Notes under the pieces: model-generated
Database searches by the model: none
Told to the model about the DNA's origin: nothing
What the model saw: the letters and a program-made list of their open reading frames with translations, nothing else
IMG/VR virus record: IMGVR_UViG_3300028591_000076
Location: 160,001-224,000 of that record
DNA from: a virus
Taxonomy: Duplodnaviria > Caudoviricetes
Length of the DNA: 64,000 bases
Direction: 5' to 3' (one strand)
Translations under genes and position numbers: made by a program
Part shown: in pieces, positions 1 through 64,000 of the stretch
Layout of the letters: each line of letters starts with the position of its first letter
Numbering within the stretch: position 1 is the stretch's first letter

Positions 1-532
1 TCTGCTTACTATTTTCCATAGCCTGATTACTATCAGCTTTTGCATTATTAGCATTATCTACATTACGCTGCGCATTAACATTGCCATCACCACCAACACC
101 AAGAACATTTATACTACAAAGAATATATTCTAGGGCTTCTACTGTGTCTTTATATGTTATATTGCCACTATCAAATGCCTTATTCCATGCGTCAAGCTTA
201 GCTTTTACATTTGCTTGGCTCCAATTGTTCATAATATTTTTATATGAAGCCTTACCCGCTTTACCAGCCTGCTGTATCATTTTATTACCATCTTTTTCAG
301 CCTGCTGCGTTGCTTGTAATGCTTGAGTTCTAGCATTAGCTTGAGCTTTTTGCTTAGCTGTAATAGCGAAAGAATTTCTAACATCATTTACAGCGTTTTG
401 AGCAGCATGCTTTATAGCAGTTCCAGCATTTTGAACAGCATTAGTAATAAAATTTTCATCCAAGTTCTCTCTAGACTCATTAAGATTATTTGAGCTAAAG
501 AGAACACTTAATATTTGTTCTCTTTTATCCAT
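1..532 (-). CDS. Partial ORF (runs off the left edge), Ala/Gln/Asn-rich putative virion-internal protein
   Basis: Not in the ORF track. ATG at 532 and open to position 1 (MDKREQILSVLFSSNNLNESRENLDENF...). LNE/LDE motifs resemble prohead-protease sites; co-oriented with the head operon. Confidence 0.7.
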   Translation of the reverse strand, partial: MDKREQILSVLFSSNNLNESRENLDENFITNAVQNAGTAIKHAAQNAVNDVRNSFAITAKQKAQANARTQALQATQQAEKDGNKMIQQAGKAGKASYKNIMNNWSQANVKAKLDAWNKAFDSGNITYKDTVEALEYILCSINVLGVGGDGNVNAQRNVDNANNAKADSNQAMENSKQ

Positions 533-537
533 TTTAC

Positions 538-978
538 TTATGCCTCAGTAGCTACATTATTATCTTCACTTTTAGCCTTTTTTACTTCATCCTTAAACTC
601 AGACTTAAGTCCAGATTTATCAATGCCATCAAGATTATCCAATTTGCCATCCTTTGACTTTATCATAATCTCTGTCATCTTAGAAATAACTTTAGTATCC
701 TCTAAGTCCTTTAAGTATTTTCTAGTACTCTTAATAGACTTTTTAAGCTTAGGAGTAATTTTATTTATATTCTTTCCAGCTGCAGACTCTACCTTAGGTA
801 AATCAGTTTTTACCTTTTTAGTAAGTCTATTAACCTGTCTAATTTGGCTTTTTAATACACCAGTAATCTGAGCTTCAGTCATTCTTGATAAAGCTTCAAC
901 TAGTTGAGTCTCATTAAGATTACTCATAGTCTCTAGTAATTCATCATAATATTGTTCTTGCTCTTCTATCTTTGTCAT
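538..978 (-). CDS. Hypothetical Lys-rich protein, probable head/virion component
   Basis: 146-aa ORF with AGAGG RBS, in the operon downstream of the prohead protease; N-terminal LLE/LNE/LVE motifs. Confidence 0.6.
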   Translation of the reverse strand: MTKIEEQEQYYDELLETMSNLNETQLVEALSRMTEAQITGVLKSQIRQVNRLTKKVKTDLPKVESAAGKNINKITPKLKKSIKSTRKYLKDLEDTKVISKMTEIMIKSKDGKLDNLDGIDKSGLKSEFKDEVKKAKSEDNNVATEA

Positions 979-995
979 CAGTTTTTACCTCTATA

Positions 996-3701
996 TTAAA
1001 AGCCTGCTTTAGCTCTAGCTATATTATAATTCTCAGCATTGTTAGCTGCTACTGTGCCCCATTGGCTCATACCGCTAGATAAATCTTGTGCTCTATTTGC
1101 AAAGTCTACAGGAATATTTTTACCAGCTTGTAATGTACCAAGATTTACGTCTGATATTCTAGTAAAGAGATTAGCATCTTTAGGAGATAAAATAGTATCT
1201 GCAGTCATTGTTGTCTTATATTTACTAAATATATTTTTTAATAACTGTTGCTGCGTTGCCTGGTCTGTTACACCACTATCAGTTATTAACTTCTGAACTG
1301 CACCTACAGTAAATTTACTATCTGCACCATTTGTAGTTCCTAAGTCATATAATCCAGATACAATTTTTCTACTAGTAGCATCATCTACTATATTATCAAC
1401 TTTATCATATACTGAGCCTTTGATATTTTTACAAACATCCGCAAAAAGCTCACCTTGCTGAGAATGGATATCGCCCATCATCTTATTAGCCCTTGTAATA
1501 CCTTCGCTGGCTTTAGCTATAGCATTATATGCTTCTATCTGAGCTTTACCATCCGCTGAGTTATTTATTACTCTTAATGCATATATAGCTTTTGCTTGGT
1601 CGTCTGCTGTGCCATGTGCCATTACATTAGCATACCAACCACCATCCGCAGCCCATTTATTTGCCATTTCTCTAGCTTCTGCTTCTGGCATATTTTTCAA
1701 GTCTTCAAGTGTTGGAATTTTTTCCATTAACTCATCTGTATGAGCCTCTATAATATCTTGTTGAACAGCTTGTGCAGCTAATTCAGCTTCTTCTTTAAAT
1801 GCTTTAGAAGTAGAATTTATTACATTCTGTAATTCACCAGATGTAGTCTTATTATGCCATAAATCATTTAACTGTCTATTGTATAATTCAGGATTTGATT
1901 TATACACATTAAGCGCATTTTCCTGAGTATCGAGTAAGCTCTTCTTTGCATTTAATGCGTCTAGAGTTTTTATTGAATTTACAGAATCTGTCTGGTCAAT
2001 ATTAGCAATTTGATTATCTATTGCTGCTCTTTCCTGTTCAAAATTTATTTTTGATAGATTATCAGGCGTAAACATATTAAATGTTTGTAAATTATTAATA
2101 TCAACTCTTAAGCTCTTAAATCCAGAATAAGCTGCAAGTGCGCCAAATCCAGCACCAATTATTCGTACCATACCAGCTTTAGGATTTCCATCTTGAAATT
2201 CCTTAACAGCTTTTTTAGCATTAAGCGCAGCGGTAGTAATACCACCTGCCATACGTAAAGAGTGAGCTGCCATTTGTAATGGAAGACCTACTGCTTGAAC
2301 GCCTGGTATAAAGGAAGCTATTGTTACTATAGTGGATGCAATTCTGATATACTTCTGTAATTTTTCCATATCAGATGGCAATAAGCCCACATTTGTTGCT
2401 TCTTTTACTAAAGCATTATATGCTACTAATAATTTCGCATACTTATATATACAGTCTCTCCAAACATCGATATCTTGCTCAGTTTTAAAGTTAGCCTTAA
2501 ATGTATTTGCTAAAGCCATTACCTGGCTGGGATCGCCATTAACAAGATTATTTAGGGCTTCTTCATCCTTTAATGACTGCTCTATTTCTGACTTAAGCTC
2601 TGCATATTTTGGATCAGTATAGTAACTCTCTAATTCTTGCTTTAGTGCCTCATTGTCTTTTATAAGCTCTAATGACTCTTCGGATACAATTCCTTTTAAC
2701 TGCTGCTCATTCTTAATATTTTCTATATCCGTATTTATTACAGCTCTATAAGTATTAAGAATACTTGCTTCTTCTGTTACTAAAGCCTCTTTTTGCATTG
2801 ATATTCTTGCTATTTCTTCTGAATTTCTAGACTGAATAGCATTTGAATAAAGCTTATTTATTTCCAATGCTTTTAATTTATGTATGTAATACTCTCTAAA
2901 AGCATTTTCTTTATCTTCTCTAATTTTATCTAGCTCGTCAGACTCTGCTACTTCTGTGCCTGTAGACTCTGCATTAGCCTCTTCATCATTATTTGCAGCT
3001 TCCCAGTCTTCTGCTATTTCTACCTTAGCTATTAAATCATCGAATTCTTCTACAGATGATAATTGTAAATTTAATTCTTTATTAAGTCTACTAAATTCAT
3101 CAATAATTAATGCTTTAGCTGAAGCCTGCTCCTCAGTTATATTATTAACGCCATCTGCACCTGTTCCAGTTACGTTATTTCGCATAAGTGCGTTATAGGT
3201 AGACTTTAAGCTATTATACTGATTAAGTAAGTCTGGGTCTTTCTTAAGTGCGTCTTTAAGAATAGCTACTTTATCATCATCCGACATTTGCTCTTGCGTA
3301 GCCTCTGAATTTTCCGCAGCATTTTCCGCATTTTGGTCATTAGTAGTATTATCTACCTTATCACCTATCAGCTTTGCATATATATTGATTCTATCTTTAA
3401 TGCTCTCTTTTCCGTCAACAAGGCCCGCGCATTCTCTTTCGATCTGGCTGCCATTTTTAGCGTCTCTACTAAAGCAGGTATTTAATGCATTAAAATAATC
3501 GTTGCCTAGTTTTATAGCTTTTTTAATATATTCCTTATCTTCATCAGATAAAGTTTCACCTTGTTTAACTTTATTTTCTAACTCGCGACATCTTGCATCA
3601 TAGCTTGCCCAAATAGGACCTACATCTTTTCCGTTAGCACGAATGGAAAACTCTTTAAGTTGAAAGCCTTCTTTTAAGTATTTTCTATAATCCATAGCCA
3701 T
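996..3701 (-). CDS. Large (901 aa) helical putative internal virion/ejection protein with a central hydrophobic hairpin
   Basis: Long ORF with N-terminal YLKE/LKE motifs, coiled coils and a Gly/Ala-rich hydrophobic stretch (IASTIVTIASFIPGVQAVGLPL...IIGAGFGALAAYSGF); located next to the prohead protease. Confidence 0.5.
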   Translation of the reverse strand: MAMDYRKYLKEGFQLKEFSIRANGKDVGPIWASYDARCRELENKVKQGETLSDEDKEYIKKAIKLGNDYFNALNTCFSRDAKNGSQIERECAGLVDGKESIKDRINIYAKLIGDKVDNTTNDQNAENAAENSEATQEQMSDDDKVAILKDALKKDPDLLNQYNSLKSTYNALMRNNVTGTGADGVNNITEEQASAKALIIDEFSRLNKELNLQLSSVEEFDDLIAKVEIAEDWEAANNDEEANAESTGTEVAESDELDKIREDKENAFREYYIHKLKALEINKLYSNAIQSRNSEEIARISMQKEALVTEEASILNTYRAVINTDIENIKNEQQLKGIVSEESLELIKDNEALKQELESYYTDPKYAELKSEIEQSLKDEEALNNLVNGDPSQVMALANTFKANFKTEQDIDVWRDCIYKYAKLLVAYNALVKEATNVGLLPSDMEKLQKYIRIASTIVTIASFIPGVQAVGLPLQMAAHSLRMAGGITTAALNAKKAVKEFQDGNPKAGMVRIIGAGFGALAAYSGFKSLRVDINNLQTFNMFTPDNLSKINFEQERAAIDNQIANIDQTDSVNSIKTLDALNAKKSLLDTQENALNVYKSNPELYNRQLNDLWHNKTTSGELQNVINSTSKAFKEEAELAAQAVQQDIIEAHTDELMEKIPTLEDLKNMPEAEAREMANKWAADGGWYANVMAHGTADDQAKAIYALRVINNSADGKAQIEAYNAIAKASEGITRANKMMGDIHSQQGELFADVCKNIKGSVYDKVDNIVDDATSRKIVSGLYDLGTTNGADSKFTVGAVQKLITDSGVTDQATQQQLLKNIFSKYKTTMTADTILSPKDANLFTRISDVNLGTLQAGKNIPVDFANRAQDLSSGMSQWGTVAANNAENYNIARAKAGF

Positions 3702-3718
3702 TAAATCCTAAATTAATA

Positions 3719-3742
3719 ATAGCTGGCCCGTAGGCCAGCTAT
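3719..3742 (-). terminator. 10-bp stem with UACG tetraloop downstream of the prohead protease gene (terminator or stabilising hairpin)
   Basis: Minus strand reads ATAGCTGGCC-TACG-GGCCAGCTAT. Confidence 0.6.
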
Positions 3743-3753
3743 AACCTATCAAA

Positions 3754-6120
3754 TTATTTTAAGCCAAACTTAGCAGCCATTGACTGAACTGGTGTTCTAT
3801 TCATCTTTATAGTTTCTTCTTCAAGTCTCTGCTGACGAATTGCTTTAGGATTAATTCTTGCTTCGTTTATCTTTCCAGAAATGAAAGGGAGAACTTTGAA
3901 AAATTCTCTTTGAGCTTCTGCTAATGTTTTAGCATCTCTAATTTTATGCTCAAAAGGTAAAAGAGCTTCACCAAATCTAGAAACTTGGTCTGCCCAGTAT
4001 TTTTCAATTAAAAGGCCATTTTCTTCTCTGAAGTCGATAAACTGATCAATAGATTTTCTATTTTTTGCTTCAGCATAATCATCAAGCATATTCTGAGCTA
4101 ATGATGGATTTTCATTTTCTACAGCTTCTGGAGCTTCCATAGTTACTGGAGCTTCATTGCCCATGTTAACATCTACTTTTGTAATATTCTTAACAGTAAG
4201 AGTACCATCATCATCAATATTTAATTCAACTTCGCCAGCTTCATTAATCTTCATGATAGACTCTTTAACTGCATTAACAAACTTATCTTTTTCTACGTTT
4301 GATGCTTCTTTAATTGTGCTGATAGACTCATTAAGTGCCTTATTAGCATTTGAAAGATTACTAAGCATAGAATTTGCTGCCTTAATCTTTGCTTCAAGAC
4401 GTGCATTTGCTTTTTCAAGTTTATCATTACCAGTACGATATTTTTCAATTCTTTCTGTAAGAACTTTTATTTTTGCTTCAGCAGCAGCTTTAACTTCATT
4501 TGTTGCTTTATTAGCATTATCAATTGCTTCTCTTGTGCTAACAAGTTCAGAGTCATGTGCTTTAGCAAGATTTTCTGCTCTTGTATCACGAAGCTGCATC
4601 TTAATTGTCATTTTTTCAATAGACTCTTTAAGTGCTTTATTTTCTTTTTCAGCTGTTGCAATCTTATCTTTAGCTCTTAATAATTCATGCTCAACCTTTG
4701 CTTTATTAAGGCCTTCTTCTCTTAAAGCTTTTGCTGAAAGTTCAATCTGCTCTGAAAGCTTTGCTAATTCTGATGATTCTTTCTTTGTAGACTCTTCAGT
4801 CTTTTCAAGCTCTTCAGCTTCTTTAATTGTAAGCTTAAGGTTTAAATCCTTAACGGCTGCGGAAAGAGACTCTTTAGCTGCTGAAAGATTTGCTGTTTCT
4901 TCCTCATACTTCTTTGTTGTTTCAACAAGCTTTGCATTTTCTTCTGCTAATTCTTTATTTCTTGCTGTTAAACCTTCTACAATATTCTTGTAGTTCTTTA
5001 CCTGTTCTGCAAGTTCTGCACCTTCTTCAATTACACGCTTTGTGCCTTCCTTGATTTCGTCAAGTGAGTCAACACCAAGTTCTTCCTTCATAGAAACAGC
5101 CTGTTCAACAAGTGCTTCTAATTCAGACTGTTTTGCCGCAATTTTTTCCTCAAGCTGTGCTTTAAGGTCTGGCGCTACACCTTCATCAAACATCTCGTTG
5201 ATGCTCTTAAGCTCTTTAAGCTGTTCATTAGGTGATTTCATATTATTTGTATCTTGAATAAATGCTGTTACATAATTTCTAAATGCCTTTTCCTCAACTT
5301 TTGAAAGGCATGATTTCTTTTCTTCTGACATTACTGATTCCCTCATAGTATTATTTAATGGTTCGGCAGACTCACTCATTACAGCCTGCTGCTTTGTATA
5401 TTCAATATTTCCTAATCCTGTCTGCTCATCTGCAATCTCGCCATAAACATCCTGTGAAGGATTAAGAACAACATCTGCTAATCTTTCAATTTGATATGTA
5501 TCTGGATTTACTGTTTTTCCATCTGATAAGAATTCACCAAAGCCTGATGAACTAAATCCTACACGTCCACCAGCATCAATTATCTCTTGGAACATATGTC
5601 CGAAAATACCAACAAAAGTACCAATACCATATACGATTTTTTCTACATCGTCAAGTTCCATTCCAAGCCAAACAATTGATGAGTTTCTAATAGAGCCTGG
5701 GTCATTAGATTCTGTAGGATGATCTGCTAATCCGCAGAGACCTTTCCAAGCATTCTGCTGGTTATTCATTACGTTTTCCCATAGTTTCTTTGTATAGATT
5801 CTACGGTTACCGTTTATGTTATCCCAACGGCCAATAGGAACACGATAAATTTTTCTCTCATTAAGAGAAACTCCGCGTTCACGAAGCTTTGAAATAACTG
5901 AATTAACGATACTATCGCTAATTGTTTTTGCTTCTTTGATTTGACAAATTGCGCTTTTTATTTCAGAGTCTGAAATAGAAACTGACTCATTAAGTTTATT
6001 ATCTTTAATGACGTCAGGGTTTTTATTCATTGACTCCTTAATGCTTTCTGGCGCGCTGTCAGTGATATCTGTATAGTACTTAGAGTCCATACAAACACTT
6101 TCACGTAAGAGTTGTAGCAT
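3754..6120 (-). CDS. Prohead protease (T4 gp21-like) fused to a long scaffold-like coiled coil
   Basis: gp21-type motifs NGNRRIY, GLADHP, VGFSSSGFG, ADVVLNPS; the C-terminal ~500 aa are Glu/Lys/Ala coiled coil with many (L/I/M)xE-S sites. Confidence 0.85.
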   Translation of the reverse strand: MLQLLRESVCMDSKYYTDITDSAPESIKESMNKNPDVIKDNKLNESVSISDSEIKSAICQIKEAKTISDSIVNSVISKLRERGVSLNERKIYRVPIGRWDNINGNRRIYTKKLWENVMNNQQNAWKGLCGLADHPTESNDPGSIRNSSIVWLGMELDDVEKIVYGIGTFVGIFGHMFQEIIDAGGRVGFSSSGFGEFLSDGKTVNPDTYQIERLADVVLNPSQDVYGEIADEQTGLGNIEYTKQQAVMSESAEPLNNTMRESVMSEEKKSCLSKVEEKAFRNYVTAFIQDTNNMKSPNEQLKELKSINEMFDEGVAPDLKAQLEEKIAAKQSELEALVEQAVSMKEELGVDSLDEIKEGTKRVIEEGAELAEQVKNYKNIVEGLTARNKELAEENAKLVETTKKYEEETANLSAAKESLSAAVKDLNLKLTIKEAEELEKTEESTKKESSELAKLSEQIELSAKALREEGLNKAKVEHELLRAKDKIATAEKENKALKESIEKMTIKMQLRDTRAENLAKAHDSELVSTREAIDNANKATNEVKAAAEAKIKVLTERIEKYRTGNDKLEKANARLEAKIKAANSMLSNLSNANKALNESISTIKEASNVEKDKFVNAVKESIMKINEAGEVELNIDDDGTLTVKNITKVDVNMGNEAPVTMEAPEAVENENPSLAQNMLDDYAEAKNRKSIDQFIDFREENGLLIEKYWADQVSRFGEALLPFEHKIRDAKTLAEAQREFFKVLPFISGKINEARINPKAIRQQRLEEETIKMNRTPVQSMAAKFGLK

Positions 6121-6240
6121 TATTTAATTTCTCCCATATATTGTGGCACATATTTGTAATGCCCACCACGAAGTTTTATTATTATAATTAGTTATTCGCT
6201 ATAAAAAGTTCGCTATTAAAATGGCTAATTTATAATTATA

Positions 6241-7695
6241 ATGAAATGTAAGTTTTGTGGTAGAGATTCCGATTCAGAAATTTGTCATAATTGTAAAATA
6301 CTAATGTCTAAAAAACATTTTTCTGAAAATGATATGACATTGTATATGAATAAGCCCTCAATTATAAAAATAAATAATATTGACGAGCTACAATCAAATA
6401 TACTTGTGAACTCTGATAAAATAACTTTTAACTGTATAAATTGTAAAAAAGAATATACGGGTACATTTAAGCATATAAAGCAGAAAAAAGAATTATTATG
6501 TGCACAGTGTACTCTTGAAAAAAATAATTTACAAAAGTATGGAAAGAAAAATATATTTGAGACGGATGAATGTAAAAATAAAATAAAAGAGACCAATAAC
6601 TCGAAATATGGGCATGATTATTATTTACAGACGGATGAGTCTAGAAAAAAACTACAAGATAAACAGTTTAATGATGCAAAAAATAACTTAAGCCTCAAAT
6701 TACAAAACTTTAGTGATTTTACTATACTAGATAATCTTATTAGACCAAAAGGTAAAGACGGCCATTATTATTTCGCAAAGGTTAGTTGCACTTGCAAAAA
6801 GTGCGGGTCTACTTATATAACAAATATAAGACGCGCACAAAGATGTAATAAGTGTTATCCAGAAGACTGGCTTAATGGTACATCAAAACTAGAAAAATCT
6901 ATAGTAGAATATATAAGGTCTTTTTATAATGGACAAATTATAGAAAATGATAGGTCCATAATAAGTCCAAAGGAATTAGATATATACTTACCAGAAAAAA
7001 AGTTAGCAATTGAAATAGATGGTGATAAATGGCATGGATGCAATGATATTACGTTATTCAAGGACTTATTAAAAAAGGCTGGTGAAAAGCAAACTCTATG
7101 TAATAATCTAGGCATTAGACTTATTACTATAAAAGAATGTGATTATTTAGATAGACCCGAAGTTTTTAAGCGTTTTTTAATAGATGCTATTGGTGATAGA
7201 ACTAGAATATTTGCTAGACAATGTAATATTAGAGAAATATCTAAAGAAGACGCTTATAATTTTTGTGAGTACTATCATGTAAATGGATATAGAAATGGAT
7301 CTATTAAATATGGACTTTTCTATAAAAATGACCTAGTATGCGTCGCAGTTTTTGGAAGGCATCCTAAATATGAATGGGAATGTATACGTCTTTGTTATAA
7401 AACTGGAATATCAATTATCGGCGGATGGGAAAAAATTCAAAAGCACTTTGGTAAGAAGTTCTTACATTATGTAAATCTACAATATTTTATGGGTACAAAT
7501 GTTACGGGTATAGGATTTAGATTTTTAAGAAATGGTATTATTCTATCGAGAAATACATTACAAAAAAATACTCAGATTAAGAAATACTGTAATAATTATG
7601 ATGAAAATCTAAGTGATATTGAAAATTGTATAAATAATGGATTTACTGTTATTTATGACTGTGGAAATGATAGAAGAATTTACAACACTAATTAG
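6241..7695 (+). CDS. Hef-like free-standing homing endonuclease (Zn fingers, KYG repeats, Vsr/EDxHD-type nuclease, Hef C-terminal domain)
   Basis: CxxC pairs; ELDIYLPEKKLAIEIDGDKWH; C-terminal RIFARQCNIREI...YGLFYKNDLVCV...IIGGWEK...YDCG; inserted divergently next to the prohead protease gene. Confidence 0.75.
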   Translation: MKCKFCGRDSDSEICHNCKILMSKKHFSENDMTLYMNKPSIIKINNIDELQSNILVNSDKITFNCINCKKEYTGTFKHIKQKKELLCAQCTLEKNNLQKYGKKNIFETDECKNKIKETNNSKYGHDYYLQTDESRKKLQDKQFNDAKNNLSLKLQNFSDFTILDNLIRPKGKDGHYYFAKVSCTCKKCGSTYITNIRRAQRCNKCYPEDWLNGTSKLEKSIVEYIRSFYNGQIIENDRSIISPKELDIYLPEKKLAIEIDGDKWHGCNDITLFKDLLKKAGEKQTLCNNLGIRLITIKECDYLDRPEVFKRFLIDAIGDRTRIFARQCNIREISKEDAYNFCEYYHVNGYRNGSIKYGLFYKNDLVCVAVFGRHPKYEWECIRLCYKTGISIIGGWEKIQKHFGKKFLHYVNLQYFMGTNVTGIGFRFLRNGIILSRNTLQKNTQIKKYCNNYDENLSDIENCINNGFTVIYDCGNDRRIYNTN

Positions 7696-7712
7696 GTTAG
7701 GAGATATAAAAA

Positions 7713-7976
7713 ATGATTTCTGTAAATACTAATAATGAAATATATAAAAAATATGCTAACAATCCTTTAGCAAAAGGATTATTTAATTATATCCTAACTG
7801 AATATCATGACCAGCCTGATGAGTTTCTAAGACATTATACTTCTTATCAAACAGCTGAAGAAATTTTGGATGAAGCATTTAATAGAACATCATTAGATGA
7901 TGCTAAGTTTGTAATTGATGATTTCTTTAGAGATATTATGAAAGAAAAAAATAAAGGCAGATATTACGGTATGTAA
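7713..7976 (+). CDS. Hypothetical protein
   Basis: 87 aa, AGGAG RBS, followed by a terminator. Confidence 0.6.
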   Translation: MISVNTNNEIYKKYANNPLAKGLFNYILTEYHDQPDEFLRHYTSYQTAEEILDEAFNRTSLDDAKFVIDDFFRDIMKEKNKGRYYGM

Positions 7977-7984
7977 AAAGAAAT

Positions 7985-8003
7985 GGCATCCATTATGGAT
8001 GCC
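7985..8003. terminator. Bidirectional intrinsic terminator
   Basis: GGCATCCA-TTA-TGGATGCC with A/T tracts, between convergent genes. Confidence 0.7.
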
Positions 8004-8036
8004 TTTATTTATTTCTAGCCTTATCTTTTTAGATTT

Positions 8037-8318
8037 TTATTTGAATTCCTTAAAAATATATTGATTACTATTATCATCCTTAAATATAGCAGAACGTAAA
8101 TAGTCCTCTTCTAAATCGGGCTCAATAATATCAGACAAATAAGCTTTAATAACATTTCGTTTTTCTAAATACATAAGCATCGCTGATACTGCATAACCTT
8201 TATTTGTACCTTCTAAAGTTGGTAAATCTATATTACGAAAAACATAAGTTTGATTTTTCCTAGAAATTATATTTAATTTATACATATATAAGTCTATAAT
8301 ATAACATTTTAATATCAA
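8037..8318 (-). CDS. Hypothetical protein (true start probably MYKLN)
   Basis: Last ORF of the nrd operon. Confidence 0.5.
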   Translation of the reverse strand: MILKCYIIDLYMYKLNIISRKNQTYVFRNIDLPTLEGTNKGYAVSAMLMYLEKRNVIKAYLSDIIEPDLEEDYLRSAIFKDDNSNQYIFKEFK

Positions 8319-8820
8319 GAATTAACTTTTTAATAAAACTAAAATCTTGTTGTGCTTTACTTTCAGTATTCTTTACTAAAATGCCTTTTCCTCCCATTTT
8401 AGACCATTCTTTAACTGTCTTTTCGTAATCATCAAAAAGAATATCACCCTCTTTACAATAGGCAAACTTTTCTTTTCTAGTAGCAACTACTATTACCTTA
8501 TCTCTACTAATACCATATTTCTCAAACCATTTATATTTATTCTCAGTCATTTTTTGAGCGCATTTATCATAATCTTCCACGCTATCAAAAAATGTAATAA
8601 ATTGGTCTTTTTCTGGTAAGGCTGTTAAAACCTTAGCATAAGGATATTTTAATGTTTTCCATAGAAACGTTTTCTTTGGTTTAGCATCTATAAAGGCTCT
8701 ATCCTGATAATCCCTCATTGTTATACAAACTTCTTTTGGATCAAACCTATCCTTACAGTTCGTGGTCTTTATCCAGCCTTCAAAGTCTGATAAAACACCA
8801 TCACTATCAATATAGATCAT
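8278..8820 (-). CDS. HAD-superfamily 5'(3')-deoxyribonucleotidase-like protein
   Basis: Motif I IYIDSDGVLSDF; motif IV ILFDDY; KYKW and GGKGIL typical of phage NT5C-like proteins. Confidence 0.8.
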   Translation of the reverse strand: MIYIDSDGVLSDFEGWIKTTNCKDRFDPKEVCITMRDYQDRAFIDAKPKKTFLWKTLKYPYAKVLTALPEKDQFITFFDSVEDYDKCAQKMTENKYKWFEKYGISRDKVIVVATRKEKFAYCKEGDILFDDYEKTVKEWSKMGGKGILVKNTESKAQQDFSFIKKLILDIKMLYYRLIYV

Positions 8821-9503
8821 TAGCTCTCCATAATCTTTAAAATTTCATGAATTTTTGGTGTAATATCATTGGGTAATAAACCTTTTTCAGTCATAGTTGC
8901 AAAAAGCATATACCATGTTGATTTTGTAAGGTCCTGAACATTTTTCTCAGCTTGCGTTTGTCCCTTTCCCTGATCCGGCGCTTTCTTACCAATGCGATCA
9001 AGGTATTTTAGTGAATTTCCAATAGCATAAGCTGTAGTTGCTGTAATTGGTTTGCCTCTTAAAAAATCATCAATTTTATCAATTGTCTCATACCTACCAG
9101 AATTATAATGTTCCGGCTTTGCAACCATATCTTTTGAGTTTTTATAATCATCCATAGACTTTTTAGCTTTTGGTTCTTTTACATGCTTTTTTGTAAAATT
9201 ATCAATTTCATCATCTCTTGTTAAATCTACTATAGCATTAATACTTGATGAGTCTAGCGTTGGTAATTCTTCTTTACTATTATTATTCATTGCTTTATCT
9301 AACTCCTCCTTAGGTATCTCTACTGATGGACTAGGCTTATTTTCATCTATTTCTTCTACATAATACCCAGACTTCTCAACTTTCTTTACTAAATCCTCAG
9401 GCCATTTTGATTTTTCCTGAGAAAGAGTAGACTCAATTTTTCCATCTACCCAAACCTTTTGAAATAATGTATCTGTCTTATCCCAATATTCCAACTTTTT
9501 CAA
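8820..9503 (-). CDS. DUF3310 (SaV-like) domain protein
   Basis: DMVAKPEHYNSGRYETIDKI...GNSLKYLDRIGKK...DLTKSTWY. Confidence 0.75.
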   Translation of the reverse strand: MKKLEYWDKTDTLFQKVWVDGKIESTLSQEKSKWPEDLVKKVEKSGYYVEEIDENKPSPSVEIPKEELDKAMNNNSKEELPTLDSSSINAIVDLTRDDEIDNFTKKHVKEPKAKKSMDDYKNSKDMVAKPEHYNSGRYETIDKIDDFLRGKPITATTAYAIGNSLKYLDRIGKKAPDQGKGQTQAEKNVQDLTKSTWYMLFATMTEKGLLPNDITPKIHEILKIMES

Positions 9504-9542
9504 TTTATATTATACTCCTATATATTTTTAAAAATTAACAGT

Positions 9543-10097
9543 TTAAATAAAATAATTATTAGCAATACTAACAAAATTATTTTTTATACATACTGTATCA
9601 CCATAAAAACACTTTCGGTTTGAATTAAATATACTCTTACGCGAAATCGTACCCGCAGCAATTACAGGTACTAATACAGATAAAATACAGTCTTCATCTA
9701 TTGATAAACTAATCCTCTTATTTATAGATTCAAGTCTATTGTAAGGATTGAGCGTTGGCTTAAGTATATAGTCACTAAAACAATCTCTGGCAGTCTGCAT
9801 AGCAAAAAAATTACCACTTGAGGCATTAAATAACTTTTTTATAAATTCAATACAAGTTTCACAAAAAAAATTTTCTTCAGTTGTATTAAATTCTTCAAAT
9901 AGATCCTTTACCTGAGCTTCATTTAAGTTCTTCACATAGCTAACTTCATTTATCATAAGAATTTTTGATTCTAATAGCCTTTGACCAGAAAAATTTAATT
10001 CTAGCTCTTTAATAATATCATAGCCTAAGGTCGACATAAGTCTAGAATCAATATTATCTATATACTTATAGTCTACCGGCATTATATAATCAATCAT
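9543..10097 (-). CDS. Hypothetical protein
   Basis: 184-aa ORF overlapping the nrdG stop codon. Confidence 0.6.
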   Translation of the reverse strand: MIDYIMPVDYKYIDNIDSRLMSTLGYDIIKELELNFSGQRLLESKILMINEVSYVKNLNEAQVKDLFEEFNTTEENFFCETCIEFIKKLFNASSGNFFAMQTARDCFSDYILKPTLNPYNRLESINKRISLSIDEDCILSVLVPVIAAGTISRKSIFNSNRKCFYGDTVCIKNNFVSIANNYFI

Positions 10098-10602
10098 ATG
10101 ATATATCCCGTTCTATTTTTCCATCCTTAAGCAAAAGAACCCTCTGATTAGATGATCCACGTAATTTAAGTCTAGTATCTCTTAAAGATTCTATATAAGG
10201 ACCATCTATTAAATATTTTACATGACTTAAAATATAATTTATATTATCATCCTGTTCAGCTATTAGTTCTTCATATGTAGAACCAGACCATATATAAATT
10301 ACTAAATCTGGAATAGCCTCAAGAACTTTTTTTATAATATATGCACAATCTTCCCTATTTTCCTTCATAAAGGGCTCTCCGCCCAAAATAGAAAGGTCTC
10401 GCTTAACATTATTTTTTGTCAATGCGCTCAAAATATCATTAACTACATCATCATTATCTCTTATAGGCGCTTTTGTAACATCCCATAATTCGCTGTTCTG
10501 GCATCCACTACAAAAGTGGCAACAGCCAAAAAACCATAAAGATACACAAATACCAGAAACACTATCAGCTATATCATTCTCTAACAAATTTGCAAAATTC
10601 AT
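10090..10602 (-). CDS. nrdG: Anaerobic ribonucleotide reductase activating enzyme
   Basis: Radical SAM CxxxCxxC (CCHFCSGC), LGGEP, LIDGPY, LRGSSNQRV. Confidence 0.95.
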   Translation of the reverse strand: MNFANLLENDIADSVSGICVSLWFFGCCHFCSGCQNSELWDVTKAPIRDNDDVVNDILSALTKNNVKRDLSILGGEPFMKENREDCAYIIKKVLEAIPDLVIYIWSGSTYEELIAEQDDNINYILSHVKYLIDGPYIESLRDTRLKLRGSSNQRVLLLKDGKIERDISYD

Positions 10603-10621
10603 ATTATTAATAATAACAAAG

Positions 10622-12460
10622 CTAGATATAGGATATTAAAACAACATATTCATTATTTGAGCCAAAATGACTTTTATTTGTTAAAGTCTCTACAATTTTA
10701 TCTTTATATTTTTCAGTTTCATCAACTACGAATAGGTATCTTTTACATTTATATTTTTCAATACAAATATCAATCCATTCATCACAAGATTTCTCAATTT
10801 CATTCTTGTCTTTGGACCAATGCTCTTTTCCTCCATATGGAGGACAAGTAAATAAACAAGTATTATTGCCAAAGTCATATCCTTTTGACCTTAAGATATC
10901 TTGTATAACTACAAAATTCGAGCCTTGCATATTTATATATCTTAAAATCTCATTTGACTCTCTTACATGGTCTTCATTTATATCTTGGCCAAAATAATCC
11001 TTACCACATCTAATTGTGCCGAGCATTCTTCCACTAAAGCCAGAAAATGGATCAAATATTGAGTCACAGTCATTTAAGTATTTTTTAATAAGGTCCTCTG
11101 CTAATTTTGGCTTAAATACTGTAACTTTATTTGCTATTCTAGTTACATTAAAACCTTGCAAAATATCGGAAGGCCTACAATGACCCTTATATTTTAATCT
11201 ATTAAGCGCAACCTTCTTAATTATATTTTTATCTTCCCAAGCTTCTCTAGGGGAAATCTTACCTTCTCTAGTAGCATCATAGATAGACTTATGAAAATGA
11301 TGTATTAAGCCCATATCTGTTGTATCTGATAAATCTGAGTTAAGATAAGGAAATGGTAAGTCAACTAAAAATAAGTCAATATAGTCTTTTGTATATTTAT
11401 TATTGACATACTGTAATATTGGCTTTATATCATTTTCTGTAAAAAATACAACATTATTATCAAGCGCACATTGATGTTTTGCTTCAAACTTATCATCTAG
11501 GCTTCTATCAAATGGATTTATCATTTTTCCATTAATATCACCATTTTCAAAAAATTGTGTACCTTTTATTTCAATAAGAGACCCGTTATATTTAAAGTCG
11601 GGATAATACATATATTCAGTATCATTATAATAATATACAAAAGGGTCTTGTACTCTAGATATATCTAAATTATTATCTTTCGCATAAATCCATAAGGCTA
11701 ACTCCCAACTTGAATCAAAGTACTCGCCATCATAAAGATACTTCTTATATCTCTTATACTGAAAATCTACAGTTTGTGAATAAGATGGAACGCCATATTT
11801 TTCTAAACAGGTTTGCCTTGCTTTTTCACGAATAATATTAGACTGCATAACATTAGATACACCATACCTATGTGAAATACTTTCTTTACTTCTATCCTTA
11901 AATTCTTGAGTATGCATATAACTCTCTTCATTATATCGCTGTTTACAAGTATCTATTGCTTTAAGTCTATTATTATAATATGGGTCATTATATAATTCTA
12001 ATTTAGTCTTTTTAGATTTTTCTATATTTTCATTATAACAATTTTCTACACTACCAAAATTACGTATTTTAGTTTCTTTTGCTGCTTCCTTAAATGAATC
12101 AGACTTAACATATGCATCTACACCATATTTTTCTAAACAAGTATTTCTAGCTTTATCCGAATTTACATAATGTGGATTATTATATTTTTCTATTTTTGTT
12201 TTAGCACTTTTTTCTTTTATACTATTCAACTTAAAAACATTAGTAACACCATACCTTTCTTTACATGTTTCTTTTACTTTTGTAGACATAATTTGTAGAG
12301 TACAATGTCTACAATATGGAGACCTCTTATATGCTTTTATAGATTTAATTGTTTCAACTGAACAATTAGAACAATTAAATATAACTTTTTGTAAGGGCCG
12401 CCAATCATCAATATTAGAAGGTAATAATATTGGCTCACTTGAAAAATTTAATTTTTTCAT
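10622..12460 (-). CDS. Zn-finger/KYGV-repeat PD-(D/E)XK homing-endonuclease-like protein fused to an amino-DNA-methyltransferase domain
   Basis: FDSSWE..YYPDF..IEIKG nuclease core; C-terminal FDPFSGFSGR (SAM-binding motif I) and FTCPPY (motif IV variant); lies between nrdD and nrdG. Confidence 0.75.
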   Translation of the reverse strand: MKKLNFSSEPILLPSNIDDWRPLQKVIFNCSNCSVETIKSIKAYKRSPYCRHCTLQIMSTKVKETCKERYGVTNVFKLNSIKEKSAKTKIEKYNNPHYVNSDKARNTCLEKYGVDAYVKSDSFKEAAKETKIRNFGSVENCYNENIEKSKKTKLELYNDPYYNNRLKAIDTCKQRYNEESYMHTQEFKDRSKESISHRYGVSNVMQSNIIREKARQTCLEKYGVPSYSQTVDFQYKRYKKYLYDGEYFDSSWELALWIYAKDNNLDISRVQDPFVYYYNDTEYMYYPDFKYNGSLIEIKGTQFFENGDINGKMINPFDRSLDDKFEAKHQCALDNNVVFFTENDIKPILQYVNNKYTKDYIDLFLVDLPFPYLNSDLSDTTDMGLIHHFHKSIYDATREGKISPREAWEDKNIIKKVALNRLKYKGHCRPSDILQGFNVTRIANKVTVFKPKLAEDLIKKYLNDCDSIFDPFSGFSGRMLGTIRCGKDYFGQDINEDHVRESNEILRYINMQGSNFVVIQDILRSKGYDFGNNTCLFTCPPYGGKEHWSKDKNEIEKSCDEWIDICIEKYKCKRYLFVVDETEKYKDKIVETLTNKSHFGSNNEYVVLISYI

Positions 12461-12480
12461 AAATAAATATTAACTATAAA

Positions 12481-12508
12481 AAAAGACTAGCATAAATGCT
12501 AGTCTTTT
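12481..12508. terminator. Intrinsic terminator after nrdD
   Basis: AAAAGACTAGCA-TAAA-TGCTAGTCTTTT. Confidence 0.75.
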
Positions 12509-12528
12509 ATATTTAGATTATATTATCC

Positions 12529-13647
12529 TTAAGCTTTCGCTTTAATCCAATTTTTCAAATTATTAACATGCACGTAGCGGTCTTTCTTTTCCATTCGCTT
12601 ACCCTGATTAAAATGGGAAACTTTTGTACTAAGATATCCTGTAATTCTTGCATAATCATTTATATATTTTTCATGATTTGCACCGCACTGTGGACAGTCT
12701 TCATCATCTTTTATATAGCCAGAATAACCACATTGCGTACAGTCTGAAAACAGTACATTTAAGGCAAAATATGGCACGTCTTTTTCCATTGCATAATCTA
12801 CAATTTGTTCTAAGGCTTCAAGATTATTTACTGCATTATCGCCAATTTCTACATATGTAATACAGCCTGCAATAGAATATCCGGTAAGTTGGCTTTCTAT
12901 ATCAATCTTTTCAAATGGTGAAATTTCTTTCCAAACTGGAACATGAATACTATTTGTAAAATATCCTCTAGGAACAAGCTTACCATTCTGGTCTCTATAT
13001 GCATTTACATTTTCAATAAGTCCATATTTCTTTGTAAATTTATTAAATGATGTAAGGCATAAAGACTCGGCGGGAGTATAGTAAACACCAAAGTTAAGCT
13101 TATAATTTTCCTTATACTCTTTACACTTTTTCTGGAAAAGCTCTTCTATTCGTTTTGCTAATGCCATTCCTTTAGGGTCTGTATGGTCATGACCAATAAG
13201 AATTTGAAGAGTCTCTGCTAGACCAATTTGGCCAATAGCTAAAGTTCCATGTTTTAATACGCCACGAATACCTTCTTTTTCAAACTCGTCATTATACGAG
13301 AAGAAAGTACCATTTGTATACATAAAATCGGCAGAAGCTGGGTCCTGTGAACAAATCCAATCAAATCTCTCGAGAAGCTCATCTTTACAGTCACCGATTG
13401 CTTTTTCAAGAATATCCATGAAATAGTCTACTACATAATCATTAGCATCATCTTTCTCAGCTTTTCTTTTTGCTTCCATAGCTAATGTTGGAAGAATAAC
13501 TGTTGCTGGCGCAATATTACCTCTTCCATCTTTCATATGTGATGATGTTATTGGCGCTTCTGGTATATCTTCCCCATTTATTAATGCTTTTATCGATCTC
13601 TCAAAGTCTGCTTTCCAATTTATATCCCATCCACTATAAGTTCTACA
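12529..13647 (-). CDS. nrdD: Anaerobic ribonucleotide reductase, C-terminal polypeptide, exon 2
   Basis: Starts with CRT (catalytic Cys); KDGRGN, YYTPAESLC, YFTNSIHVP, Zn ribbon CxxC..CxxC and glycyl-radical RITGYL. The track's start at 13659 lies inside the intron. Confidence 0.92.
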   Translation of the reverse strand, partial: CRTYSGWDINWKADFERSIKALINGEDIPEAPITSSHMKDGRGNIAPATVILPTLAMEAKRKAEKDDANDYVVDYFMDILEKAIGDCKDELLERFDWICSQDPASADFMYTNGTFFSYNDEFEKEGIRGVLKHGTLAIGQIGLAETLQILIGHDHTDPKGMALAKRIEELFQKKCKEYKENYKLNFGVYYTPAESLCLTSFNKFTKKYGLIENVNAYRDQNGKLVPRGYFTNSIHVPVWKEISPFEKIDIESQLTGYSIAGCITYVEIGDNAVNNLEALEQIVDYAMEKDVPYFALNVLFSDCTQCGYSGYIKDDEDCPQCGANHEKYINDYARITGYLSTKVSHFNQGKRMEKKDRYVHVNNLKNWIKAKA

Positions 13648-14708
13648 CGTTTTTACCAAATGTTACCATCTGAACTGACTATATCTTCCGTTTAATGAAA
13701 AAACGGTCTTCTGTTTCGAGACGCGCTAATCCCGTCCCTACTTGGCTACACTCATCACCAATAGTCGATACACATTTAGAAACTAAAATGAAACAAGCCA
13801 ACCATTTATTATAGCGCCATTTAATAATGCGCCTGACTGCCTACAGCTATATCCTAAAAAATTCATTGCTAGATGTTTTGATGGAAATTCTTTTAATTCA
13901 TCACCTTTTTTAAGAATAACTCTTGTACCTCTTCGTCTTGATAAAGAATTATTTTCAAAAGAGTCTATGTATTCATTATTCTCAAGAGCAAACAGCCACT
14001 CATTTCTCCACAAACTTAAACACTTATTATTTACACGGCTCATAATTACATTTTTATTTTTTATATTAAAAAAGTTAAGACACTCCGTAATAGTATCAAA
14101 ATAATGTTCTTCATTTGTTAAGACAGACTTACATTTTATCTGCTTACTAGCGCCGTTATTTCTGCCAGAATTAGATTTCGATATTTTCGATTTAATATCT
14201 CCCATCTCTTTTGGACTTTTATTTAAGTATGTATTTCCACCTTCGCCACCTAAGGCTGAATTATAACCAAAGTTGTTATCAGTTGACTTATAAAAACTTA
14301 TCCAATATCGTTCTTTTTCATTCAAGTCTTGCTGGCTATTTGCTTCATCTATTTTCTCAATTTTAAAAGCGTCTCTACCATATTTTTTAATAGCCCGTTG
14401 AAAATGTATTGTAGGATTTTCCGATCTTTCAGCATCTCTTATATGCCTTTCAAATCGTGACTCCATAGTTCTTATTGTCTGTCCAATATAAACTTTGTTA
14501 TTAACTGTGCAGGTAATCTTGTAAATAATTCCGTTCATTTTGTCTCCTTTAGCACGGTCTCATCCTAGAAGGACCTAACCGTTAGCCATACTAATTTAAT
14601 TAGTTGTAGAACCTTTAATTGTATTATTAAACGTTCTGCAATAACCTTTTGTATGACACCCCTTTAGCATAGGTTAAGAAGATTTTATATGAGCTATAGT
14701 TTACACTT
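13648..14708 (-). mobile_element. Group I self-splicing intron in nrdD (1061 nt)
   Basis: 5' exon ends AUGGGU and pairs with IGS GCUCAU (U-G wobble at the splice site); P10 CUAUA/UGUAG; P7 from UCGACUA and AAGAUAUAGUC; terminal G at 13648; splicing restores STMG|CRT in frame. Confidence 0.92.
13783..14538 (-). CDS. Intron-encoded GIY-YIG homing endonuclease
   Basis: GIIYKITCTVNNKVYIGQT..R..H, E..WI, GYN..GG; NUMOD-like tail; AAGGAG RBS; ACTAATT motif at 14598-14604. Confidence 0.92.
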   Translation of the reverse strand: MNGIIYKITCTVNNKVYIGQTIRTMESRFERHIRDAERSENPTIHFQRAIKKYGRDAFKIEKIDEANSQQDLNEKERYWISFYKSTDNNFGYNSALGGEGGNTYLNKSPKEMGDIKSKISKSNSGRNNGASKQIKCKSVLTNEEHYFDTITECLNFFNIKNKNVIMSRVNNKCLSLWRNEWLFALENNEYIDSFENNSLSRRRGTRVILKKGDELKEFPSKHLAMNFLGYSCRQSGALLNGAIINGWLVSF

Positions 14709-14762
14709 ACCCATAGTGCTAGGAATTGTCCGAGGATCAAATTCTCTAGCCTTAAGTTTCAT
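14709..14762 (-). CDS. nrdD: nrdD C-terminal polypeptide, exon 1 (MKLKAREFDPRTIPSTMG)
   Basis: Has its own TAGGAG RBS and ATG just after the stop of the N-terminal gene; encodes the conserved DPRT..STMG that precedes CRT. Confidence 0.85.
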
Positions 14763-14781
14763 TCTATATTTTCACTCCTAT

Positions 14782-16212
14782 TTATTCAACAATATCAATT
14801 CCTAAAATATCGCTTAATTTAGGATCCTTCTGTATTCTTTCAATAAGTTTCTGTTGTTGTTCTTCTGTTAAAGAATTCAAAAACTTATTTTTATAATCCG
14901 CATCATTCCATCCAGCGTCCTGACTCCAGTCACAGTTAACATAGTTAGGGTACATTCTCATAGATGTACATTTTATAGCATGTTTATAAAGGTCATAATT
15001 TGGTGATCCCTTATCATTTACGCCTTTCATCTTCTGGAAAATCTGACAAGGGAAAATTGATGTTTGTCCATTACCCGTGCCTCTAATAGTTGCGTCAAGA
15101 ATTGCGCGAATAATAATACGGCCTTCTGGAAGCGTACATGTACCGTAGTTAATAGAGCTAAATGGTAACTGATTACCTGAGCGGGACTGAAGAGAATTCA
15201 AATTATGAAGCATACCTTCTGCGCCTTGTTTAGCTTCCTGAATTGTATCAAATACGGCAGATTGTCTTAATTTAGGGTCTAACTTTTTATTATCAAAAGT
15301 AAAGTCTTCTTTTTTCAAGCCCATTCTATCGAGATACTCTTTCTTATGTTCATTTATCCAGTCTTCTAGCTTATTTCTCCATACGCCAGACTCATCCTTA
15401 TAATCTTTAAACATAAGGTCTGGTAAATCTAGTGTTTCAAATTCGTCTGTAGTTTTTAAGTAAGCAATAATATAATGCTTCATAAAAGACTTACGAACAT
15501 AAGGTACTAATGTCCAGTCTATATGAGTAGCTGCAACACCACCAAACTGTTGTAAAGACTGTAACTGAAAATATACTGCAATAAGCTGAAATGCAGTGTT
15601 AACTGATCCTGCTGGTCTAATAATAGTTTGTCTAGTCTTAACACATTTTGATAGAAGCTCGTCCATTGGAACTGAAAGACAATTATGCATACCTAGAATA
15701 TATGAATCTAGGTCATGAATATAAACTCTATTATTAATATGATTTTTGGCAAATCTTGGAGATATATAATAATTTAATGCATGCTCTTTTAAAAAGGCCG
15801 AGTCCATTTCTCCTTTACGGCCACCAAAAGAAAACTCATCAAGATTTGCATTTTGATGTTCTCCACCGTCAGATTTCTTCACTAGAAGCTTTGATTCCAT
15901 AACGCCAACGAGTGGTAATCTCTTAAATCTAGCAGCATCTCTTTCTTGACGGTATGTCATATATTGACGTGCAACTTCAAAACAGTTATTCTTCATAAGG
16001 GCATTTTCTACTGCCTTATGAACATCTACAACATCTACATCCGCATTTTCATCCGTATTTTTCTTTAGAAAAGACAAAGCTGTTGATACAACTTTTTCAA
16101 TCTTTTCATCATCTAGCTTAACTTCAACTTTAGAATTAGCTTTTTTTATAGCTCTAAATATTTTCTGTGGGTCAAAGTCTTGCTTTTTTCCATCTCTTTT
16201 AATGACTCTCAT
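14782..16212 (-). CDS. nrdD: Anaerobic ribonucleotide reductase, N-terminal polypeptide (ATP cone plus first half)
   Basis: VIKRDG ATP cone, NANLDE, YIHDLD, HNC, QFGG, HNLNSLQSRSGNQLPFSSINYG, FPCQIF, RMYPNY; ends at TAA 14782. Confidence 0.93.
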   Translation of the reverse strand: MRVIKRDGKKQDFDPQKIFRAIKKANSKVEVKLDDEKIEKVVSTALSFLKKNTDENADVDVVDVHKAVENALMKNNCFEVARQYMTYRQERDAARFKRLPLVGVMESKLLVKKSDGGEHQNANLDEFSFGGRKGEMDSAFLKEHALNYYISPRFAKNHINNRVYIHDLDSYILGMHNCLSVPMDELLSKCVKTRQTIIRPAGSVNTAFQLIAVYFQLQSLQQFGGVAATHIDWTLVPYVRKSFMKHYIIAYLKTTDEFETLDLPDLMFKDYKDESGVWRNKLEDWINEHKKEYLDRMGLKKEDFTFDNKKLDPKLRQSAVFDTIQEAKQGAEGMLHNLNSLQSRSGNQLPFSSINYGTCTLPEGRIIIRAILDATIRGTGNGQTSIFPCQIFQKMKGVNDKGSPNYDLYKHAIKCTSMRMYPNYVNCDWSQDAGWNDADYKNKFLNSLTEEQQQKLIERIQKDPKLSDILGIDIVE

Positions 16213-16277
16213 ATTTCTTTATGAAAACCTCTTTTCTTAATTTTCTAGCATGATAGATATAGTTAGTTAGTGGTCTT

Positions 16278-18347
16278 CTAATAATTGCTATCAAGTGAAA
16301 ACTTTCCGTGTTCTACGTAATATGTTCTTACGCCTTCAGCATTAGACCTTACAATATCTCTTACTCCGCTCTTATGTGAAATAAAAAATACCTGGTCAAA
16401 TAATCCATTTGTAAATAAAGACTTAAATAATTTTTCAGCGTTTCCATCTGAGCTATGACCATCTGGCTCATCAAAAAAAGCAAATGGTAAACTATAAAGT
16501 TTACATAATGATACCTTAAATGCTAAAGTTAACAGGTCTTTTTCAAAACCTGATGCCATTTTAGCATTAGACATATCATCTTTATCAAAATTATTTTCTT
16601 TAGTATAGAAAAATTCTATACCTTTCTTATTTTGAAAAAGCTTAACTTCCATGTCTGGAAATACAACATGAATAAAATTATTCATTTCATCTTGTAATAT
16701 ATCACATGTTTTAACTGTAAGATAATCTGGTAAATTCTTACTTAATAAAGTATAAGCTTCTTTATATACTTTTTCATTCTTCTCTGCTTCCTCAATTTCA
16801 GCTTGAGTTTTAGTAGAGTCTTCTGTTAACTGTGCAATCTCATTTAATATAATTGTATTTGTTTTAATTATATTATCTCTAATAGAAATCTGCTTGTTAA
16901 TCTCATTGAGCTGTGCTTGTCCATTTTGTAAATCCCTATTAAGACTCTCATATTCTTGAAGAGACTTTTCTAGATTTTTCTGCTCTAAAGTAATTTGGGC
17001 TTCTTCCTTAGATAACTTATCTAATTCCGCATTCTTCTCTGGTAAAGATGATACTAGAGACTCTAATGAACTTATTTGATTTTGTAATGACTCTCTATTT
17101 CTAGTATTATTACTAATAGTACTATTATTAGTGGCCAACTTATTTGATAATTCTGATAACTTAGAATTTTTATTAGCCTTATCAGAAATTACACTATTTA
17201 AGTCATTTTGATTTTCTACACTTCTATTATTAATTGTCTCCAGCTGTTTAGTTACTTCTGCAAAAGACTTTTCATATTCAGTTCTATCAGCGTCTGTAAA
17301 TACATGACCACATTCAGGGCATTTTCCAGAGTCAATTAAACTTAGATGTTTTTTTATACTCTGTAAATTTGAAGATACTTCTGCTGTTTCTTTTATAAGA
17401 TTACTCTTTATATCTTCTAGAGTAGACTGTTTTTCTGACAACTCTAAAATTTCAGTATTTAATTTACTAATATCTTCAGTAATTGATAAAACTTCGCTAG
17501 ATAACTGTTGATTATCAGTCTCACACTTTAAAAGTGACTCTTTCATAGATGAAAGATTAGCTGTTTGAGTATTTATAGAATTAATACTACTAGATAATGT
17601 ATATTTTTGCTGTAAAATACTATTTAATGACTCATTTAATTTTTTCTGTTTTTCTGTTAAACCTGTATAATTAGAAAGTTGTTCTTGTACTACTTTTATT
17701 GCTGACTCTATTGTAGCAAGTTTATTAGAATAAATATCCTCTGGAACTTGTTGCTTTTGTCCTTCTTTAATAGATATTGCATTCTCGTTATAACTTATAT
17801 GTTCTTTTCCTTTTTTAATAATATCTCTGGCATCATCTATTTTTGTTTTACAAAAAGCTACTTCATTCTCAAAAGAAAAATTTAATAATTTTTTAAGATA
17901 ATTTGCTCTATCTGTTGGACCTTTGGAAGTAATATCGCCCGCTTTTTGCGCGGACATTAGTATATCACCAAAAAATGGCAAATCTAATTCAGCTAGAAGG
18001 GCGGTAACTTCTGAATTAATAAAAGGCTCTGGTCGCTTTGCTTTATATGTTACTTTTCTATCGAGAGTAGAAGACCCAGAACTTATAGTAATATCAAATA
18101 TAATTGGATTACCTCTAACTTCAGCATCCAAATATACTTTTGCTTCTTTTGTGCCTCGTTTTATATAATCTTTATAAGAGTCCCCCCTCTTACTTTCTGT
18201 AAGGCACAAACTTATTGCGTCCAAAACAGTACTTTTGCCATTACCATTATCTCCAAGCAAAATAATTACTCTTTGGTCCTTAAAGTCTAATTCTGCGTTA
18301 TCAACGCACATAAAATTTTTTAATTTTAATTTATTAAGCTTTATCAT
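16278..18347 (-). CDS. sbcC: SbcC/Rad50-like recombination ATPase (T4 gp46-like)
   Basis: LKNF, Walker A GDNGNGKST, Zn hook CPECG, coiled coils, signature ASGFEK, Walker B FFDEP, ISH. Confidence 0.92.
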   Translation of the reverse strand: MIKLNKLKLKNFMCVDNAELDFKDQRVIILLGDNGNGKSTVLDAISLCLTESKRGDSYKDYIKRGTKEAKVYLDAEVRGNPIIFDITISSGSSTLDRKVTYKAKRPEPFINSEVTALLAELDLPFFGDILMSAQKAGDITSKGPTDRANYLKKLLNFSFENEVAFCKTKIDDARDIIKKGKEHISYNENAISIKEGQKQQVPEDIYSNKLATIESAIKVVQEQLSNYTGLTEKQKKLNESLNSILQQKYTLSSSINSINTQTANLSSMKESLLKCETDNQQLSSEVLSITEDISKLNTEILELSEKQSTLEDIKSNLIKETAEVSSNLQSIKKHLSLIDSGKCPECGHVFTDADRTEYEKSFAEVTKQLETINNRSVENQNDLNSVISDKANKNSKLSELSNKLATNNSTISNNTRNRESLQNQISSLESLVSSLPEKNAELDKLSKEEAQITLEQKNLEKSLQEYESLNRDLQNGQAQLNEINKQISIRDNIIKTNTIILNEIAQLTEDSTKTQAEIEEAEKNEKVYKEAYTLLSKNLPDYLTVKTCDILQDEMNNFIHVVFPDMEVKLFQNKKGIEFFYTKENNFDKDDMSNAKMASGFEKDLLTLAFKVSLCKLYSLPFAFFDEPDGHSSDGNAEKLFKSLFTNGLFDQVFFISHKSGVRDIVRSNAEGVRTYYVEHGKFSLDSNY

Positions 18348-18580
18348 TTTCTCTTCGCTTTTACTAAGTCTTTTATATATGCTACAGTTACTCTTGTAGG
18401 CTTATCTTCATAATGAAGCATAGCAATATGTGGCGTTAATAGTTGATCCACCACTAACAATTGGTCAGGAGGTACTTTACAAGGACAAACTAAAAAAGGA
18501 TTTTTAATACTATGAGCCCGATAGAAATTCATCGTTTCAACTGAAGGAAACTCAATAAAACAAATATCATTTGGTTTCAA
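18344..18580 (-). CDS. Hypothetical protein
   Basis: 78-aa ORF in the operon; its stop overlaps the sbcC start. Confidence 0.5.
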   Translation of the reverse strand: MKPNDICFIEFPSVETMNFYRAHSIKNPFLVCPCKVPPDQLLVVDQLLTPHIAMLHYEDKPTRVTVAYIKDLVKAKRK

Positions 18581-18583
18581 GTA

Positions 18584-18793
18584 TTACCTTACCTTATTAG
18601 CAGAATGATAAGTCATCATCATTCCAGTCTTTAATAAATCATCTTCCTCAATATAGCCAACATTTATCTGATTATATTGCCTAGACATTTGTTTGCCACA
18701 ATTATCACAGATAACATCACCTATTTTTTCACCTGGTTTAAAATTAACAATTTTAGAGTATCCACATTCACAAATGTAATTCGCTTTAGCCAT
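18584..18793 (-). CDS. Zinc-ribbon protein (FmdB-like)
   Basis: YICECG...CDNCGKQMSRQY. Confidence 0.65.
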   Translation of the reverse strand: MAKANYICECGYSKIVNFKPGEKIGDVICDNCGKQMSRQYNQINVGYIEEDDLLKTGMMMTYHSANKVR

Positions 18794-19337
18794 TTACTAC
18801 TTCCTCTGCTTTATCCTTAAAAGACTTATATACCCTATCAAAATTATCATATATTGATACTAAATCATTATAATTAATTATATTTGCAAACTCAAATGTA
18901 CCTTTTGAAATAGAATTATAAGGTAATTTATTTAATTCTTTAAGATGAATAGAAAAGCCAACTTTATATAAGTCACTAAAATTATCATCCCACCTGAATA
19001 CAAACACCCTTTTATCAGCTCTTCCATAATCTACGCCAACTATAACAAGACTTCTAATTTCATTAGCTTTAGAATACTTTGTAAGATAATCATTTTGCCA
19101 AGGCTGTAATCTCTTAAAAGAAAAGGCACCAGGATTTTTCATAAATTTTGCTTCCCAACAAATAAAATTTAATTCATCCTTATTACCATTAAATTTATCC
19201 GCTGATAACATTCCTATACCATCAAAACATCTAATACTAGAATGTGCGCCGGTTTGAAAGCCCGACTCGTCAGGAATTTTATAACCCTCTATCATAGAAT
19301 GTTTAATAACAGTACATAATTCTGCTTCGTTCTTCAT
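18786..19337 (-). CDS. RecU-like Holliday junction resolvase (PD-(D/E)XK)
   Basis: MKNEAE, KIPD, FDGIG, WEAK, FKRLQPWQ..YL pattern. Confidence 0.65.
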   Translation of the reverse strand: MKNEAELCTVIKHSMIEGYKIPDESGFQTGAHSSIRCFDGIGMLSADKFNGNKDELNFICWEAKFMKNPGAFSFKRLQPWQNDYLTKYSKANEIRSLVIVGVDYGRADKRVFVFRWDDNFSDLYKVGFSIHLKELNKLPYNSISKGTFEFANIINYNDLVSIYDNFDRVYKSFKDKAEEVVNG

Positions 19338-19395
19338 AAATAATAAAAGCTCCTAAATTTAATTTTAGGAGCCTCCTTTTTCTAAGTTTTATAAA

Positions 19396-19740
19396 TTATA
19401 AGTGAAACCCACCTATATTATTAGGCATCTTAAAATTAGATGTCATATTATTCATCATATTTCTAGCTTGGCCCATCATATTATTACTCATAGAGTTCAT
19501 ATTACCCATAGGATTTTTAGTTAGGCCATTATTACCATTCATTGCTTCTTGTTGCTGTTTCTTAGTATGCTCATTTTCTTGTTCAACAATTGAAATTAAT
19601 GCATTATACATTGCTTTAACTGTTTCAAATGGCATCTTAAGCATTTCAGCAACACTATTATGGGTGTGTTTACTTAAACACAACATCAATTCCATCAGGC
19701 TCTGTGGTTGATATAGCTTGAAGTAAATCAAATAGGCGAA
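19396..19740 (-). CDS. gp51-like baseplate/tail assembly segment, possibly reached by +1 frameshift from the upstream gene
   Basis: LSKHTHNSVAEMLKMPF...EQEN pattern and Met/Asn-rich tail; overlaps the upstream gene in the +1 frame; no good RBS. Confidence 0.5.
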   Translation of the reverse strand, partial: FAYLIYFKLYQPQSLMELMLCLSKHTHNSVAEMLKMPFETVKAMYNALISIVEQENEHTKKQQQEAMNGNNGLTKNPMGNMNSMSNNMMGQARNMMNNMTSNFKMPNNIGGFHL

Positions 19741-20761
19741 AGGTAAATGGGTATACAATCTCCTTGTTGGTAATTGGACTCTTGACCTTAATCTCTTTCT
19801 GCAATCCAATTTTCAACCCATCTAATGCATTAGAGATTTTTGTATATACTCTTAAATCTAATTCTGGATCATCTGCTAATGTAAGTTTTTTCTCAATAGG
19901 AAGATCACTTACATCTTTACCACGATACTCTAACAAATGAGCTGCTCTTGTAGCACGCATAATATCTAAGTTTCTTCGCATTAGATAATCACTGTATGCC
20001 TTTTCTTCTGCTTTTGTTAAAACAGGAATCATATCATAAGTAATTGGTTCACCACGGTCCTTCTTTGCTTTTTGCTCACGAATATATTCAGTCTTCTTAA
20101 TAATAGGCGCTAAAGTTTCTTCTTCTTGAGCATAAATAATATTAATAAAGTCACTAATATCGCGAACATCGCCATATTTTGGTAAACCATATACACAAGT
20201 AAATCCAGTTCTATTATTCTTTACATGTGCTTTTGGAGCAAAGTCATCTGGTAATGAATATGTACCAATATTATTAAGGTCAATATCAATCTTAGGCTTC
20301 CAGTCGCCGCTATCAATACTAGCCTTAAGCTTCAAATATGCATCTGACTGAGGACCACCATTTGTATCCTGTAAATATTTCCAGTCTGACTCTTGCAACT
20401 TATAAATTACGTCTTTCAATTTATCTGTATAGAAGGTCTTATACAGAATAAATAATGTTTCTATTACTTCATCTTCATGAAACTTACCAACGTCTATGTC
20501 ATCTTCATAAATAAGAGTATTAAGCATTTCAATTACTTTAATTGGCAAAGTATCATCATCTGTTAATGCCATACCTAACAAGTCTTCTGCTGTAAAGTTT
20601 CTAATATGAAATTTAGCAGGTGCATATAATTTACCTTTTGTAGAGAGTTCAACTGTTATATATCCATCGGGAACGGATGCTTCGCTATCCCTAATGTCTC
20701 TTGCATCTGCAAATCTTTCGTCTTCTTTAAGATCTGTTAAATCATTTGGAATATTATTCAT
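19670..20761 (-). CDS. T4 gp26-like baseplate hub / tail assembly chaperone
   Basis: VELSTKGKLY...HIRNFTAEDLL N-terminal motif; AGGAG RBS. Confidence 0.6.
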   Translation of the reverse strand: MNNIPNDLTDLKEDERFADARDIRDSEASVPDGYITVELSTKGKLYAPAKFHIRNFTAEDLLGMALTDDDTLPIKVIEMLNTLIYEDDIDVGKFHEDEVIETLFILYKTFYTDKLKDVIYKLQESDWKYLQDTNGGPQSDAYLKLKASIDSGDWKPKIDIDLNNIGTYSLPDDFAPKAHVKNNRTGFTCVYGLPKYGDVRDISDFINIIYAQEEETLAPIIKKTEYIREQKAKKDRGEPITYDMIPVLTKAEEKAYSDYLMRRNLDIMRATRAAHLLEYRGKDVSDLPIEKKLTLADDPELDLRVYTKISNALDGLKIGLQKEIKVKSPITNKEIVYPFTFRLFDLLQAISTTEPDGIDVVFK

Positions 20762-20812
20762 TATATCTCCTAGAATCTATAGTTTATATATTAGATTTTC
20801 TATATAAAAAAT

Positions 20813-20839
20813 AAAGCTGCTAACATAATTAGCAGCTTT
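20813..20839 (-). terminator. Intrinsic terminator
   Basis: AAAGCTGCTAA-CATAA-TTAGCAGCTTT. Confidence 0.7.
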
Positions 20840-20875
20840 CAAGTATTCTCAAAATATGATATTTTTATATTTATA

Positions 20876-22696
20876 TTATTTTGTTATAGCATTATAAACT
20901 AAATCTCTTTGATTATTATCTAAGCCTAAGTCAAAAAGAACAGAGAATGTTTTCCAAGTACGCTTATGGGTATTTATTCCACCCTTTAAGTTCTCATTCA
21001 ATACTTTTTCAACATTACTTTCTGACCAGTCATTTGACTCTTTAAGCTTTGAAATTGCTGTATTAAAAGACTGGAATAATTTATTACCGTCCTTTGTTAA
21101 AGACATTTCGTTAAGAAGGTCTCTATTACCATCAATTACTTTAGCTTGTAATTTACCATTTTCGTCTGTATAATTTTGTACTTTACCCGTAATTTGTTTT
21201 CCAGCTGCAGTACCTTTTCTCTTTGTTTCAGAATCTGGTAATTGAGAGCCCATTCCCTTTAGCTTACCTAATACAACGTCTGCGCCAAGAACATTACATG
21301 CATTTATAATTTCTGGTACCTGAATATTGTACTCTTCCAAAATATATTTAATTGAGAGTTCTTTATTACCATTGGTTAAAGTACCAGCAACTTCTCCGTC
21401 CCATTTCTGTTTTGGATTAGGGATATCATTATAAAAATCTTCATATAAGTCTTTAGAAGATGAGCTTCCTAAGCCACTTAAAGCATTAATAATAATATAT
21501 TTAAGTATCTTTGCTTTTCTATTTGGCTTTTCTTTTCCATCTGCTGTTTTCTTTACATAGGCCCATCTATTTGGTTTACCTTGGCTTGTATAATGCACAT
21601 CTTTACAGCACTCTTCCCATTTTTCCATAAATGCATTAGTTGCAGCATCTGCTTCAATATCATTAGTAAGAAGACCATTAGACTTCATATACTTATATTC
21701 CATAGAATCTTCGGCTGACATTTCTTCATCTTTTCCATTTTTCTCAGTTTGGAAAGAAGTAGAGTCTACGGTATTAATAACGTTTCTAGTTATATCCTTA
21801 CCATCTGCACCTTTAAATGTTACACTTTTCTGTGTACCAAGGCCAGAAATACCTTCTTGCGTTTCATCTGCTAATAAATCTCTATTAGTATTTAATAATT
21901 CAGCATAAAATCTACCCTGGATTGCATTAAAGTAATCATAATTAGGGATTTTAGAACTGCCTTTATTCTTATTAGCATCTATAGCTTTAGTAATTGCATC
22001 GAAGTTAAATGAAGCTTGTCTAATAGTATAAAATTCTTCTGGCTTATGTTCTACACCATCATAAATTATACTCTTACCATCTTTTAGGTCTTTTAAAAAG
22101 TTCTGATACTCAGACTTTTTCATTTTACCACTTTTTAATTTATCATCTGCAAAATCAGCGAACTTCTTAGCTGAAAAAGTGCCTTTGTAGCCAGATTTAA
22201 GATAAGAGCCGTCTTGCATCATGAACAAAAACTTCATATAAGCTTCACTAATATATGCCTCATATGAGTCATTATGACTATCACCATATGTTCTAGTTGT
22301 ATTATTATATGCTCTACTAGCTTCATTTTTATTATGAAAGGCCGCACTTACTGTACTCATGCATTTTAAAAAGCAGTAGTCCAATGATTTCTTTCTTTCA
22401 GAAGTTTTAGCCTTCTTAAAGATCTTATAATACTTATCTACAGTACTTCTATCGGCATTTTTTCCCTTTAAAACTATAGTTGTATTTCTTTTTGCTAAAT
22501 AATCAATTTGTGAATCTGTAAGCAATGCTGCTTTAACAGCATCCGCTGAAAATTGAAGTGGCGTTTCACTACGCTTAGCTCTTTCATATGCTAAATTCAT
22601 AGCTGCGGTATATTCTGTACTACTAACAAAATATTTTTTTGCTATTCTTTCATTTATACCCTTAGTTACAACTGATTCTATTTCTTCATTTGTCAT
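20876..22696 (-). CDS. Hypothetical 606-aa Lys-rich protein
   Basis: Long ORF with AAGGA RBS; no motif recognised with confidence. Confidence 0.7.
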   Translation of the reverse strand: MTNEEIESVVTKGINERIAKKYFVSSTEYTAAMNLAYERAKRSETPLQFSADAVKAALLTDSQIDYLAKRNTTIVLKGKNADRSTVDKYYKIFKKAKTSERKKSLDYCFLKCMSTVSAAFHNKNEASRAYNNTTRTYGDSHNDSYEAYISEAYMKFLFMMQDGSYLKSGYKGTFSAKKFADFADDKLKSGKMKKSEYQNFLKDLKDGKSIIYDGVEHKPEEFYTIRQASFNFDAITKAIDANKNKGSSKIPNYDYFNAIQGRFYAELLNTNRDLLADETQEGISGLGTQKSVTFKGADGKDITRNVINTVDSTSFQTEKNGKDEEMSAEDSMEYKYMKSNGLLTNDIEADAATNAFMEKWEECCKDVHYTSQGKPNRWAYVKKTADGKEKPNRKAKILKYIIINALSGLGSSSSKDLYEDFYNDIPNPKQKWDGEVAGTLTNGNKELSIKYILEEYNIQVPEIINACNVLGADVVLGKLKGMGSQLPDSETKRKGTAAGKQITGKVQNYTDENGKLQAKVIDGNRDLLNEMSLTKDGNKLFQSFNTAISKLKESNDWSESNVEKVLNENLKGGINTHKRTWKTFSVLFDLGLDNNQRDLVYNAITK

Positions 22697-22721
22697 ATTT
22701 ATATATCCTTGATAATTAGAC

Positions 22722-23009
22722 TTAAATAATTAGTGTATTCAAAAACTTTAATATGTCTTTTCTAGTTCTATTAGATGTAAAAAATGCACACTTTTTTGAG
22801 TCATCTAAAATAGCAGTAGTATATCTACCAATATTAAAGTAAGAATTATTACCTAATAAAGCAACTTTTAATAATTGCGTTAACCAAGATTCTATTGTTG
22901 TAGTATTAAAAACATGCATCTGTTCTTTATCTTTAATAAAATTTACCATTAAAGGTATAATCTCATTTTCGATTAAGAATATATCATTATCTTCATTTCG
23001 CAACATCAA
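22722..23009 (-). CDS. Hypothetical protein
   Basis: 95-aa ORF in an operon. Confidence 0.55.
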   Translation of the reverse strand: MMLRNEDNDIFLIENEIIPLMVNFIKDKEQMHVFNTTTIESWLTQLLKVALLGNNSYFNIGRYTTAILDDSKKCAFFTSNRTRKDILKFLNTLII

Positions 23010-23026
23010 TTAAAGACCCCTTATAT

Positions 23027-23434
23027 CTATAACTTCATAACATTATAAATGCTATGTATTGTACTATATTTAATTCTATTTTTATATTGTGTTTTACTTA
23101 AAAAAAGAATAAGAGACCTTTCATCTATTGGCCCTTCATAATTTAATAAAGCTTCTCTGATATTATTATCAGTTGCATAAGTAATTATACAATCCTGTGC
23201 AGCTCGCATATACCATCGATATTCTGGGTTCCGTATAACCTTATTTAATATTTGTAATTCCGATAAGTAATCTTCTGCAATTAAAGATATCTTTACATCT
23301 TCTGATAACTCTTGCATATTAGAAGATTTAAAACGAGAAATTATTTCTGCATAGCCTTTTGCTCGCTGTCTATCAGCGAGCAAATTGGAATGAGAACAAT
23401 TTATATATTCTTTTTGTAATTGACTTAATGTCAT
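23027..23434 (-). CDS. Hypothetical protein
   Basis: 135-aa ORF in an operon. Confidence 0.6.
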   Translation of the reverse strand: MTLSQLQKEYINCSHSNLLADRQRAKGYAEIISRFKSSNMQELSEDVKISLIAEDYLSELQILNKVIRNPEYRWYMRAAQDCIITYATDNNIREALLNYEGPIDERSLILFLSKTQYKNRIKYSTIHSIYNVMKL

Positions 23435-23438
23435 TCTT

Positions 23439-24020
23439 TTATACGCCTAATACTGCTTTTGATAGAGCAGAAGAAGCACCAGCATCTCTCCAGCTAGGAA
23501 CAGCAATTACTGCCATTTCTTGTGGTCCCATGTTTTGAATTGCCTTTGTTACTTCTAATTTTGGCGGATAAGGATTTCTAGGTGTTGGGGTATTAGAGTC
23601 TTCAACAGACTTAGTATAAGCCATTCTCTGGCCATTATCATAAGTAACTGCCTCTTCCCAATACTTAATTCTATCTTCTGTTTCTCTATCTTTATCTTCA
23701 ATATTTTTTATTGCATTTAAATATTGTTGGCCATTTATTGCTACATACATAACAAAGTCATTAAAATCAACTGCATCTTTATCAATTGATTTCCATTCTG
23801 TATCTGGCACATATGACCTAATAGAGTTTACATTACCCACTTTTTCATTATTCATAATTGCTAATTTTGAGAAATCCTCATGGTCTCTCATAGCTTTATA
23901 AAAGAGGGTATCTGACTCTGTTCTTATGTCATCCATGCTTTCGCCTGCAGCATGAATATGTATATGCTTTAAGTCGTTTGCGAAAAGTGCCGCATAATAT
24001 GCTAATTTAGAATATTCCAT
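23439..24020 (-). CDS. Degenerate Dps/ferritin-like protein
   Basis: ALFANDLKHIHIHAAGE..DDIRTESDTLF..D.ED resembles Dps helices A-B. Confidence 0.45.
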   Translation of the reverse strand: MEYSKLAYYAALFANDLKHIHIHAAGESMDDIRTESDTLFYKAMRDHEDFSKLAIMNNEKVGNVNSIRSYVPDTEWKSIDKDAVDFNDFVMYVAINGQQYLNAIKNIEDKDRETEDRIKYWEEAVTYDNGQRMAYTKSVEDSNTPTPRNPYPPKLEVTKAIQNMGPQEMAVIAVPSWRDAGASSALSKAVLGV

Positions 24021-24137
24021 AAAGAAATTAGTAGAAATAATTACAAATTATATAATTATAAATTTTATACTAAATTTTGTTAATCTTTTATATATTTTCT
24101 AAAAAAGTTACATATTATAAATATAAAGGAGACTATT

Positions 24138-24500
24138 ATGACTAAGACTATAAAGTTTAATAATGAAGCACTTTTTAATCTACAAACTCTTAATGGCTTA
24201 ATTATGTCTACATGGGGTATGCATTATGATGAATCAGAAGAAAAAATTGAAGAGGCTTTTCAACGTGGTCTTATTGATTTTAATCATGTTAAAAATAGAT
24301 ATGATAAAGTTTTTAATATGAAAAATGGACCTTTTGATTATGATATAAATTATGAAAAGAACCTTTTAAGTAAATTAAATAAAGAATTCAAAAAAGTGAG
24401 ATCTTATAAATTACCTTGGTTTATGAAAACTTATGTAGATTTTATTGATGAAAAATTTAAAGAACTTATGACCATATATAAAAATGGAGGCTGGAAATAA
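24138..24500 (+). CDS. Hypothetical protein
   Basis: AAGGAG RBS; TACATATT motif upstream. Confidence 0.65.
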   Translation: MTKTIKFNNEALFNLQTLNGLIMSTWGMHYDESEEKIEEAFQRGLIDFNHVKNRYDKVFNMKNGPFDYDINYEKNLLSKLNKEFKKVRSYKLPWFMKTYVDFIDEKFKELMTIYKNGGWK

Positions 24501-24501
24501 A

Positions 24502-24523
24502 AATGGCCTAATTTTAGGCCATT
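24502..24523. terminator. Hairpin between convergent genes
   Basis: AATGGCCTAA-TT-TTAGGCCATT. Confidence 0.6.
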
Positions 24524-24529
24524 CATAAT

Positions 24530-25240
24530 TTATGCTACTAACTCAAAGGCTTTATTTATTGTATTCATATCAGCAAATTTAAGATTTTTTAAGTACCAAT
24601 TCAAACATAAATCTTCTTCTTTTATTTCTTCATGGTCGCCAATAGAATGATATAATTTTATTCCCCTAAGACTTAAATCTTTAATACGTCTTTTCATATA
24701 ATCGAAAATATCACGTACTACCGTATGCAATTTAATAAGAAGTTTCTGAGCTATTGCTTTTTCTTCATTTTTAAAATTCACGCGACTCTTTATAAGCTGT
24801 AAAGTCCTATTATAAATGTCAGCAATAGCAAATAATTTATTCTCTACATCATCAATTTTAGAATCTTTTATATTTAATTCAACTCGCTTATTAATTAAAT
24901 CATCAAAGGAATCTGTCGCTTTTCTTATAAGCTCATCAATATCATTACCTAAATTATCAGCATATGTTCCTTCTGATAATTTAGAAATACCCTTATATAA
25001 TGATTCTAAAATTTTATAAACATCATTTAATCTATATTCTTTTGAGTCCCTCATAGAAGAAAGTAATCTTATACATGAACTCATAGCAGCTTTCATTTCT
25101 GGGTTATACTCCGCAGAAGGATGAAATAATTCTTTCTTAAAGAATTCTACAATTTGTCGGCTATTCATATCATATGAATACTCTTGTAATCTAGAACTCA
25201 AACTTGCTTTATATATATTTTCAAAAAGATTCTTATTCAT
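24530..25240 (-). CDS. Hypothetical protein with N-terminal LFENIY..RLQE leader
   Basis: Member of the putative capsid-targeted family; ACTAATT lies 5 nt before the ATG. Confidence 0.6.
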   Translation of the reverse strand: MNKNLFENIYKASLSSRLQEYSYDMNSRQIVEFFKKELFHPSAEYNPEMKAAMSSCIRLLSSMRDSKEYRLNDVYKILESLYKGISKLSEGTYADNLGNDIDELIRKATDSFDDLINKRVELNIKDSKIDDVENKLFAIADIYNRTLQLIKSRVNFKNEEKAIAQKLLIKLHTVVRDIFDYMKRRIKDLSLRGIKLYHSIGDHEEIKEEDLCLNWYLKNLKFADMNTINKAFELVA

Positions 25241-25256
25241 AAAATAATTAGTATAC

Positions 25257-25616
25257 TTATACCAATTTTTTATTAAATTCTTTTTCTAAAGAATGTAAAC
25301 AATGCTTTTCACATAGAGTGCCATTCATAGCAGATAATAATGAATATTTTGGTAATTTATTCTCTTTTAGCAAAGACCTTACAAATAAATATGTTTTCTT
25401 TCGTTGCTTATAAGAGCTAATCATTGAATATTCAATATAAATAAGGAAAGTCATGCCCGGTATAATTTGTGCAATATAATACCATTTAGATATATCTAAC
25501 TTAAAATAAAAATAAGCTAATCCCATTATTATATAGTCTACTATACAAAATACAAAGCCAAATCTTATCCAAAACGTACAAACTAAAAAAGTATAAAAAT
25601 TAGAATCTTTATTCAT
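25257..25616 (-). CDS. Membrane protein (2 TM)
   Basis: Two hydrophobic segments. Confidence 0.6.
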   Translation of the reverse strand: MNKDSNFYTFLVCTFWIRFGFVFCIVDYIIMGLAYFYFKLDISKWYYIAQIIPGMTFLIYIEYSMISSYKQRKKTYLFVRSLLKENKLPKYSLLSAMNGTLCEKHCLHSLEKEFNKKLV

Positions 25617-25622
25617 ATAAGG

Positions 25623-26063
25623 CTAACTTTTAAGACCCATATCTCTAATAATATCTTTAATATTACCCCAATTATAAACTTTAGACTCTTCTATTCTTTT
25701 AGAAAGTTCCTCAATTGCCCATTTAGCTCCGTCCTCAAACTCCTTGGGATGCACACTTTTATTTTTTTGTAATTCTAATGCGCTAAAGTCTTCTTTAGCT
25801 TTCTTATCGAGAAGCTCTTGAATAACATCGCCATCACAATACTGGTCAATTAGGCTTTTTAAGGTTATGTTTACTTCTAAAACATCAATATTACCATATG
25901 ATGATGTATACCAATGTTTTTCATCTGTTGTATCCCAATCATAGTCAGAAAAACAACACTGAAGCATATTTGCGCCTATATGAGCTGCATCATTTATACT
26001 TTTTGCACATATATATTTAATTGTACCATCAGCGTTTACTTTAAAAAATTTAAAAAGTTTCAT
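25623..26063 (-). CDS. Hypothetical protein
   Basis: 146 aa; FEDGAKWA motif common in phage proteins. Confidence 0.6.
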   Translation of the reverse strand: MKLFKFFKVNADGTIKYICAKSINDAAHIGANMLQCCFSDYDWDTTDEKHWYTSSYGNIDVLEVNITLKSLIDQYCDGDVIQELLDKKAKEDFSALELQKNKSVHPKEFEDGAKWAIEELSKRIEESKVYNWGNIKDIIRDMGLKS

Positions 26064-26079
26064 ATTTACATAGTAGCAC

Positions 26080-26499
26080 TTAACTATTTTCTTTAATATC
26101 TTCTAATATCTTACCAAGCCAATTATGACTTTCCTTATTTCTACATTCATTACAAGTACATACGCCCCAATAATTATCATGCCACCAATTATGCTCAATA
26201 ATGGGCTCATCTATAAGCTTTAGCTGCCTTAATAAGTCTTTATCTTCAAACTTCTGATGAACTAAATCCCACATAATTTTTAGCTTTACGTCATCCCAGT
26301 CTGATCTAACTTGTACTTTCTTTCCCAAGCATTTTGCTTTATTAGCAGCTATATTTACAAACTCTATAGCTCTTTCTGGGCATTTTTGAGCTTGATAAGC
26401 ATTTTCTACAGATGGAAAAGTTAGTCCATTATATACTATAGTACAAGGATGAAAATTGCTTAAAAATGGAAAATCTTTAAAAAACATAAATAACCTCAT
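26080..26499 (-). CDS. NADAR (YbiA-like) family protein
   Basis: FLSNFHP, FPSVENAYQAQK, WDDVKLKIM..KF, IEHNWWHDNYWG, NWLGKIL. Confidence 0.9.
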   Translation of the reverse strand: MRLFMFFKDFPFLSNFHPCTIVYNGLTFPSVENAYQAQKCPERAIEFVNIAANKAKCLGKKVQVRSDWDDVKLKIMWDLVHQKFEDKDLLRQLKLIDEPIIEHNWWHDNYWGVCTCNECRNKESHNWLGKILEDIKENS

Positions 26500-26514
26500 T
26501 AAAAATATGTAAAA

Positions 26515-26604
26515 ATATATTAATTGGCGCTACGCAAGCCTAAGCTATATCTCTTCTTACTGTACATTAATTAATATAACTTCAATTTTGAAAAATTCAC
26601 ATTT
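26515..26604 (-). repeat. ~90-bp intergenic element, copy 1 (promoter-like plus micro-ORF)
   Basis: Near-identical to 42770-42858 (GGCGCTACGCAAGCCTAAGCTATATCTCTTCTTA...AAAAATTCACATTT). Confidence 0.9.
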
Positions 26605-26687
26605 TTAAGATATATTTTTTTCTAAAAATATAATTTAATTTCTTTATAAGTTAATTTATTTATACAAAGTGAAAATAGAGTATATAA

Positions 26688-27842
26688 ATGAATAAGAAAT
26701 ATGATTATATTGAATTATTAAGTGAGCTGGATGCACAGCAATATAGGTTATTTAATATTTGTTCAATAAATAGTACTTATTTTGGTAATCTTATATTTAA
26801 TAATATAAGTCAAGATTGTGAGATTAACTCAGCGGTATTTAATAGAACATATTTTACAGAATGGTTAAATCAAATAATTGATGACTCGATGACTAGATTA
26901 GAAAGTGAAGTTATTAGGTGGATTCATGATTATCCAGGGTTTTTTGATTTTTATAAGGGCGACTGGTCAGTAGATTCTATTATTAATTCTGTAATTCAAA
27001 GCTGGAAAAATAAACCAAAAACATTAAGGCTTAATAAGCTAAGTATGTTATATGCAAATTATATAAGATTTTTAGGTACATCTAGCGGACAAACATTCTT
27101 ATACGGAACTACTGCTTATAATATATCAGATTATGCAGATATACTAGACTCTGAAGATACGCCTTATTATAATGACCTAGAGCATAAATTACAAAATTTG
27201 ATTACTTGTAAAAAGCTAGTTTTATCAGATGTAGCTAAAACTGGTATTGATGCTTGTATAGCAAGTGCTATATGGAATTCTATATTTAATACAGATGGAA
27301 AATATAATTTAACTAAAGCGCTTAATATACTTAAAGCAGATCCTAAAATGACACAAATGTCAGATATGCAAATGCGTAGAAGACTTCAAAAAATGAAGGT
27401 AGCAATTCTTGAGTCTTTATTAAAAGATGATAAAATAGATACATATTTTGATGCTGATTATACCTTAAGTATGGATGGTACAAATTTTACATTAAAATCA
27501 GCTTTGGAATATTATCTTGTAACAACTAAGCATGACTTGGAAGATAAAAAACCCGCATTTTCTGATTGCCCTAAAATATTAAATGGACATGTAAATATAA
27601 GCGCATTTACAAGAGATGAATTTAGACTAACTATTGAAAAGTATTGTATAGCTAATAACATACCATTTTCTTATCATACAAATTTCTGTAATGGAATAGC
27701 AAAATTGAAAATTGATGCTAATCTAAAAAAGCATAAGACTTATAAATTATGGATATATACTGGTGGTGGGTATAAGGATTTTTATACTGGAAATACGGGT
27801 TATATTACAGAAATTATACCAAAGGAATATTTTGATTTATGA
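26688..27842 (+). CDS. Hypothetical protein (possible HTH/sigma-region-4-like segment)
   Basis: 384 aa; MSDMQMRRRLQKMKVAIL is a weak HTH-like segment. Confidence 0.6.
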   Translation: MNKKYDYIELLSELDAQQYRLFNICSINSTYFGNLIFNNISQDCEINSAVFNRTYFTEWLNQIIDDSMTRLESEVIRWIHDYPGFFDFYKGDWSVDSIINSVIQSWKNKPKTLRLNKLSMLYANYIRFLGTSSGQTFLYGTTAYNISDYADILDSEDTPYYNDLEHKLQNLITCKKLVLSDVAKTGIDACIASAIWNSIFNTDGKYNLTKALNILKADPKMTQMSDMQMRRRLQKMKVAILESLLKDDKIDTYFDADYTLSMDGTNFTLKSALEYYLVTTKHDLEDKKPAFSDCPKILNGHVNISAFTRDEFRLTIEKYCIANNIPFSYHTNFCNGIAKLKIDANLKKHKTYKLWIYTGGGYKDFYTGNTGYITEIIPKEYFDL

Positions 27843-29731
27843 TTTCAATTAGTGTTAATAAAAACTCTGGTTTCTTAGAGTTAAAAGTATTTGGTGAAGA
27901 CTTTACTGATACGGTAGAATTTTTAAGAGATTATCACTGTGCTTTTGATGTAAAAAAGAAAGTTTGGACTAAACCTATTTCTCTACTTAAGCTACTTAAA
28001 GCGGATTTATCAGTTAGACATATTGAATATGATATTTCAGAATATGATGAAAAAGAAGCAGAAGAATATCTTAATTCTTTAAAAGAACTAAAATTATCTG
28101 ATAGTCGAAGAACACTAAATTTTGATTTAATGAAATGTCCTCCACTTAAAGGAAAAGCGCCTAATGAGAACTATCAGAAGCAGGATATATTAAGAGCTAT
28201 AAATCAAAATAGATTTCTTTTCAATTGGGAAATGGGTCTTGGTAAATCTTATGCTCTAGCAGTTTTAATAGAGCATTTAAGGTATTATAAACTTATAGAT
28301 AAATGTTTAATTTTCTCAACTGGCGTTGGTGTCTTTAATCTAAAAGACGAACTTCTTAAATTTGGCAAGGATTTTAAGGCTGAGGATATCTTAGTTTTGA
28401 ATTCGCTTACAGAAGCTTCATATGAAGATAGAGACTTATTTAACGAAAATAAGTATCCACAAAGTATTATCATAATGACATATGACGCATTTAAGGGTAT
28501 TAATAATTATTATTATGATAAATTTAATGCTACTAAGTCTAATAAAAAGCCATCTACAAAAACAAAATATAGAAAAAGCTTTTTACCACTAGATCAATGG
28601 CTAGATGGAAAAGCTGGCGCTATATTCCTTGACGAGTGTCACTCTTTAGCTAATCCTTCATCTAGACGATCTGAAATATTTAAGATGAATTTAGATAAAT
28701 TTACTTATAGATATGAATTTACTGGTACTTTAGCTGATAAGTATGAAAAGCTATATATGCCATTATTTATTCTTGATAAGTCCTTAGTAAACGGCTGTAG
28801 CTATAATGAATGGCTTATGCAATATAATGATTTAGGTAATAGATTTTCTAGATATGCTATAAATGATGATAAGTGGGATATTGGAAAAATTGAAAACTTA
28901 AATAGAGACTTAATTAGAAATTATGCATCTAAAAGACTTATGACAGAATGTTTGGACTTACCATTAAATTATGAGGTTCCTACTATTCATGTTGATATGT
29001 CCCAAGCACAAAGAGAAATTTATGAAGGATTTATCAGAGAACAAATTAGGCTTATAAAAGAAAGAGAAAATAGTAATAGTGATAATATCATAAATATGTT
29101 CCAAGTTTTCCAGCTTTCTTGTGAGAATATTAAGTGTATTGAAAATAATAGGTCCTTTAGCAAATATTCAGAAGAACTTCAAGAAAAAATAAAGAAGTAT
29201 GATTTTATAAAAGATAATAATAAAATAAAAGTTTTGGATTCAATTCTTGAAGAAGAAACGGAAAATGGGCAAAGAGGCATTGTTTGGTATTATCATCCTT
29301 TGAGCAAGGACTATTTGAAAGAGCATTTAGCAAAATATAATCCAGTTATTGTTGAAGCAGGATTAAAAAATGATGATTTACATAATACTATAAATGAATT
29401 TAAAAATAATCCAAAACATAAAATTCTTATAGCATCTATAAATGTTATGAATACATCTGTAACTGTAACTGAAGCTACATATAACGTATATTTTGAAAGA
29501 ACATTTAATTATACTGTTTATAGTCAGAGTAGGGGAAGAATTTATAGGCCTAGCCAGAAATATATGTGTAGAACATATCATATGGCTTTTAATGATTCTA
29601 TCGACTTTTTCCAGCTAGAAAACTTAGCCCAGAAAGGCCAAATAGTAAATGCGCTTTTAAATAAAAAATTTATTGACCAAGGTTTATGGAAAAAAGTATT
29701 CAATGCTAATGAAGGATTTACTGTAGAATAA
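27839..29731 (+). CDS. SNF2-family helicase
   Basis: YQ, WEMGLGKS, LDECH, FTGT, QSRGRIYR. Confidence 0.9.
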   Translation: MISISVNKNSGFLELKVFGEDFTDTVEFLRDYHCAFDVKKKVWTKPISLLKLLKADLSVRHIEYDISEYDEKEAEEYLNSLKELKLSDSRRTLNFDLMKCPPLKGKAPNENYQKQDILRAINQNRFLFNWEMGLGKSYALAVLIEHLRYYKLIDKCLIFSTGVGVFNLKDELLKFGKDFKAEDILVLNSLTEASYEDRDLFNENKYPQSIIIMTYDAFKGINNYYYDKFNATKSNKKPSTKTKYRKSFLPLDQWLDGKAGAIFLDECHSLANPSSRRSEIFKMNLDKFTYRYEFTGTLADKYEKLYMPLFILDKSLVNGCSYNEWLMQYNDLGNRFSRYAINDDKWDIGKIENLNRDLIRNYASKRLMTECLDLPLNYEVPTIHVDMSQAQREIYEGFIREQIRLIKERENSNSDNIINMFQVFQLSCENIKCIENNRSFSKYSEELQEKIKKYDFIKDNNKIKVLDSILEEETENGQRGIVWYYHPLSKDYLKEHLAKYNPVIVEAGLKNDDLHNTINEFKNNPKHKILIASINVMNTSVTVTEATYNVYFERTFNYTVYSQSRGRIYRPSQKYMCRTYHMAFNDSIDFFQLENLAQKGQIVNALLNKKFIDQGLWKKVFNANEGFTVE

Positions 29732-29763
29732 AAATTTGTGTTAATATATTTTAAGAGGTTTGA

Positions 29764-30282
29764 ATGTTTAAAGATTACTTAAAAACTTTTTTAAGATATT
29801 TTCTAGTAATATTTGCATGTAATGCTGCTACTGTTATTACATCTTTTAAGTCAGATGGATTACCTTTATTATTAGCTACAATAGGAATTGCTATTGTAGT
29901 TGCGATAGCTGCAGTACCATTACAGGTTATTACTACAAGTAAGCTATCTAAAAAAGAACAAGATATGCAGTTAGAAAATACTGCTGAAGACTTCTTTAGT
30001 AAGTTATCTGATAAAGAAAATGAGTCTATTGGTAAAATCATTAAGTATGTTCAAGAACATGGTGGTGGAGAAACTTATCTAGAGATGGACGAAAATCAAA
30101 AGATGCGTCTAAGAACTATGACAAAAGAACATAATATTGAAGTAGCGGTAGACTTAGGTATAATCGAGCTTCCAAATCCAAAGTATGATATTGAGTCATC
30201 TGGTTGGAAACTTGAAATGGAAAAAATTTTTGATAATTTATCTAATAGATTAAAAACAGCATTAGGAGAAAATTATAAATGA
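29764..30282 (+). CDS. Membrane protein (2 N-terminal TM)
   Basis: Hydrophobic N-terminus; GAGG RBS. Confidence 0.65.
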   Translation: MFKDYLKTFLRYFLVIFACNAATVITSFKSDGLPLLLATIGIAIVVAIAAVPLQVITTSKLSKKEQDMQLENTAEDFFSKLSDKENESIGKIIKYVQEHGGGETYLEMDENQKMRLRTMTKEHNIEVAVDLGIIELPNPKYDIESSGWKLEMEKIFDNLSNRLKTALGENYK

Positions 30283-31067
30283 AATTAGTTGTTGACAACG
30301 TAACTTATGGATTAGTTCCATATGGTCCAGGAACAGGCACAAGAGCACTTGGTGTTTACTTTAAAGAAGCTGATGGCGAATTTGACTATAAGCCAGAAGT
30401 TGATGAAAATGGTAAACCTGTAACAGAAGATAAGACTTTAATTAACGCTGCTGGACTTCTTAAAGATATTCTTAATTCTATTAAAGAAAAGAGCTATGAA
30501 CAGCCTTGGGCATCATTCCTTCTTGGACGTGAATACGTATATTTTATTGGTGAAGAAACAGCTGCGCCAGCATATCGTAAAATTACTGCTGCTCTCTTTG
30601 AGGGTATTTCAAAAATGGCTCTTGAAATTCAGCAGAAGCAGTTTAAAAATATTGAAGATGAAAAGAAACTTTCAGCTGTAAAAAAGCAGCTTCATGCGCC
30701 AATGCCTGTTTTTGTAGGTACACCAAAATATTATACGGGTCTAGATACTTACTATGAAAATTTTAATTTGGTATTACTACAGCTTCCTTTGGAAGAAGAT
30801 GCAAAGTTTAACCAGATGGCTACAGTAGAAGTTGCAAATCATGCATTTAGCGTATTTGTTCTTAAAATGGACAAAGAGCATTTTGAAAAACAGAAAGAAA
30901 TCCTTAAGTCTTCATATGAAGATATTGGAGCACTTTCATTACCTGCTACAAGAATTTTTATTGTAGATGAGTCAGGCGATGATGCTATTGCAGAATTTGC
31001 TCTAGAAAAAGGTTATAGAATAAATCACACAATGAATTATTCAGATAAGTATCAGCTTAGCATTTAA
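30279..31067 (+). CDS. Hypothetical protein, possibly a Cys-less QueE/NrdG-fold relic
   Basis: N-terminal YGPGTGTRALGVYF and C-terminal EFALEKGYRINH; no CxxxCxxC. Confidence 0.5.
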   Translation: MKLVVDNVTYGLVPYGPGTGTRALGVYFKEADGEFDYKPEVDENGKPVTEDKTLINAAGLLKDILNSIKEKSYEQPWASFLLGREYVYFIGEETAAPAYRKITAALFEGISKMALEIQQKQFKNIEDEKKLSAVKKQLHAPMPVFVGTPKYYTGLDTYYENFNLVLLQLPLEEDAKFNQMATVEVANHAFSVFVLKMDKEHFEKQKEILKSSYEDIGALSLPATRIFIVDESGDDAIAEFALEKGYRINHTMNYSDKYQLSI

Positions 31068-31070
31068 AAT

Positions 31071-31096
31071 TAAAGGGACTCAAATGAGTCCCTTTA
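31071..31096. terminator. Bidirectional intrinsic terminator
   Basis: TAAAGGGACTC-AAAT-GAGTCCCTTTA. Confidence 0.8.
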
Positions 31097-31102
31097 TTTA
31101 TT

Positions 31103-31375
31103 TTAAATAAAGTAATTTTCATATATTGAATTTTTATTTGTAAAATACCCCTGAACTAGACTACGTAATTCAGTTAGCGTTTGTAAACTCATTGTACCAT
31201 TTTCCTTATCAAGACTCGCAGCATTCATCTCCATGTCGCTTCTTAAACTAATCTTTATGTGTTCATCCAATACAGTAAACTCTAAATAGTCAGTAAATAA
31301 ATGTTCATCTTTTTTATTATCAACTTTAGTAAGAAAATCATCTAAAAATTTATAAAGCTTTAAGGATTCAGTCAT
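31103..31375 (-). CDS. Hypothetical protein
   Basis: 90 aa; TACATATT motif upstream. Confidence 0.55.
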   Translation of the reverse strand: MTESLKLYKFLDDFLTKVDNKKDEHLFTDYLEFTVLDEHIKISLRSDMEMNAASLDKENGTMSLQTLTELRSLVQGYFTNKNSIYENYFI

Positions 31376-31421
31376 AATTAAAATATGTAAATAAATAATA
31401 AATTACGCTAATCTATAGAAT

Positions 31422-32171
31422 ATGGACGAAGTTAGAACTATAGTATATTTATGGTGGAGAAAAGATGATGAGTCACTAATAAAATTTGGAGACCATACAG
31501 AACCAATAGATAATAAAAATTGGCAAATAGATACTGAGCTTTATATACAAAAAACGGCTGCTCCAAAAGAATCTAAGACATTTAAAGATAAAATAGATTT
31601 TATTTATTATGATATTACAGATTATGCAAAAAAAGTAAACAGAAATTATAAATTTGCTAGAATAGATAATTATATTACTCGACAAGCAAATGTAGATAAA
31701 TATAGATTAGGACAAACAGACCAATTTAAGCTTCCAAAATTTGAAATAGATGTTGAAGATTTTATAAATCAAATAAAAGATGTTATATTTGGTGGGCATA
31801 ATTTAGAAGATAGAGTTCCAATATCACCTGACTTACATATATCTGACCTAAGGAAAATAGAGGTAGAAAGAAATGTAACATTTAATTTTACAGGTGATAA
31901 TAAAATACTAAACATACTAAACATACTAAGCTTTTTTGAGTCTAAAAAAATACTTATAGTTGGGAGTGCAAAAGATTATAATTCTAGCCTTTTTAATAAA
32001 TATTTCGAATTTAATAAGTTCTTAATAAGAAATGGTAATGTGGAAGATGGGCAATTTCAATTCACTGATAAAAAAATAAAAATAGTACCTACTATGGAAA
32101 ATGAAGATATTACAAAATATGATATTATTATACAGGACTTAAATAATGTTTCAATATACTTAAGGAACTAA
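31422..32171 (+). CDS. Hypothetical protein (weak GIY-YIG/T5orf172-like N-terminus)
   Basis: VYLWW...LIKFGDH. Confidence 0.55.
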   Translation: MDEVRTIVYLWWRKDDESLIKFGDHTEPIDNKNWQIDTELYIQKTAAPKESKTFKDKIDFIYYDITDYAKKVNRNYKFARIDNYITRQANVDKYRLGQTDQFKLPKFEIDVEDFINQIKDVIFGGHNLEDRVPISPDLHISDLRKIEVERNVTFNFTGDNKILNILNILSFFESKKILIVGSAKDYNSSLFNKYFEFNKFLIRNGNVEDGQFQFTDKKIKIVPTMENEDITKYDIIIQDLNNVSIYLRN

Positions 32172-32222
32172 AAATCTTAAATGTTAATATTTAAAAAAAT
32201 AAATAAAAATAGGAGACCATAA

Positions 32223-32753
32223 ATGGTAAAGTTTCTCAAAACAAAAGATTATCCTGTAAAGTCACCTAAATGTAACGTAGGTCAGGACGCAGGAATTGAT
32301 TTTTATGTACCTTCCTATTCTGAAGGTTTTGTAAAAGCATTTAAAGAAAAAAATCCATCAAAAGAAATTGAGGAAAAAGATGGAAAATATTTTATTAGAG
32401 TTGCGCCACACTCAGATGTAAATATTCCATCAGGAATTTATTCATCATTTCCATCAAATATCGCCCTTGTAGGTGCTAATAAATCTGGTGTAGCATCAAA
32501 ACAAAAACTTATCTATGGCGCACATGTTATTGACTCCTCATATCAAGGTATTATTCACCTTCATATGATTAATACATCTGATGATTGGCAAGTTATTAAT
32601 TTAGATGAAAAAGTTGTACAGTTTATTCCATTCATTATTGATATTTCTGGTATTAGTGTAAATGAAGAATCAGATATGTCAAAAACAGACTTTTATGAAG
32701 GCAAACAAACTGAACGAGGCGAAGGCGCATTCGGGTCAACTACGCTTAACTAG
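32223..32753 (+). CDS. dut: Trimeric dUTPase
   Basis: DAGIDF, KSGVA, VIDSSYQG, VVQ, RGEGAFGST. Confidence 0.95.
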   Translation: MVKFLKTKDYPVKSPKCNVGQDAGIDFYVPSYSEGFVKAFKEKNPSKEIEEKDGKYFIRVAPHSDVNIPSGIYSSFPSNIALVGANKSGVASKQKLIYGAHVIDSSYQGIIHLHMINTSDDWQVINLDEKVVQFIPFIIDISGISVNEESDMSKTDFYEGKQTERGEGAFGSTTLN

Positions 32754-33773
32754 GCTTTTTTGAATTATTTCATTTATAAATCCTGGGTAATTTTTATTAT
32801 CCAGGATTTTTTTATATTCAGTTATATCCGCTTCTCGAAGAATATTCACTCCTAGTTCTTTCATTTTTTCTTGTTTATTAATTTCTGAAAACTTTCTATA
32901 AGGATTATATAAATTACCATTTTCATCAAAAAATTGATCGCCTTTTATTTCTGTAAATATACCATTTATTATGAAATCGGGCTCATAATGCCTTGTTTTA
33001 CCAAAATCATCAATATATGTAAATGCGCACTTAGGATGGTAATCAAATATAATATTTTGGTCTATAAGATATAAGTAAACAATAAGCTCCCAACTACTAT
33101 CAAACTTTTGACCATTATAAATATATTTATAACCCCAATTATTTTGATGATATGGTAGACCAAACCTAGCTAAATTTGTTTGTTTAGCTTTTTCTTTTAT
33201 AGACTCCAGTTGTGAAGGATGCTCTACGCCATATTTTAATAGAGATGTTTTCTTTGCCTTATCTTGTACATCTAAATTACACATAGGAGCTGGTCCACCA
33301 TATTTTTCAAGATTTGTCTCTTTAGCTTTTTTACTAGCTTTTCTACGTTTATCTTCTGTATATGAATTTTGTATTTTATTTACAATATCCTTATTTTGAC
33401 ATGCAAACTCTGTTCCATATACTTTTAAGCAAGTATTTTTTCTTTTTTCTTTAAACTCATCTAAAGAAATGGGATTAGTAGTACCATATTTGTCTTTACA
33501 AGTCTCAGCCATTTTAGACTTCCAATTCTCAATATAGCTATCTTTTGACCCATAATTATTTATAATACTTTGCTTCTTATAACAATCATTACATAACAAT
33601 GTGAGCATACGTGTCATTCTATCCGTACGCATTCTCATTATAACATCTTTTTTACATTCTCTACATGTAAAAAATATATAAGTATTATAACGAATATTAC
33701 TTATTTCTTCCTTCGTCAATTTGTTAATATTAAATGGATTAGATTGTGAATTATTTATATTACTAAGTTTCAT
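32736..33773 (-). CDS. Zn-finger/KYG-repeat PD-(D/E)XK homing-endonuclease-like protein
   Basis: CREC..CNDC; KYG repeats; FDSSWE..YEPDF..TEIKGDQFF; convergent with dut and overlapping its 3' end by 18 nt. Confidence 0.75.
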   Translation of the reverse strand: MKLSNINNSQSNPFNINKLTKEEISNIRYNTYIFFTCRECKKDVIMRMRTDRMTRMLTLLCNDCYKKQSIINNYGSKDSYIENWKSKMAETCKDKYGTTNPISLDEFKEKRKNTCLKVYGTEFACQNKDIVNKIQNSYTEDKRRKASKKAKETNLEKYGGPAPMCNLDVQDKAKKTSLLKYGVEHPSQLESIKEKAKQTNLARFGLPYHQNNWGYKYIYNGQKFDSSWELIVYLYLIDQNIIFDYHPKCAFTYIDDFGKTRHYEPDFIINGIFTEIKGDQFFDENGNLYNPYRKFSEINKQEKMKELGVNILREADITEYKKILDNKNYPGFINEIIQKSLVKRS

Positions 33774-33817
33774 AATATAATTAGTAATTGATTGACCAAA
33801 GCTATAATGGAGAAATA

Positions 33818-33835
33818 ATTTACTCTAGAGTAAAT
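33818..33835. promoter_or_regulatory. 18-bp perfect palindrome (candidate operator)
   Basis: ATTTACTCTAGAGTAAAT lies between TATAAT (33803-33808) and the GAGGAG RBS. Confidence 0.45.
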
Positions 33836-33846
33836 GAGGAGTCAAA

Positions 33847-34008
33847 ATGACTATAAACTTAGAAACATACGAAATTGATACTTTACTTGAACTACTTAAT
33901 CGTAAAATCGAAAAGGCTGAAGCTAAAGAAATTGATGAAGCTCAAGTAAAATATGTAAAAGACCTAAAAAGTATTAAAGCTTCAATTGAAGCTCAAATTT
34001 CTAATTAG
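33847..34008 (+). CDS. Small 53-aa coiled-coil protein upstream of the ncRNA
   Basis: Below the track cutoff; GAGGAG RBS; MTINLETYEIDTLLELLNRKIEKAEAKEIDEAQVKYVKDLKSIKASIEAQISN. Confidence 0.75.
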   Translation: MTINLETYEIDTLLELLNRKIEKAEAKEIDEAQVKYVKDLKSIKASIEAQISN

Positions 34009-34020
34009 AATAAATATAGC

Positions 34021-34421
34021 AGTGTAGCAAGACTGATTGAAAATATTGCTAGCGTTTATGTTACGTATGGCCTTACGCTTTGAACGAAAAGGCTGCTTTC
34101 CAAGTGCATTTGGGCACAGATGCTATCTGTACAGACTAACAATTTGGACGAGTTAGTATATAGCTATAAACTGGAGTCCGGAAAGCTTAAGATACCATGC
34201 ATGAAGTCCAATGGAGTTGACCAAAGCCCAAAGACCCGCTTGATTTTGGTAGTTATTCGTAAGGATAACGCACGTGGACCAGCACGATAATACCTTCTGG
34301 TGTGGAGACAACATCTAGATATACTATATCGCCGTGGATGCAAAAATACGCTAGATAAGCTCCCTGAAACTGTGGCACGGATGGGTTAGTAATGAACCTA
34401 ACGACTACCTAACATTACACT
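34021..34421 (+). ncRNA. Large structured non-coding RNA (~400 nt), family unassigned (ROOL-like candidate)
   Basis: No ORF; ~43% GC against ~28-30% background; terminal helix AGTGTAG/TTACACT; long-range pairs; GNRA-capped hairpins; followed by a terminator. Confidence 0.75.
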
Positions 34422-34431
34422 TAAATAATAG

Positions 34432-34459
34432 GCGCTCTCGTTATGAGAGCGCATTTTTT
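34432..34459 (+). terminator. Intrinsic terminator closing the ncRNA transcript
   Basis: GCGCTCTC-GTTAT-GAGAGCGC followed by ATTTTTT. Confidence 0.85.
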
Positions 34460-34480
34460 ATAAATTTATTAATTTACATT

Positions 34481-35035
34481 ATGAATAAAATATTTGAGTC
34501 AATCTATAACAATAGTAAAAATACTAGATTATGCGAAATGTCAGCAAGAGTTGCATATAATAAAATAAAACCTGAACTTAGTAAAACAACAAATGGCCCA
34601 TTAAGTATAAGTGAATATGGCAAAAAATTTAATAGCTATGAAAATGAGTACTTTACTGATGCCATGGGTAATCCTATTAAAGCGCTTGAATTTATAAAGT
34701 CTATTTATAGCTTAGCGAAAGCTGATAACTATGAACCGCAAAAAATTAAGGATGCTTTATATTACTTTTTAGAACCGGCAAATAAAAAATTTATTATTCC
34801 TAATAATTATACATATATAGATGTAAAAAAGAAACTTTTAAATGGAAAAGAGACTATAATAAGAAAAGATATTAGTAGAAGTGCGTCATTAGATATTTTA
34901 TTATCAGATATAATTGGCGGGCTTGAGAGTAACCTAGATATAGTAGATGTTACTAATAGCGATAATAAAAACCTTTTATTATTTAAGCGTAAAAAACAGC
35001 CTATTTCAGAAGAAGAATTAAAAAATATCAAATAA
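34481..35035 (+). CDS. Hypothetical protein with N-terminal IFESIY..RLCE leader
   Basis: Putative capsid-targeted family; ATTAATT lies 6 nt before the ATG. Confidence 0.6.
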   Translation: MNKIFESIYNNSKNTRLCEMSARVAYNKIKPELSKTTNGPLSISEYGKKFNSYENEYFTDAMGNPIKALEFIKSIYSLAKADNYEPQKIKDALYYFLEPANKKFIIPNNYTYIDVKKKLLNGKETIIRKDISRSASLDILLSDIIGGLESNLDIVDVTNSDNKNLLLFKRKKQPISEEELKNIK

Positions 35036-35062
35036 AATAAAACTATACTAATATATTTTTAT

Positions 35063-35377
35063 TTATACAATATGAATATGGTCTGGATTTCCGCCATTTT
35101 TTATATAAAAATCCATAATAATTTGTTTATCATCCTTGGGAAAGCCATTAAAGGACGTTAACAAACGATCTTCTTTAATAGATAAAAGAATTCCCCGTTC
35201 AAGTGAAAATGTTACCTCTTTAATAATTGGGTCAGAAAAATTACTTTTACCAATTAAATCAAGGCCAAATATAGTGTCCCATTTACCATTTCCTAATTTA
35301 TAACCATGAATAACATATTTCTTTTCAAGCCTCTTAATATTATTTTTAGTATTAAAAATCATAGTATGTTCCTCCAA
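35063..35377 (-). CDS. Hypothetical protein
   Basis: ORF (probable start MIFNTK after GGAGG). Confidence 0.55.
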   Translation of the reverse strand: MEEHTMIFNTKNNIKRLEKKYVIHGYKLGNGKWDTIFGLDLIGKSNFSDPIIKEVTFSLERGILLSIKEDRLLTSFNGFPKDDKQIIMDFYIKNGGNPDHIHIV

Positions 35378-35442
35378 ACCTTTATATAAAATATGTATTT
35401 TTATTAATCTTTGTATAAAAAATCTAATAATTAGCTAAAAAT

Positions 35443-35467
35443 AAAGCTCGCTTTAAGCGAGCTTTTT
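35443..35467 (-). terminator. Intrinsic terminator after the flaA-like operon
   Basis: AAAGCTCGCT-TTA-AGCGAGCTTT. Confidence 0.7.
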
Positions 35468-35474
35468 AATTATA

Positions 35475-35723
35475 CTAAATACAACTTGAAATTATAGATA
35501 ATCCAGAAAGAAAAAATATAATTCCAAATATCATACTAATACTGGGTAATATATAATCTACCATAGATTTTTTCTTGTATTCAACAAAGTCAAATAGCAA
35601 TTGTCCATTTTTTACATCTTCTGGTACATTATCTTCATTTTTTAATAGAATACCAATATTTCTATTAATAATTAAAAATCCTACTAATAGAAAAATAAAG
35701 CCAAATGCAACATCTATAAGCAA
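35475..35723 (-). CDS. Small 2-TM membrane protein
   Basis: Two hydrophobic helices; directly follows the flaA-like gene. Confidence 0.55.
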   Translation of the reverse strand: MLIDVAFGFIFLLVGFLIINRNIGILLKNEDNVPEDVKNGQLLFDFVEYKKKSMVDYILPSISMIFGIIFFLSGLSIISSCI

Positions 35724-36557
35724 TTATTTTGCCTCTTCTGTATTTGTGGGCTTATCCATCAAAGATGCTTCAACAGTTCTTAAACGATTACGTTCTGCAA
35801 CTTTTGCTTTTGCTTTCTTTTCTACTTCTGTATTTGGTGAAATACCAAATTCTTCTTTAAGAATCTTGTTATTTTCAACTTGTTCATCTGTAAACATCTT
35901 ATCATAGATAACTGTTACTTTTCTCAAAAAGAAAAGTGAATAAGGTGAATATACATTCGGTCCACTAGGCGCATTTGTCTTAATTTGAAAACCAACAAGA
36001 TAAAGTCCATCAGCTTCTGAGCCTAAAACTGGGCTAGCTTTTACATCTCGCTTATTAGGATCTGGCTCATAGTTAGGATTATTAAAAATCAATTCATAAT
36101 CTTCCATTGATTTTATTGTACTAAAATCTTGTGGCATTAGAACTCTCTTAACTGGACCAGTTGGTGATGTAGAATAAAGCAAATAAATCTCATCATATGC
36201 TCTATTTGTAGTTGCCTCAATTTTAATTGACTTAATATACTTAACATTATAAATATACCCAGTTCCTACACCATCTTCATTTAAGAATGAAGGATAGGAT
36301 ACTAAAACTTTATAGGACGTAGATATATTTTCTGGTACATCTTTTGCCAAAAATCTAATACCTCTATCATTAGGCTCTAAAATCTTAAATGAGTCTTTTC
36401 TAAAATAGCCAGAATCAGAAGTCATTTCAAAATTAGATATATAATCATAACCGTCTAAATCTGACTTAGCTGATGAGTCAAATAAAACCTTTTCTTCCGC
36501 AAAAGAAAAAGTCACTAGCATAAATGCTGTTAGCATCAATAAAATAAGTTTTTTCAT
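35724..36557 (-). CDS. flaA: Spirochaete flagellar filament outer-layer (sheath) protein FlaA-like, divergent
   Basis: Sec signal peptide (MKKLILLMLTAFMLVTFSFA|EE). Motifs GYIYNVKYIKSI, ELIFNNPNY..D..KRDVK..P, LVGFQI, RKVTVIYDK and RLRTVE line up with the Treponema FlaA pattern as recalled (GxxxNVGxIKSI, ELxWxNPxY, FxGFxI, KDVKIIYDK, VLRYxE). Confidence 0.65.
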   Translation of the reverse strand: MKKLILLMLTAFMLVTFSFAEEKVLFDSSAKSDLDGYDYISNFEMTSDSGYFRKDSFKILEPNDRGIRFLAKDVPENISTSYKVLVSYPSFLNEDGVGTGYIYNVKYIKSIKIEATTNRAYDEIYLLYSTSPTGPVKRVLMPQDFSTIKSMEDYELIFNNPNYEPDPNKRDVKASPVLGSEADGLYLVGFQIKTNAPSGPNVYSPYSLFFLRKVTVIYDKMFTDEQVENNKILKEEFGISPNTEVEKKAKAKVAERNRLRTVEASLMDKPTNTEEAK

Positions 36558-36641
36558 TTCTAATGAAACTCCTAAAAATTTTTAATTTTTATTAATATTA
36601 GCCTATTAAATAATGATATTAGCTAAGACTAATTAATAATT

Positions 36642-37436
36642 ATGACAGAAATAATAACAACAGCCGCAAATGCGTCTACAGGATTTTATATTATAATAGG
36701 ACTCTTAATAGTAATTATTAGCGTACTAATATTAGTAAGCGGCTGGTATCTTATTAAAAATACAAAATCTATCTCTATAGGTAGTCTAAAAATTGATGCA
36801 GCTAAAAAGGAATCGGTAAAAGAACCAGATAATAAAAAAGATAAAGAAATACATGAAGCAAAAAAGAGTGTAGAGGATTATACTAGAAGTATATTATCTA
36901 AACAATTTGACCAAGTAGTTCCTTTTCTTTCATCATTAAGGCCTATATTTAATAGACTCTGCTATTCAATATTAAATGATGCTATGGCGGAAAGCTTAGG
37001 AGTAGAGAGAGAAGTAAGAATACCACAAAAGGATGAGTCTTGCAAAATTCCAGGTAGCCATTATAAAGTTGAAACTGTAAAAACTTATATTGCTGAGCCC
37101 CAAACAAGAGTTTTTACAAACCTAGTTGAAAGTACTGTGGACTCTCTAATAGGCAAAATGGAGAGAGAAATATATAATATGCTTGTAAATAATAATATAG
37201 GTAAGTCAAGAGATGATGTAAGAACATATATCCATATGAAAAGTGAAAACTTAATAGGTATTATAAGAAATTGTTTATGTGACGCTTATAATCAACTAAG
37301 CAATAAAAATCTTTTTGACACAAAATCATATTGGGCTGAAACAGGAATTACATATCCATCAGACTGGATAGAAGATAAGTTATATAAATTATTCGTATTA
37401 TGCTTACAATGTAGATATTCTGATTTCGATGAATAA
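36642..37436 (+). CDS. Single-pass membrane protein (possible holin/lysis-related)
   Basis: N-terminal TM (FYIIIGLLIVIISVLILVSGWYLI); ACTAATT upstream. Confidence 0.6.
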   Translation: MTEIITTAANASTGFYIIIGLLIVIISVLILVSGWYLIKNTKSISIGSLKIDAAKKESVKEPDNKKDKEIHEAKKSVEDYTRSILSKQFDQVVPFLSSLRPIFNRLCYSILNDAMAESLGVEREVRIPQKDESCKIPGSHYKVETVKTYIAEPQTRVFTNLVESTVDSLIGKMEREIYNMLVNNNIGKSRDDVRTYIHMKSENLIGIIRNCLCDAYNQLSNKNLFDTKSYWAETGITYPSDWIEDKLYKLFVLCLQCRYSDFDE

Positions 37437-37439
37437 AAT

Positions 37440-37465
37440 AAAAGGACCAAGCTTTGGTCCTTTTT
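37440..37465. terminator. Bidirectional terminator
   Basis: AAAAGGACCAA-GCT-TTGGTCCTTTT. Confidence 0.8.
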
Positions 37466-37468
37466 AAT

Positions 37469-38335
37469 TTATAACAAATTAACTAAAACATCTTCTGCCG
37501 CATCTTCAGCATCTTTAATTTCATCATCTGTTATAATAGTATTTCCAGCTATATCGAATGTATCGCTACAATAGAATGTAGGTCTTACTATAAGTAAAGT
37601 ATCGTCAATTTCGTCTATATCTACAAGACCAAAACCTGTTTTAAGGCCAACTTTAACATGGCTCCTTATTTCAGGATATTCCTTATAAAATGCACTCATT
37701 AGTTTACCAGGAATTAAATCTTTAAAATATTCATCATTATCAGATATTTCATCAACTGTCTTAAATATACTAATATTATCTTTTGGAAAAGCTTCTTTTA
37801 TTTTATTATAATATCCTAACCAAATAGAATTATGGCCATTCTTATATCCAGCAGCTACATGAGCTACTTCATGAGCAATAATTGACCTTACTAAATCTAC
37901 AGGAAGCCATAATAAGTCTGAATGATAATAAATTGTATTATCTTTTTCATTATATGAAGCTAATGTTGTATTTTCATTTCTAAGCGAGTAATGAATATCT
38001 TTTTCAATACCTAATTTTTCAGCACATAAATCACCAAAATCGCCAATAGTATCTTCTCTAGCTTCTTTTAATCTAGTTACTTTAGCAGTTATAAAAGCTT
38101 TTTCAAATAAGCGTGTATTTTCTACACAAGCACTTTCATCTACTTTTTTAAGTAAACATATATGGCCAGTTTCTTCTTCATGCTGACATGCCCAATATCC
38201 ACTATTCCAATTAGCCCAAGCATCTCTATCAGTACCCCATCCGCCATTTGGATAAGGATTATCATCTATAGATTTTCCTTCTACTCTAGCATTCCAGCCT
38301 AGATTCCAATAATCATCAAAAGTAAGCTTTTTCAT
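37469..38335 (-). CDS. Rmf/CrpP-like N-terminal module fused to a SprT/YgjP-like HExxH metalloprotease domain
   Basis: YWNLGWNARVEGKSIDDNPY...WNSGY; IIAHEVAHV...GHNSIW. Confidence 0.6.
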   Translation of the reverse strand: MKKLTFDDYWNLGWNARVEGKSIDDNPYPNGGWGTDRDAWANWNSGYWACQHEEETGHICLLKKVDESACVENTRLFEKAFITAKVTRLKEAREDTIGDFGDLCAEKLGIEKDIHYSLRNENTTLASYNEKDNTIYYHSDLLWLPVDLVRSIIAHEVAHVAAGYKNGHNSIWLGYYNKIKEAFPKDNISIFKTVDEISDNDEYFKDLIPGKLMSAFYKEYPEIRSHVKVGLKTGFGLVDIDEIDDTLLIVRPTFYCSDTFDIAGNTIITDDEIKDAEDAAEDVLVNLL

Positions 38336-38363
38336 ATAAAAATTAGTAAGTATCTTAAATAAT

Positions 38364-38389
38364 AAAGGGCCTCTTGTGAGGCCCTTTTT
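38364..38389 (-). terminator. Terminator after flaB
   Basis: AAAGGGCCTC-TTGT-GAGGCCCTTT. Confidence 0.8.
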
Positions 38390-38412
38390 ATATATGAAAT
38401 GAATAAGATATA

Positions 38413-39261
38413 TTATCTTAATAACGCTAGTACATTTTGTGACTGTGAATTTGCTTGTGCGATCATTGCCGTACTTGCCTGTTGTAATACTTGATTTTTT
38501 ACATGATTTACAAGTTCTTGAGCCATATCAGCATCACGAATACGTGACTCAGCTGACTGAGTATTTTCTGCTGCAACATTAATACCTTTTTGAGCCATTT
38601 CCATACGATTTTGATAAGCACCTAAATCAGCACGCTGCTTATTTACATTCTTTAATGCTTCATCTAAAACTGCAATAGTTGTACTTGCCTCATCTGGTGA
38701 ATTGATAGAAATCTTTTCATCTGTTCCCTGAATACCAGTAAGTCCTAATGCCTGAGAAGTCATTGTACCAATATATGCTCTAATATTCTGGTCCGCATTT
38801 GCTCCAATTTGGAACTGCATAACTGTATCAGAATCTTTTGCAAATCTACCAGTCAAAAGTGACATTCCATTGAATTGAGCACTTGAAGCAATTCTATCAA
38901 CTTCAGCTACTAGCTGGCTCACTTCGACGGCAATTTGCATACGGTCTGCATCGCTATAAACGCTATTTGAAGCCTGAACTGCGAGCTCACGAATTCTCTG
39001 GAGAACATCTGTAGTTTCCTGTAAATAGCCTTCTGCTACATTTGTAAATGAAATTGCATCTCCAATATTTCTAGATGCCTGATTAAGACCTCTAATCTGT
39101 GAACGCATTTTTTCTGAAATAGAAAGCCCTGAGGCATCATCTCCAGCTCTATTAATTTTCTCACCCGAAGCGAGTTTTTCCATAGACTTCTGAAGAGCTT
39201 GAGTATTAAGTCCTTCCTGACGACTAGCAAAAAGACTAGACATGTTGTGTGATATAACCAT
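38413..39261 (-). CDS. flaB: Flagellin, spirochaete periplasmic flagellar core type
   Basis: [98 protein letters not shown]; 282 aa with no large variable domain, as in Treponema FlaB. Confidence 0.97.
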
Positions 39262-39283
39262 TATTTCTCCTTGGAATTTTTAT

Positions 39284-39295
39284 GACTTCCTTGTC
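39284..39295 (-). promoter_or_regulatory. CsrA-type GGA hairpin in the flaB leader
   Basis: Minus strand GAC-AAGGAA-GTC; a second GGA lies in the SD (AAGGAG). Confidence 0.55.
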
Positions 39296-39411
39296 CTTTT
39301 GGTATACTTAAAATAAATTTACTTTCTTAAGGAAATTATTTTCTTTCTATTTTTTATAAATTTTACTTTAACTTAAAATTAATTTTATTAGTAAATAAAA
39401 GTGGCTAGAAT

Positions 39412-39443
39412 AAATATAGCAGCCTTAAATGCTGCTATATTTT
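39412..39443 (-). terminator. Intrinsic terminator
   Basis: AAATATAGCAGC-CTTAAAT-GCTGCTATATTT. Confidence 0.7.
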
Positions 39444-39459
39444 AAAAGTTATTTAACTT

Positions 39460-39834
39460 TTACTTTTTTGTAATTTTATCAGCTTCTTCTACAATCTTAT
39501 CAGCAATTTCTTCTGCTAAAGTATCTGGATCAACTGATACCTTTTTAGTAAGAGCTGCTTTAACAGCCTTAAATGTCTGGAAAAGCAACGTATAAGATGT
39601 CTGTGTAAATGCAACAACACCACCCGCAAAAATAAGACGAAGTATAATAGACGCTTTATAGAATACGTCACCTGGAACAATATAAGTTGCTCCGAAACCA
39701 GCTGCAGCTGCAATAACAGCTGCAATAAGAGCCATTACAGCATCATTTTCCTTTACTTTAGCTGGAAGAAGCTTTTTAAGCCATTCTGTAAATCCAGCTA
39801 CACCCATTGCTATAATAAATGCAATTTTAATCAT
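39460..39834 (-). CDS. Holin-like 3-TM membrane protein
   Basis: VAGFTEWLKK, three hydrophobic helices, charged C-terminus; AAGGAG RBS. Confidence 0.55.
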   Translation of the reverse strand: MIKIAFIIAMGVAGFTEWLKKLLPAKVKENDAVMALIAAVIAAAAGFGATYIVPGDVFYKASIILRLIFAGGVVAFTQTSYTLLFQTFKAVKAALTKKVSVDPDTLAEEIADKIVEEADKITKK

Positions 39835-39861
39835 TTATTTTCTCCTTAAATAGGCTACTTT

Positions 39862-40554
39862 TTATTTTAAGCAAAAAGTAAGCCCAGTTAAATTTTTAAT
39901 TTCTTCAATATCTACTTTTTGTATATTAGCATTTTCATCATTAGAAAAAATATAGACTTCTTGTATTTCGCCATTATATATAAATACTTTAAAAAATGCT
40001 TCTGGTAAAACTGAATTATTTTTACCAACTCTTCTTAAGTCTTTTCCATATATAGGCCCACAAACAATAGTAACTGACATATATTTATTGGCTAATTCAT
40101 GTGCATATTTCTCATATTTTTGCCATATGCCTCTATTTAATTTATTATGTTGTGGACATATATTACAAGCTCGAAATGTATTTTTTGCTGATTCTACACT
40201 CCAGTCTCTATCATTATTTGGACACATATGTCCTTTATCTAATATAGAGCCAGAATTATTTTTATTATAATTTGAATAATCTGGTCTTGGAGCAGATTTA
40301 CATTTTACAAAATTACCTGATGGTCTAGTATTATTTGTAGCATCTGAACTTTCAGCGTCTTCAAAAGTTAAAGTCCAAATAACAAAAGTAGGATTTTTAA
40401 AATCTATATCATACCACACTTCATAAGTATCATGATTATGATATTCTAGGTCCTTTTTGAAATTTACTTCAACTACTTCATTTGCAAATAAATGAAATGG
40501 TAAAAGGAACCAAAGTAACACTAAAAGTTTTCTTGTAAAATATTTATTATTCAT
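39862..40554 (-). CDS. Exported DNA/RNA non-specific endonuclease (NucA/EndA-like)
   Basis: Signal peptide; LDKGHMCP, NICPQH.KLNRGIW..YE, VCGPIY, LPEAFFKV. Confidence 0.9.
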   Translation of the reverse strand: MNNKYFTRKLLVLLWFLLPFHLFANEVVEVNFKKDLEYHNHDTYEVWYDIDFKNPTFVIWTLTFEDAESSDATNNTRPSGNFVKCKSAPRPDYSNYNKNNSGSILDKGHMCPNNDRDWSVESAKNTFRACNICPQHNKLNRGIWQKYEKYAHELANKYMSVTIVCGPIYGKDLRRVGKNNSVLPEAFFKVFIYNGEIQEVYIFSNDENANIQKVDIEEIKNLTGLTFCLK

Positions 40555-40579
40555 AATATGTAAATATTAAATTGGCTAC

Positions 40580-40987
40580 TTATTCATCCCAATCAATATC
40601 TTCTTTTGCTGGAGACGCTCTAGAAGCTGCGGTGGGAACGCCTTTTCTAGTACCCTCAGAAGGTGGCGCAATATTTGTTGCTTTTACAATAGTTTGCTTT
40701 TTAAGGCCTTTACCAACTGCTGAGCTAATCCAAGCTTCTTTTACAGTAATTCTATTACTTGGTTTCTTAAAAGTTCTTTTTTCTACTGAGTCTACGATCT
40801 GTAATGTAACTCTAGCTTGTGGTCTAACATTAAGTACATCATCCTCGTTTAAGATATCACCGATTTGTAGTTCATTCTGTGATGTGCCATAAAAAACTTT
40901 TCCTTCAATATTAATAACCTTATAAGTTTCGCCTACTAAAGGAAATACTACAAATAATGATAGAACCAATATAAATAATTTTTTCAT
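40580..40987 (-). CDS. Exported FecR-N-like protein of Treponema type
   Basis: Signal peptide; VINIEGKV..LQIGDIL; C-terminal TAASRAS..KEDIDWDE. Confidence 0.55.
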   Translation of the reverse strand: MKKLFILVLSLFVVFPLVGETYKVINIEGKVFYGTSQNELQIGDILNEDDVLNVRPQARVTLQIVDSVEKRTFKKPSNRITVKEAWISSAVGKGLKKQTIVKATNIAPPSEGTRKGVPTAASRASPAKEDIDWDE

Positions 40988-40998
40988 AAAAATCTCTC

Positions 40999-41163
40999 CT
41001 AGACTAATAAATCAATTTTATTTTGAAGATTTGCTTCACTTTTTTGTTTATCTTCTATTCTTTTTTGATTTAGCTCTTTAATTTTTAAATTAAGCGCCTT
41101 TAGAGTTTTACCTTCTAATTGAGCTGCTAAAGATGGCGGCTGAACTATCGTACTAATCTTCAT
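40999..41163 (-). CDS. Small 54-aa protein ending NKIDLLV
   Basis: Below the track cutoff; AAGGAG RBS; MKISTIVQPPSLAAQLEGKTLK... Confidence 0.65.
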   Translation of the reverse strand: MKISTIVQPPSLAAQLEGKTLKALNLKIKELNQKRIEDKQKSEANLQNKIDLLV

Positions 41164-41336
41164 ACTACACAAACTCCTTTTTTATAGTAAAAAGATTCCT
41201 TTAATTAAAGGAATAATAATAATATAATTAGAATATCCTTATTCTAATTATATTAAAAATTAGTCTTCCCACCTTATTATATACTAGCTTATAATATGTA
41301 AAAATATCTAATAGCGCATTAAAATAGCTCGTAATA

Positions 41337-42746
41337 TTAAGTGAACTCTATTATACCATCTGTACATTTTATTGTTAATACAGCATAACTATCCCAGTTT
41401 GGCATTTTTTTAATTTTTTTCCAGTCATTTTTACTACCCGCATAGTTAATAGTTAAAGTAGAATGACTAAAAGCATAATTATCAATAAATTTAAGTGTTA
41501 TTGGTAAATCCAAAGACCTCAAATTATATAGATATGAAAATGCTGAGTTACCTATATGTGCTAAGTTTTCACTTATAAATAGAAAATCCTTATGTGACCT
41601 ATTAAATACAAAATCTTCAATAAGAGTAACTGTATCGGGCATAACAAATTTCGCGTTTTCAGTTACCAACTTAATTGCTGTTTTATTTTTATTATAAAGA
41701 ACGCCATCTTCAAAAGTAAAATTTGGATTTTCTGATGTATCAATATTTATTAAATTATTACAGCCACTAAATGCTTTAGCATGAACTTCCTTTAATGATT
41801 TAGGAAATTTTACATATAGAAAACTGCCATTATGAAAAGCATCATGTTCTAATCGCTCTACCCCTTCTACTATATCTACAGTATCTATATTTTTTAACAT
41901 ATTAAATGCAAATTGATAAATTATACCTTCTATGCCACAACCAAATAATGGATTTAATATAACTTTATCATTCCGCGCTAACTGGCTACTTGATTTAACA
42001 ACTGTAGGCTTCTCTATATAGCTAACTCCAAGCCATTCCTTAATATTTCTTTCTGTAATATTAAACTTAGATAATGATAAACTTTCATCATCATCTTCAT
42101 TTTCATCAGGCTGGTTCCATATATGATAAGTTGCTGTTGCCATATCACTAAGATACATACCAGAATAGTCTATATTACCATCATCATCTTCATAATTTTC
42201 TTCATTTGGCGGGCCATCTTCCCAGTTTGTAACTTGAATCATGTATTTTAAGTCATCTGGGCCCGCATCGCCTTTTCTAATAACTAAAATAAATCTATCA
42301 CCACCATTCTGATATCTATACCAATATTCATTATTATCTTTTGTACCGATACACCATTTAGCGCCTTGACCGCCACATTCTATCGAATCACAGAATACAG
42401 CTGCTTCATAATTATCTACTGTATAAAAAAGCCAATCATTATTTTCATATACTAAGTCAAAGCCTTCTTTGCCCTCAAAAAGAGATTTTCTATCTCTACC
42501 TATTAAATCTTGATACGCTTTTTTCTTATTTTTAGTATTAGAATTATCCGCTAACTCTTTAACTTTTTCAAAATTTTCTATAGTAACTTCATCTTTATTC
42601 TGCCAATTAATTTTATGGCTATATTGCTGCCCTATTGGCGAATCAAAAAAGTTTATCCATTTTTCTTTTTCATTATCGGAAATATCTAATTGATTTATAA
42701 ATCTAGCTTTACTAGCTTCTCTAAGTATATTTTCAAAAATAATCAT
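41337..42746 (-). CDS. Protein with IFENILREA leader, CGGxGAKWCIG domain and C-terminal BspA-type (TpLRR/LRR_5) repeats
   Basis: Repeats such as MPDTVTLIEDFVF and LPITLKFIDNYAF; the N-terminal domain is shared with 59013-60371. Confidence 0.7.
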   Translation of the reverse strand: MIIFENILREASKARFINQLDISDNEKEKWINFFDSPIGQQYSHKINWQNKDEVTIENFEKVKELADNSNTKNKKKAYQDLIGRDRKSLFEGKEGFDLVYENNDWLFYTVDNYEAAVFCDSIECGGQGAKWCIGTKDNNEYWYRYQNGGDRFILVIRKGDAGPDDLKYMIQVTNWEDGPPNEENYEDDDGNIDYSGMYLSDMATATYHIWNQPDENEDDDESLSLSKFNITERNIKEWLGVSYIEKPTVVKSSSQLARNDKVILNPLFGCGIEGIIYQFAFNMLKNIDTVDIVEGVERLEHDAFHNGSFLYVKFPKSLKEVHAKAFSGCNNLINIDTSENPNFTFEDGVLYNKNKTAIKLVTENAKFVMPDTVTLIEDFVFNRSHKDFLFISENLAHIGNSAFSYLYNLRSLDLPITLKFIDNYAFSHSTLTINYAGSKNDWKKIKKMPNWDSYAVLTIKCTDGIIEFT

Positions 42747-42769
42747 AATAATAATTAGTTTTTAAAAAC

Positions 42770-42858
42770 ATATATTAATGGCGCTACGCAAGCCTAAGCT
42801 ATATCTCTTCTTAATGTACATTAATTAATATAACTTCATTTTCAAAAAATTCACATTT
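42770..42858 (-). repeat. ~90-bp intergenic element, copy 2
   Basis: Near-identical to 26515-26604. Confidence 0.9.
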
Positions 42859-42869
42859 ATTTATATTTT

Positions 42870-43259
42870 ATGATATTGTTAATTTTAATTAAAAGGATTA
42901 AATATATGTTAAACGCAAAAAAGTCATTTCGTATATATAAAAAAGCTATTAGTATAGCATATAATGACTTTCTAAAAAACTTTTTAGAAAATAATATTAA
43001 AAAATATGCTAAATCTGGTTATGCATCTTTTAGAATATTTATATGTGCGGAAGATAGCGCTATGGTAGAAAAATGTATACCATATATTTCTAGCTGTGGC
43101 TATAAAATAACACAGGTAGATGGCGAAGTTTTATTTTATACGGATGATAATTCCAAAAATAAAGGATTAGGTATACCTTATATGTCAGCCGCATTTAATG
43201 AAAATGCTTGGTCTTATAGAAAAGCTGGCGGATATACTTATGAAATTTCTTGTTATTAA
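42870..43259 (+). CDS. Hypothetical protein (true start probably MLNAKK)
   Basis: AAGGA RBS before the internal ATG. Confidence 0.55.
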   Translation: MILLILIKRIKYMLNAKKSFRIYKKAISIAYNDFLKNFLENNIKKYAKSGYASFRIFICAEDSAMVEKCIPYISSCGYKITQVDGEVLFYTDDNSKNKGLGIPYMSAAFNENAWSYRKAGGYTYEISCY

Positions 43260-43287
43260 AATAGTTAATTTAATTATGAGGTAATGC

Positions 43288-44145
43288 ATGAAACAATATT
43301 TAGATATGCTCCAGAAAGTTATGGATACTGGAGTTTGGACGCATAATAGAACTGGTATTGATACTATTGCTATGTCTGGATGTATGTTTGAACATGATAT
43401 GTCTACTGGCTTCCCGATTCTTACAACAAAGAAAATGGGACTTAAGAATATCAATGCTGAATTAGAAATGTTTATTAAAGGAATTCATAATAAGGAATTC
43501 TTAAAGGAACGAAATTGCCATATCTGGGATGAATGGGCCAGTTCGGCTATTGTGCCATATGGAAATGATGAAGAGACAAAAGCTAAAATGGCTGCAGAAC
43601 CAGAATTAGGTCCAATTTATGGTTTCCAGTATCGCCATTTTAATGGGGATTGGCGAAAGGATGAAGGTGGCGTTGACCAGCTTAAAAACTTAATTGATAC
43701 TATTAAGAAAGACCCAACTTCAAGACGACTTATTGTTAGCGCTTGGAATCCTCAGCAGCTAGATGAAATGGCACTTCCGCCATGTCATATGATTTATGAA
43801 GTACTTTGTTATCCAGACCAGAAGAAAATGGACCTTATGTGGTTCCAAAGAAGCTCAGACGCATTCTTAGGCGTTCCATATGATATTGCATCTTATGGCA
43901 TGTTACTAACACTTATTGCTAAAGAATGTGGATATACTCCAGGAAAGCTTATTGGATATTTTGGTTCATTCCATGTTTATAAAAATCAGATTGACCAAGT
44001 AAAAGAACAGCTTACAAGAACGCCACATAAACTTCCAACTGTAGAAATTACAAATTGGAAGTCAATTTGGGACTGGAAATATACTGATTTCGAATTAAAA
44101 GATTATGAATGCGATGGTAAACTAACTGCAGCAGTTGCTGTATAA
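43288..44145 (+). CDS. thyA: Thymidylate synthase
   Basis: RTGIDT, FPILTTKK, IWDEW, LGPIYGFQYR, SRR, ALPPCH, QRSSDAFLGVPY, HVY. Confidence 0.97.
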   Translation: MKQYLDMLQKVMDTGVWTHNRTGIDTIAMSGCMFEHDMSTGFPILTTKKMGLKNINAELEMFIKGIHNKEFLKERNCHIWDEWASSAIVPYGNDEETKAKMAAEPELGPIYGFQYRHFNGDWRKDEGGVDQLKNLIDTIKKDPTSRRLIVSAWNPQQLDEMALPPCHMIYEVLCYPDQKKMDLMWFQRSSDAFLGVPYDIASYGMLLTLIAKECGYTPGKLIGYFGSFHVYKNQIDQVKEQLTRTPHKLPTVEITNWKSIWDWKYTDFELKDYECDGKLTAAVAV

Positions 44146-44152
44146 TTTGAAT

Positions 44153-44177
44153 GGACCACTTATTAGTGGTCCTTTTT
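44153..44177 (+). terminator. Terminator after thyA
   Basis: GGACCACT-TATT-AGTGGTCC-TTTTT. Confidence 0.8.
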
Positions 44178-44203
44178 AATTATTACATTCACTAATTCAT
44201 ATT

Positions 44204-45109
44204 ATGAATAAGGAAATATTTGAGTCAATATATAGAGAGTCCCAAAAAGACGAAGATTATGAACAGCTAAGTTATCTATTTAATAAATGGAATAGCCTAC
44301 GTACCCAAACTAGTGAAGCATATAATTATGCTAAAAGTTTTTCAGATGGCGACAATTTTATGGATGCTCAAAAAGTTCATGGGTATAGAGGTGCAAAAAA
44401 TTTTCAAGATGCTAGCTGGCATAGATATGCATACTTAAAAGCTGAAAGAGAAAGAACAAAGAAAGAGTTTGATGAACTTTTATCTAATTGTCCAGACTTT
44501 AATACTGATGACGCAAATAGATTATGTAATAATGAACTTGCTAAGTATATAGATAATCTAGATAAAAAAGGTCTAAGAAAAAATACTGTAGGTATTGAAC
44601 AAGATGAAAGCCTACCTCATATAAATCAAAATATAACAGTAGAAGTTAAATCACAGAAGCTTAGTGCTATTAGAGACCTAAATGGTAAACAAGGCGCATT
44701 TGTAAATATTACTGGTAAAGATGGACTAAGCTATTCATTCTGGCTATTTGTAAATGGTAATAGTGAACTTTTTAAGGATATGCGCGCTATTAAATCTGTA
44801 TCTGGAATAGTTAGTAAAATCAATGATTTTCATGGAAATCCATCGATAATGCTTAAACAAGTAAAAATTGAATATGTAGATATAAATATTTATAGTGAAA
44901 CTGAATTTCAGGATTTCTATGATAACTTAAATCCAGAGCCTATAAAAGTTGAGTCTGAAGAGGACTTACCAAAAAATGCAAAATTATTTAAGACCTGTAT
45001 TAAAGAATATAGTCATGGCTACATATATGGTGCAATAATTAAAAAAATTTATAAAGCTGATGACTTATATTATTTTATAGATAAATCTTGGCAAGACTCA
45101 ATGGACTAA
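44204..45109 (+). CDS. Protein with IFESIYRES leader and an OB-fold-like segment
   Basis: NGKQGAFVNITGK...VSGIVSKINDFHGNPSIML; ACTAATT lies 6 nt before the ATG. Confidence 0.55.
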   Translation: MNKEIFESIYRESQKDEDYEQLSYLFNKWNSLRTQTSEAYNYAKSFSDGDNFMDAQKVHGYRGAKNFQDASWHRYAYLKAERERTKKEFDELLSNCPDFNTDDANRLCNNELAKYIDNLDKKGLRKNTVGIEQDESLPHINQNITVEVKSQKLSAIRDLNGKQGAFVNITGKDGLSYSFWLFVNGNSELFKDMRAIKSVSGIVSKINDFHGNPSIMLKQVKIEYVDINIYSETEFQDFYDNLNPEPIKVESEEDLPKNAKLFKTCIKEYSHGYIYGAIIKKIYKADDLYYFIDKSWQDSMD

Positions 45110-45115
45110 AAAGTA

Positions 45116-45139
45116 AAAGGTTGGTAAATACCAACCTTT
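45116..45139. terminator. Bidirectional terminator
   Basis: AAAGGTTGGT-AAAT-ACCAACCTTT. Confidence 0.75.
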
Positions 45140-45164
45140 CTTATTTATTCCAAAATTTTAATAT

Positions 45165-45617
45165 CTAGGCATTATCTGGATAATACGTAAGCATTTTATC
45201 TTCATCCATCATTGATGCATCAATAAGGCCAGACCTTTTATCTTGAATAGCAATTCTTATTTCCCATCGTCTTCTAGCCATATTAGCAGTAACTTCACAC
45301 TTTAGAATATTGATAGTAGGAAAAACCTCACCTGTTTCTTTTATTAGTAGCGACTCTATTACTTTAGCATTATCTGCAGATAATGGTCTTTTAATAACAT
45401 TTCTAACTAAAAATCCACCCATTGAAGGTCGTCTATGATAGTCATTCATATCAGACATAAGCCAAATTTTAAAAGCTTGAGTAACACAGGCTAGGTCTTT
45501 TACAAGTATTGAACCATTAGAGTCTATATCCTTAAAGTTTACATCAAAATAATTTATTTGGTCTCTGATAGATTTTCTTAAACTACTTATTTGTTTTGCT
45601 ATGCTTGAACTTACCAT
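45165..45617 (-). CDS. Baseplate wedge subunit, T4 gp25-like
   Basis: D..CVTQAFKIWL.S...DYHRRPSMGG.L...P pattern; in the tail operon. Confidence 0.7.
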   Translation of the reverse strand: MVSSSIAKQISSLRKSIRDQINYFDVNFKDIDSNGSILVKDLACVTQAFKIWLMSDMNDYHRRPSMGGFLVRNVIKRPLSADNAKVIESLLIKETGEVFPTINILKCEVTANMARRRWEIRIAIQDKRSGLIDASMMDEDKMLTYYPDNA

Positions 45618-45636
45618 ATAATATTACCTCTAAGCT

Positions 45637-46557
45637 TTATGCTTCATCGCTTCTTTTTCCAACTTTGGAGCTATTAGCAGATAATGACTCATTTGCTGTT
45701 GATTTTGTTTCGCCCTCAGCTTTTGCAATAAATGCTGCCTGATGGTCAGGATTAGTACTATCTGCATTATCTTCATATTCATGCCATGCCCAAGCAGTAA
45801 ATGGCTTCTTACCATTACTGTACCAGTGCTTAATAGAGCCATTAGCACAATATTTTTTATTATTTATAATCTTATCACTAGTACATGACTCATCGCTACT
45901 TCTAGCGCCACCAAATCCTGGATTATTAGTATTATTCATAAGCTCTTCATTATTTAATACATATTGTCCAGCTTGTCTATTATAGTAGAATGGATCAATT
46001 TCAGAAAACTTATAAGAAATAGTTATTGTATGCTCACTCGCTTCGCCCCATTTAAAATTAAAGCCATTATCACTAAACTTTGTAGGCATTAAATTATAGA
46101 TACGAAGCCAAATAGTTGGCTCTGACTCCATAATAGGAATTGTTGATGAATTATTTACAATATTTTTATAATGATATCCAATAAGCTCTATACTTTTAAA
46201 TCTACCATTAGGACCTATCGGTAAAAAATCAGCATTAAAGTCATACCAGTTATTTAACCAGTCTATATGAAATTTTTCTACTGACCTATATACATCTTCT
46301 ACCCATGTTATCGAAATTTCATCTGATATATCCGCACTTTTTATAACAGGCTGCTTATTACCATTTATTTCATAGCTGATAATAGGCGATTCTACTTTTA
46401 TTCCAGCTATTCTATAGGGTATATCACTAAAGCTTCTACCAATAAATGATGCGAAAAATAAGTTGTTACTTGGAGCTTCTAGCTCTTGGAGAAAATCAAT
46501 TACGTCTCTCTCATAGAGAGGTATTTTATTACTATATATTACGCCTGTATCGCCCAT
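45637..46557 (-). CDS. Tail-tube-fold baseplate/tube junction protein (gp48/gp54-like)
   Basis: NNLFF..RIAGIKV..ISITWVED...FHIDW...YNLMPTKF...ITISYKF. Confidence 0.55.
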   Translation of the reverse strand: MGDTGVIYSNKIPLYERDVIDFLQELEAPSNNLFFASFIGRSFSDIPYRIAGIKVESPIISYEINGNKQPVIKSADISDEISITWVEDVYRSVEKFHIDWLNNWYDFNADFLPIGPNGRFKSIELIGYHYKNIVNNSSTIPIMESEPTIWLRIYNLMPTKFSDNGFNFKWGEASEHTITISYKFSEIDPFYYNRQAGQYVLNNEELMNNTNNPGFGGARSSDESCTSDKIINNKKYCANGSIKHWYSNGKKPFTAWAWHEYEDNADSTNPDHQAAFIAKAEGETKSTANESLSANSSKVGKRSDEA

Positions 46558-46579
46558 ATTTTAAATTAGTCCTATTTTA

Positions 46580-48745
46580 TTAGTCATTCGAAGACTTATT
46601 ATCATCTATAGCATGTCCACTAATAGCCTCATATAAGTCAGCATATACAAACGGGAATGACATTTCTACTATATCTGAGTCTTTAGAAAGCTCTAAGTCA
46701 CTTGCACCTAAAAATTTAACATTAGTAAATACAAATTCTCTATAATATGGGTCTTTTCCATTAGGCGAATATACTTTAGGTCCATTTGGTCCAAATGGCT
46801 GTGAGCCTCCATCAAGTTCTTCTGTAGGTACCATGCTATTAACCATATCATACCTAATATGAATATCAAGTCTCATAGAACTATTAGACGCTGCTTCGCC
46901 ACGCTTATTATCAAATATATTATATTGAGGCATAATATTATTTATACGTAATACTTCGCCTGAGTTATCGAATATATTTATTTTCTTATCCATTCTATAT
47001 TCTACACCCGCTTGTGATAATATGCCTTTATATATATCTAAGGTTTCATCAAGCCTTATAGTTAAAGAGCCCTCTCTTGAGAATATAATATTAGAATCAA
47101 TATATGCTACTTTTCTACCTAATACTGGTAATGAATTAGCTTTTAACTCTGGCAGTTTTACTTGTATTCCTGTACATCGTGCAGCGAATACGCTACTAAA
47201 GAACATATCTGGATTAAAATAATTCTTTACTGCATCATCTAGGTCTACTATTGCCTTACCGTTTGTTGGCATATAGCTAGTAGCTTCCTTTGTATAAAGT
47301 TTACCTTTTCCATCACCACTTGTAACTGTTTTACCACCAACAGTAAAATATACATTATACATATTTCCCATAAAATCTGGGAAACGCATATTTAATTTTC
47401 CAATTGGCGTATCACGGCTACTGAAGGCCATATTCTTATCATCTTTAACTTGCCATAAAGCGTGTTTCGAAGACCTAGGATTATTAGACCAAGTTCCATC
47501 TGCGCCTTCATCAATAAAGCCAATTCTATAATTTATATGGGATACTCTATCTGCGTCTACAAATGCATTAAGCATTGTAACTTCATTACCTAGAGCTAAC
47601 ATTTGTCGTCTATAAAATGGACTTCTTATGGCATCAGCTGCAAATGATGATCTCATTAAAGCATATGTACGCCTTTGTGGTCCCATTTCTGGGTGTGAAT
47701 CGTCTTTTAATGTCTTAATATTTCCTTCATTCTTTATAAAACGTCCAGAGTCTATAATAAGGTCCTTTTTTTCTGGTGTACCATATCTAAGAGCATCTAT
47801 ATCATTTAATACCGACTGTGGTAAATTACCATGATTTTGCCAACCCTCCCCAAGGTCCCATCCACCTATTGACATTAAGTCACCTACACCCATATTTTCT
47901 AGGTACCTTTCTGTATCAACGCCTGGACCAGCTAAAAAGTTTCTTGAAGTAACTTTTTGTTCTTCGCTATCAGAAACGCCTGATAATCTAGCAATAAGTC
48001 TTTCTCTATATTTATTATCTGGTGATACTTGCATATTGCCTAAGCCATATGCAATAGAGCCTGTTGCTGCATTTCCAGTTCCAGCTATTTTCCAATAATT
48101 TCTAAGATGAGTCTTAAACTTTCTTTCTTTTTCAGCTACATCTACTGTACCGTCTTCTCTTTTAGGATTAAAAGTCGTATTGGCAAAAATACCGCTATTC
48201 GCGTCATTATTTCTCTGATTTATTGGGGGTAGCGTCAAATTATTATTATGATATAATATATGTTCTGTACCACCTACTTCTTTAGTAGAATAAATACTAG
48301 TAATATCATTAGACCCAATTTTTATTTCTTTAGAATTAAGTTTATTTTCAGTAAAAGTATTTATTTTGTAAAAAAGATTTCTTTTTGGTGTATTTAAAAC
48401 TGACGCATTTATTGCCATAGTATGAATACTTTTACCTTCACTATTTATACTATAGTCATCATTAAACTCTAATGGTGTAGGTGACTCTTCTAAATGTTCC
48501 TTTAATAAGCCAAATAATTCTGAAGTATCTATAACTTGTCCAAAGCTATGGTTTAATTGATTTGTTTTAACGTCTGTAATAAAATTATTTTTAGCATTTA
48601 TATACTTTGCAGCTTTATCAGTAATCCTATCATTACCACGAGCTTCAGTCACATCACCTAATAGGGAATCTGTATGCTGAGTAGATATATATTGAGGAAG
48701 TTGTATTCTTTTTTCTAAATTACTAAGGTAATCTTCAAATGTCAT
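46580..48745 (-). CDS. Tail-associated protein with a C-terminal tail-tube-fold domain
   Basis: PDFMGNMYNV..RCTGIQVKLP..LTIRLDE..FTNVKFLG; paralogous to the tube protein. Confidence 0.55.
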   Translation of the reverse strand: MTFEDYLSNLEKRIQLPQYISTQHTDSLLGDVTEARGNDRITDKAAKYINAKNNFITDVKTNQLNHSFGQVIDTSELFGLLKEHLEESPTPLEFNDDYSINSEGKSIHTMAINASVLNTPKRNLFYKINTFTENKLNSKEIKIGSNDITSIYSTKEVGGTEHILYHNNNLTLPPINQRNNDANSGIFANTTFNPKREDGTVDVAEKERKFKTHLRNYWKIAGTGNAATGSIAYGLGNMQVSPDNKYRERLIARLSGVSDSEEQKVTSRNFLAGPGVDTERYLENMGVGDLMSIGGWDLGEGWQNHGNLPQSVLNDIDALRYGTPEKKDLIIDSGRFIKNEGNIKTLKDDSHPEMGPQRRTYALMRSSFAADAIRSPFYRRQMLALGNEVTMLNAFVDADRVSHINYRIGFIDEGADGTWSNNPRSSKHALWQVKDDKNMAFSSRDTPIGKLNMRFPDFMGNMYNVYFTVGGKTVTSGDGKGKLYTKEATSYMPTNGKAIVDLDDAVKNYFNPDMFFSSVFAARCTGIQVKLPELKANSLPVLGRKVAYIDSNIIFSREGSLTIRLDETLDIYKGILSQAGVEYRMDKKINIFDNSGEVLRINNIMPQYNIFDNKRGEAASNSSMRLDIHIRYDMVNSMVPTEELDGGSQPFGPNGPKVYSPNGKDPYYREFVFTNVKFLGASDLELSKDSDIVEMSFPFVYADLYEAISGHAIDDNKSSND

Positions 48746-48761
48746 CTTATATTATTCCCTA

Positions 48762-51062
48762 TTAACTAAATTTAGCAGAATTTATATATCCATTATCTAA
48801 CATTGGGCTCTTGCTTATAGGCATTTTATTATTCTCATCCTTTCCTAATGTAGCCCAAGTTCCTGTATGACTAATAACTTTAGCTTTATCAGCGGTATTC
48901 TTAATAGATGGATTATCCATAGTCATAGTGCCAACATTTTTATATATAAATTTTTGAGTATACGTTGCTAACCCAGCTGATCCCGACTTAAAGCTAACTT
49001 GGCCACCGCCTAGAAACTTAACACCCTCAAATACAATATAACTAATCTTAGGCGTACGAGACTCATGCATAGTTCTTAATTTTATAGCTATACCAAAGCT
49101 GCCCGCACCATCTGATAAATTACCAGCATTTGCTTTATTTATTTGTAAGTTATTATAATGTCCATATTTAGAATTATATGAGCTAGGTATTTCACCATTT
49201 ACTTCCATCATTAGTGATAATCCAGATAACCTATTAAAAAGGCGCATATACTCTAAGCCAGAATCTTGTTCAATAGTAAAACTTGATGTAAAGTCATTTT
49301 CTAATAGAGGAATTGGTTTAGTTAATGTTTGATTTAATACTTTAATTTCAGTTGTTGAAGCTCTAATTTCCGGAATAGAAATACTTTGTACTCTAGTAAG
49401 AAAATCGTCTAGAGACTTTTTGCCGGTCTTATTACCACCAAATAGCTCCTTTTGGGATATAGGTATTTTATCCATATACTCATGGGGCTGCTTACTTTTT
49501 TTATTTGGATTACTAGCATTATAGGGTATATTTGGTCTAATATTAAAAGAAGCAAAAATTTCAGCATTATTTACATTTTCAAGTGAGTTTCGTTTATACG
49601 TAAAAATGCACATATCAAACATGTTTGCCATAAAGTCAGGACCAGAATCATAAATAGCTTGAATAGCATAGTTATTAGATACATGTCTTTCTAATGATTT
49701 ATCTATTCTATTCTTTAATGCTACGCCTCGGCCATAAGAGAACTTATTTTTTGCATTAAATTCTGAGCCACCAGGTATTACAGTAGGACTTACTGATATA
49801 TAATCTGTTGTTGCCCAACCATTAGCTGCATAGTTTCTATATCCGATAACTGTTCCAGCACGAAGCTTATTACCCCTAGTACTATATCCATTTTTAAAAT
49901 CAAATAAATAATCAGTTACTAAACCAATTGTAGACCTAGAGTTTAGGCCACCAGCTTCTAATTGAGAAGCAGTATTATTTGACCATTTATCAAATCCAGG
50001 AGAAACCTGACTTTCATCTCCAAATAAACTGCCAGCGGAAAATTCGCCATCTGCTGACTTATATAGGCTATATATTACCTCACTTATATTATGTGAGCCT
50101 TTATTAGATGAGAACCACCAGTTACCGCCCGAATTATCCCATATATTTTCTAAATTTTGAATTTTATCGCTAAGAACATCCGCGCCAGATAAGTTTCCTG
50201 GACCATTTAAAGCAGCTATATTCGCATTTAATACTCGCTTTAAATTTTGATCATCTTCAGGAATTTCTGCTGTATATGTCCTATTTAGTATTTTTTCTTC
50301 ATTTGCCCTTGACGCTTCACTTCTAGCATTATAGCCATTAGTTAATTTTTTATAGTCATCTTCAGATAAAGCCTCTTGTCCTAGAGATTTAGCAATATAC
50401 CATTTTTTTGAGTCGCTTGGATTAAAAGACGCGGTAAATAAATTAAAGTTTTCCGCATCAGCAATATCATTACCCGATATATATTCAGATTTTGATACAT
50501 ACATTATTGCTTTTACAACCGCATTTTTTAATTTTTCAGGTACTTTTGATATTGGATTATCAAAAGTATTTAGCCTATTTATTTCTGTATTTGTATCAGG
50601 CTTATTTTTAGAACTATTATATTCTGGTACAGGCGTATTTACGCTCTCATATAAATTAAAGTTTGCTTCCCATTCATCATAAGGCTGTAGTCTACTAAAG
50701 CCATTATTAGGTAATGGATCGCCCTGCATAGTTATTTCTTTAAGTGGACCACTCAAGTAAGATATAAGGTTAGATGATAATCTAAGTGGCACATATTCCA
50801 CATTTTGATTTCTATTAGACTCATTAATAGCATTAATACTATTTAATAAATTATTATAAGAATTATTATGAGCTATATCATTAGCTAAATTAAAGCTTGT
50901 ATTACTTTTATACGACGTAGCTTCTCTACCACTCATAGCTTTTTCTAGTGGCTTACCTAAAAAAGAGGAAACGTTATCTGATAAATTTACATTATTAGCT
51001 TGCTTTTGACTTTTATTTAATTCATTAATAGCTTTTAATGTTTCGCTATTATTATTTACCAT
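48762..51062 (-). CDS. Tail-associated protein with a C-terminal tail-tube-fold domain
   Basis: PDFMANMFDM..RVQSISIP..FTIEQD..FEGVKFLG. Confidence 0.55.
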   Translation of the reverse strand: MVNNNSETLKAINELNKSQKQANNVNLSDNVSSFLGKPLEKAMSGREATSYKSNTSFNLANDIAHNNSYNNLLNSINAINESNRNQNVEYVPLRLSSNLISYLSGPLKEITMQGDPLPNNGFSRLQPYDEWEANFNLYESVNTPVPEYNSSKNKPDTNTEINRLNTFDNPISKVPEKLKNAVVKAIMYVSKSEYISGNDIADAENFNLFTASFNPSDSKKWYIAKSLGQEALSEDDYKKLTNGYNARSEASRANEEKILNRTYTAEIPEDDQNLKRVLNANIAALNGPGNLSGADVLSDKIQNLENIWDNSGGNWWFSSNKGSHNISEVIYSLYKSADGEFSAGSLFGDESQVSPGFDKWSNNTASQLEAGGLNSRSTIGLVTDYLFDFKNGYSTRGNKLRAGTVIGYRNYAANGWATTDYISVSPTVIPGGSEFNAKNKFSYGRGVALKNRIDKSLERHVSNNYAIQAIYDSGPDFMANMFDMCIFTYKRNSLENVNNAEIFASFNIRPNIPYNASNPNKKSKQPHEYMDKIPISQKELFGGNKTGKKSLDDFLTRVQSISIPEIRASTTEIKVLNQTLTKPIPLLENDFTSSFTIEQDSGLEYMRLFNRLSGLSLMMEVNGEIPSSYNSKYGHYNNLQINKANAGNLSDGAGSFGIAIKLRTMHESRTPKISYIVFEGVKFLGGGQVSFKSGSAGLATYTQKFIYKNVGTMTMDNPSIKNTADKAKVISHTGTWATLGKDENNKMPISKSPMLDNGYINSAKFS

Positions 51063-51096
51063 AAGTAAATTAGTGAAAATATGCTATATAAAAATT

Positions 51097-51120
51097 TAGG
51101 TCCCTTTTAAGAGGGACCTA
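51097..51120 (-). terminator. Terminator after the tail tube gene
   Basis: TAGGTCCCTT-TT-AAGAGGGACCTA. Confidence 0.7.
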
Positions 51121-51145
51121 TTAAATAATGATATATTACAAACTA

Positions 51146-51766
51146 TTAGTTTGTAAGAGCACCACCAGCGCCAGTACCAGTAATACCAGTAGCGTTGTAG
51201 AATGGGTAGTCACAATCACCGAAGTTGAATGATACTGTATAAGTAAGAGCATTACCGCCCTCTGTCTTAAACTGAGGCTGCGAAACTTTGCTAACCCAAA
51301 CATCAAAGAATGTCCATTTTGGATTTGCATCACCCTTAATTGAGAAGTCGCCAGAATCATAGATATCATTTGGCGAAGTACCATTATATGCGCCAGAAAG
51401 TCCTTCAACTACCACTTTACCAAGAGCAGCTGCCCAGTTAGCAACGCCACCATTTACAGGATCTGCAGCCATCATATGCCAGTTAATAAACTCGCCATAA
51501 AGAGCATAAGCAGCATCAAGTGTAAATGTTAATTCAAAGCTTCTTGTCATAGTTTGCTTTGAATTTGGACGTTTCATAGAAACACCATGATAGCTAACAT
51601 CATAACCTTCATTTGATACATCTGGAACATTAAATCCGTCTATACGTGTAGTTATAACGCTGCCAGCATCAGCCCAAGGGAACTGAATTTTGACATCGTA
51701 CATATTATCCATAGCGTCAGCACCACGATTTACTAACGCTTGTATTGCTTTAGCATTTGCACTCAT
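51146..51766 (-). CDS. Tail tube protein (T4 gp19-like)
   Basis: 206 aa; NMYDVKI, FNVPD, YHG, FELTF..D..Y..F..W, WTFFDVWVS, YTVSFNF; highly biased codon usage; ACTAATT upstream. Confidence 0.75.
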   Translation of the reverse strand: MSANAKAIQALVNRGADAMDNMYDVKIQFPWADAGSVITTRIDGFNVPDVSNEGYDVSYHGVSMKRPNSKQTMTRSFELTFTLDAAYALYGEFINWHMMAADPVNGGVANWAAALGKVVVEGLSGAYNGTSPNDIYDSGDFSIKGDANPKWTFFDVWVSKVSQPQFKTEGGNALTYTVSFNFGDCDYPFYNATGITGTGAGGALTN

Positions 51767-51903
51767 CTAGTATTCTCCTAAAAATAACCTTAAACTTTTT
51801 AATTCAATAAGAATCAATTCTAAGTTAATTTATTAAATAATTAGTAAATTAATATTTCTATACACTTAAAATAATTAGTAGTATATTATAGTTGGAGATT
51901 TAA

Positions 51904-53772
51904 ATGGAAGTTTTTATAAATCCTGGCGAAGAAGAAAAAGTAGCATCTCTAGGTTATAAAGATAAAATTAAATTTATTTGTCAAAATTGTAATAAAGAAG
52001 TTATTATTTCTAATAAGTATAATTTTAGAAACCTTCTTTGCAAAAAGTGTAATACAATAAAAACTTCACAAGAAAAATATGGCACAAATAATCCAGCCCA
52101 ATCAAATGAGTCGATAGAAAAACAAAAATTAACAAAAGCTAGTAAGACTGATGAAGAAAGAAAGAATATAGATAATAAGAAAAAGCAGTCTATGCTAATG
52201 AAATATGGTGTAGATAATCCCGCAAAATCAAAAAAAATATATGATAAAATTAGAAAAACTACTACTGAAAAATATGGTGGAATTGGTTTTGCATCTACTG
52301 AATTAAAAGCTAAAGCTGACGAAACATGTATTAGGAATCATGGCTCTAACATTCATGAATATAGCCAAGAACTAGCACATAAAACGCTATTAGAGAAAAA
52401 TAATGGTATTGAACAACTTCGTTTACCTGAAACTCGTAATGCATTAAGAGATTATCAAAATAATCATATGCAGGATATTTTAGATAAAATGTCTAAAACA
52501 TCCCAAGAAAGATATAATTCAGAATGGGCAATAAGTAGTAATACTGTTAGACAAAAATCGCTTGAAACATTATTTAAAAATTATGGTGTAGAAAATAGTA
52601 TGTTTTCACACATAGTTAAAGAGCGTGTACGACAAACAAATATAATTCGGTATGGACAGCCTCAGCCTCCTAGTCGTAAATATTTATTTATGAATGACTC
52701 TTTTGACTCTAGCTGGGAAGTATATTTTTATTTATATCATCTTTTTATTTCAAAGTCAAATATTATACCACATCCTATAGATAAGCATATTAATTTTACT
52801 TATAATAATAAAATACATACATATTGTCCTGATTTTTTGGTAGATGATAAAATATATGAAATAAAAGGCCCACAATTTTTTAAGAATGATGGAACAATGT
52901 GTAATCCTTTTGACCATAGTTTAGATGGTCTTTTTGAGGCAAAACATCAATGTATGCTTCAGAATAATGTAAATATTATTACAGATATAAGTATATATAA
53001 AGACAGCGTTGATAGAATATTAACTAAGGATTTTGTACAATTATTTAGAACTGATATACCTTTTCCATATCCTAATAGTGACTTAAGTGATACCACTGAT
53101 TATGGAGTCATACGGCATTTTCATAAATCTATTTTTGAAGCGTCTAAGAGAGACCAACTTAGTCCATTAGAAGCTTGGAATCAAAAAAAAGACTTTGAAC
53201 GAGTTGCGCTTAATAGACTACAATATGTTGGTCATTGTACACCAAATGATATTCTTCGCGGCTATTCTGTTTTAAGAATAAATGATAAAATATCAATTTT
53301 TAGACCAAAACTTGCAGAAAATTTAATAAATAAATATCTTAATACTTATAGTGAGATTTTTGATCCTTTTTCGGGTTTTTCTGGTAGACTCATAGGCGCT
53401 ATGAATGCTAATAAGTCTTATGTAGGCCAAGATATACATCCAGTACATGTTATGGAATCAAATGAAATTATTAAGTATAGAGGATATAAAAATTGTATTG
53501 TAAAATGTCAAGATATTTTAACTGATAATACTCGTAGCTATGAGTGTTTATTTACATGTCCACCTTATGGTGGAAAAGAACACTGGAATAAAGATAAAAA
53601 TGAAATTGAGAAGTCCTGTGATGAATGGATAGATTTATGTCTTGAAAAATACAAATGTAAGAAATACCTTTTTGTAGTTGATGAAACCAAAAAGTATAAA
53701 GATTATATTATTGAAACAATCGTAAATAAATCCCATTTCACTAAGAATAATGAATATATTATTTTAATTTAA
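51904..53772 (+). CDS. Zn-finger/KYG-repeat PD-(D/E)XK homing-endonuclease-like protein fused to an amino-DNA-methyltransferase domain
   Basis: FDSSWE..YCPDF..YEIKG; FDPFSGFSGR; LFTCPPYGGKEHW; paralog of 10622-12460. Confidence 0.75.
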   Translation: MEVFINPGEEEKVASLGYKDKIKFICQNCNKEVIISNKYNFRNLLCKKCNTIKTSQEKYGTNNPAQSNESIEKQKLTKASKTDEERKNIDNKKKQSMLMKYGVDNPAKSKKIYDKIRKTTTEKYGGIGFASTELKAKADETCIRNHGSNIHEYSQELAHKTLLEKNNGIEQLRLPETRNALRDYQNNHMQDILDKMSKTSQERYNSEWAISSNTVRQKSLETLFKNYGVENSMFSHIVKERVRQTNIIRYGQPQPPSRKYLFMNDSFDSSWEVYFYLYHLFISKSNIIPHPIDKHINFTYNNKIHTYCPDFLVDDKIYEIKGPQFFKNDGTMCNPFDHSLDGLFEAKHQCMLQNNVNIITDISIYKDSVDRILTKDFVQLFRTDIPFPYPNSDLSDTTDYGVIRHFHKSIFEASKRDQLSPLEAWNQKKDFERVALNRLQYVGHCTPNDILRGYSVLRINDKISIFRPKLAENLINKYLNTYSEIFDPFSGFSGRLIGAMNANKSYVGQDIHPVHVMESNEIIKYRGYKNCIVKCQDILTDNTRSYECLFTCPPYGGKEHWNKDKNEIEKSCDEWIDLCLEKYKCKKYLFVVDETKKYKDYIIETIVNKSHFTKNNEYIILI

Positions 53773-53811
53773 AAGCTTATTTGTTAATTTTTTAAAATAA
53801 AAGGAGAAAAC

Positions 53812-54414
53812 ATGTCCTATACACATAAATCATGGCAAGAAATATTTGCACAAGAAATTAGCCGTATAAATGCAACGGATGTTAAAATATTATTAGATAA
53901 CGTCTTTGATAAAATTGATCCATATCATAAAGAAGCGCCAGCTTCTTCTACAGGAAAGTACCATCCAGAATGTTCTAATGGTAATGGTGGCCTTATAAGG
54001 CATACTAAATATGTTACAGCTTTAGCTTTAGAATTAATTCGCGCTACGCCAGAAGTAGAAAATGAAAGTGATGAAATTGTTGCAGCAACAATTCTTCATG
54101 ATATGTTAAAATATCCAAATGCTTCATCAAATGATACAGGACTTAAACAATATACTGTAGCGAATCACCCAACTCTAATGGCAGATTTAATTAGAACGCT
54201 ATTTCCATCTTCTGAAAAAGCAAAAACAATTGCTCGTTTAATAGAATGCCATCAAGGCAGAAAAGAATGGAATACAGATAGAACAACGGGCGAGCTAATC
54301 AATAGACCACCAGAAAAGCAAGATGAGTATCTCGTACATTATGCAGACCTGCTCGCATCTAGAAAGTGGCTCTGTCCAGAATTTGATGTAGATGGTAATA
54401 TTGTAGTATCCTAA
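53812..54414 (+). CDS. HD-domain phosphohydrolase
   Basis: PASSTGKYH..GGLIRHT, ILHDMLK, CHQG, VHYADLLAS. Confidence 0.85.
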   Translation: MSYTHKSWQEIFAQEISRINATDVKILLDNVFDKIDPYHKEAPASSTGKYHPECSNGNGGLIRHTKYVTALALELIRATPEVENESDEIVAATILHDMLKYPNASSNDTGLKQYTVANHPTLMADLIRTLFPSSEKAKTIARLIECHQGRKEWNTDRTTGELINRPPEKQDEYLVHYADLLASRKWLCPEFDVDGNIVVS

Positions 54415-54415
54415 T

Positions 54416-54739
54416 ATGAAATATATTGATGGTTATTGTATTATATACTATGAAAATGAACGTAATGTAATTGCAATACAGGATAAACGCTCTAAAGCTT
54501 TTTATACAGTACCTAATTTTAAGCATCTTAAAATTGCTACGGTATATAATGATAGCTTAGAGCTTTCTGGAATAAATATATCTGGCGACATAGGTAATAT
54601 GGATAAAACAAAAATAATTGCATATGCTAGAATAAATGACCTCCAAGCTACGCATATTATGAGTCAGGAGCTAGCACAAATTAATATTATTTTTGATATA
54701 GGTTTTACTGACTTTGAAATAAAAAATTATTTTGAATAA
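54416..54739 (+). CDS. Hypothetical protein
   Basis: ORF in an operon. Confidence 0.55.
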   Translation: MKYIDGYCIIYYENERNVIAIQDKRSKAFYTVPNFKHLKIATVYNDSLELSGINISGDIGNMDKTKIIAYARINDLQATHIMSQELAQINIIFDIGFTDFEIKNYFE

Positions 54740-54755
54740 AGGATAATATATAAAT

Positions 54756-55091
54756 ATGAATAGAAAACAACAAATAAAACTTAAGCATTTTAAAGAAAAA
54801 ATGGAAACAGGCTTTAAGCTAATAGGTAGATGTAAATGTGGAAATGCATTATTTATTTCTACTATCTGCAAAAAAGAGCATATTTTTAATGCTTATTGCA
54901 CTGTTTGTGGGTCTGTTTCTGATGTAAGATTTCCAAAAATAGGTGATGAGTTTAATGTAAATACAGAACTTGATAATCCAATTAAACTTTTAGTAAAACT
55001 TAATAATGATGCTGGAAGAAAAATTACGGATGAAATGATTGAAAATACGCCGATAAGTCCTTATGTAAATAAGGGCCAAGGAGCATTATAA
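54756..55091 (+). CDS. Zinc-ribbon protein
   Basis: CKCG...CTVCG. Confidence 0.6.
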   Translation: MNRKQQIKLKHFKEKMETGFKLIGRCKCGNALFISTICKKEHIFNAYCTVCGSVSDVRFPKIGDEFNVNTELDNPIKLLVKLNNDAGRKITDEMIENTPISPYVNKGQGAL

Positions 55092-55966
55092 TGTCTAAAT
55101 GGAGTGCGAGTAGACTTAAAACTTATCATGCTTGTTTACTTAAGTATTATTATTCATATGTAAATCCATATGATCCTAATATGCCAGCTAATGCAGAAAT
55201 GGCATCAAAAGGTCTTGCATTTCATGAAACTGCGGAACAGATGGTAACTGGTAAAACAGACCAAGAAATGCAAGCTATACTTGATAGTAAAATTGAAGAA
55301 TATAAGGTAGATAGAACATTATACCCTGAAGATGAAGCTCTTAGGCGTTTTATGCTCTTTTGGAAAGAATTTATTGAACCTAAAGAAAAAGAAGGCTATA
55401 AAGTAGAAAAAGAGGGCTGGGCAAATGGTATAATTGAGGGGAAACCATTCTGTGGTGCGCTAGACTTAGCTCTTTATAAATATAAACCAGATGGTTCTTT
55501 AGAACATATTTTTATATATGATTACAAAACTGCAAAAACGGCTGCAGCAGCTTCTTATAAAGACCAGCTAGTTTTATATGCATATTTAATTGGCTTAACA
55601 CAAAATTGGACTTTTCAGCAGATTAAAGATAATATAGAACTTTTTGTATTCTTTCCCTTTTCTACTCAAAATAAGAATAATGACTATGATAATATGTTAT
55701 CATCTGTTAAAAGAGTTAATTATACTGCTGAAGATGTAGAAAAAATAATTTCTAGTGATATCTCTACAATTAGAGAGTCTGAATCTATTCAGTGGGATAA
55801 AGTTAATATTGATTCATTAGGACAAACTAACTTTACTTGTAAATTTTGTCAGTTTTTAGGAACAGTACCCGATGAGTCTACAGGATTTAGGGGTTGTAAA
55901 TGTTCTTATGATGCGGGATATAGACAAGTTAGGGGACTTAAGTTTAATTTAAGAGAACAAAAATGA
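55091..55966 (+). CDS. Cas4/RecB-like PD-(D/E)XK exonuclease
   Basis: SASRLKTY..C, G.AFH, GALDL, YDYKT, QL.LY, CKFC..C. Confidence 0.85.
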   Translation: MSKWSASRLKTYHACLLKYYYSYVNPYDPNMPANAEMASKGLAFHETAEQMVTGKTDQEMQAILDSKIEEYKVDRTLYPEDEALRRFMLFWKEFIEPKEKEGYKVEKEGWANGIIEGKPFCGALDLALYKYKPDGSLEHIFIYDYKTAKTAAAASYKDQLVLYAYLIGLTQNWTFQQIKDNIELFVFFPFSTQNKNNDYDNMLSSVKRVNYTAEDVEKIISSDISTIRESESIQWDKVNIDSLGQTNFTCKFCQFLGTVPDESTGFRGCKCSYDAGYRQVRGLKFNLREQK

Positions 55967-56601
55967 TACTTGATAAAGAATGGCTTCTTAAAGAATATAA
56001 TGGACCAAGTATAAATAAGTTTAACTATATAGACCAAATAAGTTTATATGCTGTAGACCAAATTTTAATAAATGGTCATTATTTATATGGTAAAAATGAA
56101 GAGTTTCGAAAAGCGTATCTAGACGCTTTTAATTCTGAGCTTATTTTGCCAGAAAAAGACTTAGTTGATTTTATTTATAAAAATAATTTTAATATACTCT
56201 ACTTTGGCTTACTAAGCGCGCCTTATCTTATATCTCAAGGAACTTCACCAGCTTTTTATTTGGAGCATTGTTCTGCTGACCGTAGTAGTTTATTGTCACA
56301 ATTTATAAGTGCTGAAACAATGAAAAATCATAGGCCTATTAGTCCAAGACCAGGAATGCCTGGATATTATTATAAGGAATCTCGCACTAAAACATTTAAG
56401 TCATTTAATCCTAATGGTACATATGAAATTGTAAGTATATGTCCTATTAAGAATATACTAGAAATTACAATTGACTATTGTAAAAAGCTAAATGAAGATG
56501 CAAAATTATATGTAACTAATAATCCTGCAGATAATAATATAAAAGCATTTTTAGAAATTTTAAGAGATGAATCTTGGAGTCCTTTATTATATGGAAAATA
56601 A
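55963..56601 (+). CDS. Hypothetical protein
   Basis: ORF coupled to its neighbours. Confidence 0.6.
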   Translation: MILDKEWLLKEYNGPSINKFNYIDQISLYAVDQILINGHYLYGKNEEFRKAYLDAFNSELILPEKDLVDFIYKNNFNILYFGLLSAPYLISQGTSPAFYLEHCSADRSSLLSQFISAETMKNHRPISPRPGMPGYYYKESRTKTFKSFNPNGTYEIVSICPIKNILEITIDYCKKLNEDAKLYVTNNPADNNIKAFLEILRDESWSPLLYGK

Positions 56602-57019
56602 TGAAATAGTACCAAATGTTCAAGAACAAATAGAAGAGTCTTTTTCGCAATTTTTATTTTTACTATTTATACCAAATTCGTATACTGGATATGTGGAAGT
56701 TTATATAGATGAAGGTGAACATAGTGCAGCTTTTTCTATAAAAGAGTTTTTAGCAAAAATAGAAAAAATATGTGGTAGAGATGAAATGAATAGAATATCT
56801 ATGGCCTGTAATAATTTAGGTATCCCTTTTTTCTATGATAGAGAAAAAAAGACCTTAAGAGAATTAAAGGAAAAGCCAAAAGAAGATAGAATGAGCGTAA
56901 GTACTATAAAAAACTTATCTGGCTTTGGCCGACCAATACAGCAAGCTTATAGTACAGATGCTATATTTAATAGCGTAAAGGGCCAATATTCTAAGCTAAT
57001 TAATGAACTTACTAAATAG
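56567..57019 (+). CDS. Hypothetical protein (true start probably MENNE)
   Basis: ORF in an operon. Confidence 0.55.
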   Translation: MNLGVLYYMENNEIVPNVQEQIEESFSQFLFLLFIPNSYTGYVEVYIDEGEHSAAFSIKEFLAKIEKICGRDEMNRISMACNNLGIPFFYDREKKTLRELKEKPKEDRMSVSTIKNLSGFGRPIQQAYSTDAIFNSVKGQYSKLINELTK

Positions 57020-57027
57020 GATATTTT

Positions 57028-57708
57028 ATGGAAGCAACAAGAGCAGTTAGACAAACAATTACAAAATCAAATGAATTATCAACTGAACAGCCTACAAGTC
57101 AAACTACAAGTCAGACAAATGAAATAAAGCAGGATGAGCCAAACCAAAATGTATGGGCTGCTTTTGCTGCTCAGTCAGATATAGAAGAAGCTACTTCAAA
57201 AGCTAATGAAGAACTTTTAGCTTTTGTAGATAAGCAAATTCAGCGTATGAACAATAAAGTTCAATTTAATAAAGGCGATATTAGTCTTTATGAGCTTGAT
57301 ATGGCATTAGCAACATATGAGCCTACACTTTTTGCGCTTATAGCCCTTTATGAGCAAGCTAAGGCAGACGCCGAAATATCAAAAGCAAAATATGATGAAT
57401 GGTATTATGATAAATATATGGAAATTAGAAATACCTATAATACCAAAGATGTAAAAAATGCACAATGGCTTTCTGCTAAAGAAATAGAAGCTACATTATT
57501 TAAGGTATATAGAAAAGATGCAGCACAATTAAAAGCGGATGTTATTAAAACGGAAGGTCAAAGGTCAACCATGGAAAGACTCTTAAAATCTTGGGAAAGC
57601 TATCAGTTTGTTTTAACAACTATGTCTAGAAATGTTACAGCGCAGATGGGCGGGTCTAATATTAGCGTTGACTTAAAAAGACCAGATGATAATGTTCAAG
57701 GATGGTAG
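57028..57708 (+). CDS. Helical protein, possibly a UvsY-like recombination mediator
   Basis: All-helical; WYYDKY..KEIE..LKSWESYQF..MSRN resembles the UvsY layout only weakly. Confidence 0.4.
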   Translation: MEATRAVRQTITKSNELSTEQPTSQTTSQTNEIKQDEPNQNVWAAFAAQSDIEEATSKANEELLAFVDKQIQRMNNKVQFNKGDISLYELDMALATYEPTLFALIALYEQAKADAEISKAKYDEWYYDKYMEIRNTYNTKDVKNAQWLSAKEIEATLFKVYRKDAAQLKADVIKTEGQRSTMERLLKSWESYQFVLTTMSRNVTAQMGGSNISVDLKRPDDNVQGW

Positions 57709-58211
57709 AAATGATAGATAGTAGAGAAAAAACACAAGAGCATATTGATGAAGTTAGAAATCAGCTTAGTATTATTTGTGATATACTAAAAGAAAGGGGT
57801 AAAAATCACGATAAGTCTAAATTAGAAGATTTTGAAAAGCCATATTTTGATGAAAATACAGAAAATCTTGCAAAAGAAGTATATGGCTCAGAAGAATATA
57901 AAAAGTCATTAGAAAAATTAAAACCAGCCTTAGAACATCATTATAAAGTCAATAGTCATCACCCAGAGCATTATGAAAATGGTGTAGATGGTATGAACCT
58001 TTATGATGTAATAGAAATGTGGGCTGACTGGAATGCGGCAGTTAAAAGAAATAAAGATGGAGATATCAGAAAATCTCTAGAAATAAATAGTAGAAGATTT
58101 AATTTATCAAACCAGCTTATAAATATATTTAATAATACTATTGAGTTTAATGAAGAGCAACAAGAAAACTCGGATATATTAAATGAGTGGCTAAATAATC
58201 ATTTAAGTTAA
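57702..58211 (+). CDS. DUF5662-type HD-like protein
   Basis: HDKSKL, HHY..NSHHPEH, D.IEMWADW. Confidence 0.75.
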   Translation: MVEMIDSREKTQEHIDEVRNQLSIICDILKERGKNHDKSKLEDFEKPYFDENTENLAKEVYGSEEYKKSLEKLKPALEHHYKVNSHHPEHYENGVDGMNLYDVIEMWADWNAAVKRNKDGDIRKSLEINSRRFNLSNQLINIFNNTIEFNEEQQENSDILNEWLNNHLS

Positions 58212-58534
58212 TTCCAATAATTATTGGAATACTCTATCAAAATTGCCTCAATTATTGAGGCAAATTCTTTTTTAAAAGAATCATTTCTAGAATAATATTT
58301 TATAATATTATCTTCAATTTTAAAATTAAAAAGTTCTGGTCTATCAGTTATTTCAGAGATAACATAATACTTTTCTTTTTTTATAATACCATTATCGTTA
58401 AATTCTCTACTAACACACTCGCAAAGGGTATATTGGTCTTTAAGATAATTAAAAATATAAGAAATCTCACTCTTACTATATTTATTAAATTTTACCCAAG
58501 GATATGAAAATCTCATAATTCTCCGTCTAGCCAT
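58208..58534 (-). CDS. Hypothetical protein
   Basis: ORF downstream of the HNH gene. Confidence 0.5.
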   Translation of the reverse strand: MARRRIMRFSYPWVKFNKYSKSEISYIFNYLKDQYTLCECVSREFNDNGIIKKEKYYVISEITDRPELFNFKIEDNIIKYYSRNDSFKKEFASIIEAILIEYSNNYWN

Positions 58535-58956
58535 TTATCGGGGTCAAACCTTTCTGACTTTAGTCCATCATCTAATACTTCGCTAATACTAGCTGTTCCC
58601 ACTTTTTTATAATTAATAATACGTTGCCACCATTTCTCATGCTCTTCTCTAGAAATCATTTTTCCAGTTACGGGCGATCTATAGGAATCAAGCGCATCAT
58701 GGCATGGTCTACATAATGTATATAAATTATCTATATCATATGTTTCTTCCACATGCCCACCAACTGAATGATAATGTGCTGGGTCTAATATCTGAAATAA
58801 ATAATTTGGTAAATTAAGCTTATTTCTAATACCTAATTCTGATGGTGTCATAATTCTACAACACCTACAAAAGCATCCATCCCTTTCTAAAACTTCTTTT
58901 TTTATAGATTGCCATTGTTCATCTTCGGAACTTCTATGAGAAACCTTCTTTTCCAT
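58513..58956 (-). CDS. HNH endonuclease
   Basis: VLERDGCFCRCC, DPAHYH, NLYTLCRPCHD. Confidence 0.85.
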   Translation of the reverse strand: MEKKVSHRSSEDEQWQSIKKEVLERDGCFCRCCRIMTPSELGIRNKLNLPNYLFQILDPAHYHSVGGHVEETYDIDNLYTLCRPCHDALDSYRSPVTGKMISREEHEKWWQRIINYKKVGTASISEVLDDGLKSERFDPDKWLDGEL

Positions 58957-59012
58957 ATTTATATAGTAGCCCTTTTATAATATGTATTTTATGTATTTCT
59001 ACTAATTTTTAT

Positions 59013-60371
59013 ATGAATAATATTTTTGAATACATTTTACAAGAAGCATCTAAATATAGATTTTTAGAGCCTCTTTATAATACTTACTCAGCTAAAATAA
59101 GTAATTGTCCATCATTTGATGAGATATTAAAGTATATTGATACAAATAATATATCATTTGACTGGCAAAATAAAGATAAAGAAAAACTTTTTAATACAAT
59201 AGTGGACAGCTATATACAGTATAAGCAAAAAGGTGGCTCTATAAAAGATAGAAAGCAAGATGCAAAAAATTTATTCATAGATAAGTTTATGACTGATAAG
59301 CCAGGTAATGCATGGGGATATGGCTTCTTTTTACATAATGACTTAGAGACTGAGGATTATATATTTCTTTCTGTACTATCATATGATGCTGCAAAATATT
59401 GTGACTCATTTGAATGTGGCGGTGAAGGTGCAAAATGGTGTATTGGATACGAAAAGGATGAAGGCTATTGGAAAACTTATATTGATGATAACAGGTATCT
59501 ATTTGTTCTAGCTTTTAATAAGAAAGAGTACGCCAATAAAAAAAGAGAAAAGAATAAATTAAAGTATATGCTTGCATTTGACCCAGAAAGTATAGAAGAG
59601 TCTAAAGCATGGGTACAAGATGATAATGAAGACTTATGTATTCCTAGTACAGAATGGAAACATAAATTTGGTAGATCATATAACGAAATATTAAAGAGCA
59701 TAGATAATGCGGATGTTATAAGTGCTGTTCATTTTGAAAAAGATGGCGGTGAATTTTTTACTAGTAGTCCATGGATAAAGTCATCTCTCTTTGATAAAGA
59801 CCATGTGGATGAAAGTATGTATATGACCGCTGAAGATGAAACTTCTCGTGTAACATACCTAGATACATTAAAAGAAACTGGCTTTATAAATAATTGTGGC
59901 GAAATCATAATTGATGGTGATAATAAAAAACTCACATCAAGCATGATATATAACTATGATGATAAAGAAAATAAGGGTATATTAGACTTACCAACATTAT
60001 TAGATTATATCGCTAAAAATACAAAGCCATTTTTAAATAATGAGAACTATAATAAAAAAGTATATAGTCTTATAATACAAAATGCATATATTGAAAACCT
60101 AATTTGGGAGCCAGAAGCAACAAGTAATAATGTTAGATATACAGAATTAAAAAACTGCGATGTAAATAATTTAGAATGGATAGATTACTCATCTGGTAAT
60201 TATGGATTAGAGTTTGATAATGAAAGCAACTTAAAGAGGATAACTTGGGGATGTTCTCCAGATACATTCGATTCTATGTCTTCATCTAACCTAGAGCTAC
60301 ATGGCATGGAACCTTTAGAAGAATATGCAAATGACGATTATGATGAAGATTATGATTATAATGAAAATTAA
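59013..60371 (+). CDS. Protein with IFEYILQEA leader and CGGEGAKWCIG domain; paralog of 41337-42746
   Basis: Shared N-terminal ~200 aa; different acidic C-terminus. Confidence 0.65.
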   Translation: MNNIFEYILQEASKYRFLEPLYNTYSAKISNCPSFDEILKYIDTNNISFDWQNKDKEKLFNTIVDSYIQYKQKGGSIKDRKQDAKNLFIDKFMTDKPGNAWGYGFFLHNDLETEDYIFLSVLSYDAAKYCDSFECGGEGAKWCIGYEKDEGYWKTYIDDNRYLFVLAFNKKEYANKKREKNKLKYMLAFDPESIEESKAWVQDDNEDLCIPSTEWKHKFGRSYNEILKSIDNADVISAVHFEKDGGEFFTSSPWIKSSLFDKDHVDESMYMTAEDETSRVTYLDTLKETGFINNCGEIIIDGDNKKLTSSMIYNYDDKENKGILDLPTLLDYIAKNTKPFLNNENYNKKVYSLIIQNAYIENLIWEPEATSNNVRYTELKNCDVNNLEWIDYSSGNYGLEFDNESNLKRITWGCSPDTFDSMSSSNLELHGMEPLEEYANDDYDEDYDYNEN

Positions 60372-60373
60372 AA

Positions 60374-61300
60374 CTATAAGGTAACTCTAAAGTCATCTAT
60401 ATAATTTAAGGGTAGCGCATTATTAACATATGATATTATTTCTGTCATATCAACTTTTGTTAAAAAAGTAACATTATTAGATAAACCACATTGGTGCTTC
60501 GCTTCATATAAGCTATCCATGTCATGACTATAAGGATTCTGCATAGTACCATCTTTCTTAAAAAATTGGTCGCCTTTTACTTCAAATAATTTACCATTTA
60601 TATTAAAATCCGGATGGTATATATGAATTTTTCCATCAAATTCATATTTGAATGTCTCAGTGGACCTCTCAATAGGTATATTATTAAGCTCACAATAAAT
60701 CCATAAATATAATTCCCAAGAAGAGTCAAACTTTTCATTTTTATAAATATAAGTAGCTTTTAAGCAGCCAGGATTTTCTACTCCGTACCGTTCCAAACAT
60801 GTCTGTTTTGCTAAATCTATATTATTATAAGACGCAGACCCGTACCTTTCCATTTTAGTTTGTTTTACTTTATCTGATATACCATCTATTTGGGAAGGAT
60901 TAGATACGCCATATTTATCTAATAGCGTATTTTTACATTTTTCCCTATTAGTAAAATATTCATTACCATATCTAGCTTTTTTAGTTTCTCTACATTTTTG
61001 TCTATTTGTAAAATGTTCATTACCATATTTTAACATAGACGTTTTTTGTCTATTCTTAATATTTAACTTTTGCATTTCTTCTACAGAGCCGTATCTGCTA
61101 ATAGCAGTCTGTTCTATTTGGCATGCTCTACAATACAAAGGAAACCTTATAAACCTAAGCGACCTAATAAAATCCTTATTACATTTAGAACATGTACACT
61201 TTACTTTCTGCTCACGATTATATTTTAATTTTATTTCATCTAATGTATCTTCTGATACACTTATAGGATTAATATCTATTAGCTTTTTAATTTTATTCAT
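60374..61300 (-). CDS. Zn-finger/KYG-repeat PD-(D/E)XK homing-endonuclease-like protein
   Basis: CSKC..CRAC; KYG/RYG repeats; FDSSWE..YHPDF..FEVKGDQFF..EAKHQC; downstream of the capsid gene. Confidence 0.75.
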   Translation of the reverse strand: MNKIKKLIDINPISVSEDTLDEIKLKYNREQKVKCTCSKCNKDFIRSLRFIRFPLYCRACQIEQTAISRYGSVEEMQKLNIKNRQKTSMLKYGNEHFTNRQKCRETKKARYGNEYFTNREKCKNTLLDKYGVSNPSQIDGISDKVKQTKMERYGSASYNNIDLAKQTCLERYGVENPGCLKATYIYKNEKFDSSWELYLWIYCELNNIPIERSTETFKYEFDGKIHIYHPDFNINGKLFEVKGDQFFKKDGTMQNPYSHDMDSLYEAKHQCGLSNNVTFLTKVDMTEIISYVNNALPLNYIDDFRVTL

Positions 61301-61399
61301 TTATAAATACATCAATATCAAATTCTATACCTAAATTAACATAAGTAATAGTCTAACACGCAACAATATCAGTATCAATATAATTAAAGAAAAAAAAAT

Positions 61400-61425
61400 A
61401 AAGGGAACTACTAGAGTTCCCTTTT
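61400..61425 (-). terminator. Terminator after the major capsid gene
   Basis: AAAGGGAACT-ACT-AGAGTTCCCTTT with a long U tract on the minus strand. Confidence 0.8.
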
Positions 61426-61470
61426 TATATTCTACTAAGATTATCTTAAGCGGCCTTTAAGCCGCATGGA

Positions 61471-63111
61471 TTATCTAGCTGTAACATCCTTGAGGTGAAG
61501 GATCTTAACTGTTGCAAGATATCTCTTGTTGATAACAGCCCAATCTCCAAATGTTGCAAGACCAGCTTCTTTGTAGAAGTTTTTACGCTGGATAAGACCA
61601 GTTGAAAGGAATGGAACTAATGTACCGAATGCGATAGAGATATCAGCTTCGTTATTAGGATTCTTCCAAACTGTAAGAACTTCGTCTGTTGGGATGATTC
61701 CAGATGGAGCCTTGAATACAGGTTTTCCACCAAGTTCACCCATCTGGTGAATACCTTCGAAGTACTGAGCACCCTTGTCAGAATAGTGCTGGTTAAGTTT
61801 GATGTATGTACCTGCTGAAGGACCAGCTACAAGGCGTGATACACCACCACGGTTGATATCATTTAACATGTTATCAGCTACTGTATCGAGAGCGCACTCA
61901 AATGTCTGTGCGTTAGCGATATAACCTTCAAGGTGTCCGCCTTCTGTCTGGTTATAAGCAGCATCGAATGTTACACGATAACCTTCACCGTTTGTTCTAG
62001 CTTGCTGATAAGCAAGTTTAACTGCACGATAGTCAAGAGCTACACGAATAGCCTGAGCAGCATATGTTACAAGATACTCTTCAGCTGATACGTTGAAAGA
62101 TGTATCAAGAACGATTTCAGAAAGTGAAGACCAAGAAACACCGATAGATGTTGGACGTGGTTCGAAGAAGTAATCAGATGTTCTGATTTCAACTTCACCT
62201 AAGAAGTTACCTTCAAAGTCATCTTCTGAATTGTAACGAGCAAATGCTTTAAGTTCTTTAGCATCTACTGTCTTATCTTTTACGTTAGACTCAAATACTG
62301 TAACGTTGAGGTTACCATTTGCATCAAATGCAGCAGCGAATTTGTAGTCTGGGTTTACCATGAACTTCTTTGATTCTTTCTGCTGAACAGCAACTGGTTC
62401 TGTTTCTTTACCGTAGTAAACAACAGCATAACCATCAATCATTTTTTCGCCTTTTTCACCCCATTTTTCAGAAGCGTCAGCCTGAGCAAGAGTAATCTTA
62501 CCATCTACTGCGTCTACTTTATGGAATGCGAATGTAGCAACTGCACCTTCAGCTGCATCGATTGCAACACCGTTAGCAAGTTCCTGATTGATTCTGTCTT
62601 CAGTTGTTTCGTAAATTGCTTTACGAGCATTTTCACTGTTGATAGAGTTTCTGAACTCTGGTTCATCATCATCATAAAGACGATTGTAATCTTCTGTTTT
62701 GTCAATAAGAGTCTTTCCGTTGAAAGTCTTAGAGTAAACTGGACGAACATACTTGATAGAGTCACGTGCTGTTTCCATTGCGAACTCTGTGAAGATTTTG
62801 TTACGAACGATGTTAGGCATAGAAAGTCTAACAAGTCTTAACATATTTTCTGGAGTGAATCCCTGGAAAGCATCTGCAGTCTGTGTTTCAGAAAGTCTGT
62901 TTAATACAGCTGCCTGGTTATCAAGGTTACAAGCGAGGTTACGCTGTGTAGATTCGTCAAATGTGTCCATGTCTTCGCCGATACCAGGCATAGACTTCCA
63001 AATGTCAATACGCTTTGCAAGACGATAGTTTCTATCTGATCTTGTAAGAGCTTCATCAAGCTGCTGTTTTTCTACATCATTAGCAGCATTCATTCTAGTT
63101 GATAAAGACAT
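61471..63111 (-). CDS. Major capsid protein (T4 gp23-like)
   Basis: LDNQ...LSET propeptide site, LVRLSMPN, RPTSIGVSWS..E, QAIRVALDY, HQMGELGG.PV; strongly biased codon usage; long leader and ACTAATT promoter. Confidence 0.85.
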   Translation of the reverse strand: MSLSTRMNAANDVEKQQLDEALTRSDRNYRLAKRIDIWKSMPGIGEDMDTFDESTQRNLACNLDNQAAVLNRLSETQTADAFQGFTPENMLRLVRLSMPNIVRNKIFTEFAMETARDSIKYVRPVYSKTFNGKTLIDKTEDYNRLYDDDEPEFRNSINSENARKAIYETTEDRINQELANGVAIDAAEGAVATFAFHKVDAVDGKITLAQADASEKWGEKGEKMIDGYAVVYYGKETEPVAVQQKESKKFMVNPDYKFAAAFDANGNLNVTVFESNVKDKTVDAKELKAFARYNSEDDFEGNFLGEVEIRTSDYFFEPRPTSIGVSWSSLSEIVLDTSFNVSAEEYLVTYAAQAIRVALDYRAVKLAYQQARTNGEGYRVTFDAAYNQTEGGHLEGYIANAQTFECALDTVADNMLNDINRGGVSRLVAGPSAGTYIKLNQHYSDKGAQYFEGIHQMGELGGKPVFKAPSGIIPTDEVLTVWKNPNNEADISIAFGTLVPFLSTGLIQRKNFYKEAGLATFGDWAVINKRYLATVKILHLKDVTAR

Positions 63112-63361
63112 AATCTTTTAATTTCCTATTTAATTTTGTTTTGGTTTTTATTAGCTAAATGCTTTTACCCAGTTTATTAAGAGTGCAATTATAGTTAAGG
63201 CCAAATAAAAATTCCTTTTATTCCGGGCATTTTTAATCCCATTTGCTACCAGTTAACTCTTCTTTAGTCTTGGTATTGCTTTAACTTCCATATACTACTA
63301 AAAGCGCTGTGCTTTAGTGGTATATTTATTTAGTATAACTTTTAGAAAACTATACTATAAT

Positions 63362-63368
63362 AATTAGT
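63362..63368 (-). promoter_or_regulatory. ACTAATT late-promoter motif upstream of the capsid gene (one of at least 14 copies)
   Basis: Same motif precedes the prohead protease (6186), tail tube (51839) and many leaderless genes. Confidence 0.6.
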
Positions 63369-63474
63369 ATATACCTTAAAAAAGGTTGCTAATAAATTAT
63401 TTAGTAAGCGTCCTAAAAAAGTAATTTTTTTAATTAGTATATCAATATAAAAAAGGTTAAAACTAATTATAATT

Positions 63475-64000
63475 ATGAGATTACCAAAAAAATTATGGCA
63501 TCAGAGTAAGCCAGAATTCAGAGACTCAATATTTGAAAAAGGCCTAGAGCCAAGGGTAGGCCAAGCTACTAAAGATATTTATAATGAACTTGATGTAGAA
63601 TTACCAAGACCATTTGTATATTTACAAGATATGACAATAGATATATATGGTATTGGTAGAGATTATGATATTTGGGAAATAGATACAGATAAAATAAATA
63701 ATAGTCTAGTAAGAATTGACCCATTATTACAAGATTTCTGTTATATATATCCAGAAGTTATTCCGCCAGAATCACTTATTTTAGTACATAAGGGTACAGG
63801 TCAGAGTTTTCGTAATAATAGGGGAGAACTAAGTAAGTCGGAAGATGAAATAGTTAAAGATATACTTAGCTATATTGGAAAAGGCTCATCTGAAATACCA
63901 GAAAAATTATATCATAAGGGTAATCCAAAATATAGAGAGGATATTCTTAAAAATGGACTAGAGCCACGTATAGGAGATAGCTATTCTTTATTTTATACAG
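63475..64000 (+). CDS. Partial ORF with tandem ADP-ribosyltransferase/Tpt1-like repeats
   Basis: Not in the track. LPKKLWHQS...SIFEKGLEPRVG...VYL...IWEIDT...EVIPPESL, then IPEKLYHKG...DILKNGLEPRIG; ACTAATT lies 6 nt before the ATG. Confidence 0.65.
   Translation, partial: MRLPKKLWHQSKPEFRDSIFEKGLEPRVGQATKDIYNELDVELPRPFVYLQDMTIDIYGIGRDYDIWEIDTDKINNSLVRIDPLLQDFCYIYPEVIPPESLILVHKGTGQSFRNNRGELSKSEDEIVKDILSYIGKGSSEIPEKLYHKGNPKYREDILKNGLEPRIGDSYSLFYT

Follow-up and report, generated by a model that had tools for sequence, protein, structure and literature searches.

The question raised by this locus is what a GC-richer island of some 400 nt, devoid of protein-coding genes, represents in the genome of a gut or rumen phage, and whether it constitutes an RNA gene in its own right. 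We examined it within a 64,000-nt window, the whole stretch of DNA analysed here, which covers bases 160001-224000 of an IMG/VR phage record that is 239,841 bp long, has a GC content of 30% and is estimated to be 76% complete. The preliminary description of this DNA had proposed an ORF-free island of ~43% GC that is followed directly by a terminator and is not separated by a terminator from a 53-aa ORF upstream, and each of these features was confirmed. GC content is 0.427 over 34050-34349 versus 0.25-0.30 (approximately 27%) in the flanks, the largest ORF inside the island on either strand encodes 59 aa, and directly after the island comes an intrinsic terminator at 34432-34459 (+), made up of a 9-bp GC-rich stem (34432-34452), a 3-nt loop and a T-run; the 53-aa ORF occupies 33847-34008, with no plus-strand terminator between it and the island. 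The RNA is single-copy in the 240-kb record. Folded as a single sequence, the island reaches -100 kcal/mol, which is close to the value of its shuffles (z = -0.65 on the plus strand and -0.73 on the minus strand), so the anatomy is as described and structure is not established from the lone sequence.

We compared the island with known RNA families. At gathering thresholds, Rfam 15 gave no match in a search of the whole 64-kb window. At E <= 10 on 33700-34600, only three chance matches were returned, the nearest of which, to cow-rumen-3, scored 15.7 bits where its threshold is 86.7, and covers the RNA 3' end, the terminator and downstream sequence. The covariance models for ROOL (RF03087), GOLLD (RF01998), OLE, raiA and HEARO gave no match in this interval at the same cut-off, and the likeness to ROOL that had initially been suggested for this RNA is therefore not borne out. 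Similarly, an Rfam search of four homologue loci at E <= 1 yielded no match. RNase P RNA (P4 core, CR-I to CR-V, Rfam models) was without a match even at E <= 10, group I and II introns gave no Rfam match and the RNA is intergenic in all four of its gene contexts, and ARAGORN detected neither tRNA nor tmRNA in the window or in the whole 240-kb record, in agreement with the earlier statement that signatures of tmRNA, RNase P and group I/II introns are lacking. Several resemblances noted by eye were also discarded: a CsrB-like sponge, for which 9 GGA motifs were counted versus ~6.5 expected from base composition, several of them inside stems, and RNase P-like, group I R/S-like and HDV-like features, which Rfam did not support. 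In the literature, we found no description of this RNA or phage.

Close relatives of the 184-aa protein encoded downstream of the island were recovered from Logan, ENA and JGI assemblies, on contigs that carry the island at 84-93% identity. These contigs are L002, L009-L011, L012/L013, L003/L015 and L014, the island of the last being identical to that of the window. When JGI metagenomes were searched for an invariant 20-mer, they yielded L102, which belongs to a cow-rumen assembly (90%), and the partial copies L103 and L104. The copies in L002, L009, L012, L003 and L102 are full-length and 84-93% identical, and the partial L103 and L104 are up to 96.5% identical to L102. The known set thus comprises six distinct full-length sequences, the window included, and two partial ones within an identity range of 84-97%, all of them from gut or rumen samples; the homologues are few, all at least 84% identical and partly recombinant.

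Searches elsewhere were negative. The island had no blastn match among GenBank phages (INPHARED), protein searches of IMG/VR with the 184-aa protein, the 53-aa protein and the helicase recovered no relatives, and four DNA patterns run against IMG/VR returned either nothing or chance 17-mer matches in coding DNA; one 22-base pattern had no match in genome contigs or metagenome contigs. The host appears to be a gut or rumen Treponema, judging from a FlaB encoded by the phage, which shares 70% identity with the FlaB proteins of Treponema MAGs from gut and rumen. BLAST of 401 Treponemataceae genomes did not find the RNA, and a covariance model of its 3' domain (R1) gave a best E of 0.069 per genome across 151 Treponemataceae genomes, which is the chance level. 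Against RaK2, the same 3'-domain model matched only inside the tailspike (E = 0.018) and DNA polymerase (E = 0.10) genes, also by chance. As a separate observation, the locus of L009 (ENA contig k141_1798127) is also present on contigs of 553,723, 351,527 and 299,115 bp, so the genome of the phage may be far larger than the 240-kb record.

An alignment of eight sequences (A3) defines a conserved RNA body of ~406 nt at 34019-34424 (+). In every gene context, similarity among all homologues starts exactly at G34019 and ends past the T-run of the terminator, which accompanies the RNA into every context and whose stem covaries (GCGCUCU/AGAGCGC versus ACCCUCU/AGAGGGU). In L102, the right edge of the insertion lies directly after this T-run. 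In pairwise comparison the RNAs are 86-94% identical, and in these pairs of genomes the 184-aa gene beside them reaches 65-88% at third codon positions, which indicates that the RNA evolves more slowly and is subject to purifying selection. Indels are single bases, and variable columns are distributed over the three phases as 30/32/21, with no codon periodicity. Together, these comparisons show an RNA that is under purifying selection and that is, judged by its pattern of substitution, non-coding.

We then asked which helices the homologues have in common by listing every helix that can pair in all sequences of the eight-sequence alignment. Four helices of at least 5 bp carry at least two pairs changed on both sides, compared with 0.11 on average and never more than one in column shuffles that retain each column's pattern across sequences (0/300). 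A hand-assembled model comprises 13 helices and 76 pairs, with 99.4% of cells paired, and contains 15 pairs with compensatory changes versus 6.3 +/- 1.7 in shuffles (0/500). Slid controls, in which partners were moved by 1-3 columns, gave 0-2 compensatory pairs; the helix set was picked and scored on one alignment, a circumstance that the column-shuffle null covers and the slid controls do not. The compensatory events are few, and most trace to the L003 and L102 lineages. From these alignments, comparative support for a conserved fold is strong, and the earlier proposal of a large structured phage ncRNA outside the known families is in line with both the fold and the lack of an Rfam match.

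At the 3' end of the RNA, an H-type pseudoknot spans 34382-34418 (+), all of its cells being paired and its two stems having two and three pairs changed on both sides. Stem 1 (34384-87/34395-98) occurs as UGGGUU/AACCUA, UGGGCU/AGCCUA or UGGGUG/CACCUA, with two covarying pairs, and stem 2 (34389-94/34413-18) as GUAAUG/CAUUAC, GUAUAC/GUAUAC or GUACUA/UAGUAC, with three; loop 3, CGACUACC, is invariant. Upstream of it, the helix AUCUAG/CUAGAU (34313-18/34351-56) has the variants AUCCAA/UUGGAU and AUCUGG/CCAGAU, amounting to three compensatory pairs, and is enclosed by GGAG/CUCC (34304-07/34360-63). The helix UUGGU/ACCAG (34246-50/34278-82), whose closing pair is U-A, U.G or C-G, surrounds the hairpin GUUAUUC-GUAA-GGAUAAC (34252-58/34263-69), capped by an invariant GNRA loop. 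The 5' domain (34095-34186) is closed by GCUUUCC/GGAAAGC (34095-101/34180-86) and contains hairpins at 34116-21/34125-30 and 34135-40/34152-57, the latter in four versions; it is preceded by an invariant hairpin at 34069-74/34089-94. Besides the pseudoknot, there are two long-range crossing helices on the plus strand. The first, UUGGAC/GUCCAA (34144-49/34206-11; UUGGGC/GCCCAA in L003), joins a loop to a distal segment with one compensatory pair and all cells paired, and crosses the 5' domain helix as either a pseudoknot or an intermolecular contact. The second, CAUUUG/CGGAUG (34107-12/34378-83), is the weakest helix listed, with one compensatory pair and two one-sided changes; its pair 34111/34379 is U.G, C-G or U-A. 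Both crossing helices nevertheless count among the best-supported elements of the fold, together with the two pseudoknot stems, the helices 34313-18/34351-56, 34246-50/34278-82 and 34095-101/34180-86, and the hairpins 34135-40/34152-57 and 34252-58/34263-69. A possible 5' hairpin, GCAGUGU/AUAUUGC (34019-34049), has 96% of cells paired and no compensatory pair, one pair being broken in L009 and L103. Long unpaired blocks, for example 34027-42, 34051-85 and 34283-34300, are invariant.

These comparisons bear on the pairings first proposed from the single sequence: a conserved fold was confirmed, and most of the suggested long-range architecture was not. Among the local hairpins, ACTAAC/GTTAGT has two covarying pairs in the homologues, GTTATTC-GTAA-GGATAAC has one covarying pair plus two one-sided changes, and ACAGAT-GCT-ATCTGT is kept with wobble changes only. 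By contrast, the long-range pairing TTTGGGC/GCCCAAA is interrupted by three mismatches in L002 and L009, GGTAGTT/GACTACC is disrupted in L012, L003 and L102, and CCGTG/CACGG is broken in L003, where position 34379 covaries with 34111 instead. ACCAAAG/TTTTGGT loses a pair in L012, and it is TTGGT/ACCAG (34246-50/34278-82) that is compensated. The supposed terminal helix AGTGTAG/TTACACT gives way to the pseudoknot, since its 3' half is part of the stem 34389-94/34413-18 that covaries three ways. Finally, CTAGCGT/ACGCTAG could form, yet its rival ATCTAG/CTAGAT (34313-18/34351-56) is better backed, with its three compensatory pairs.

The abundance of G.U pairs in the model places the RNA on the plus strand, which is also the strand of the terminator. 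This is pertinent to the possibility that the conservation is instead the signal of a small protein gene on the minus strand, or of a decayed protein gene: an arginine-rich 59-aa frame with a TTG start at 34164-34343 (-) is open in all six homologues, with pN/pS of 0.5-0.7. This ratio, however, is close to neutral and derives from only 3-9 synonymous changes, the variable columns are without codon periodicity, compensatory pairs fall both inside and outside the ORF, and the frame spans less than half of the conserved block. Moreover, read on the minus strand, which is not that of the terminator, the numerous G.U pairs would turn into A.C mismatches. We therefore consider a protein-coding origin of the signal extremely unlikely, and the minus-strand frame probably stays open as a side effect of RNA conservation.

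The RNA and its terminator are found in four gene neighbourhoods belonging to two distantly related gut/rumen phage lineages. In the window and L014, the RNA is preceded by a DUF7487 homing-endonuclease-like gene and the 53-aa ORF; in L002, L009, L103 and L104 by two minus-strand genes and the remnant of a folD 3' end; and in L003 and L012 by a xanthine/uracil permease gene and folD, whose frame ends within the first 9 nt of the RNA. The fourth neighbourhood, that of L102, consists of an AAA ATPase, an array of ~80-aa CxxC proteins (a Zn-finger array), the RNA and an unrelated 64-aa ORF downstream. L102 and this phage have in common only a ~40%-identical ATPase, encoded elsewhere in the genome, and their RNAs are 90% identical. 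The RNA of L104, which belongs to the other lineage, is 96.5% identical to that of L102, pointing to exchange of RNA alleles between lineages. Relatives without the RNA exist on both sides. In L004-L008, a 75-nt spacer links the 53-aa ORF to the terminator and the 184-aa gene beyond it, the spacer of L004 containing only short RNA-like patches; and none of L115-L123, which are relatives of the L102 ATPase at 63-90% identity, has the RNA, the flanking small genes abutting in L115 and L116, whose ATPases are 90% identical to that of L102. The four contexts, together with close relatives in both lineages that lack the RNA, define a discrete, mobile and dispensable module. Judged from these genome comparisons, the RNA is a mobile, dispensable accessory gene that is exchanged as a cassette among uncultured giant phages.

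Several features of the neighbouring genes were recorded in the course of this comparison. Pfam and PHROGs recognised only dUTPase and DUF7487 among the neighbour proteins, and the 184-aa, 53-aa and L102 64-aa proteins are orphans. The permease and folD genes (L003:1251-3537 and L012:1-2546), folD encoding methylene-THF dehydrogenase/cyclohydrolase, sit between the dUTPase gene and the RNA, and L002 and L009 retain only the 3'-end remnant of folD. The DUF7487 protein, with homing-endonuclease-like repeats, is encoded at 32736-33773 (-) of the window and occurs only in this haplotype and L014, being absent at the site in L002-L013. In one relative, a TnpB (OrfB_IS605 / Cas12f-like) gene is inserted downstream of a flaA-like gene (L012:5282-6508). 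The tandem array in L102 (L102:2974-4244), located after the AAA ATPase, contains six ~80-aa paralogues with CxxC...H...C motifs. The window also encodes a 301-aa ORF at 44204-45109 (+) whose N-terminus, MNK(E)IFESIY, is like that of the 184-aa gene (32% over 65 aa, E = 0.012) and which has the same start motif; by this similarity, it may be a distant paralogue.

The variety of upstream genes is informative with regard to a further possibility, namely that the RNA is not a separate gene and instead forms a 3' untranslated stabilising or processing element of the gene before it. The lack of a terminator between the upstream ORF and the RNA in this genome would fit such a role, as would the entry of the folD frame into the first 9 nt of the RNA in L003 and L012, and no promoter common to all four contexts is visible. 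The upstream genes are unrelated, however, being the 53-aa ORF, folD, a small ORF in L102, and genes on the minus strand in L002 and L009 that cannot be co-transcribed with the RNA, and a pseudoknotted fold of ~400 nt with invariant single-stranded blocks far exceeds what protection of a 3' end needs. We regard this explanation as very unlikely. The 53-aa micro-protein, earlier suggested as a possible partner of the RNA, is not a conserved one: in three of the four contexts no such ORF lies ahead of the RNA, and L004-L008 encode the micro-protein but not the RNA. No protein gene accompanies the RNA across contexts.

How the RNA might be transcribed is suggested by a CTAATT motif at 34001-34006 (+), which is promoter-like, overlaps the stop codon of the 53-aa ORF and lies 13 nt before G34019. 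CTAATT occurs 283 times on both strands of the 240 kb, and 20 ORFs of the phage record have (A)CTAATT at a distance of 11-13 nt from the ATG and lack an intervening Shine-Dalgarno sequence; in the window, these ATGs include those at 36642, 44204, 59013 and 63475 on the plus strand and at 24020, 25240, 33773, 38335, 42746, 46557 and 51062 on the minus strand. By its placement, CTAATT looks like a phage-specific -10-type promoter element for leaderless or near-leaderless mRNAs. The motif ACTAATT-N5-ATG (ATTAATT in this genome) is also present between the terminator of the RNA and the ATG of the 184-aa gene. From this arrangement, the RNA looks like its own promoter-to-terminator unit in this genome, and the 184-aa gene like one with a separate start. 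Co-transcription with the 53-aa ORF, as initially put forward, could occur here, where no terminator intervenes, but it is not a conserved arrangement and a promoter-type motif directly precedes the RNA.

This apparent independence of the RNA and the gene after it argues against the role of a cis-regulatory leader, that is, a giant riboswitch or attenuator whose terminator gates the gene starting 21-30 nt downstream. In favour of a leader, every context has a gene start ~20-30 nt past the T-run, the 184-aa gene is what follows five of the six full-length copies, and this gene is frameshifted in the RNA-less L004-L008. Yet the downstream gene of L102 is the unrelated 64-aa ORF, so there is no constant gene family to regulate, and the start motif of the 184-aa gene falls between the terminator and its ATG. 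Furthermore, the linker at 34419-34431 and the terminator stem vary freely with no compensating upstream change, so that a non-exhaustive look at the pairings shows no sign of an antiterminator, and 400 nt far exceeds the size of known leaders. A leader therefore has only a slim chance of being correct. The frameshift itself (L004:1834-2390, also in L005-L008) lies in an A-run near codon 117, predicts the same 131-aa product in five assemblies and leaves a +1 frame that continues to the normal C-terminus; this points to a true pseudogene or, alternatively, to a site of slippage.

The sharp 5' boundary and the mobility of the RNA would both be explained by a ribozyme or a selfish mobile-element RNA, whether self-cleaving from upstream transcripts, intron-like or guide-RNA-like. 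Conservation begins at G34019 in four unrelated upstream contexts, presence is patchy with alleles crossing lineages, the fold combines long invariant unpaired blocks with pseudoknots, and in this genome the RNA is preceded, at a distance of 250 nt, by the DUF7487 homing-endonuclease-like gene. Against this, no ribozyme, intron or HEARO/omega-RNA model of Rfam matches even at E <= 10, no gene is interrupted by the RNA, and terminal repeats or a target duplication were not seen. Nor is the RNA accompanied by a transposase, reverse transcriptase or nuclease, the endonuclease-like gene being confined to one context. We consider an origin of this kind unlikely, though less so than a leader.

Based on the covarying fold, the purifying selection and the constant boundaries across contexts, the locus is very probably a true gene for a structured RNA whose family has yet to be catalogued. 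Our preferred explanation, which we favour on balance as a whole, is that 34019-34459 (+) would be an independent accessory gene for a ~420-440-nt, multiply pseudoknotted ncRNA, the family of which is not in Rfam, and that this RNA would act in trans through its three-dimensional shape. Transcription would start from CTAATT at 34001-06, possibly with additional read-through from the 53-aa ORF, and would end at the terminator. The long invariant unpaired blocks and the GNRA loop favour tertiary packing or a conserved binding surface over antisense regulation. The most likely modes of action would accordingly range from binding or sequestering a host or phage protein, as a decoy or ribonucleoprotein scaffold, to self-assembly in the manner of ROOL and GOLLD; a trans-acting decoy or scaffold, which we put forward from the genomic context, is a tentative proposal that has less than an even chance of holding. 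A hypervariable accessory region and a patchy distribution fit an exchangeable, host-directed function, and from this context the RNA may be an exchangeable 'moron' with a role directed at the host, possibly in anti-defence.

To our knowledge, very few large, intricately folded bacterial or phage RNAs have been described, and those that are known, among them ribozymes, OLE and the RNA-only cages of ROOL and GOLLD, have each proved interesting. ROOL and GOLLD are large 'ornate' RNAs that occur in bacteria, prophages and phages; ROOL measures ~580 nt and GOLLD ~800 nt, and both are often located near tRNA genes. Like them, the RNA described here is a large, GC-richer, multiply pseudoknotted ncRNA that is carried by phages, has its own terminator, and is sporadic and dispensable; ROOL was also named from the rumen, and this RNA likewise comes from gut and rumen samples. 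Unlike them, it is shorter, at ~410 nt, and matches neither covariance model. With respect to tRNA genes, L102 has them on both sides of the RNA, 4.4 kb before and 2.8 kb after it (L102:1-153 and 7793-7864), whereas there are none in the 240-kb record. OLE, raiA and HEARO (the IscB omega-RNA) are of similar size and structural complexity, but neither OLE proteins nor an IscB gene is found near this RNA. Cryo-EM has shown ROOL and GOLLD to be RNA-only homo-oligomeric cages (PMC12286853). By analogy with these cages, the covarying pairs that we have drawn as pseudoknots might just as well join separate molecules.

At its most far-reaching, the finding may represent the first example of a class of large phage RNAs that is new, spreads horizontally and works without a dedicated protein, forming a self-assembling RNA-only multimer or a new ribozyme that excises itself from read-through transcripts at G34019, and serving giant spirochaete phages as an exchangeable weapon against host functions; we view this extension as speculative and rather unlikely. 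A compact RNA of ~410 nt with a covariation-backed core that includes an H-type pseudoknot is tractable for cryo-EM or chemical probing. With six closely related sequences known, the RNA is a candidate RNA-based effector acting between phage and host.

Follow-up and report, generated by a model that had tools for sequence, protein, structure and literature searches.

Why should a virus keep genes for the swimming filament of a spirochaete? The question is raised by a window of 64,000 nucleotides (all positions below refer to this whole stretch) from an IMG/VR virus record of 239,841 bp (G000; CheckV completeness 76%), in which a preliminary description made from the sequence alone had recognized an intact Treponema-type flagellin and a FlaA-like sheath protein, and had interpreted them as resident phage genes forming a flagellum-directed module.

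The filament genes and their phage surroundings

Both open reading frames are present on the minus strand exactly where they had been described (Table 1). Among their neighbors, the metalloprotease-like protein is syntenic in the related phages L011 and L117 (90-94% identity) and absent from the module in the other lineages, and the 264-aa protein, which has no family match, shares 84-97% identity with its counterparts in L011 and L117 at dN/dS values of 0.04-0.07. The 82-aa protein is kept 3' of the sheath-protein gene in L011, and the 124-aa protein, likewise lacking a family match, holds its position upstream of the flagellin in L117 and in the otherwise divergent 386-kb genome G001 (73% identity, L005:9409-9783). 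Terminator-like hairpins were found nine times against 2.3 expected, and three of them flank the transcription units, in agreement with the phage-style terminators reported earlier.

Table 1. Positions of the module genes, their regulatory elements and the capsid gene in the window.
Feature	Position	Strand	Basis
82-aa protein, two transmembrane helices, directly abutting the mini-FlaA stop codon	35475..35723	-	ORF
Mini-FlaA, 277 aa, predicted Sec-exported shortened FlaA homologue	35724..36557	-	Pfam, profile, predicted fold
264-aa protein, N-terminal transmembrane helix, strand opposite to filament genes	36642..37436	+	ORF
SprT/YgjP-like HExxH metalloprotease-like protein, 288 aa, between the filament genes	37469..38335	-	Sub-threshold Pfam: YgjP-like 25 bits, SprT-like 24.6 bits
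Flagellin, 282 aa, FlaB3-type core, D0/D1 only	38413..39261	-	Pfam, PDB match, tree
124-aa membrane protein directly upstream of flagellin	39460..39834	-	Conserved position
Gp23-like major capsid protein	61471..63111	-	46.5% identity over 563 aa to L140 protein with Pfam Gp23 match
Terminator-like hairpin ending mini-FlaA unit	35443..35465	.	Hairpin scan
Terminator-like hairpin flanking units	37440-37464	n/a	Hairpin scan
Bidirectional terminator-like hairpin after flagellin gene	38364..38387	.	10 pairs, 6 G-C
Terminator-like hairpin between upstream 124-aa gene and flagellin unit	39414..39440	-	Read from sequence: 10-bp stem, 7-nt loop, T-rich tail
Flagellin promoter and leader region	39262..39413	-	Sequence
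CsrA-type GGA motif GACAAGGAAGTC in flagellin leader	39284-39295	-	Sequence
GGA-containing Shine-Dalgarno CCAAGGAG in flagellin leader	39267-39274	-	Sequence

G000 contains a large terminase homologue, a split NrdD, SbcC and a helicase, the split NrdD confirming the nrd genes that had been noted near the module. The T4-like capsid is supported by its similarity to the Pfam Gp23 protein of the relative L140, which is its only link to Gp23, whereas the window's own capsid ORF has no direct Pfam match. The GC3 values of the flagellin (0.216) and FlaA-like (0.183) genes fall inside the range of other phage genes (0.12-0.27), as expected from the phage-like composition claimed for them, compared to 0.37-0.57 for host flaB3 genes. 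Logan contigs of the source run cover positions 34000-39514 and 39487-41500 with zero differences to the window; these exact contigs bridge the junctions, and independent assemblies share the gene order, so the genes belong to the phage and the locus is no chimera. Exact-match contigs from a sheep-gut metatranscriptome of another sample and study also cover both filament genes, one of them spanning 35474-36609 (the 82-aa and mini-FlaA genes), although contigs from an RNA library are no proof of transcription.

The co-occurrence in related phages that had been suggested as a check is indeed found: nine or more lineages of related jumbo phages, with contigs of 194-554 kb, carry the two genes at most 4 kb apart; these lineages are represented by G000, L117 (312 kb), L011 (554 kb), L008 (295 kb), L119, L114/L139 (325 kb, pig gut), L006, G001 (386 kb, complete) and L137/L138, which were assembled independently from the guts of sheep and pigs and from other samples. 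The module turns up commonly in gut metagenomes; for one flagellin allele, the assembly collection lists 156 blocks. In one lineage it sits among three GGDEF/EAL genes, and the single TnpB found near the module (in L114) retains RuvC-like D/E/D motifs.

A phage of about 300 kb infecting gut or rumen Treponema is the likely carrier, the host call being made from protein similarity only. The carrier is of jumbo size and virulent-looking, and long-term lysogenic conversion is unlikely because neither G000 nor the complete G001 yielded an integrase match (PF00589). Beyond the flagellin and mini-FlaA, no other flagellar genes were found in the phage: the pair comes without genes for a cap, a chaperone or glycosylation, and FliW, CsrA and FliS are not encoded. 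A TldR-like repressor was not found either, since a tblastn search of G000 with the L114 TnpB returned no TnpB-like sequence and Pfam scans of the module genes no TnpB-like protein. Note that absences in G000 are provisional because the record is only about 76% complete.

Ancestry and selection of the flagellin and the mini-FlaA

The flagellin carries both expected Pfam domains, Flagellin_N (PF00669; 133.9 bits vs a cut-off of 26.6, residues 3-139) and Flagellin_C (PF00700; 85 bits vs 23, residues 197-281), and groups with FlaB proteins, which bears out the description as an intact Treponema-type flagellin of 282 aa. Its best solved relative is FlaB3 of T. denticola (10pp_A/9pil, 362 bits), followed by FlaB1 (349 bits). 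In a tree with 31 Treponema FlaB1/2/3 reference sequences, the phage flagellins form a single clade (UFBoot 95 / SH-aLRT 89), placed as sister group of the Treponema FlaB3-type clades and not nested in the host copies; together with dN/dS values of 0.07-0.33, indicating purifying selection over the whole length, this is the outcome that had been expected of a phage-resident gene. No bacterial flagellin more than 71% identical and none of the phage type was found in 185,579 species genomes, and eight alignment columns distinguish phage from host flagellins. The window protein shares with Treponema FlaB3 (T. denticola TDE1475; PDB 10PP) the length class, the short D1 loop and, as seen in alignments, the O-glycosylated Ser/Thr residues on the D1 surface, S115, S126, T137 and T167 (PMC13439194), the last one as T166, and phage flagellins in general retain the four sites; all invariant D0/D1 residues are kept, and the C-terminal D1 region is conserved. 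Unlike FlaB3, the phage alleles are mosaic and recombining, with two types of C-terminal D0 and 62-71% identity to any host FlaB, and the flagellin leader resembles those of host flaB1 rather than flaB3.

The second protein had been called FlaA-like, and this holds for its descent and fold, but it is not a full FlaA, being about 75-100 aa shorter, restricted to a phage-only branch and barely recognized by Pfam. The FlaA domain (PF04620) scores 34 bits vs a cut-off of 25 (32.8 bits in the genome search), covering only profile positions 110-224 of 230, whereas host FlaA reaches 243-265 bits and the minor host paralogues FlaA1 and FlaA2 93-151 bits. A profile of 42 family members matches the solved FlaA of T. 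denticola (9pim_BR, E=1.8e-23; 10pl_Ab, E=4.8e-21), aligning mini-FlaA residues 96-270 with FlaA 171-336. As judged from the scores of this profile (66-81 bits with host FlaA, at most 10 bits with FlaA1/FlaA2), mini-FlaA descends from FlaA and not from FlaA1 or FlaA2. The fold search that had been proposed points the same way: the AF2 model (pLDDT 88.7) has the Leptospira sheath protein FlaA1 as its top match (9cyn, Foldseek E=9e-6), and a VIA comparison of the two gave Z=12.7 at an rmsd of 3.8 A over 174 aligned residues, which exceeds generic beta-sandwiches by 2 Z units.

As in T. denticola FlaA (TDE1712; PDB 10PL, 9PIM), an apparent signal peptide, recognized by inspection from a hydrophobic N-terminus and a Ser-Phe-Ala cleavage motif and aligning with that of FlaA, is followed by Glu-Glu, and a beta-sandwich with the YDK core motif by a C-terminal helical tail; a Lys is kept at the core-contact position K317. 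What is missing relative to the major FlaA (277 vs 349-395 aa) is the N-terminal elaboration: FlaA residues of about 35-170 are matched only by mini-FlaA residues 32-95, and the core and lattice contacts S86, R104 and K109 of T. denticola FlaA (PMC13439194) fall into the stretch without full counterpart. Mini-FlaA is nevertheless under selection, with dN/dS values of 0.07-0.19 among closer pairs. No match at E<=1e-30 was found in 301 Treponemataceae genomes, the family amounts, in a set of 1.84 billion proteins, to only 45 representative clusters, and every member of known context resides on a phage contig.

Possible roles of the pair during infection

Both genes are intact, of established identity and ancestry, under selection, resident in phage genomes and paired across the clade. 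Since a clade of giant phages keeps the pair, its most likely role is to rebuild or sustain the host's swimming filament during infection, and the flagellum-directed module proposed in the preliminary description is still the most economical reading. We assign a probability of roughly 0.55 to the explanation that the FlaB3-type flagellin and mini-FlaA enter the periplasmic filament via host export and thereby change or sustain the flagellum. Flagellin mRNA would be produced from its own unit during infection, with translation under the control of host CsrA/FliW acting on the GGA sites of the leader; the protein, aided by host FliS, would leave through the flagellar type III apparatus of the host, be glycosylated by the host at the four conserved Ser/Thr sites, and polymerize where the periplasmic flagella grow, at their tips. 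Mini-FlaA would cross the inner membrane by Sec, lose its signal peptide and coat the core, and the infected cell would build, or keep building, a phage-composed filament, its motility and mechanics being altered or sustained to the benefit of the phage. Type III export and polymerization of the flagellin are proposed steps; its terminal regions are conserved. The combination of a FlaB3-type core with a sheath protein is an unexpected match, because the distal filament formed by T. denticola FlaB3 is unsheathed (PMC13439194).

Leader and promoter features of the clade suggest that the module is tied into the flagellar regulation of its host. The layout with two GGA sites is common to the leaders of the relatives and host flaB1, with one GGA in a hairpin loop and the other in the Shine-Dalgarno sequence, and the stems differ (GGGAC/GTCCC, TCTAG/CTAGA, GAC/GTC). 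In the window itself, the structure of the leader is not significant (z=0.31) and no sigma-28 -10 box is present; sigma-28-like promoters (TAAAG..[GT]NCGATAA) precede the flagellin genes of L003, L004, L114 and L119, and the L139 gene has a sigma-28-like -10 box, GCCGATTA. The leader of the window flagellin looks like a CsrA target, in which case phage flagellin would be limited by the FliW/CsrA switch rather than override it. A partner switch of FliW, CsrA and flagellin exists in spirochaetes; for T. denticola, a flgK-flgL-fliW-csrA cluster is described, and both flaB1 and flaB2 have CsrA sites (PMC9481697). The earlier suggestion that the phage rewires this switch found no specific support, and is weakened by the lack of phage FliW, CsrA and FliS and by the GGA sites in the phage leader itself.

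Among the other explanations, an artefact, in which host DNA was wrongly joined to a phage contig or the genes are passengers in decay, is refuted and of negligible probability: the G001/L005 flagellin has a frameshift near codon 43, which would fit decay, but synteny across many independent assemblies and studies, the bridging contigs, the phage-like GC3, the phage-only clade, dN/dS values far below 1 and near-identical intact proteins on further contigs (P0098, P0107; about 389 kb) all speak against it. More serious, if still unlikely, is that the phage subunits enter the host flagellum or its export gate and act there as dominant negatives, blocking elongation of the filament or removing its sheath; motility would then cease, leaving more proton-motive force and protein-synthesis capacity to phage replication, or cell shape would change in favor of assembly and lysis. 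Mini-FlaA indeed lacks the N-terminal segment bearing core and lattice contacts (PMC13439194), which also counts against filament building, and the variability of the C-terminal D0 helix, where some alleles carry a second, non-canonical type (segment entropy 1.04 in phages vs 0.27 in hosts), would not be expected of a subunit with a purely structural role; the long branches of the L011 and L008 flagellins (0.47-0.95) and the missing cap, chaperone and glycosylation genes fit poisoning as well. Against this stand the canonical state of the window flagellin at all invariant positions and glycosylation sites, purifying selection along its full length, and a matched sheath partner, kept in nine lineages, that a poison would not need; moreover, the precedent FliC-P makes working, even better filaments (PMC13418256).

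It is quite improbable that the flagellin serves as a cytoplasmic decoy titrating host FliW (and FliS), with freed CsrA turning off host flagellin synthesis and other CsrA targets and assembly being incidental. The occurrence of the switch in spirochaetes (PMC9481697), the conserved C-terminal D1 region and the lack of phage-encoded FliW, CsrA and FliS would suit a decoy, but a decoy role does not account for a Sec-exported sheath homologue being paired with the flagellin across the clade, glycosylation sites and export and polymerization regions needless for a decoy are under selection, and freed CsrA would shut off the decoy too, as its leaders carry GGA sites like those of host flaB1. Even less probable, to the point of being marginal, is an effect on the animal host by lowered or redirected recognition of infected or carrier-state Treponema by TLR5 or antibodies: FliC-P filaments do cause weaker TLR5 signalling and better gut colonization (PMC13418256), and every carrier in this analysis is of animal-gut origin, but periplasmic flagella are concealed beneath the outer membrane, the TLR5-type motif region QRIRELAV is identical in phage flagellin and host FlaBs, and lysogenic conversion over long periods is unlikely.

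Returning to a phage-specified filament, a broader version can be offered only tentatively. A virulent jumbo-phage clade may steer spirochaete locomotion by a distinct phage-made segment or coat of FlaB3-like core and co-evolved mini-FlaA, timed by host sigma-28 and the CsrA-FliW checkpoint, and may thus change swimming or shape for phage production or spread; phages might exchange flagellin alleles among themselves to keep up with the filament types of their hosts, and c-di-GMP control might be added via the GGDEF/EAL genes of one lineage.

Relation to known systems and significance

Phages lending a host machine their own version of a heavily used building block are known from cyanophages, where psbA of lytic phages keeps the host machine running during infection. 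The phage flagellin likewise is a copy of a heavily used host structural protein, but here two interacting structural partners are supplied, one of them remodelled, and rapid turnover of flagellar filaments is not known. The closest precedent is found in the flagellin-remodelling prophages (FR-phi) of Enterobacter and relatives, which encode FliC-P and an RNA-guided repressor, TldR (PMC13418256; bioRxiv 10.1101/2023.11.30.569447). FliC-P is exported, replaces host flagellin in the Enterobacter filament and changes motility (PMC13418256). The present phages share with FR-phi a flagellin gene diverged from that of the host. They differ in that the carrier is a jumbo phage of 240-550 kb with no integrase found, apparently lytic rather than temperate, that the organelle is the spirochaete periplasmic flagellum, that a sheath-protein homologue accompanies the flagellin, and that no gene resembling TldR, the adjacent nuclease-dead TnpB-like repressor with a guide RNA against host fliC, was found in G000.

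The first description of a phage-encoded flagellin is recent and concerns temperate prophages of Enterobacter. A full-text literature search found it nowhere beyond these prophages; it is absent from a 2026 jumbo-phage review, and no paper linking huge or Treponema phages with flagellin was found. The present module extends the concept to giant, apparently lytic phages, to an internal flagellum that underlies the shape and invasive motility of spirochaetes, to a pair of structural partners consisting of core and sheath, and to a wide distribution across gut metagenomes. Mini-FlaA offers a natural minimized sheath protein for probing how FlaA binds the core, and the phage alleles represent a natural set of recombinant FlaBs. 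The module also provides a handle on the biology of Treponema phages, none of which is known to have been cultured.

Residence of the filament genes in the phage genome

The window covers bases 160001-224000 of one IMG/VR virus record of 239,841 bp (G000; CheckV completeness 76%), which is fitted by the standard genetic code, alternative codes being unnecessary. Its phage genes include a terminase, an SbcC-like nuclease and a helicase, and the nrd gene of the preliminary description is present as an NrdD that homing-endonuclease genes split into two ORFs, with large homing-endonuclease-like genes nearby. The T4-like capsid gene claimed there stands as Gp23-like by its similarity to a relative's protein, but the ORF itself is not recognised by Pfam. 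Pfam searches of the genome matched neither Gp23, which was not found in any control genome either, nor Phage_sheath_1, so that the T4-like tail genes of that description stand as putative, and the large window ORFs of 901, 788, 721, 766, 606, 546 and 452 aa had no matches in Pfam or PHROGs. The DNA of positions 35000-40000 also matched none of 50,697 phage records. As had been claimed, the flagellin and the shortened FlaA homologue (mini-FlaA) have the composition of their surroundings, with GC3 values of 0.216 and 0.183 compared with 0.12-0.27 in other phage genes and 0.37-0.57 in flaB3 of the presumed Treponema host, and terminator-like hairpins lie on either side of the filament units.

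The gene order LRR protein, small secreted protein, secreted nuclease, flagellin, SprT-like protein, membrane protein and mini-FlaA is shared by the window and the related contigs L117 (312 kb) and L011 (554 kb) and, with some rearrangement, by L008 (295-kb NCBI assembly). The run of endonuclease, 135-aa and BspA-type genes adjoining the module is likewise kept in L117 and L011. The SprT-like protein between the filament genes is 90-94% conserved in these two contigs and missing from the modules of the other lineages; it could conceivably be connected with the processing of flagellin.

Features of the window and of related phage loci (window positions unless a locus or the record is named)
Feature	Position	Strand	Evidence or remark
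Homing-endonuclease-like genes	6241-7695, 10622-12460, 51904-53772		near split NrdD
NrdD (anaerobic ribonucleotide reductase)	12529-16212	minus	ORFs of 476 and 376 aa, 251-aa ORF between
Non-coding stretch, ~430 nt	34012-34462	plus	GC-richer, strong terminator hairpin at end
Mini-FlaA, 277 aa	35724-36557	minus	Pfam FlaA 34 bits, family profile, AlphaFold model
SprT/YgjP-like protein, 288 aa	37469-38335	minus	HExxH motif, sub-threshold SprT/YgjP-like matches
Flagellin, 282 aa	38413-39261	minus	Pfam Flagellin_N 133.9 bits, Flagellin_C 85 bits
DNA/RNA non-specific endonuclease	39862-40554	minus	Pfam 121 bits, apparent N-terminal signal peptide
135-aa protein	40580-40987	minus	similar hydrophobic N-terminus, no assigned family
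BspA-type leucine-rich-repeat protein	41337-42746	minus	
Gp23-like capsid gene	61471-63111		46.5% identical to relative's protein with Pfam Gp23 match
Large terminase	record 43,576-45,549		49% identical to L006 protein, itself matching annotated terminases of cultured phages
Flagellin, frame broken at ~codon 43	L005:10001-10848		
Flagellin_N fragment (93 aa), 288-aa ORF without assigned family, complete flagellin	L008:6962-8991		
Sigma factor, 253 aa	L119:7600-8361		Sigma70_r2 + r4, directly downstream of FlaA-like gene
IS605-type TnpB	L114:15465-16835	minus	near module
IS605-type TnpB	L139:13169-14494	minus	near module
IS605-type TnpB	L138:21-1205		near module
GGDEF or GGDEF+EAL proteins	L137:2317-4017, 14103-15179, 16882-18690		≤8 kb from flagellin/FlaA-like genes; L138 likewise

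Ancestry and conservation of the two filament proteins

The flagellin predicted in the preliminary description is confirmed by both of its Pfam domains. Among 185,579 species genomes, its closest bacterial relatives reach 62-71% identity and come from gut, rumen and oral Treponema, which contain three FlaB paralogues per genome in all five cases inspected. Two trees, one of 61 rows from a careful search under LG+C20 and one of 105 rows from a quick search, both unite every phage-context flagellin with 21 additional close relatives in a single clade (UFBoot 95/SH-aLRT 89, and SH-aLRT 95), separate from the host FlaB copies, and in the 105-row tree the Treponema FlaB3-type clades are its sister. 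Among solved structures, T. denticola FlaB3 (10PP, 362 bits) scores best, followed by FlaB1 (349 bits). All four glycosylation sites of T. denticola FlaB3 (S115, S126, T137 and T167; PMC13439194) are retained in the alignment, as is the short D1 loop of this type. A protein search of the 50,697 phage records retrieved only 12 with matches, all of them unannotated and below 60% identity; most are short fragments or resemble prophages, and none is of use as a relative.

The mini-FlaA starts with a hydrophobic signal peptide ending in Ser-Phe-Ala and followed by Glu-Glu. It passes the Pfam FlaA threshold only narrowly (34 versus 25 bits) and only with the C-terminal half of the model. A phmmer search of 1.84 billion representative proteins yielded 45 related clusters, all of about 265-294 aa and none of them a canonical FlaA. 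A profile built from 42 members matched T. denticola FlaA with E=1.8e-23 (9pim_BR) and 4.8e-21 (10pl_Ab), aligning phage residues 96-270 with FlaA 171-336 and also the signal peptides; since the single protein as query recovered no related loci from viral contigs, such a profile is required to detect relatives there. The AlphaFold model (pLDDT 88.7, pTM 0.82) is closest to the Leptospira sheath protein FlaA1 (9cyn; Foldseek E=9e-6; VIA Z=12.7, rmsd 3.8 A, 174 aligned residues), exceeding generic carbohydrate-binding beta-sandwiches by 2 Z units in VIA. Profile, fold and Pfam matches therefore bear out the FlaA-like assignment made before, refined to a shortened and strongly diverged FlaA. All five Treponema genomes encode one major FlaA of 366-395 aa plus a tandem FlaA1/FlaA2 pair, and the profile scores 66-81 bits on the former and at most 10 bits on the latter two; mini-FlaA is thus a descendant of the major sheath protein. 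A search of 301 Treponemataceae genomes at E<=1e-30 yielded no copy of mini-FlaA.

As judged from related phages, the flagellin and a FlaA-like gene occur within 4 kb of each other in nine lineages, represented by G000, L117, L011, L008, L119, L137/L138, L114/L139 (a 325-kb pig-gut phage in which both are adjacent), L006 (terminase on the same 4.9-kb fragment) and the complete 386-kb relative G001. The loci L003, L004 and L140 were left out of this count, their flanks containing no FlaA-like gene but being too short for a verdict. Nei-Gojobori dN/dS values are 0.07-0.33 for the flagellin and 0.07-0.19 for mini-FlaA among comparable pairs.

The flagellin gene is moreover a hot spot of recombination. 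Its product is 82% identical between the window and L117, with a dS of 0.72, compared with 91-99% identity and a dS of mostly 0.19-0.29 for the adjoining genes; identity to the L011 flagellin is 58%, compared with 84-95% for the SprT-like, membrane-protein, LRR and helicase genes. The L117 flagellin is a mosaic, residues 1-160 resembling the window protein and the flagellin P0124 and residues 201-282 being 95-100% identical to another, P0188, and two alternative C-terminal D0 helices circulate among the phage alleles. In L008, the fragment preceding the complete flagellin is 70% identical to the window N-terminus and the complete protein more divergent (59-62%), an arrangement resembling the remnant of a replaced allele; in L117, too, an additional ORF of 307 aa immediately follows the flagellin. 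The frame of the G001 flagellin (locus L005) is broken, and further contigs of about 389 kb encode proteins identical or near-identical to its intact downstream part (P0098, P0107), which makes the break an assembly error or a strain-level loss.

Regulatory features and hints of expression

Sigma-28-like promoters (TAAAG, spacer, G/T-N-CGATAA) precede the flagellin in L003, L004, L114 and L119, and L139 has a sigma-28-like -10 box (GCCGATTA). The pattern is absent upstream of the window flagellin, all six matches in G000 lying elsewhere, and the sigma factor of L119 has no homologue in that genome. In most phage flagellin leaders, a Shine-Dalgarno sequence containing GGA is preceded, at a distance of about 25-45 nt, by another GGA motif, a two-site layout matching that of host flaB1 leaders and shared with known CsrA targets (PMC9481697). 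The upstream motif sits in a hairpin loop whose stem differs by lineage: GGGAC/GTCCC in L119 (-14.7 kcal/mol, z=-3.3), TCTAG/CTAGA in L137 and GAC/GTC in the window, L117, L114 and L008. The window leader keeps the motifs, but folds no better than shuffled sequences.

In a metatranscriptome of sheep gut that belongs to another study and sample, exact-match contigs cover 35474-36609 (mini-FlaA and the 82-aa gene, as far as the terminator) and 38425-39514 (flagellin and leader), a hint that both units may be transcribed; RNA-run depths over the flagellin were disregarded, as they include contributions from host flagellin contigs. The stretch at 34012-34462 is covered by exact-match contigs in two sheep-gut RNA libraries (67x and 14x, clearly above neighbouring genes), has no Rfam match at E<=0.1 and a folding z-score of -1.66, and is a candidate phage non-coding RNA. 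The only Rfam match in 33000-41500 was a sub-threshold Trp_leader overlapping a terminator.

FliW, CsrA, FliS, NeuB and TnpB/TldR-like genes were not found in G000 (76% complete), nor Maf/MptE-like, FliD and integrase genes in G000 and the complete G001. The TnpB of L114 keeps the RuvC-like D/E/D motifs and so seems to be active, unlike a repressor of the TldR type. GGDEF and EAL proteins, as encoded by the flagellin-carrying L137/L138 lineage (contigs up to 579 kb), turn over c-di-GMP, a motility signal.

Possible function of the filament module

The closest known system is the flagellin-remodelling prophage of Enterobacter, whose FliC-P, termed the first known prophage-encoded flagellin, takes the place of the host flagellin, the gene of which is silenced by TldR (PMC13418256). 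The principle of a phage-encoded flagellin is shared; the present carrier differs in being a jumbo phage without detected integrase, and its module lacks TldR, concerns a periplasmic flagellum and comprises core plus sheath. Full-text searches turned up no paper that describes genes for flagellin or FlaA in jumbo phages or in phages of Treponema.

Several other explanations have to be weighed. It is scarcely credible that the pair is an artefact: a chimera at the locus is excluded, the gene order recurring in the related contigs and Logan contigs of the probable source run covering 34000-39514 and 39487-41500 with zero differences, and a second study contains a relative of about 93% identity. 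Effects on animal immunity, as proposed in the preliminary description, are very improbable. Its FliW/CsrA idea is weakened by the CsrA-type sites of the leader, and the phage flagellin acting purely as a FliW/CsrA decoy is unlikely, as this would explain neither the sheath partner nor that leader. Somewhat less doubtful, while still a minority view, is a poison crippling motility. Mini-FlaA is shorter than FlaA by about 75-100 residues in the N-terminal part, where S86, R104 and K109 of T. denticola FlaA contact the core and the lattice (PMC13439194), and the D0 helix varies among phage flagellins, both of which would suit such a role. The YDK core motif is common to mini-FlaA and T. denticola FlaA, as is a Lys at the core-contact position K317 (PMC13439194).

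The best reading, with a probability of roughly 0.55, is that phage flagellin and mini-FlaA enter the host filament. The flagellin would be produced under host flagellar controls, exported via the host type III system, glycosylated and polymerised, while mini-FlaA would take the Sec route and coat the core. Motility may thereby be sustained, improved or crippled, as the infected cell would build a periplasmic filament of phage-specified composition.
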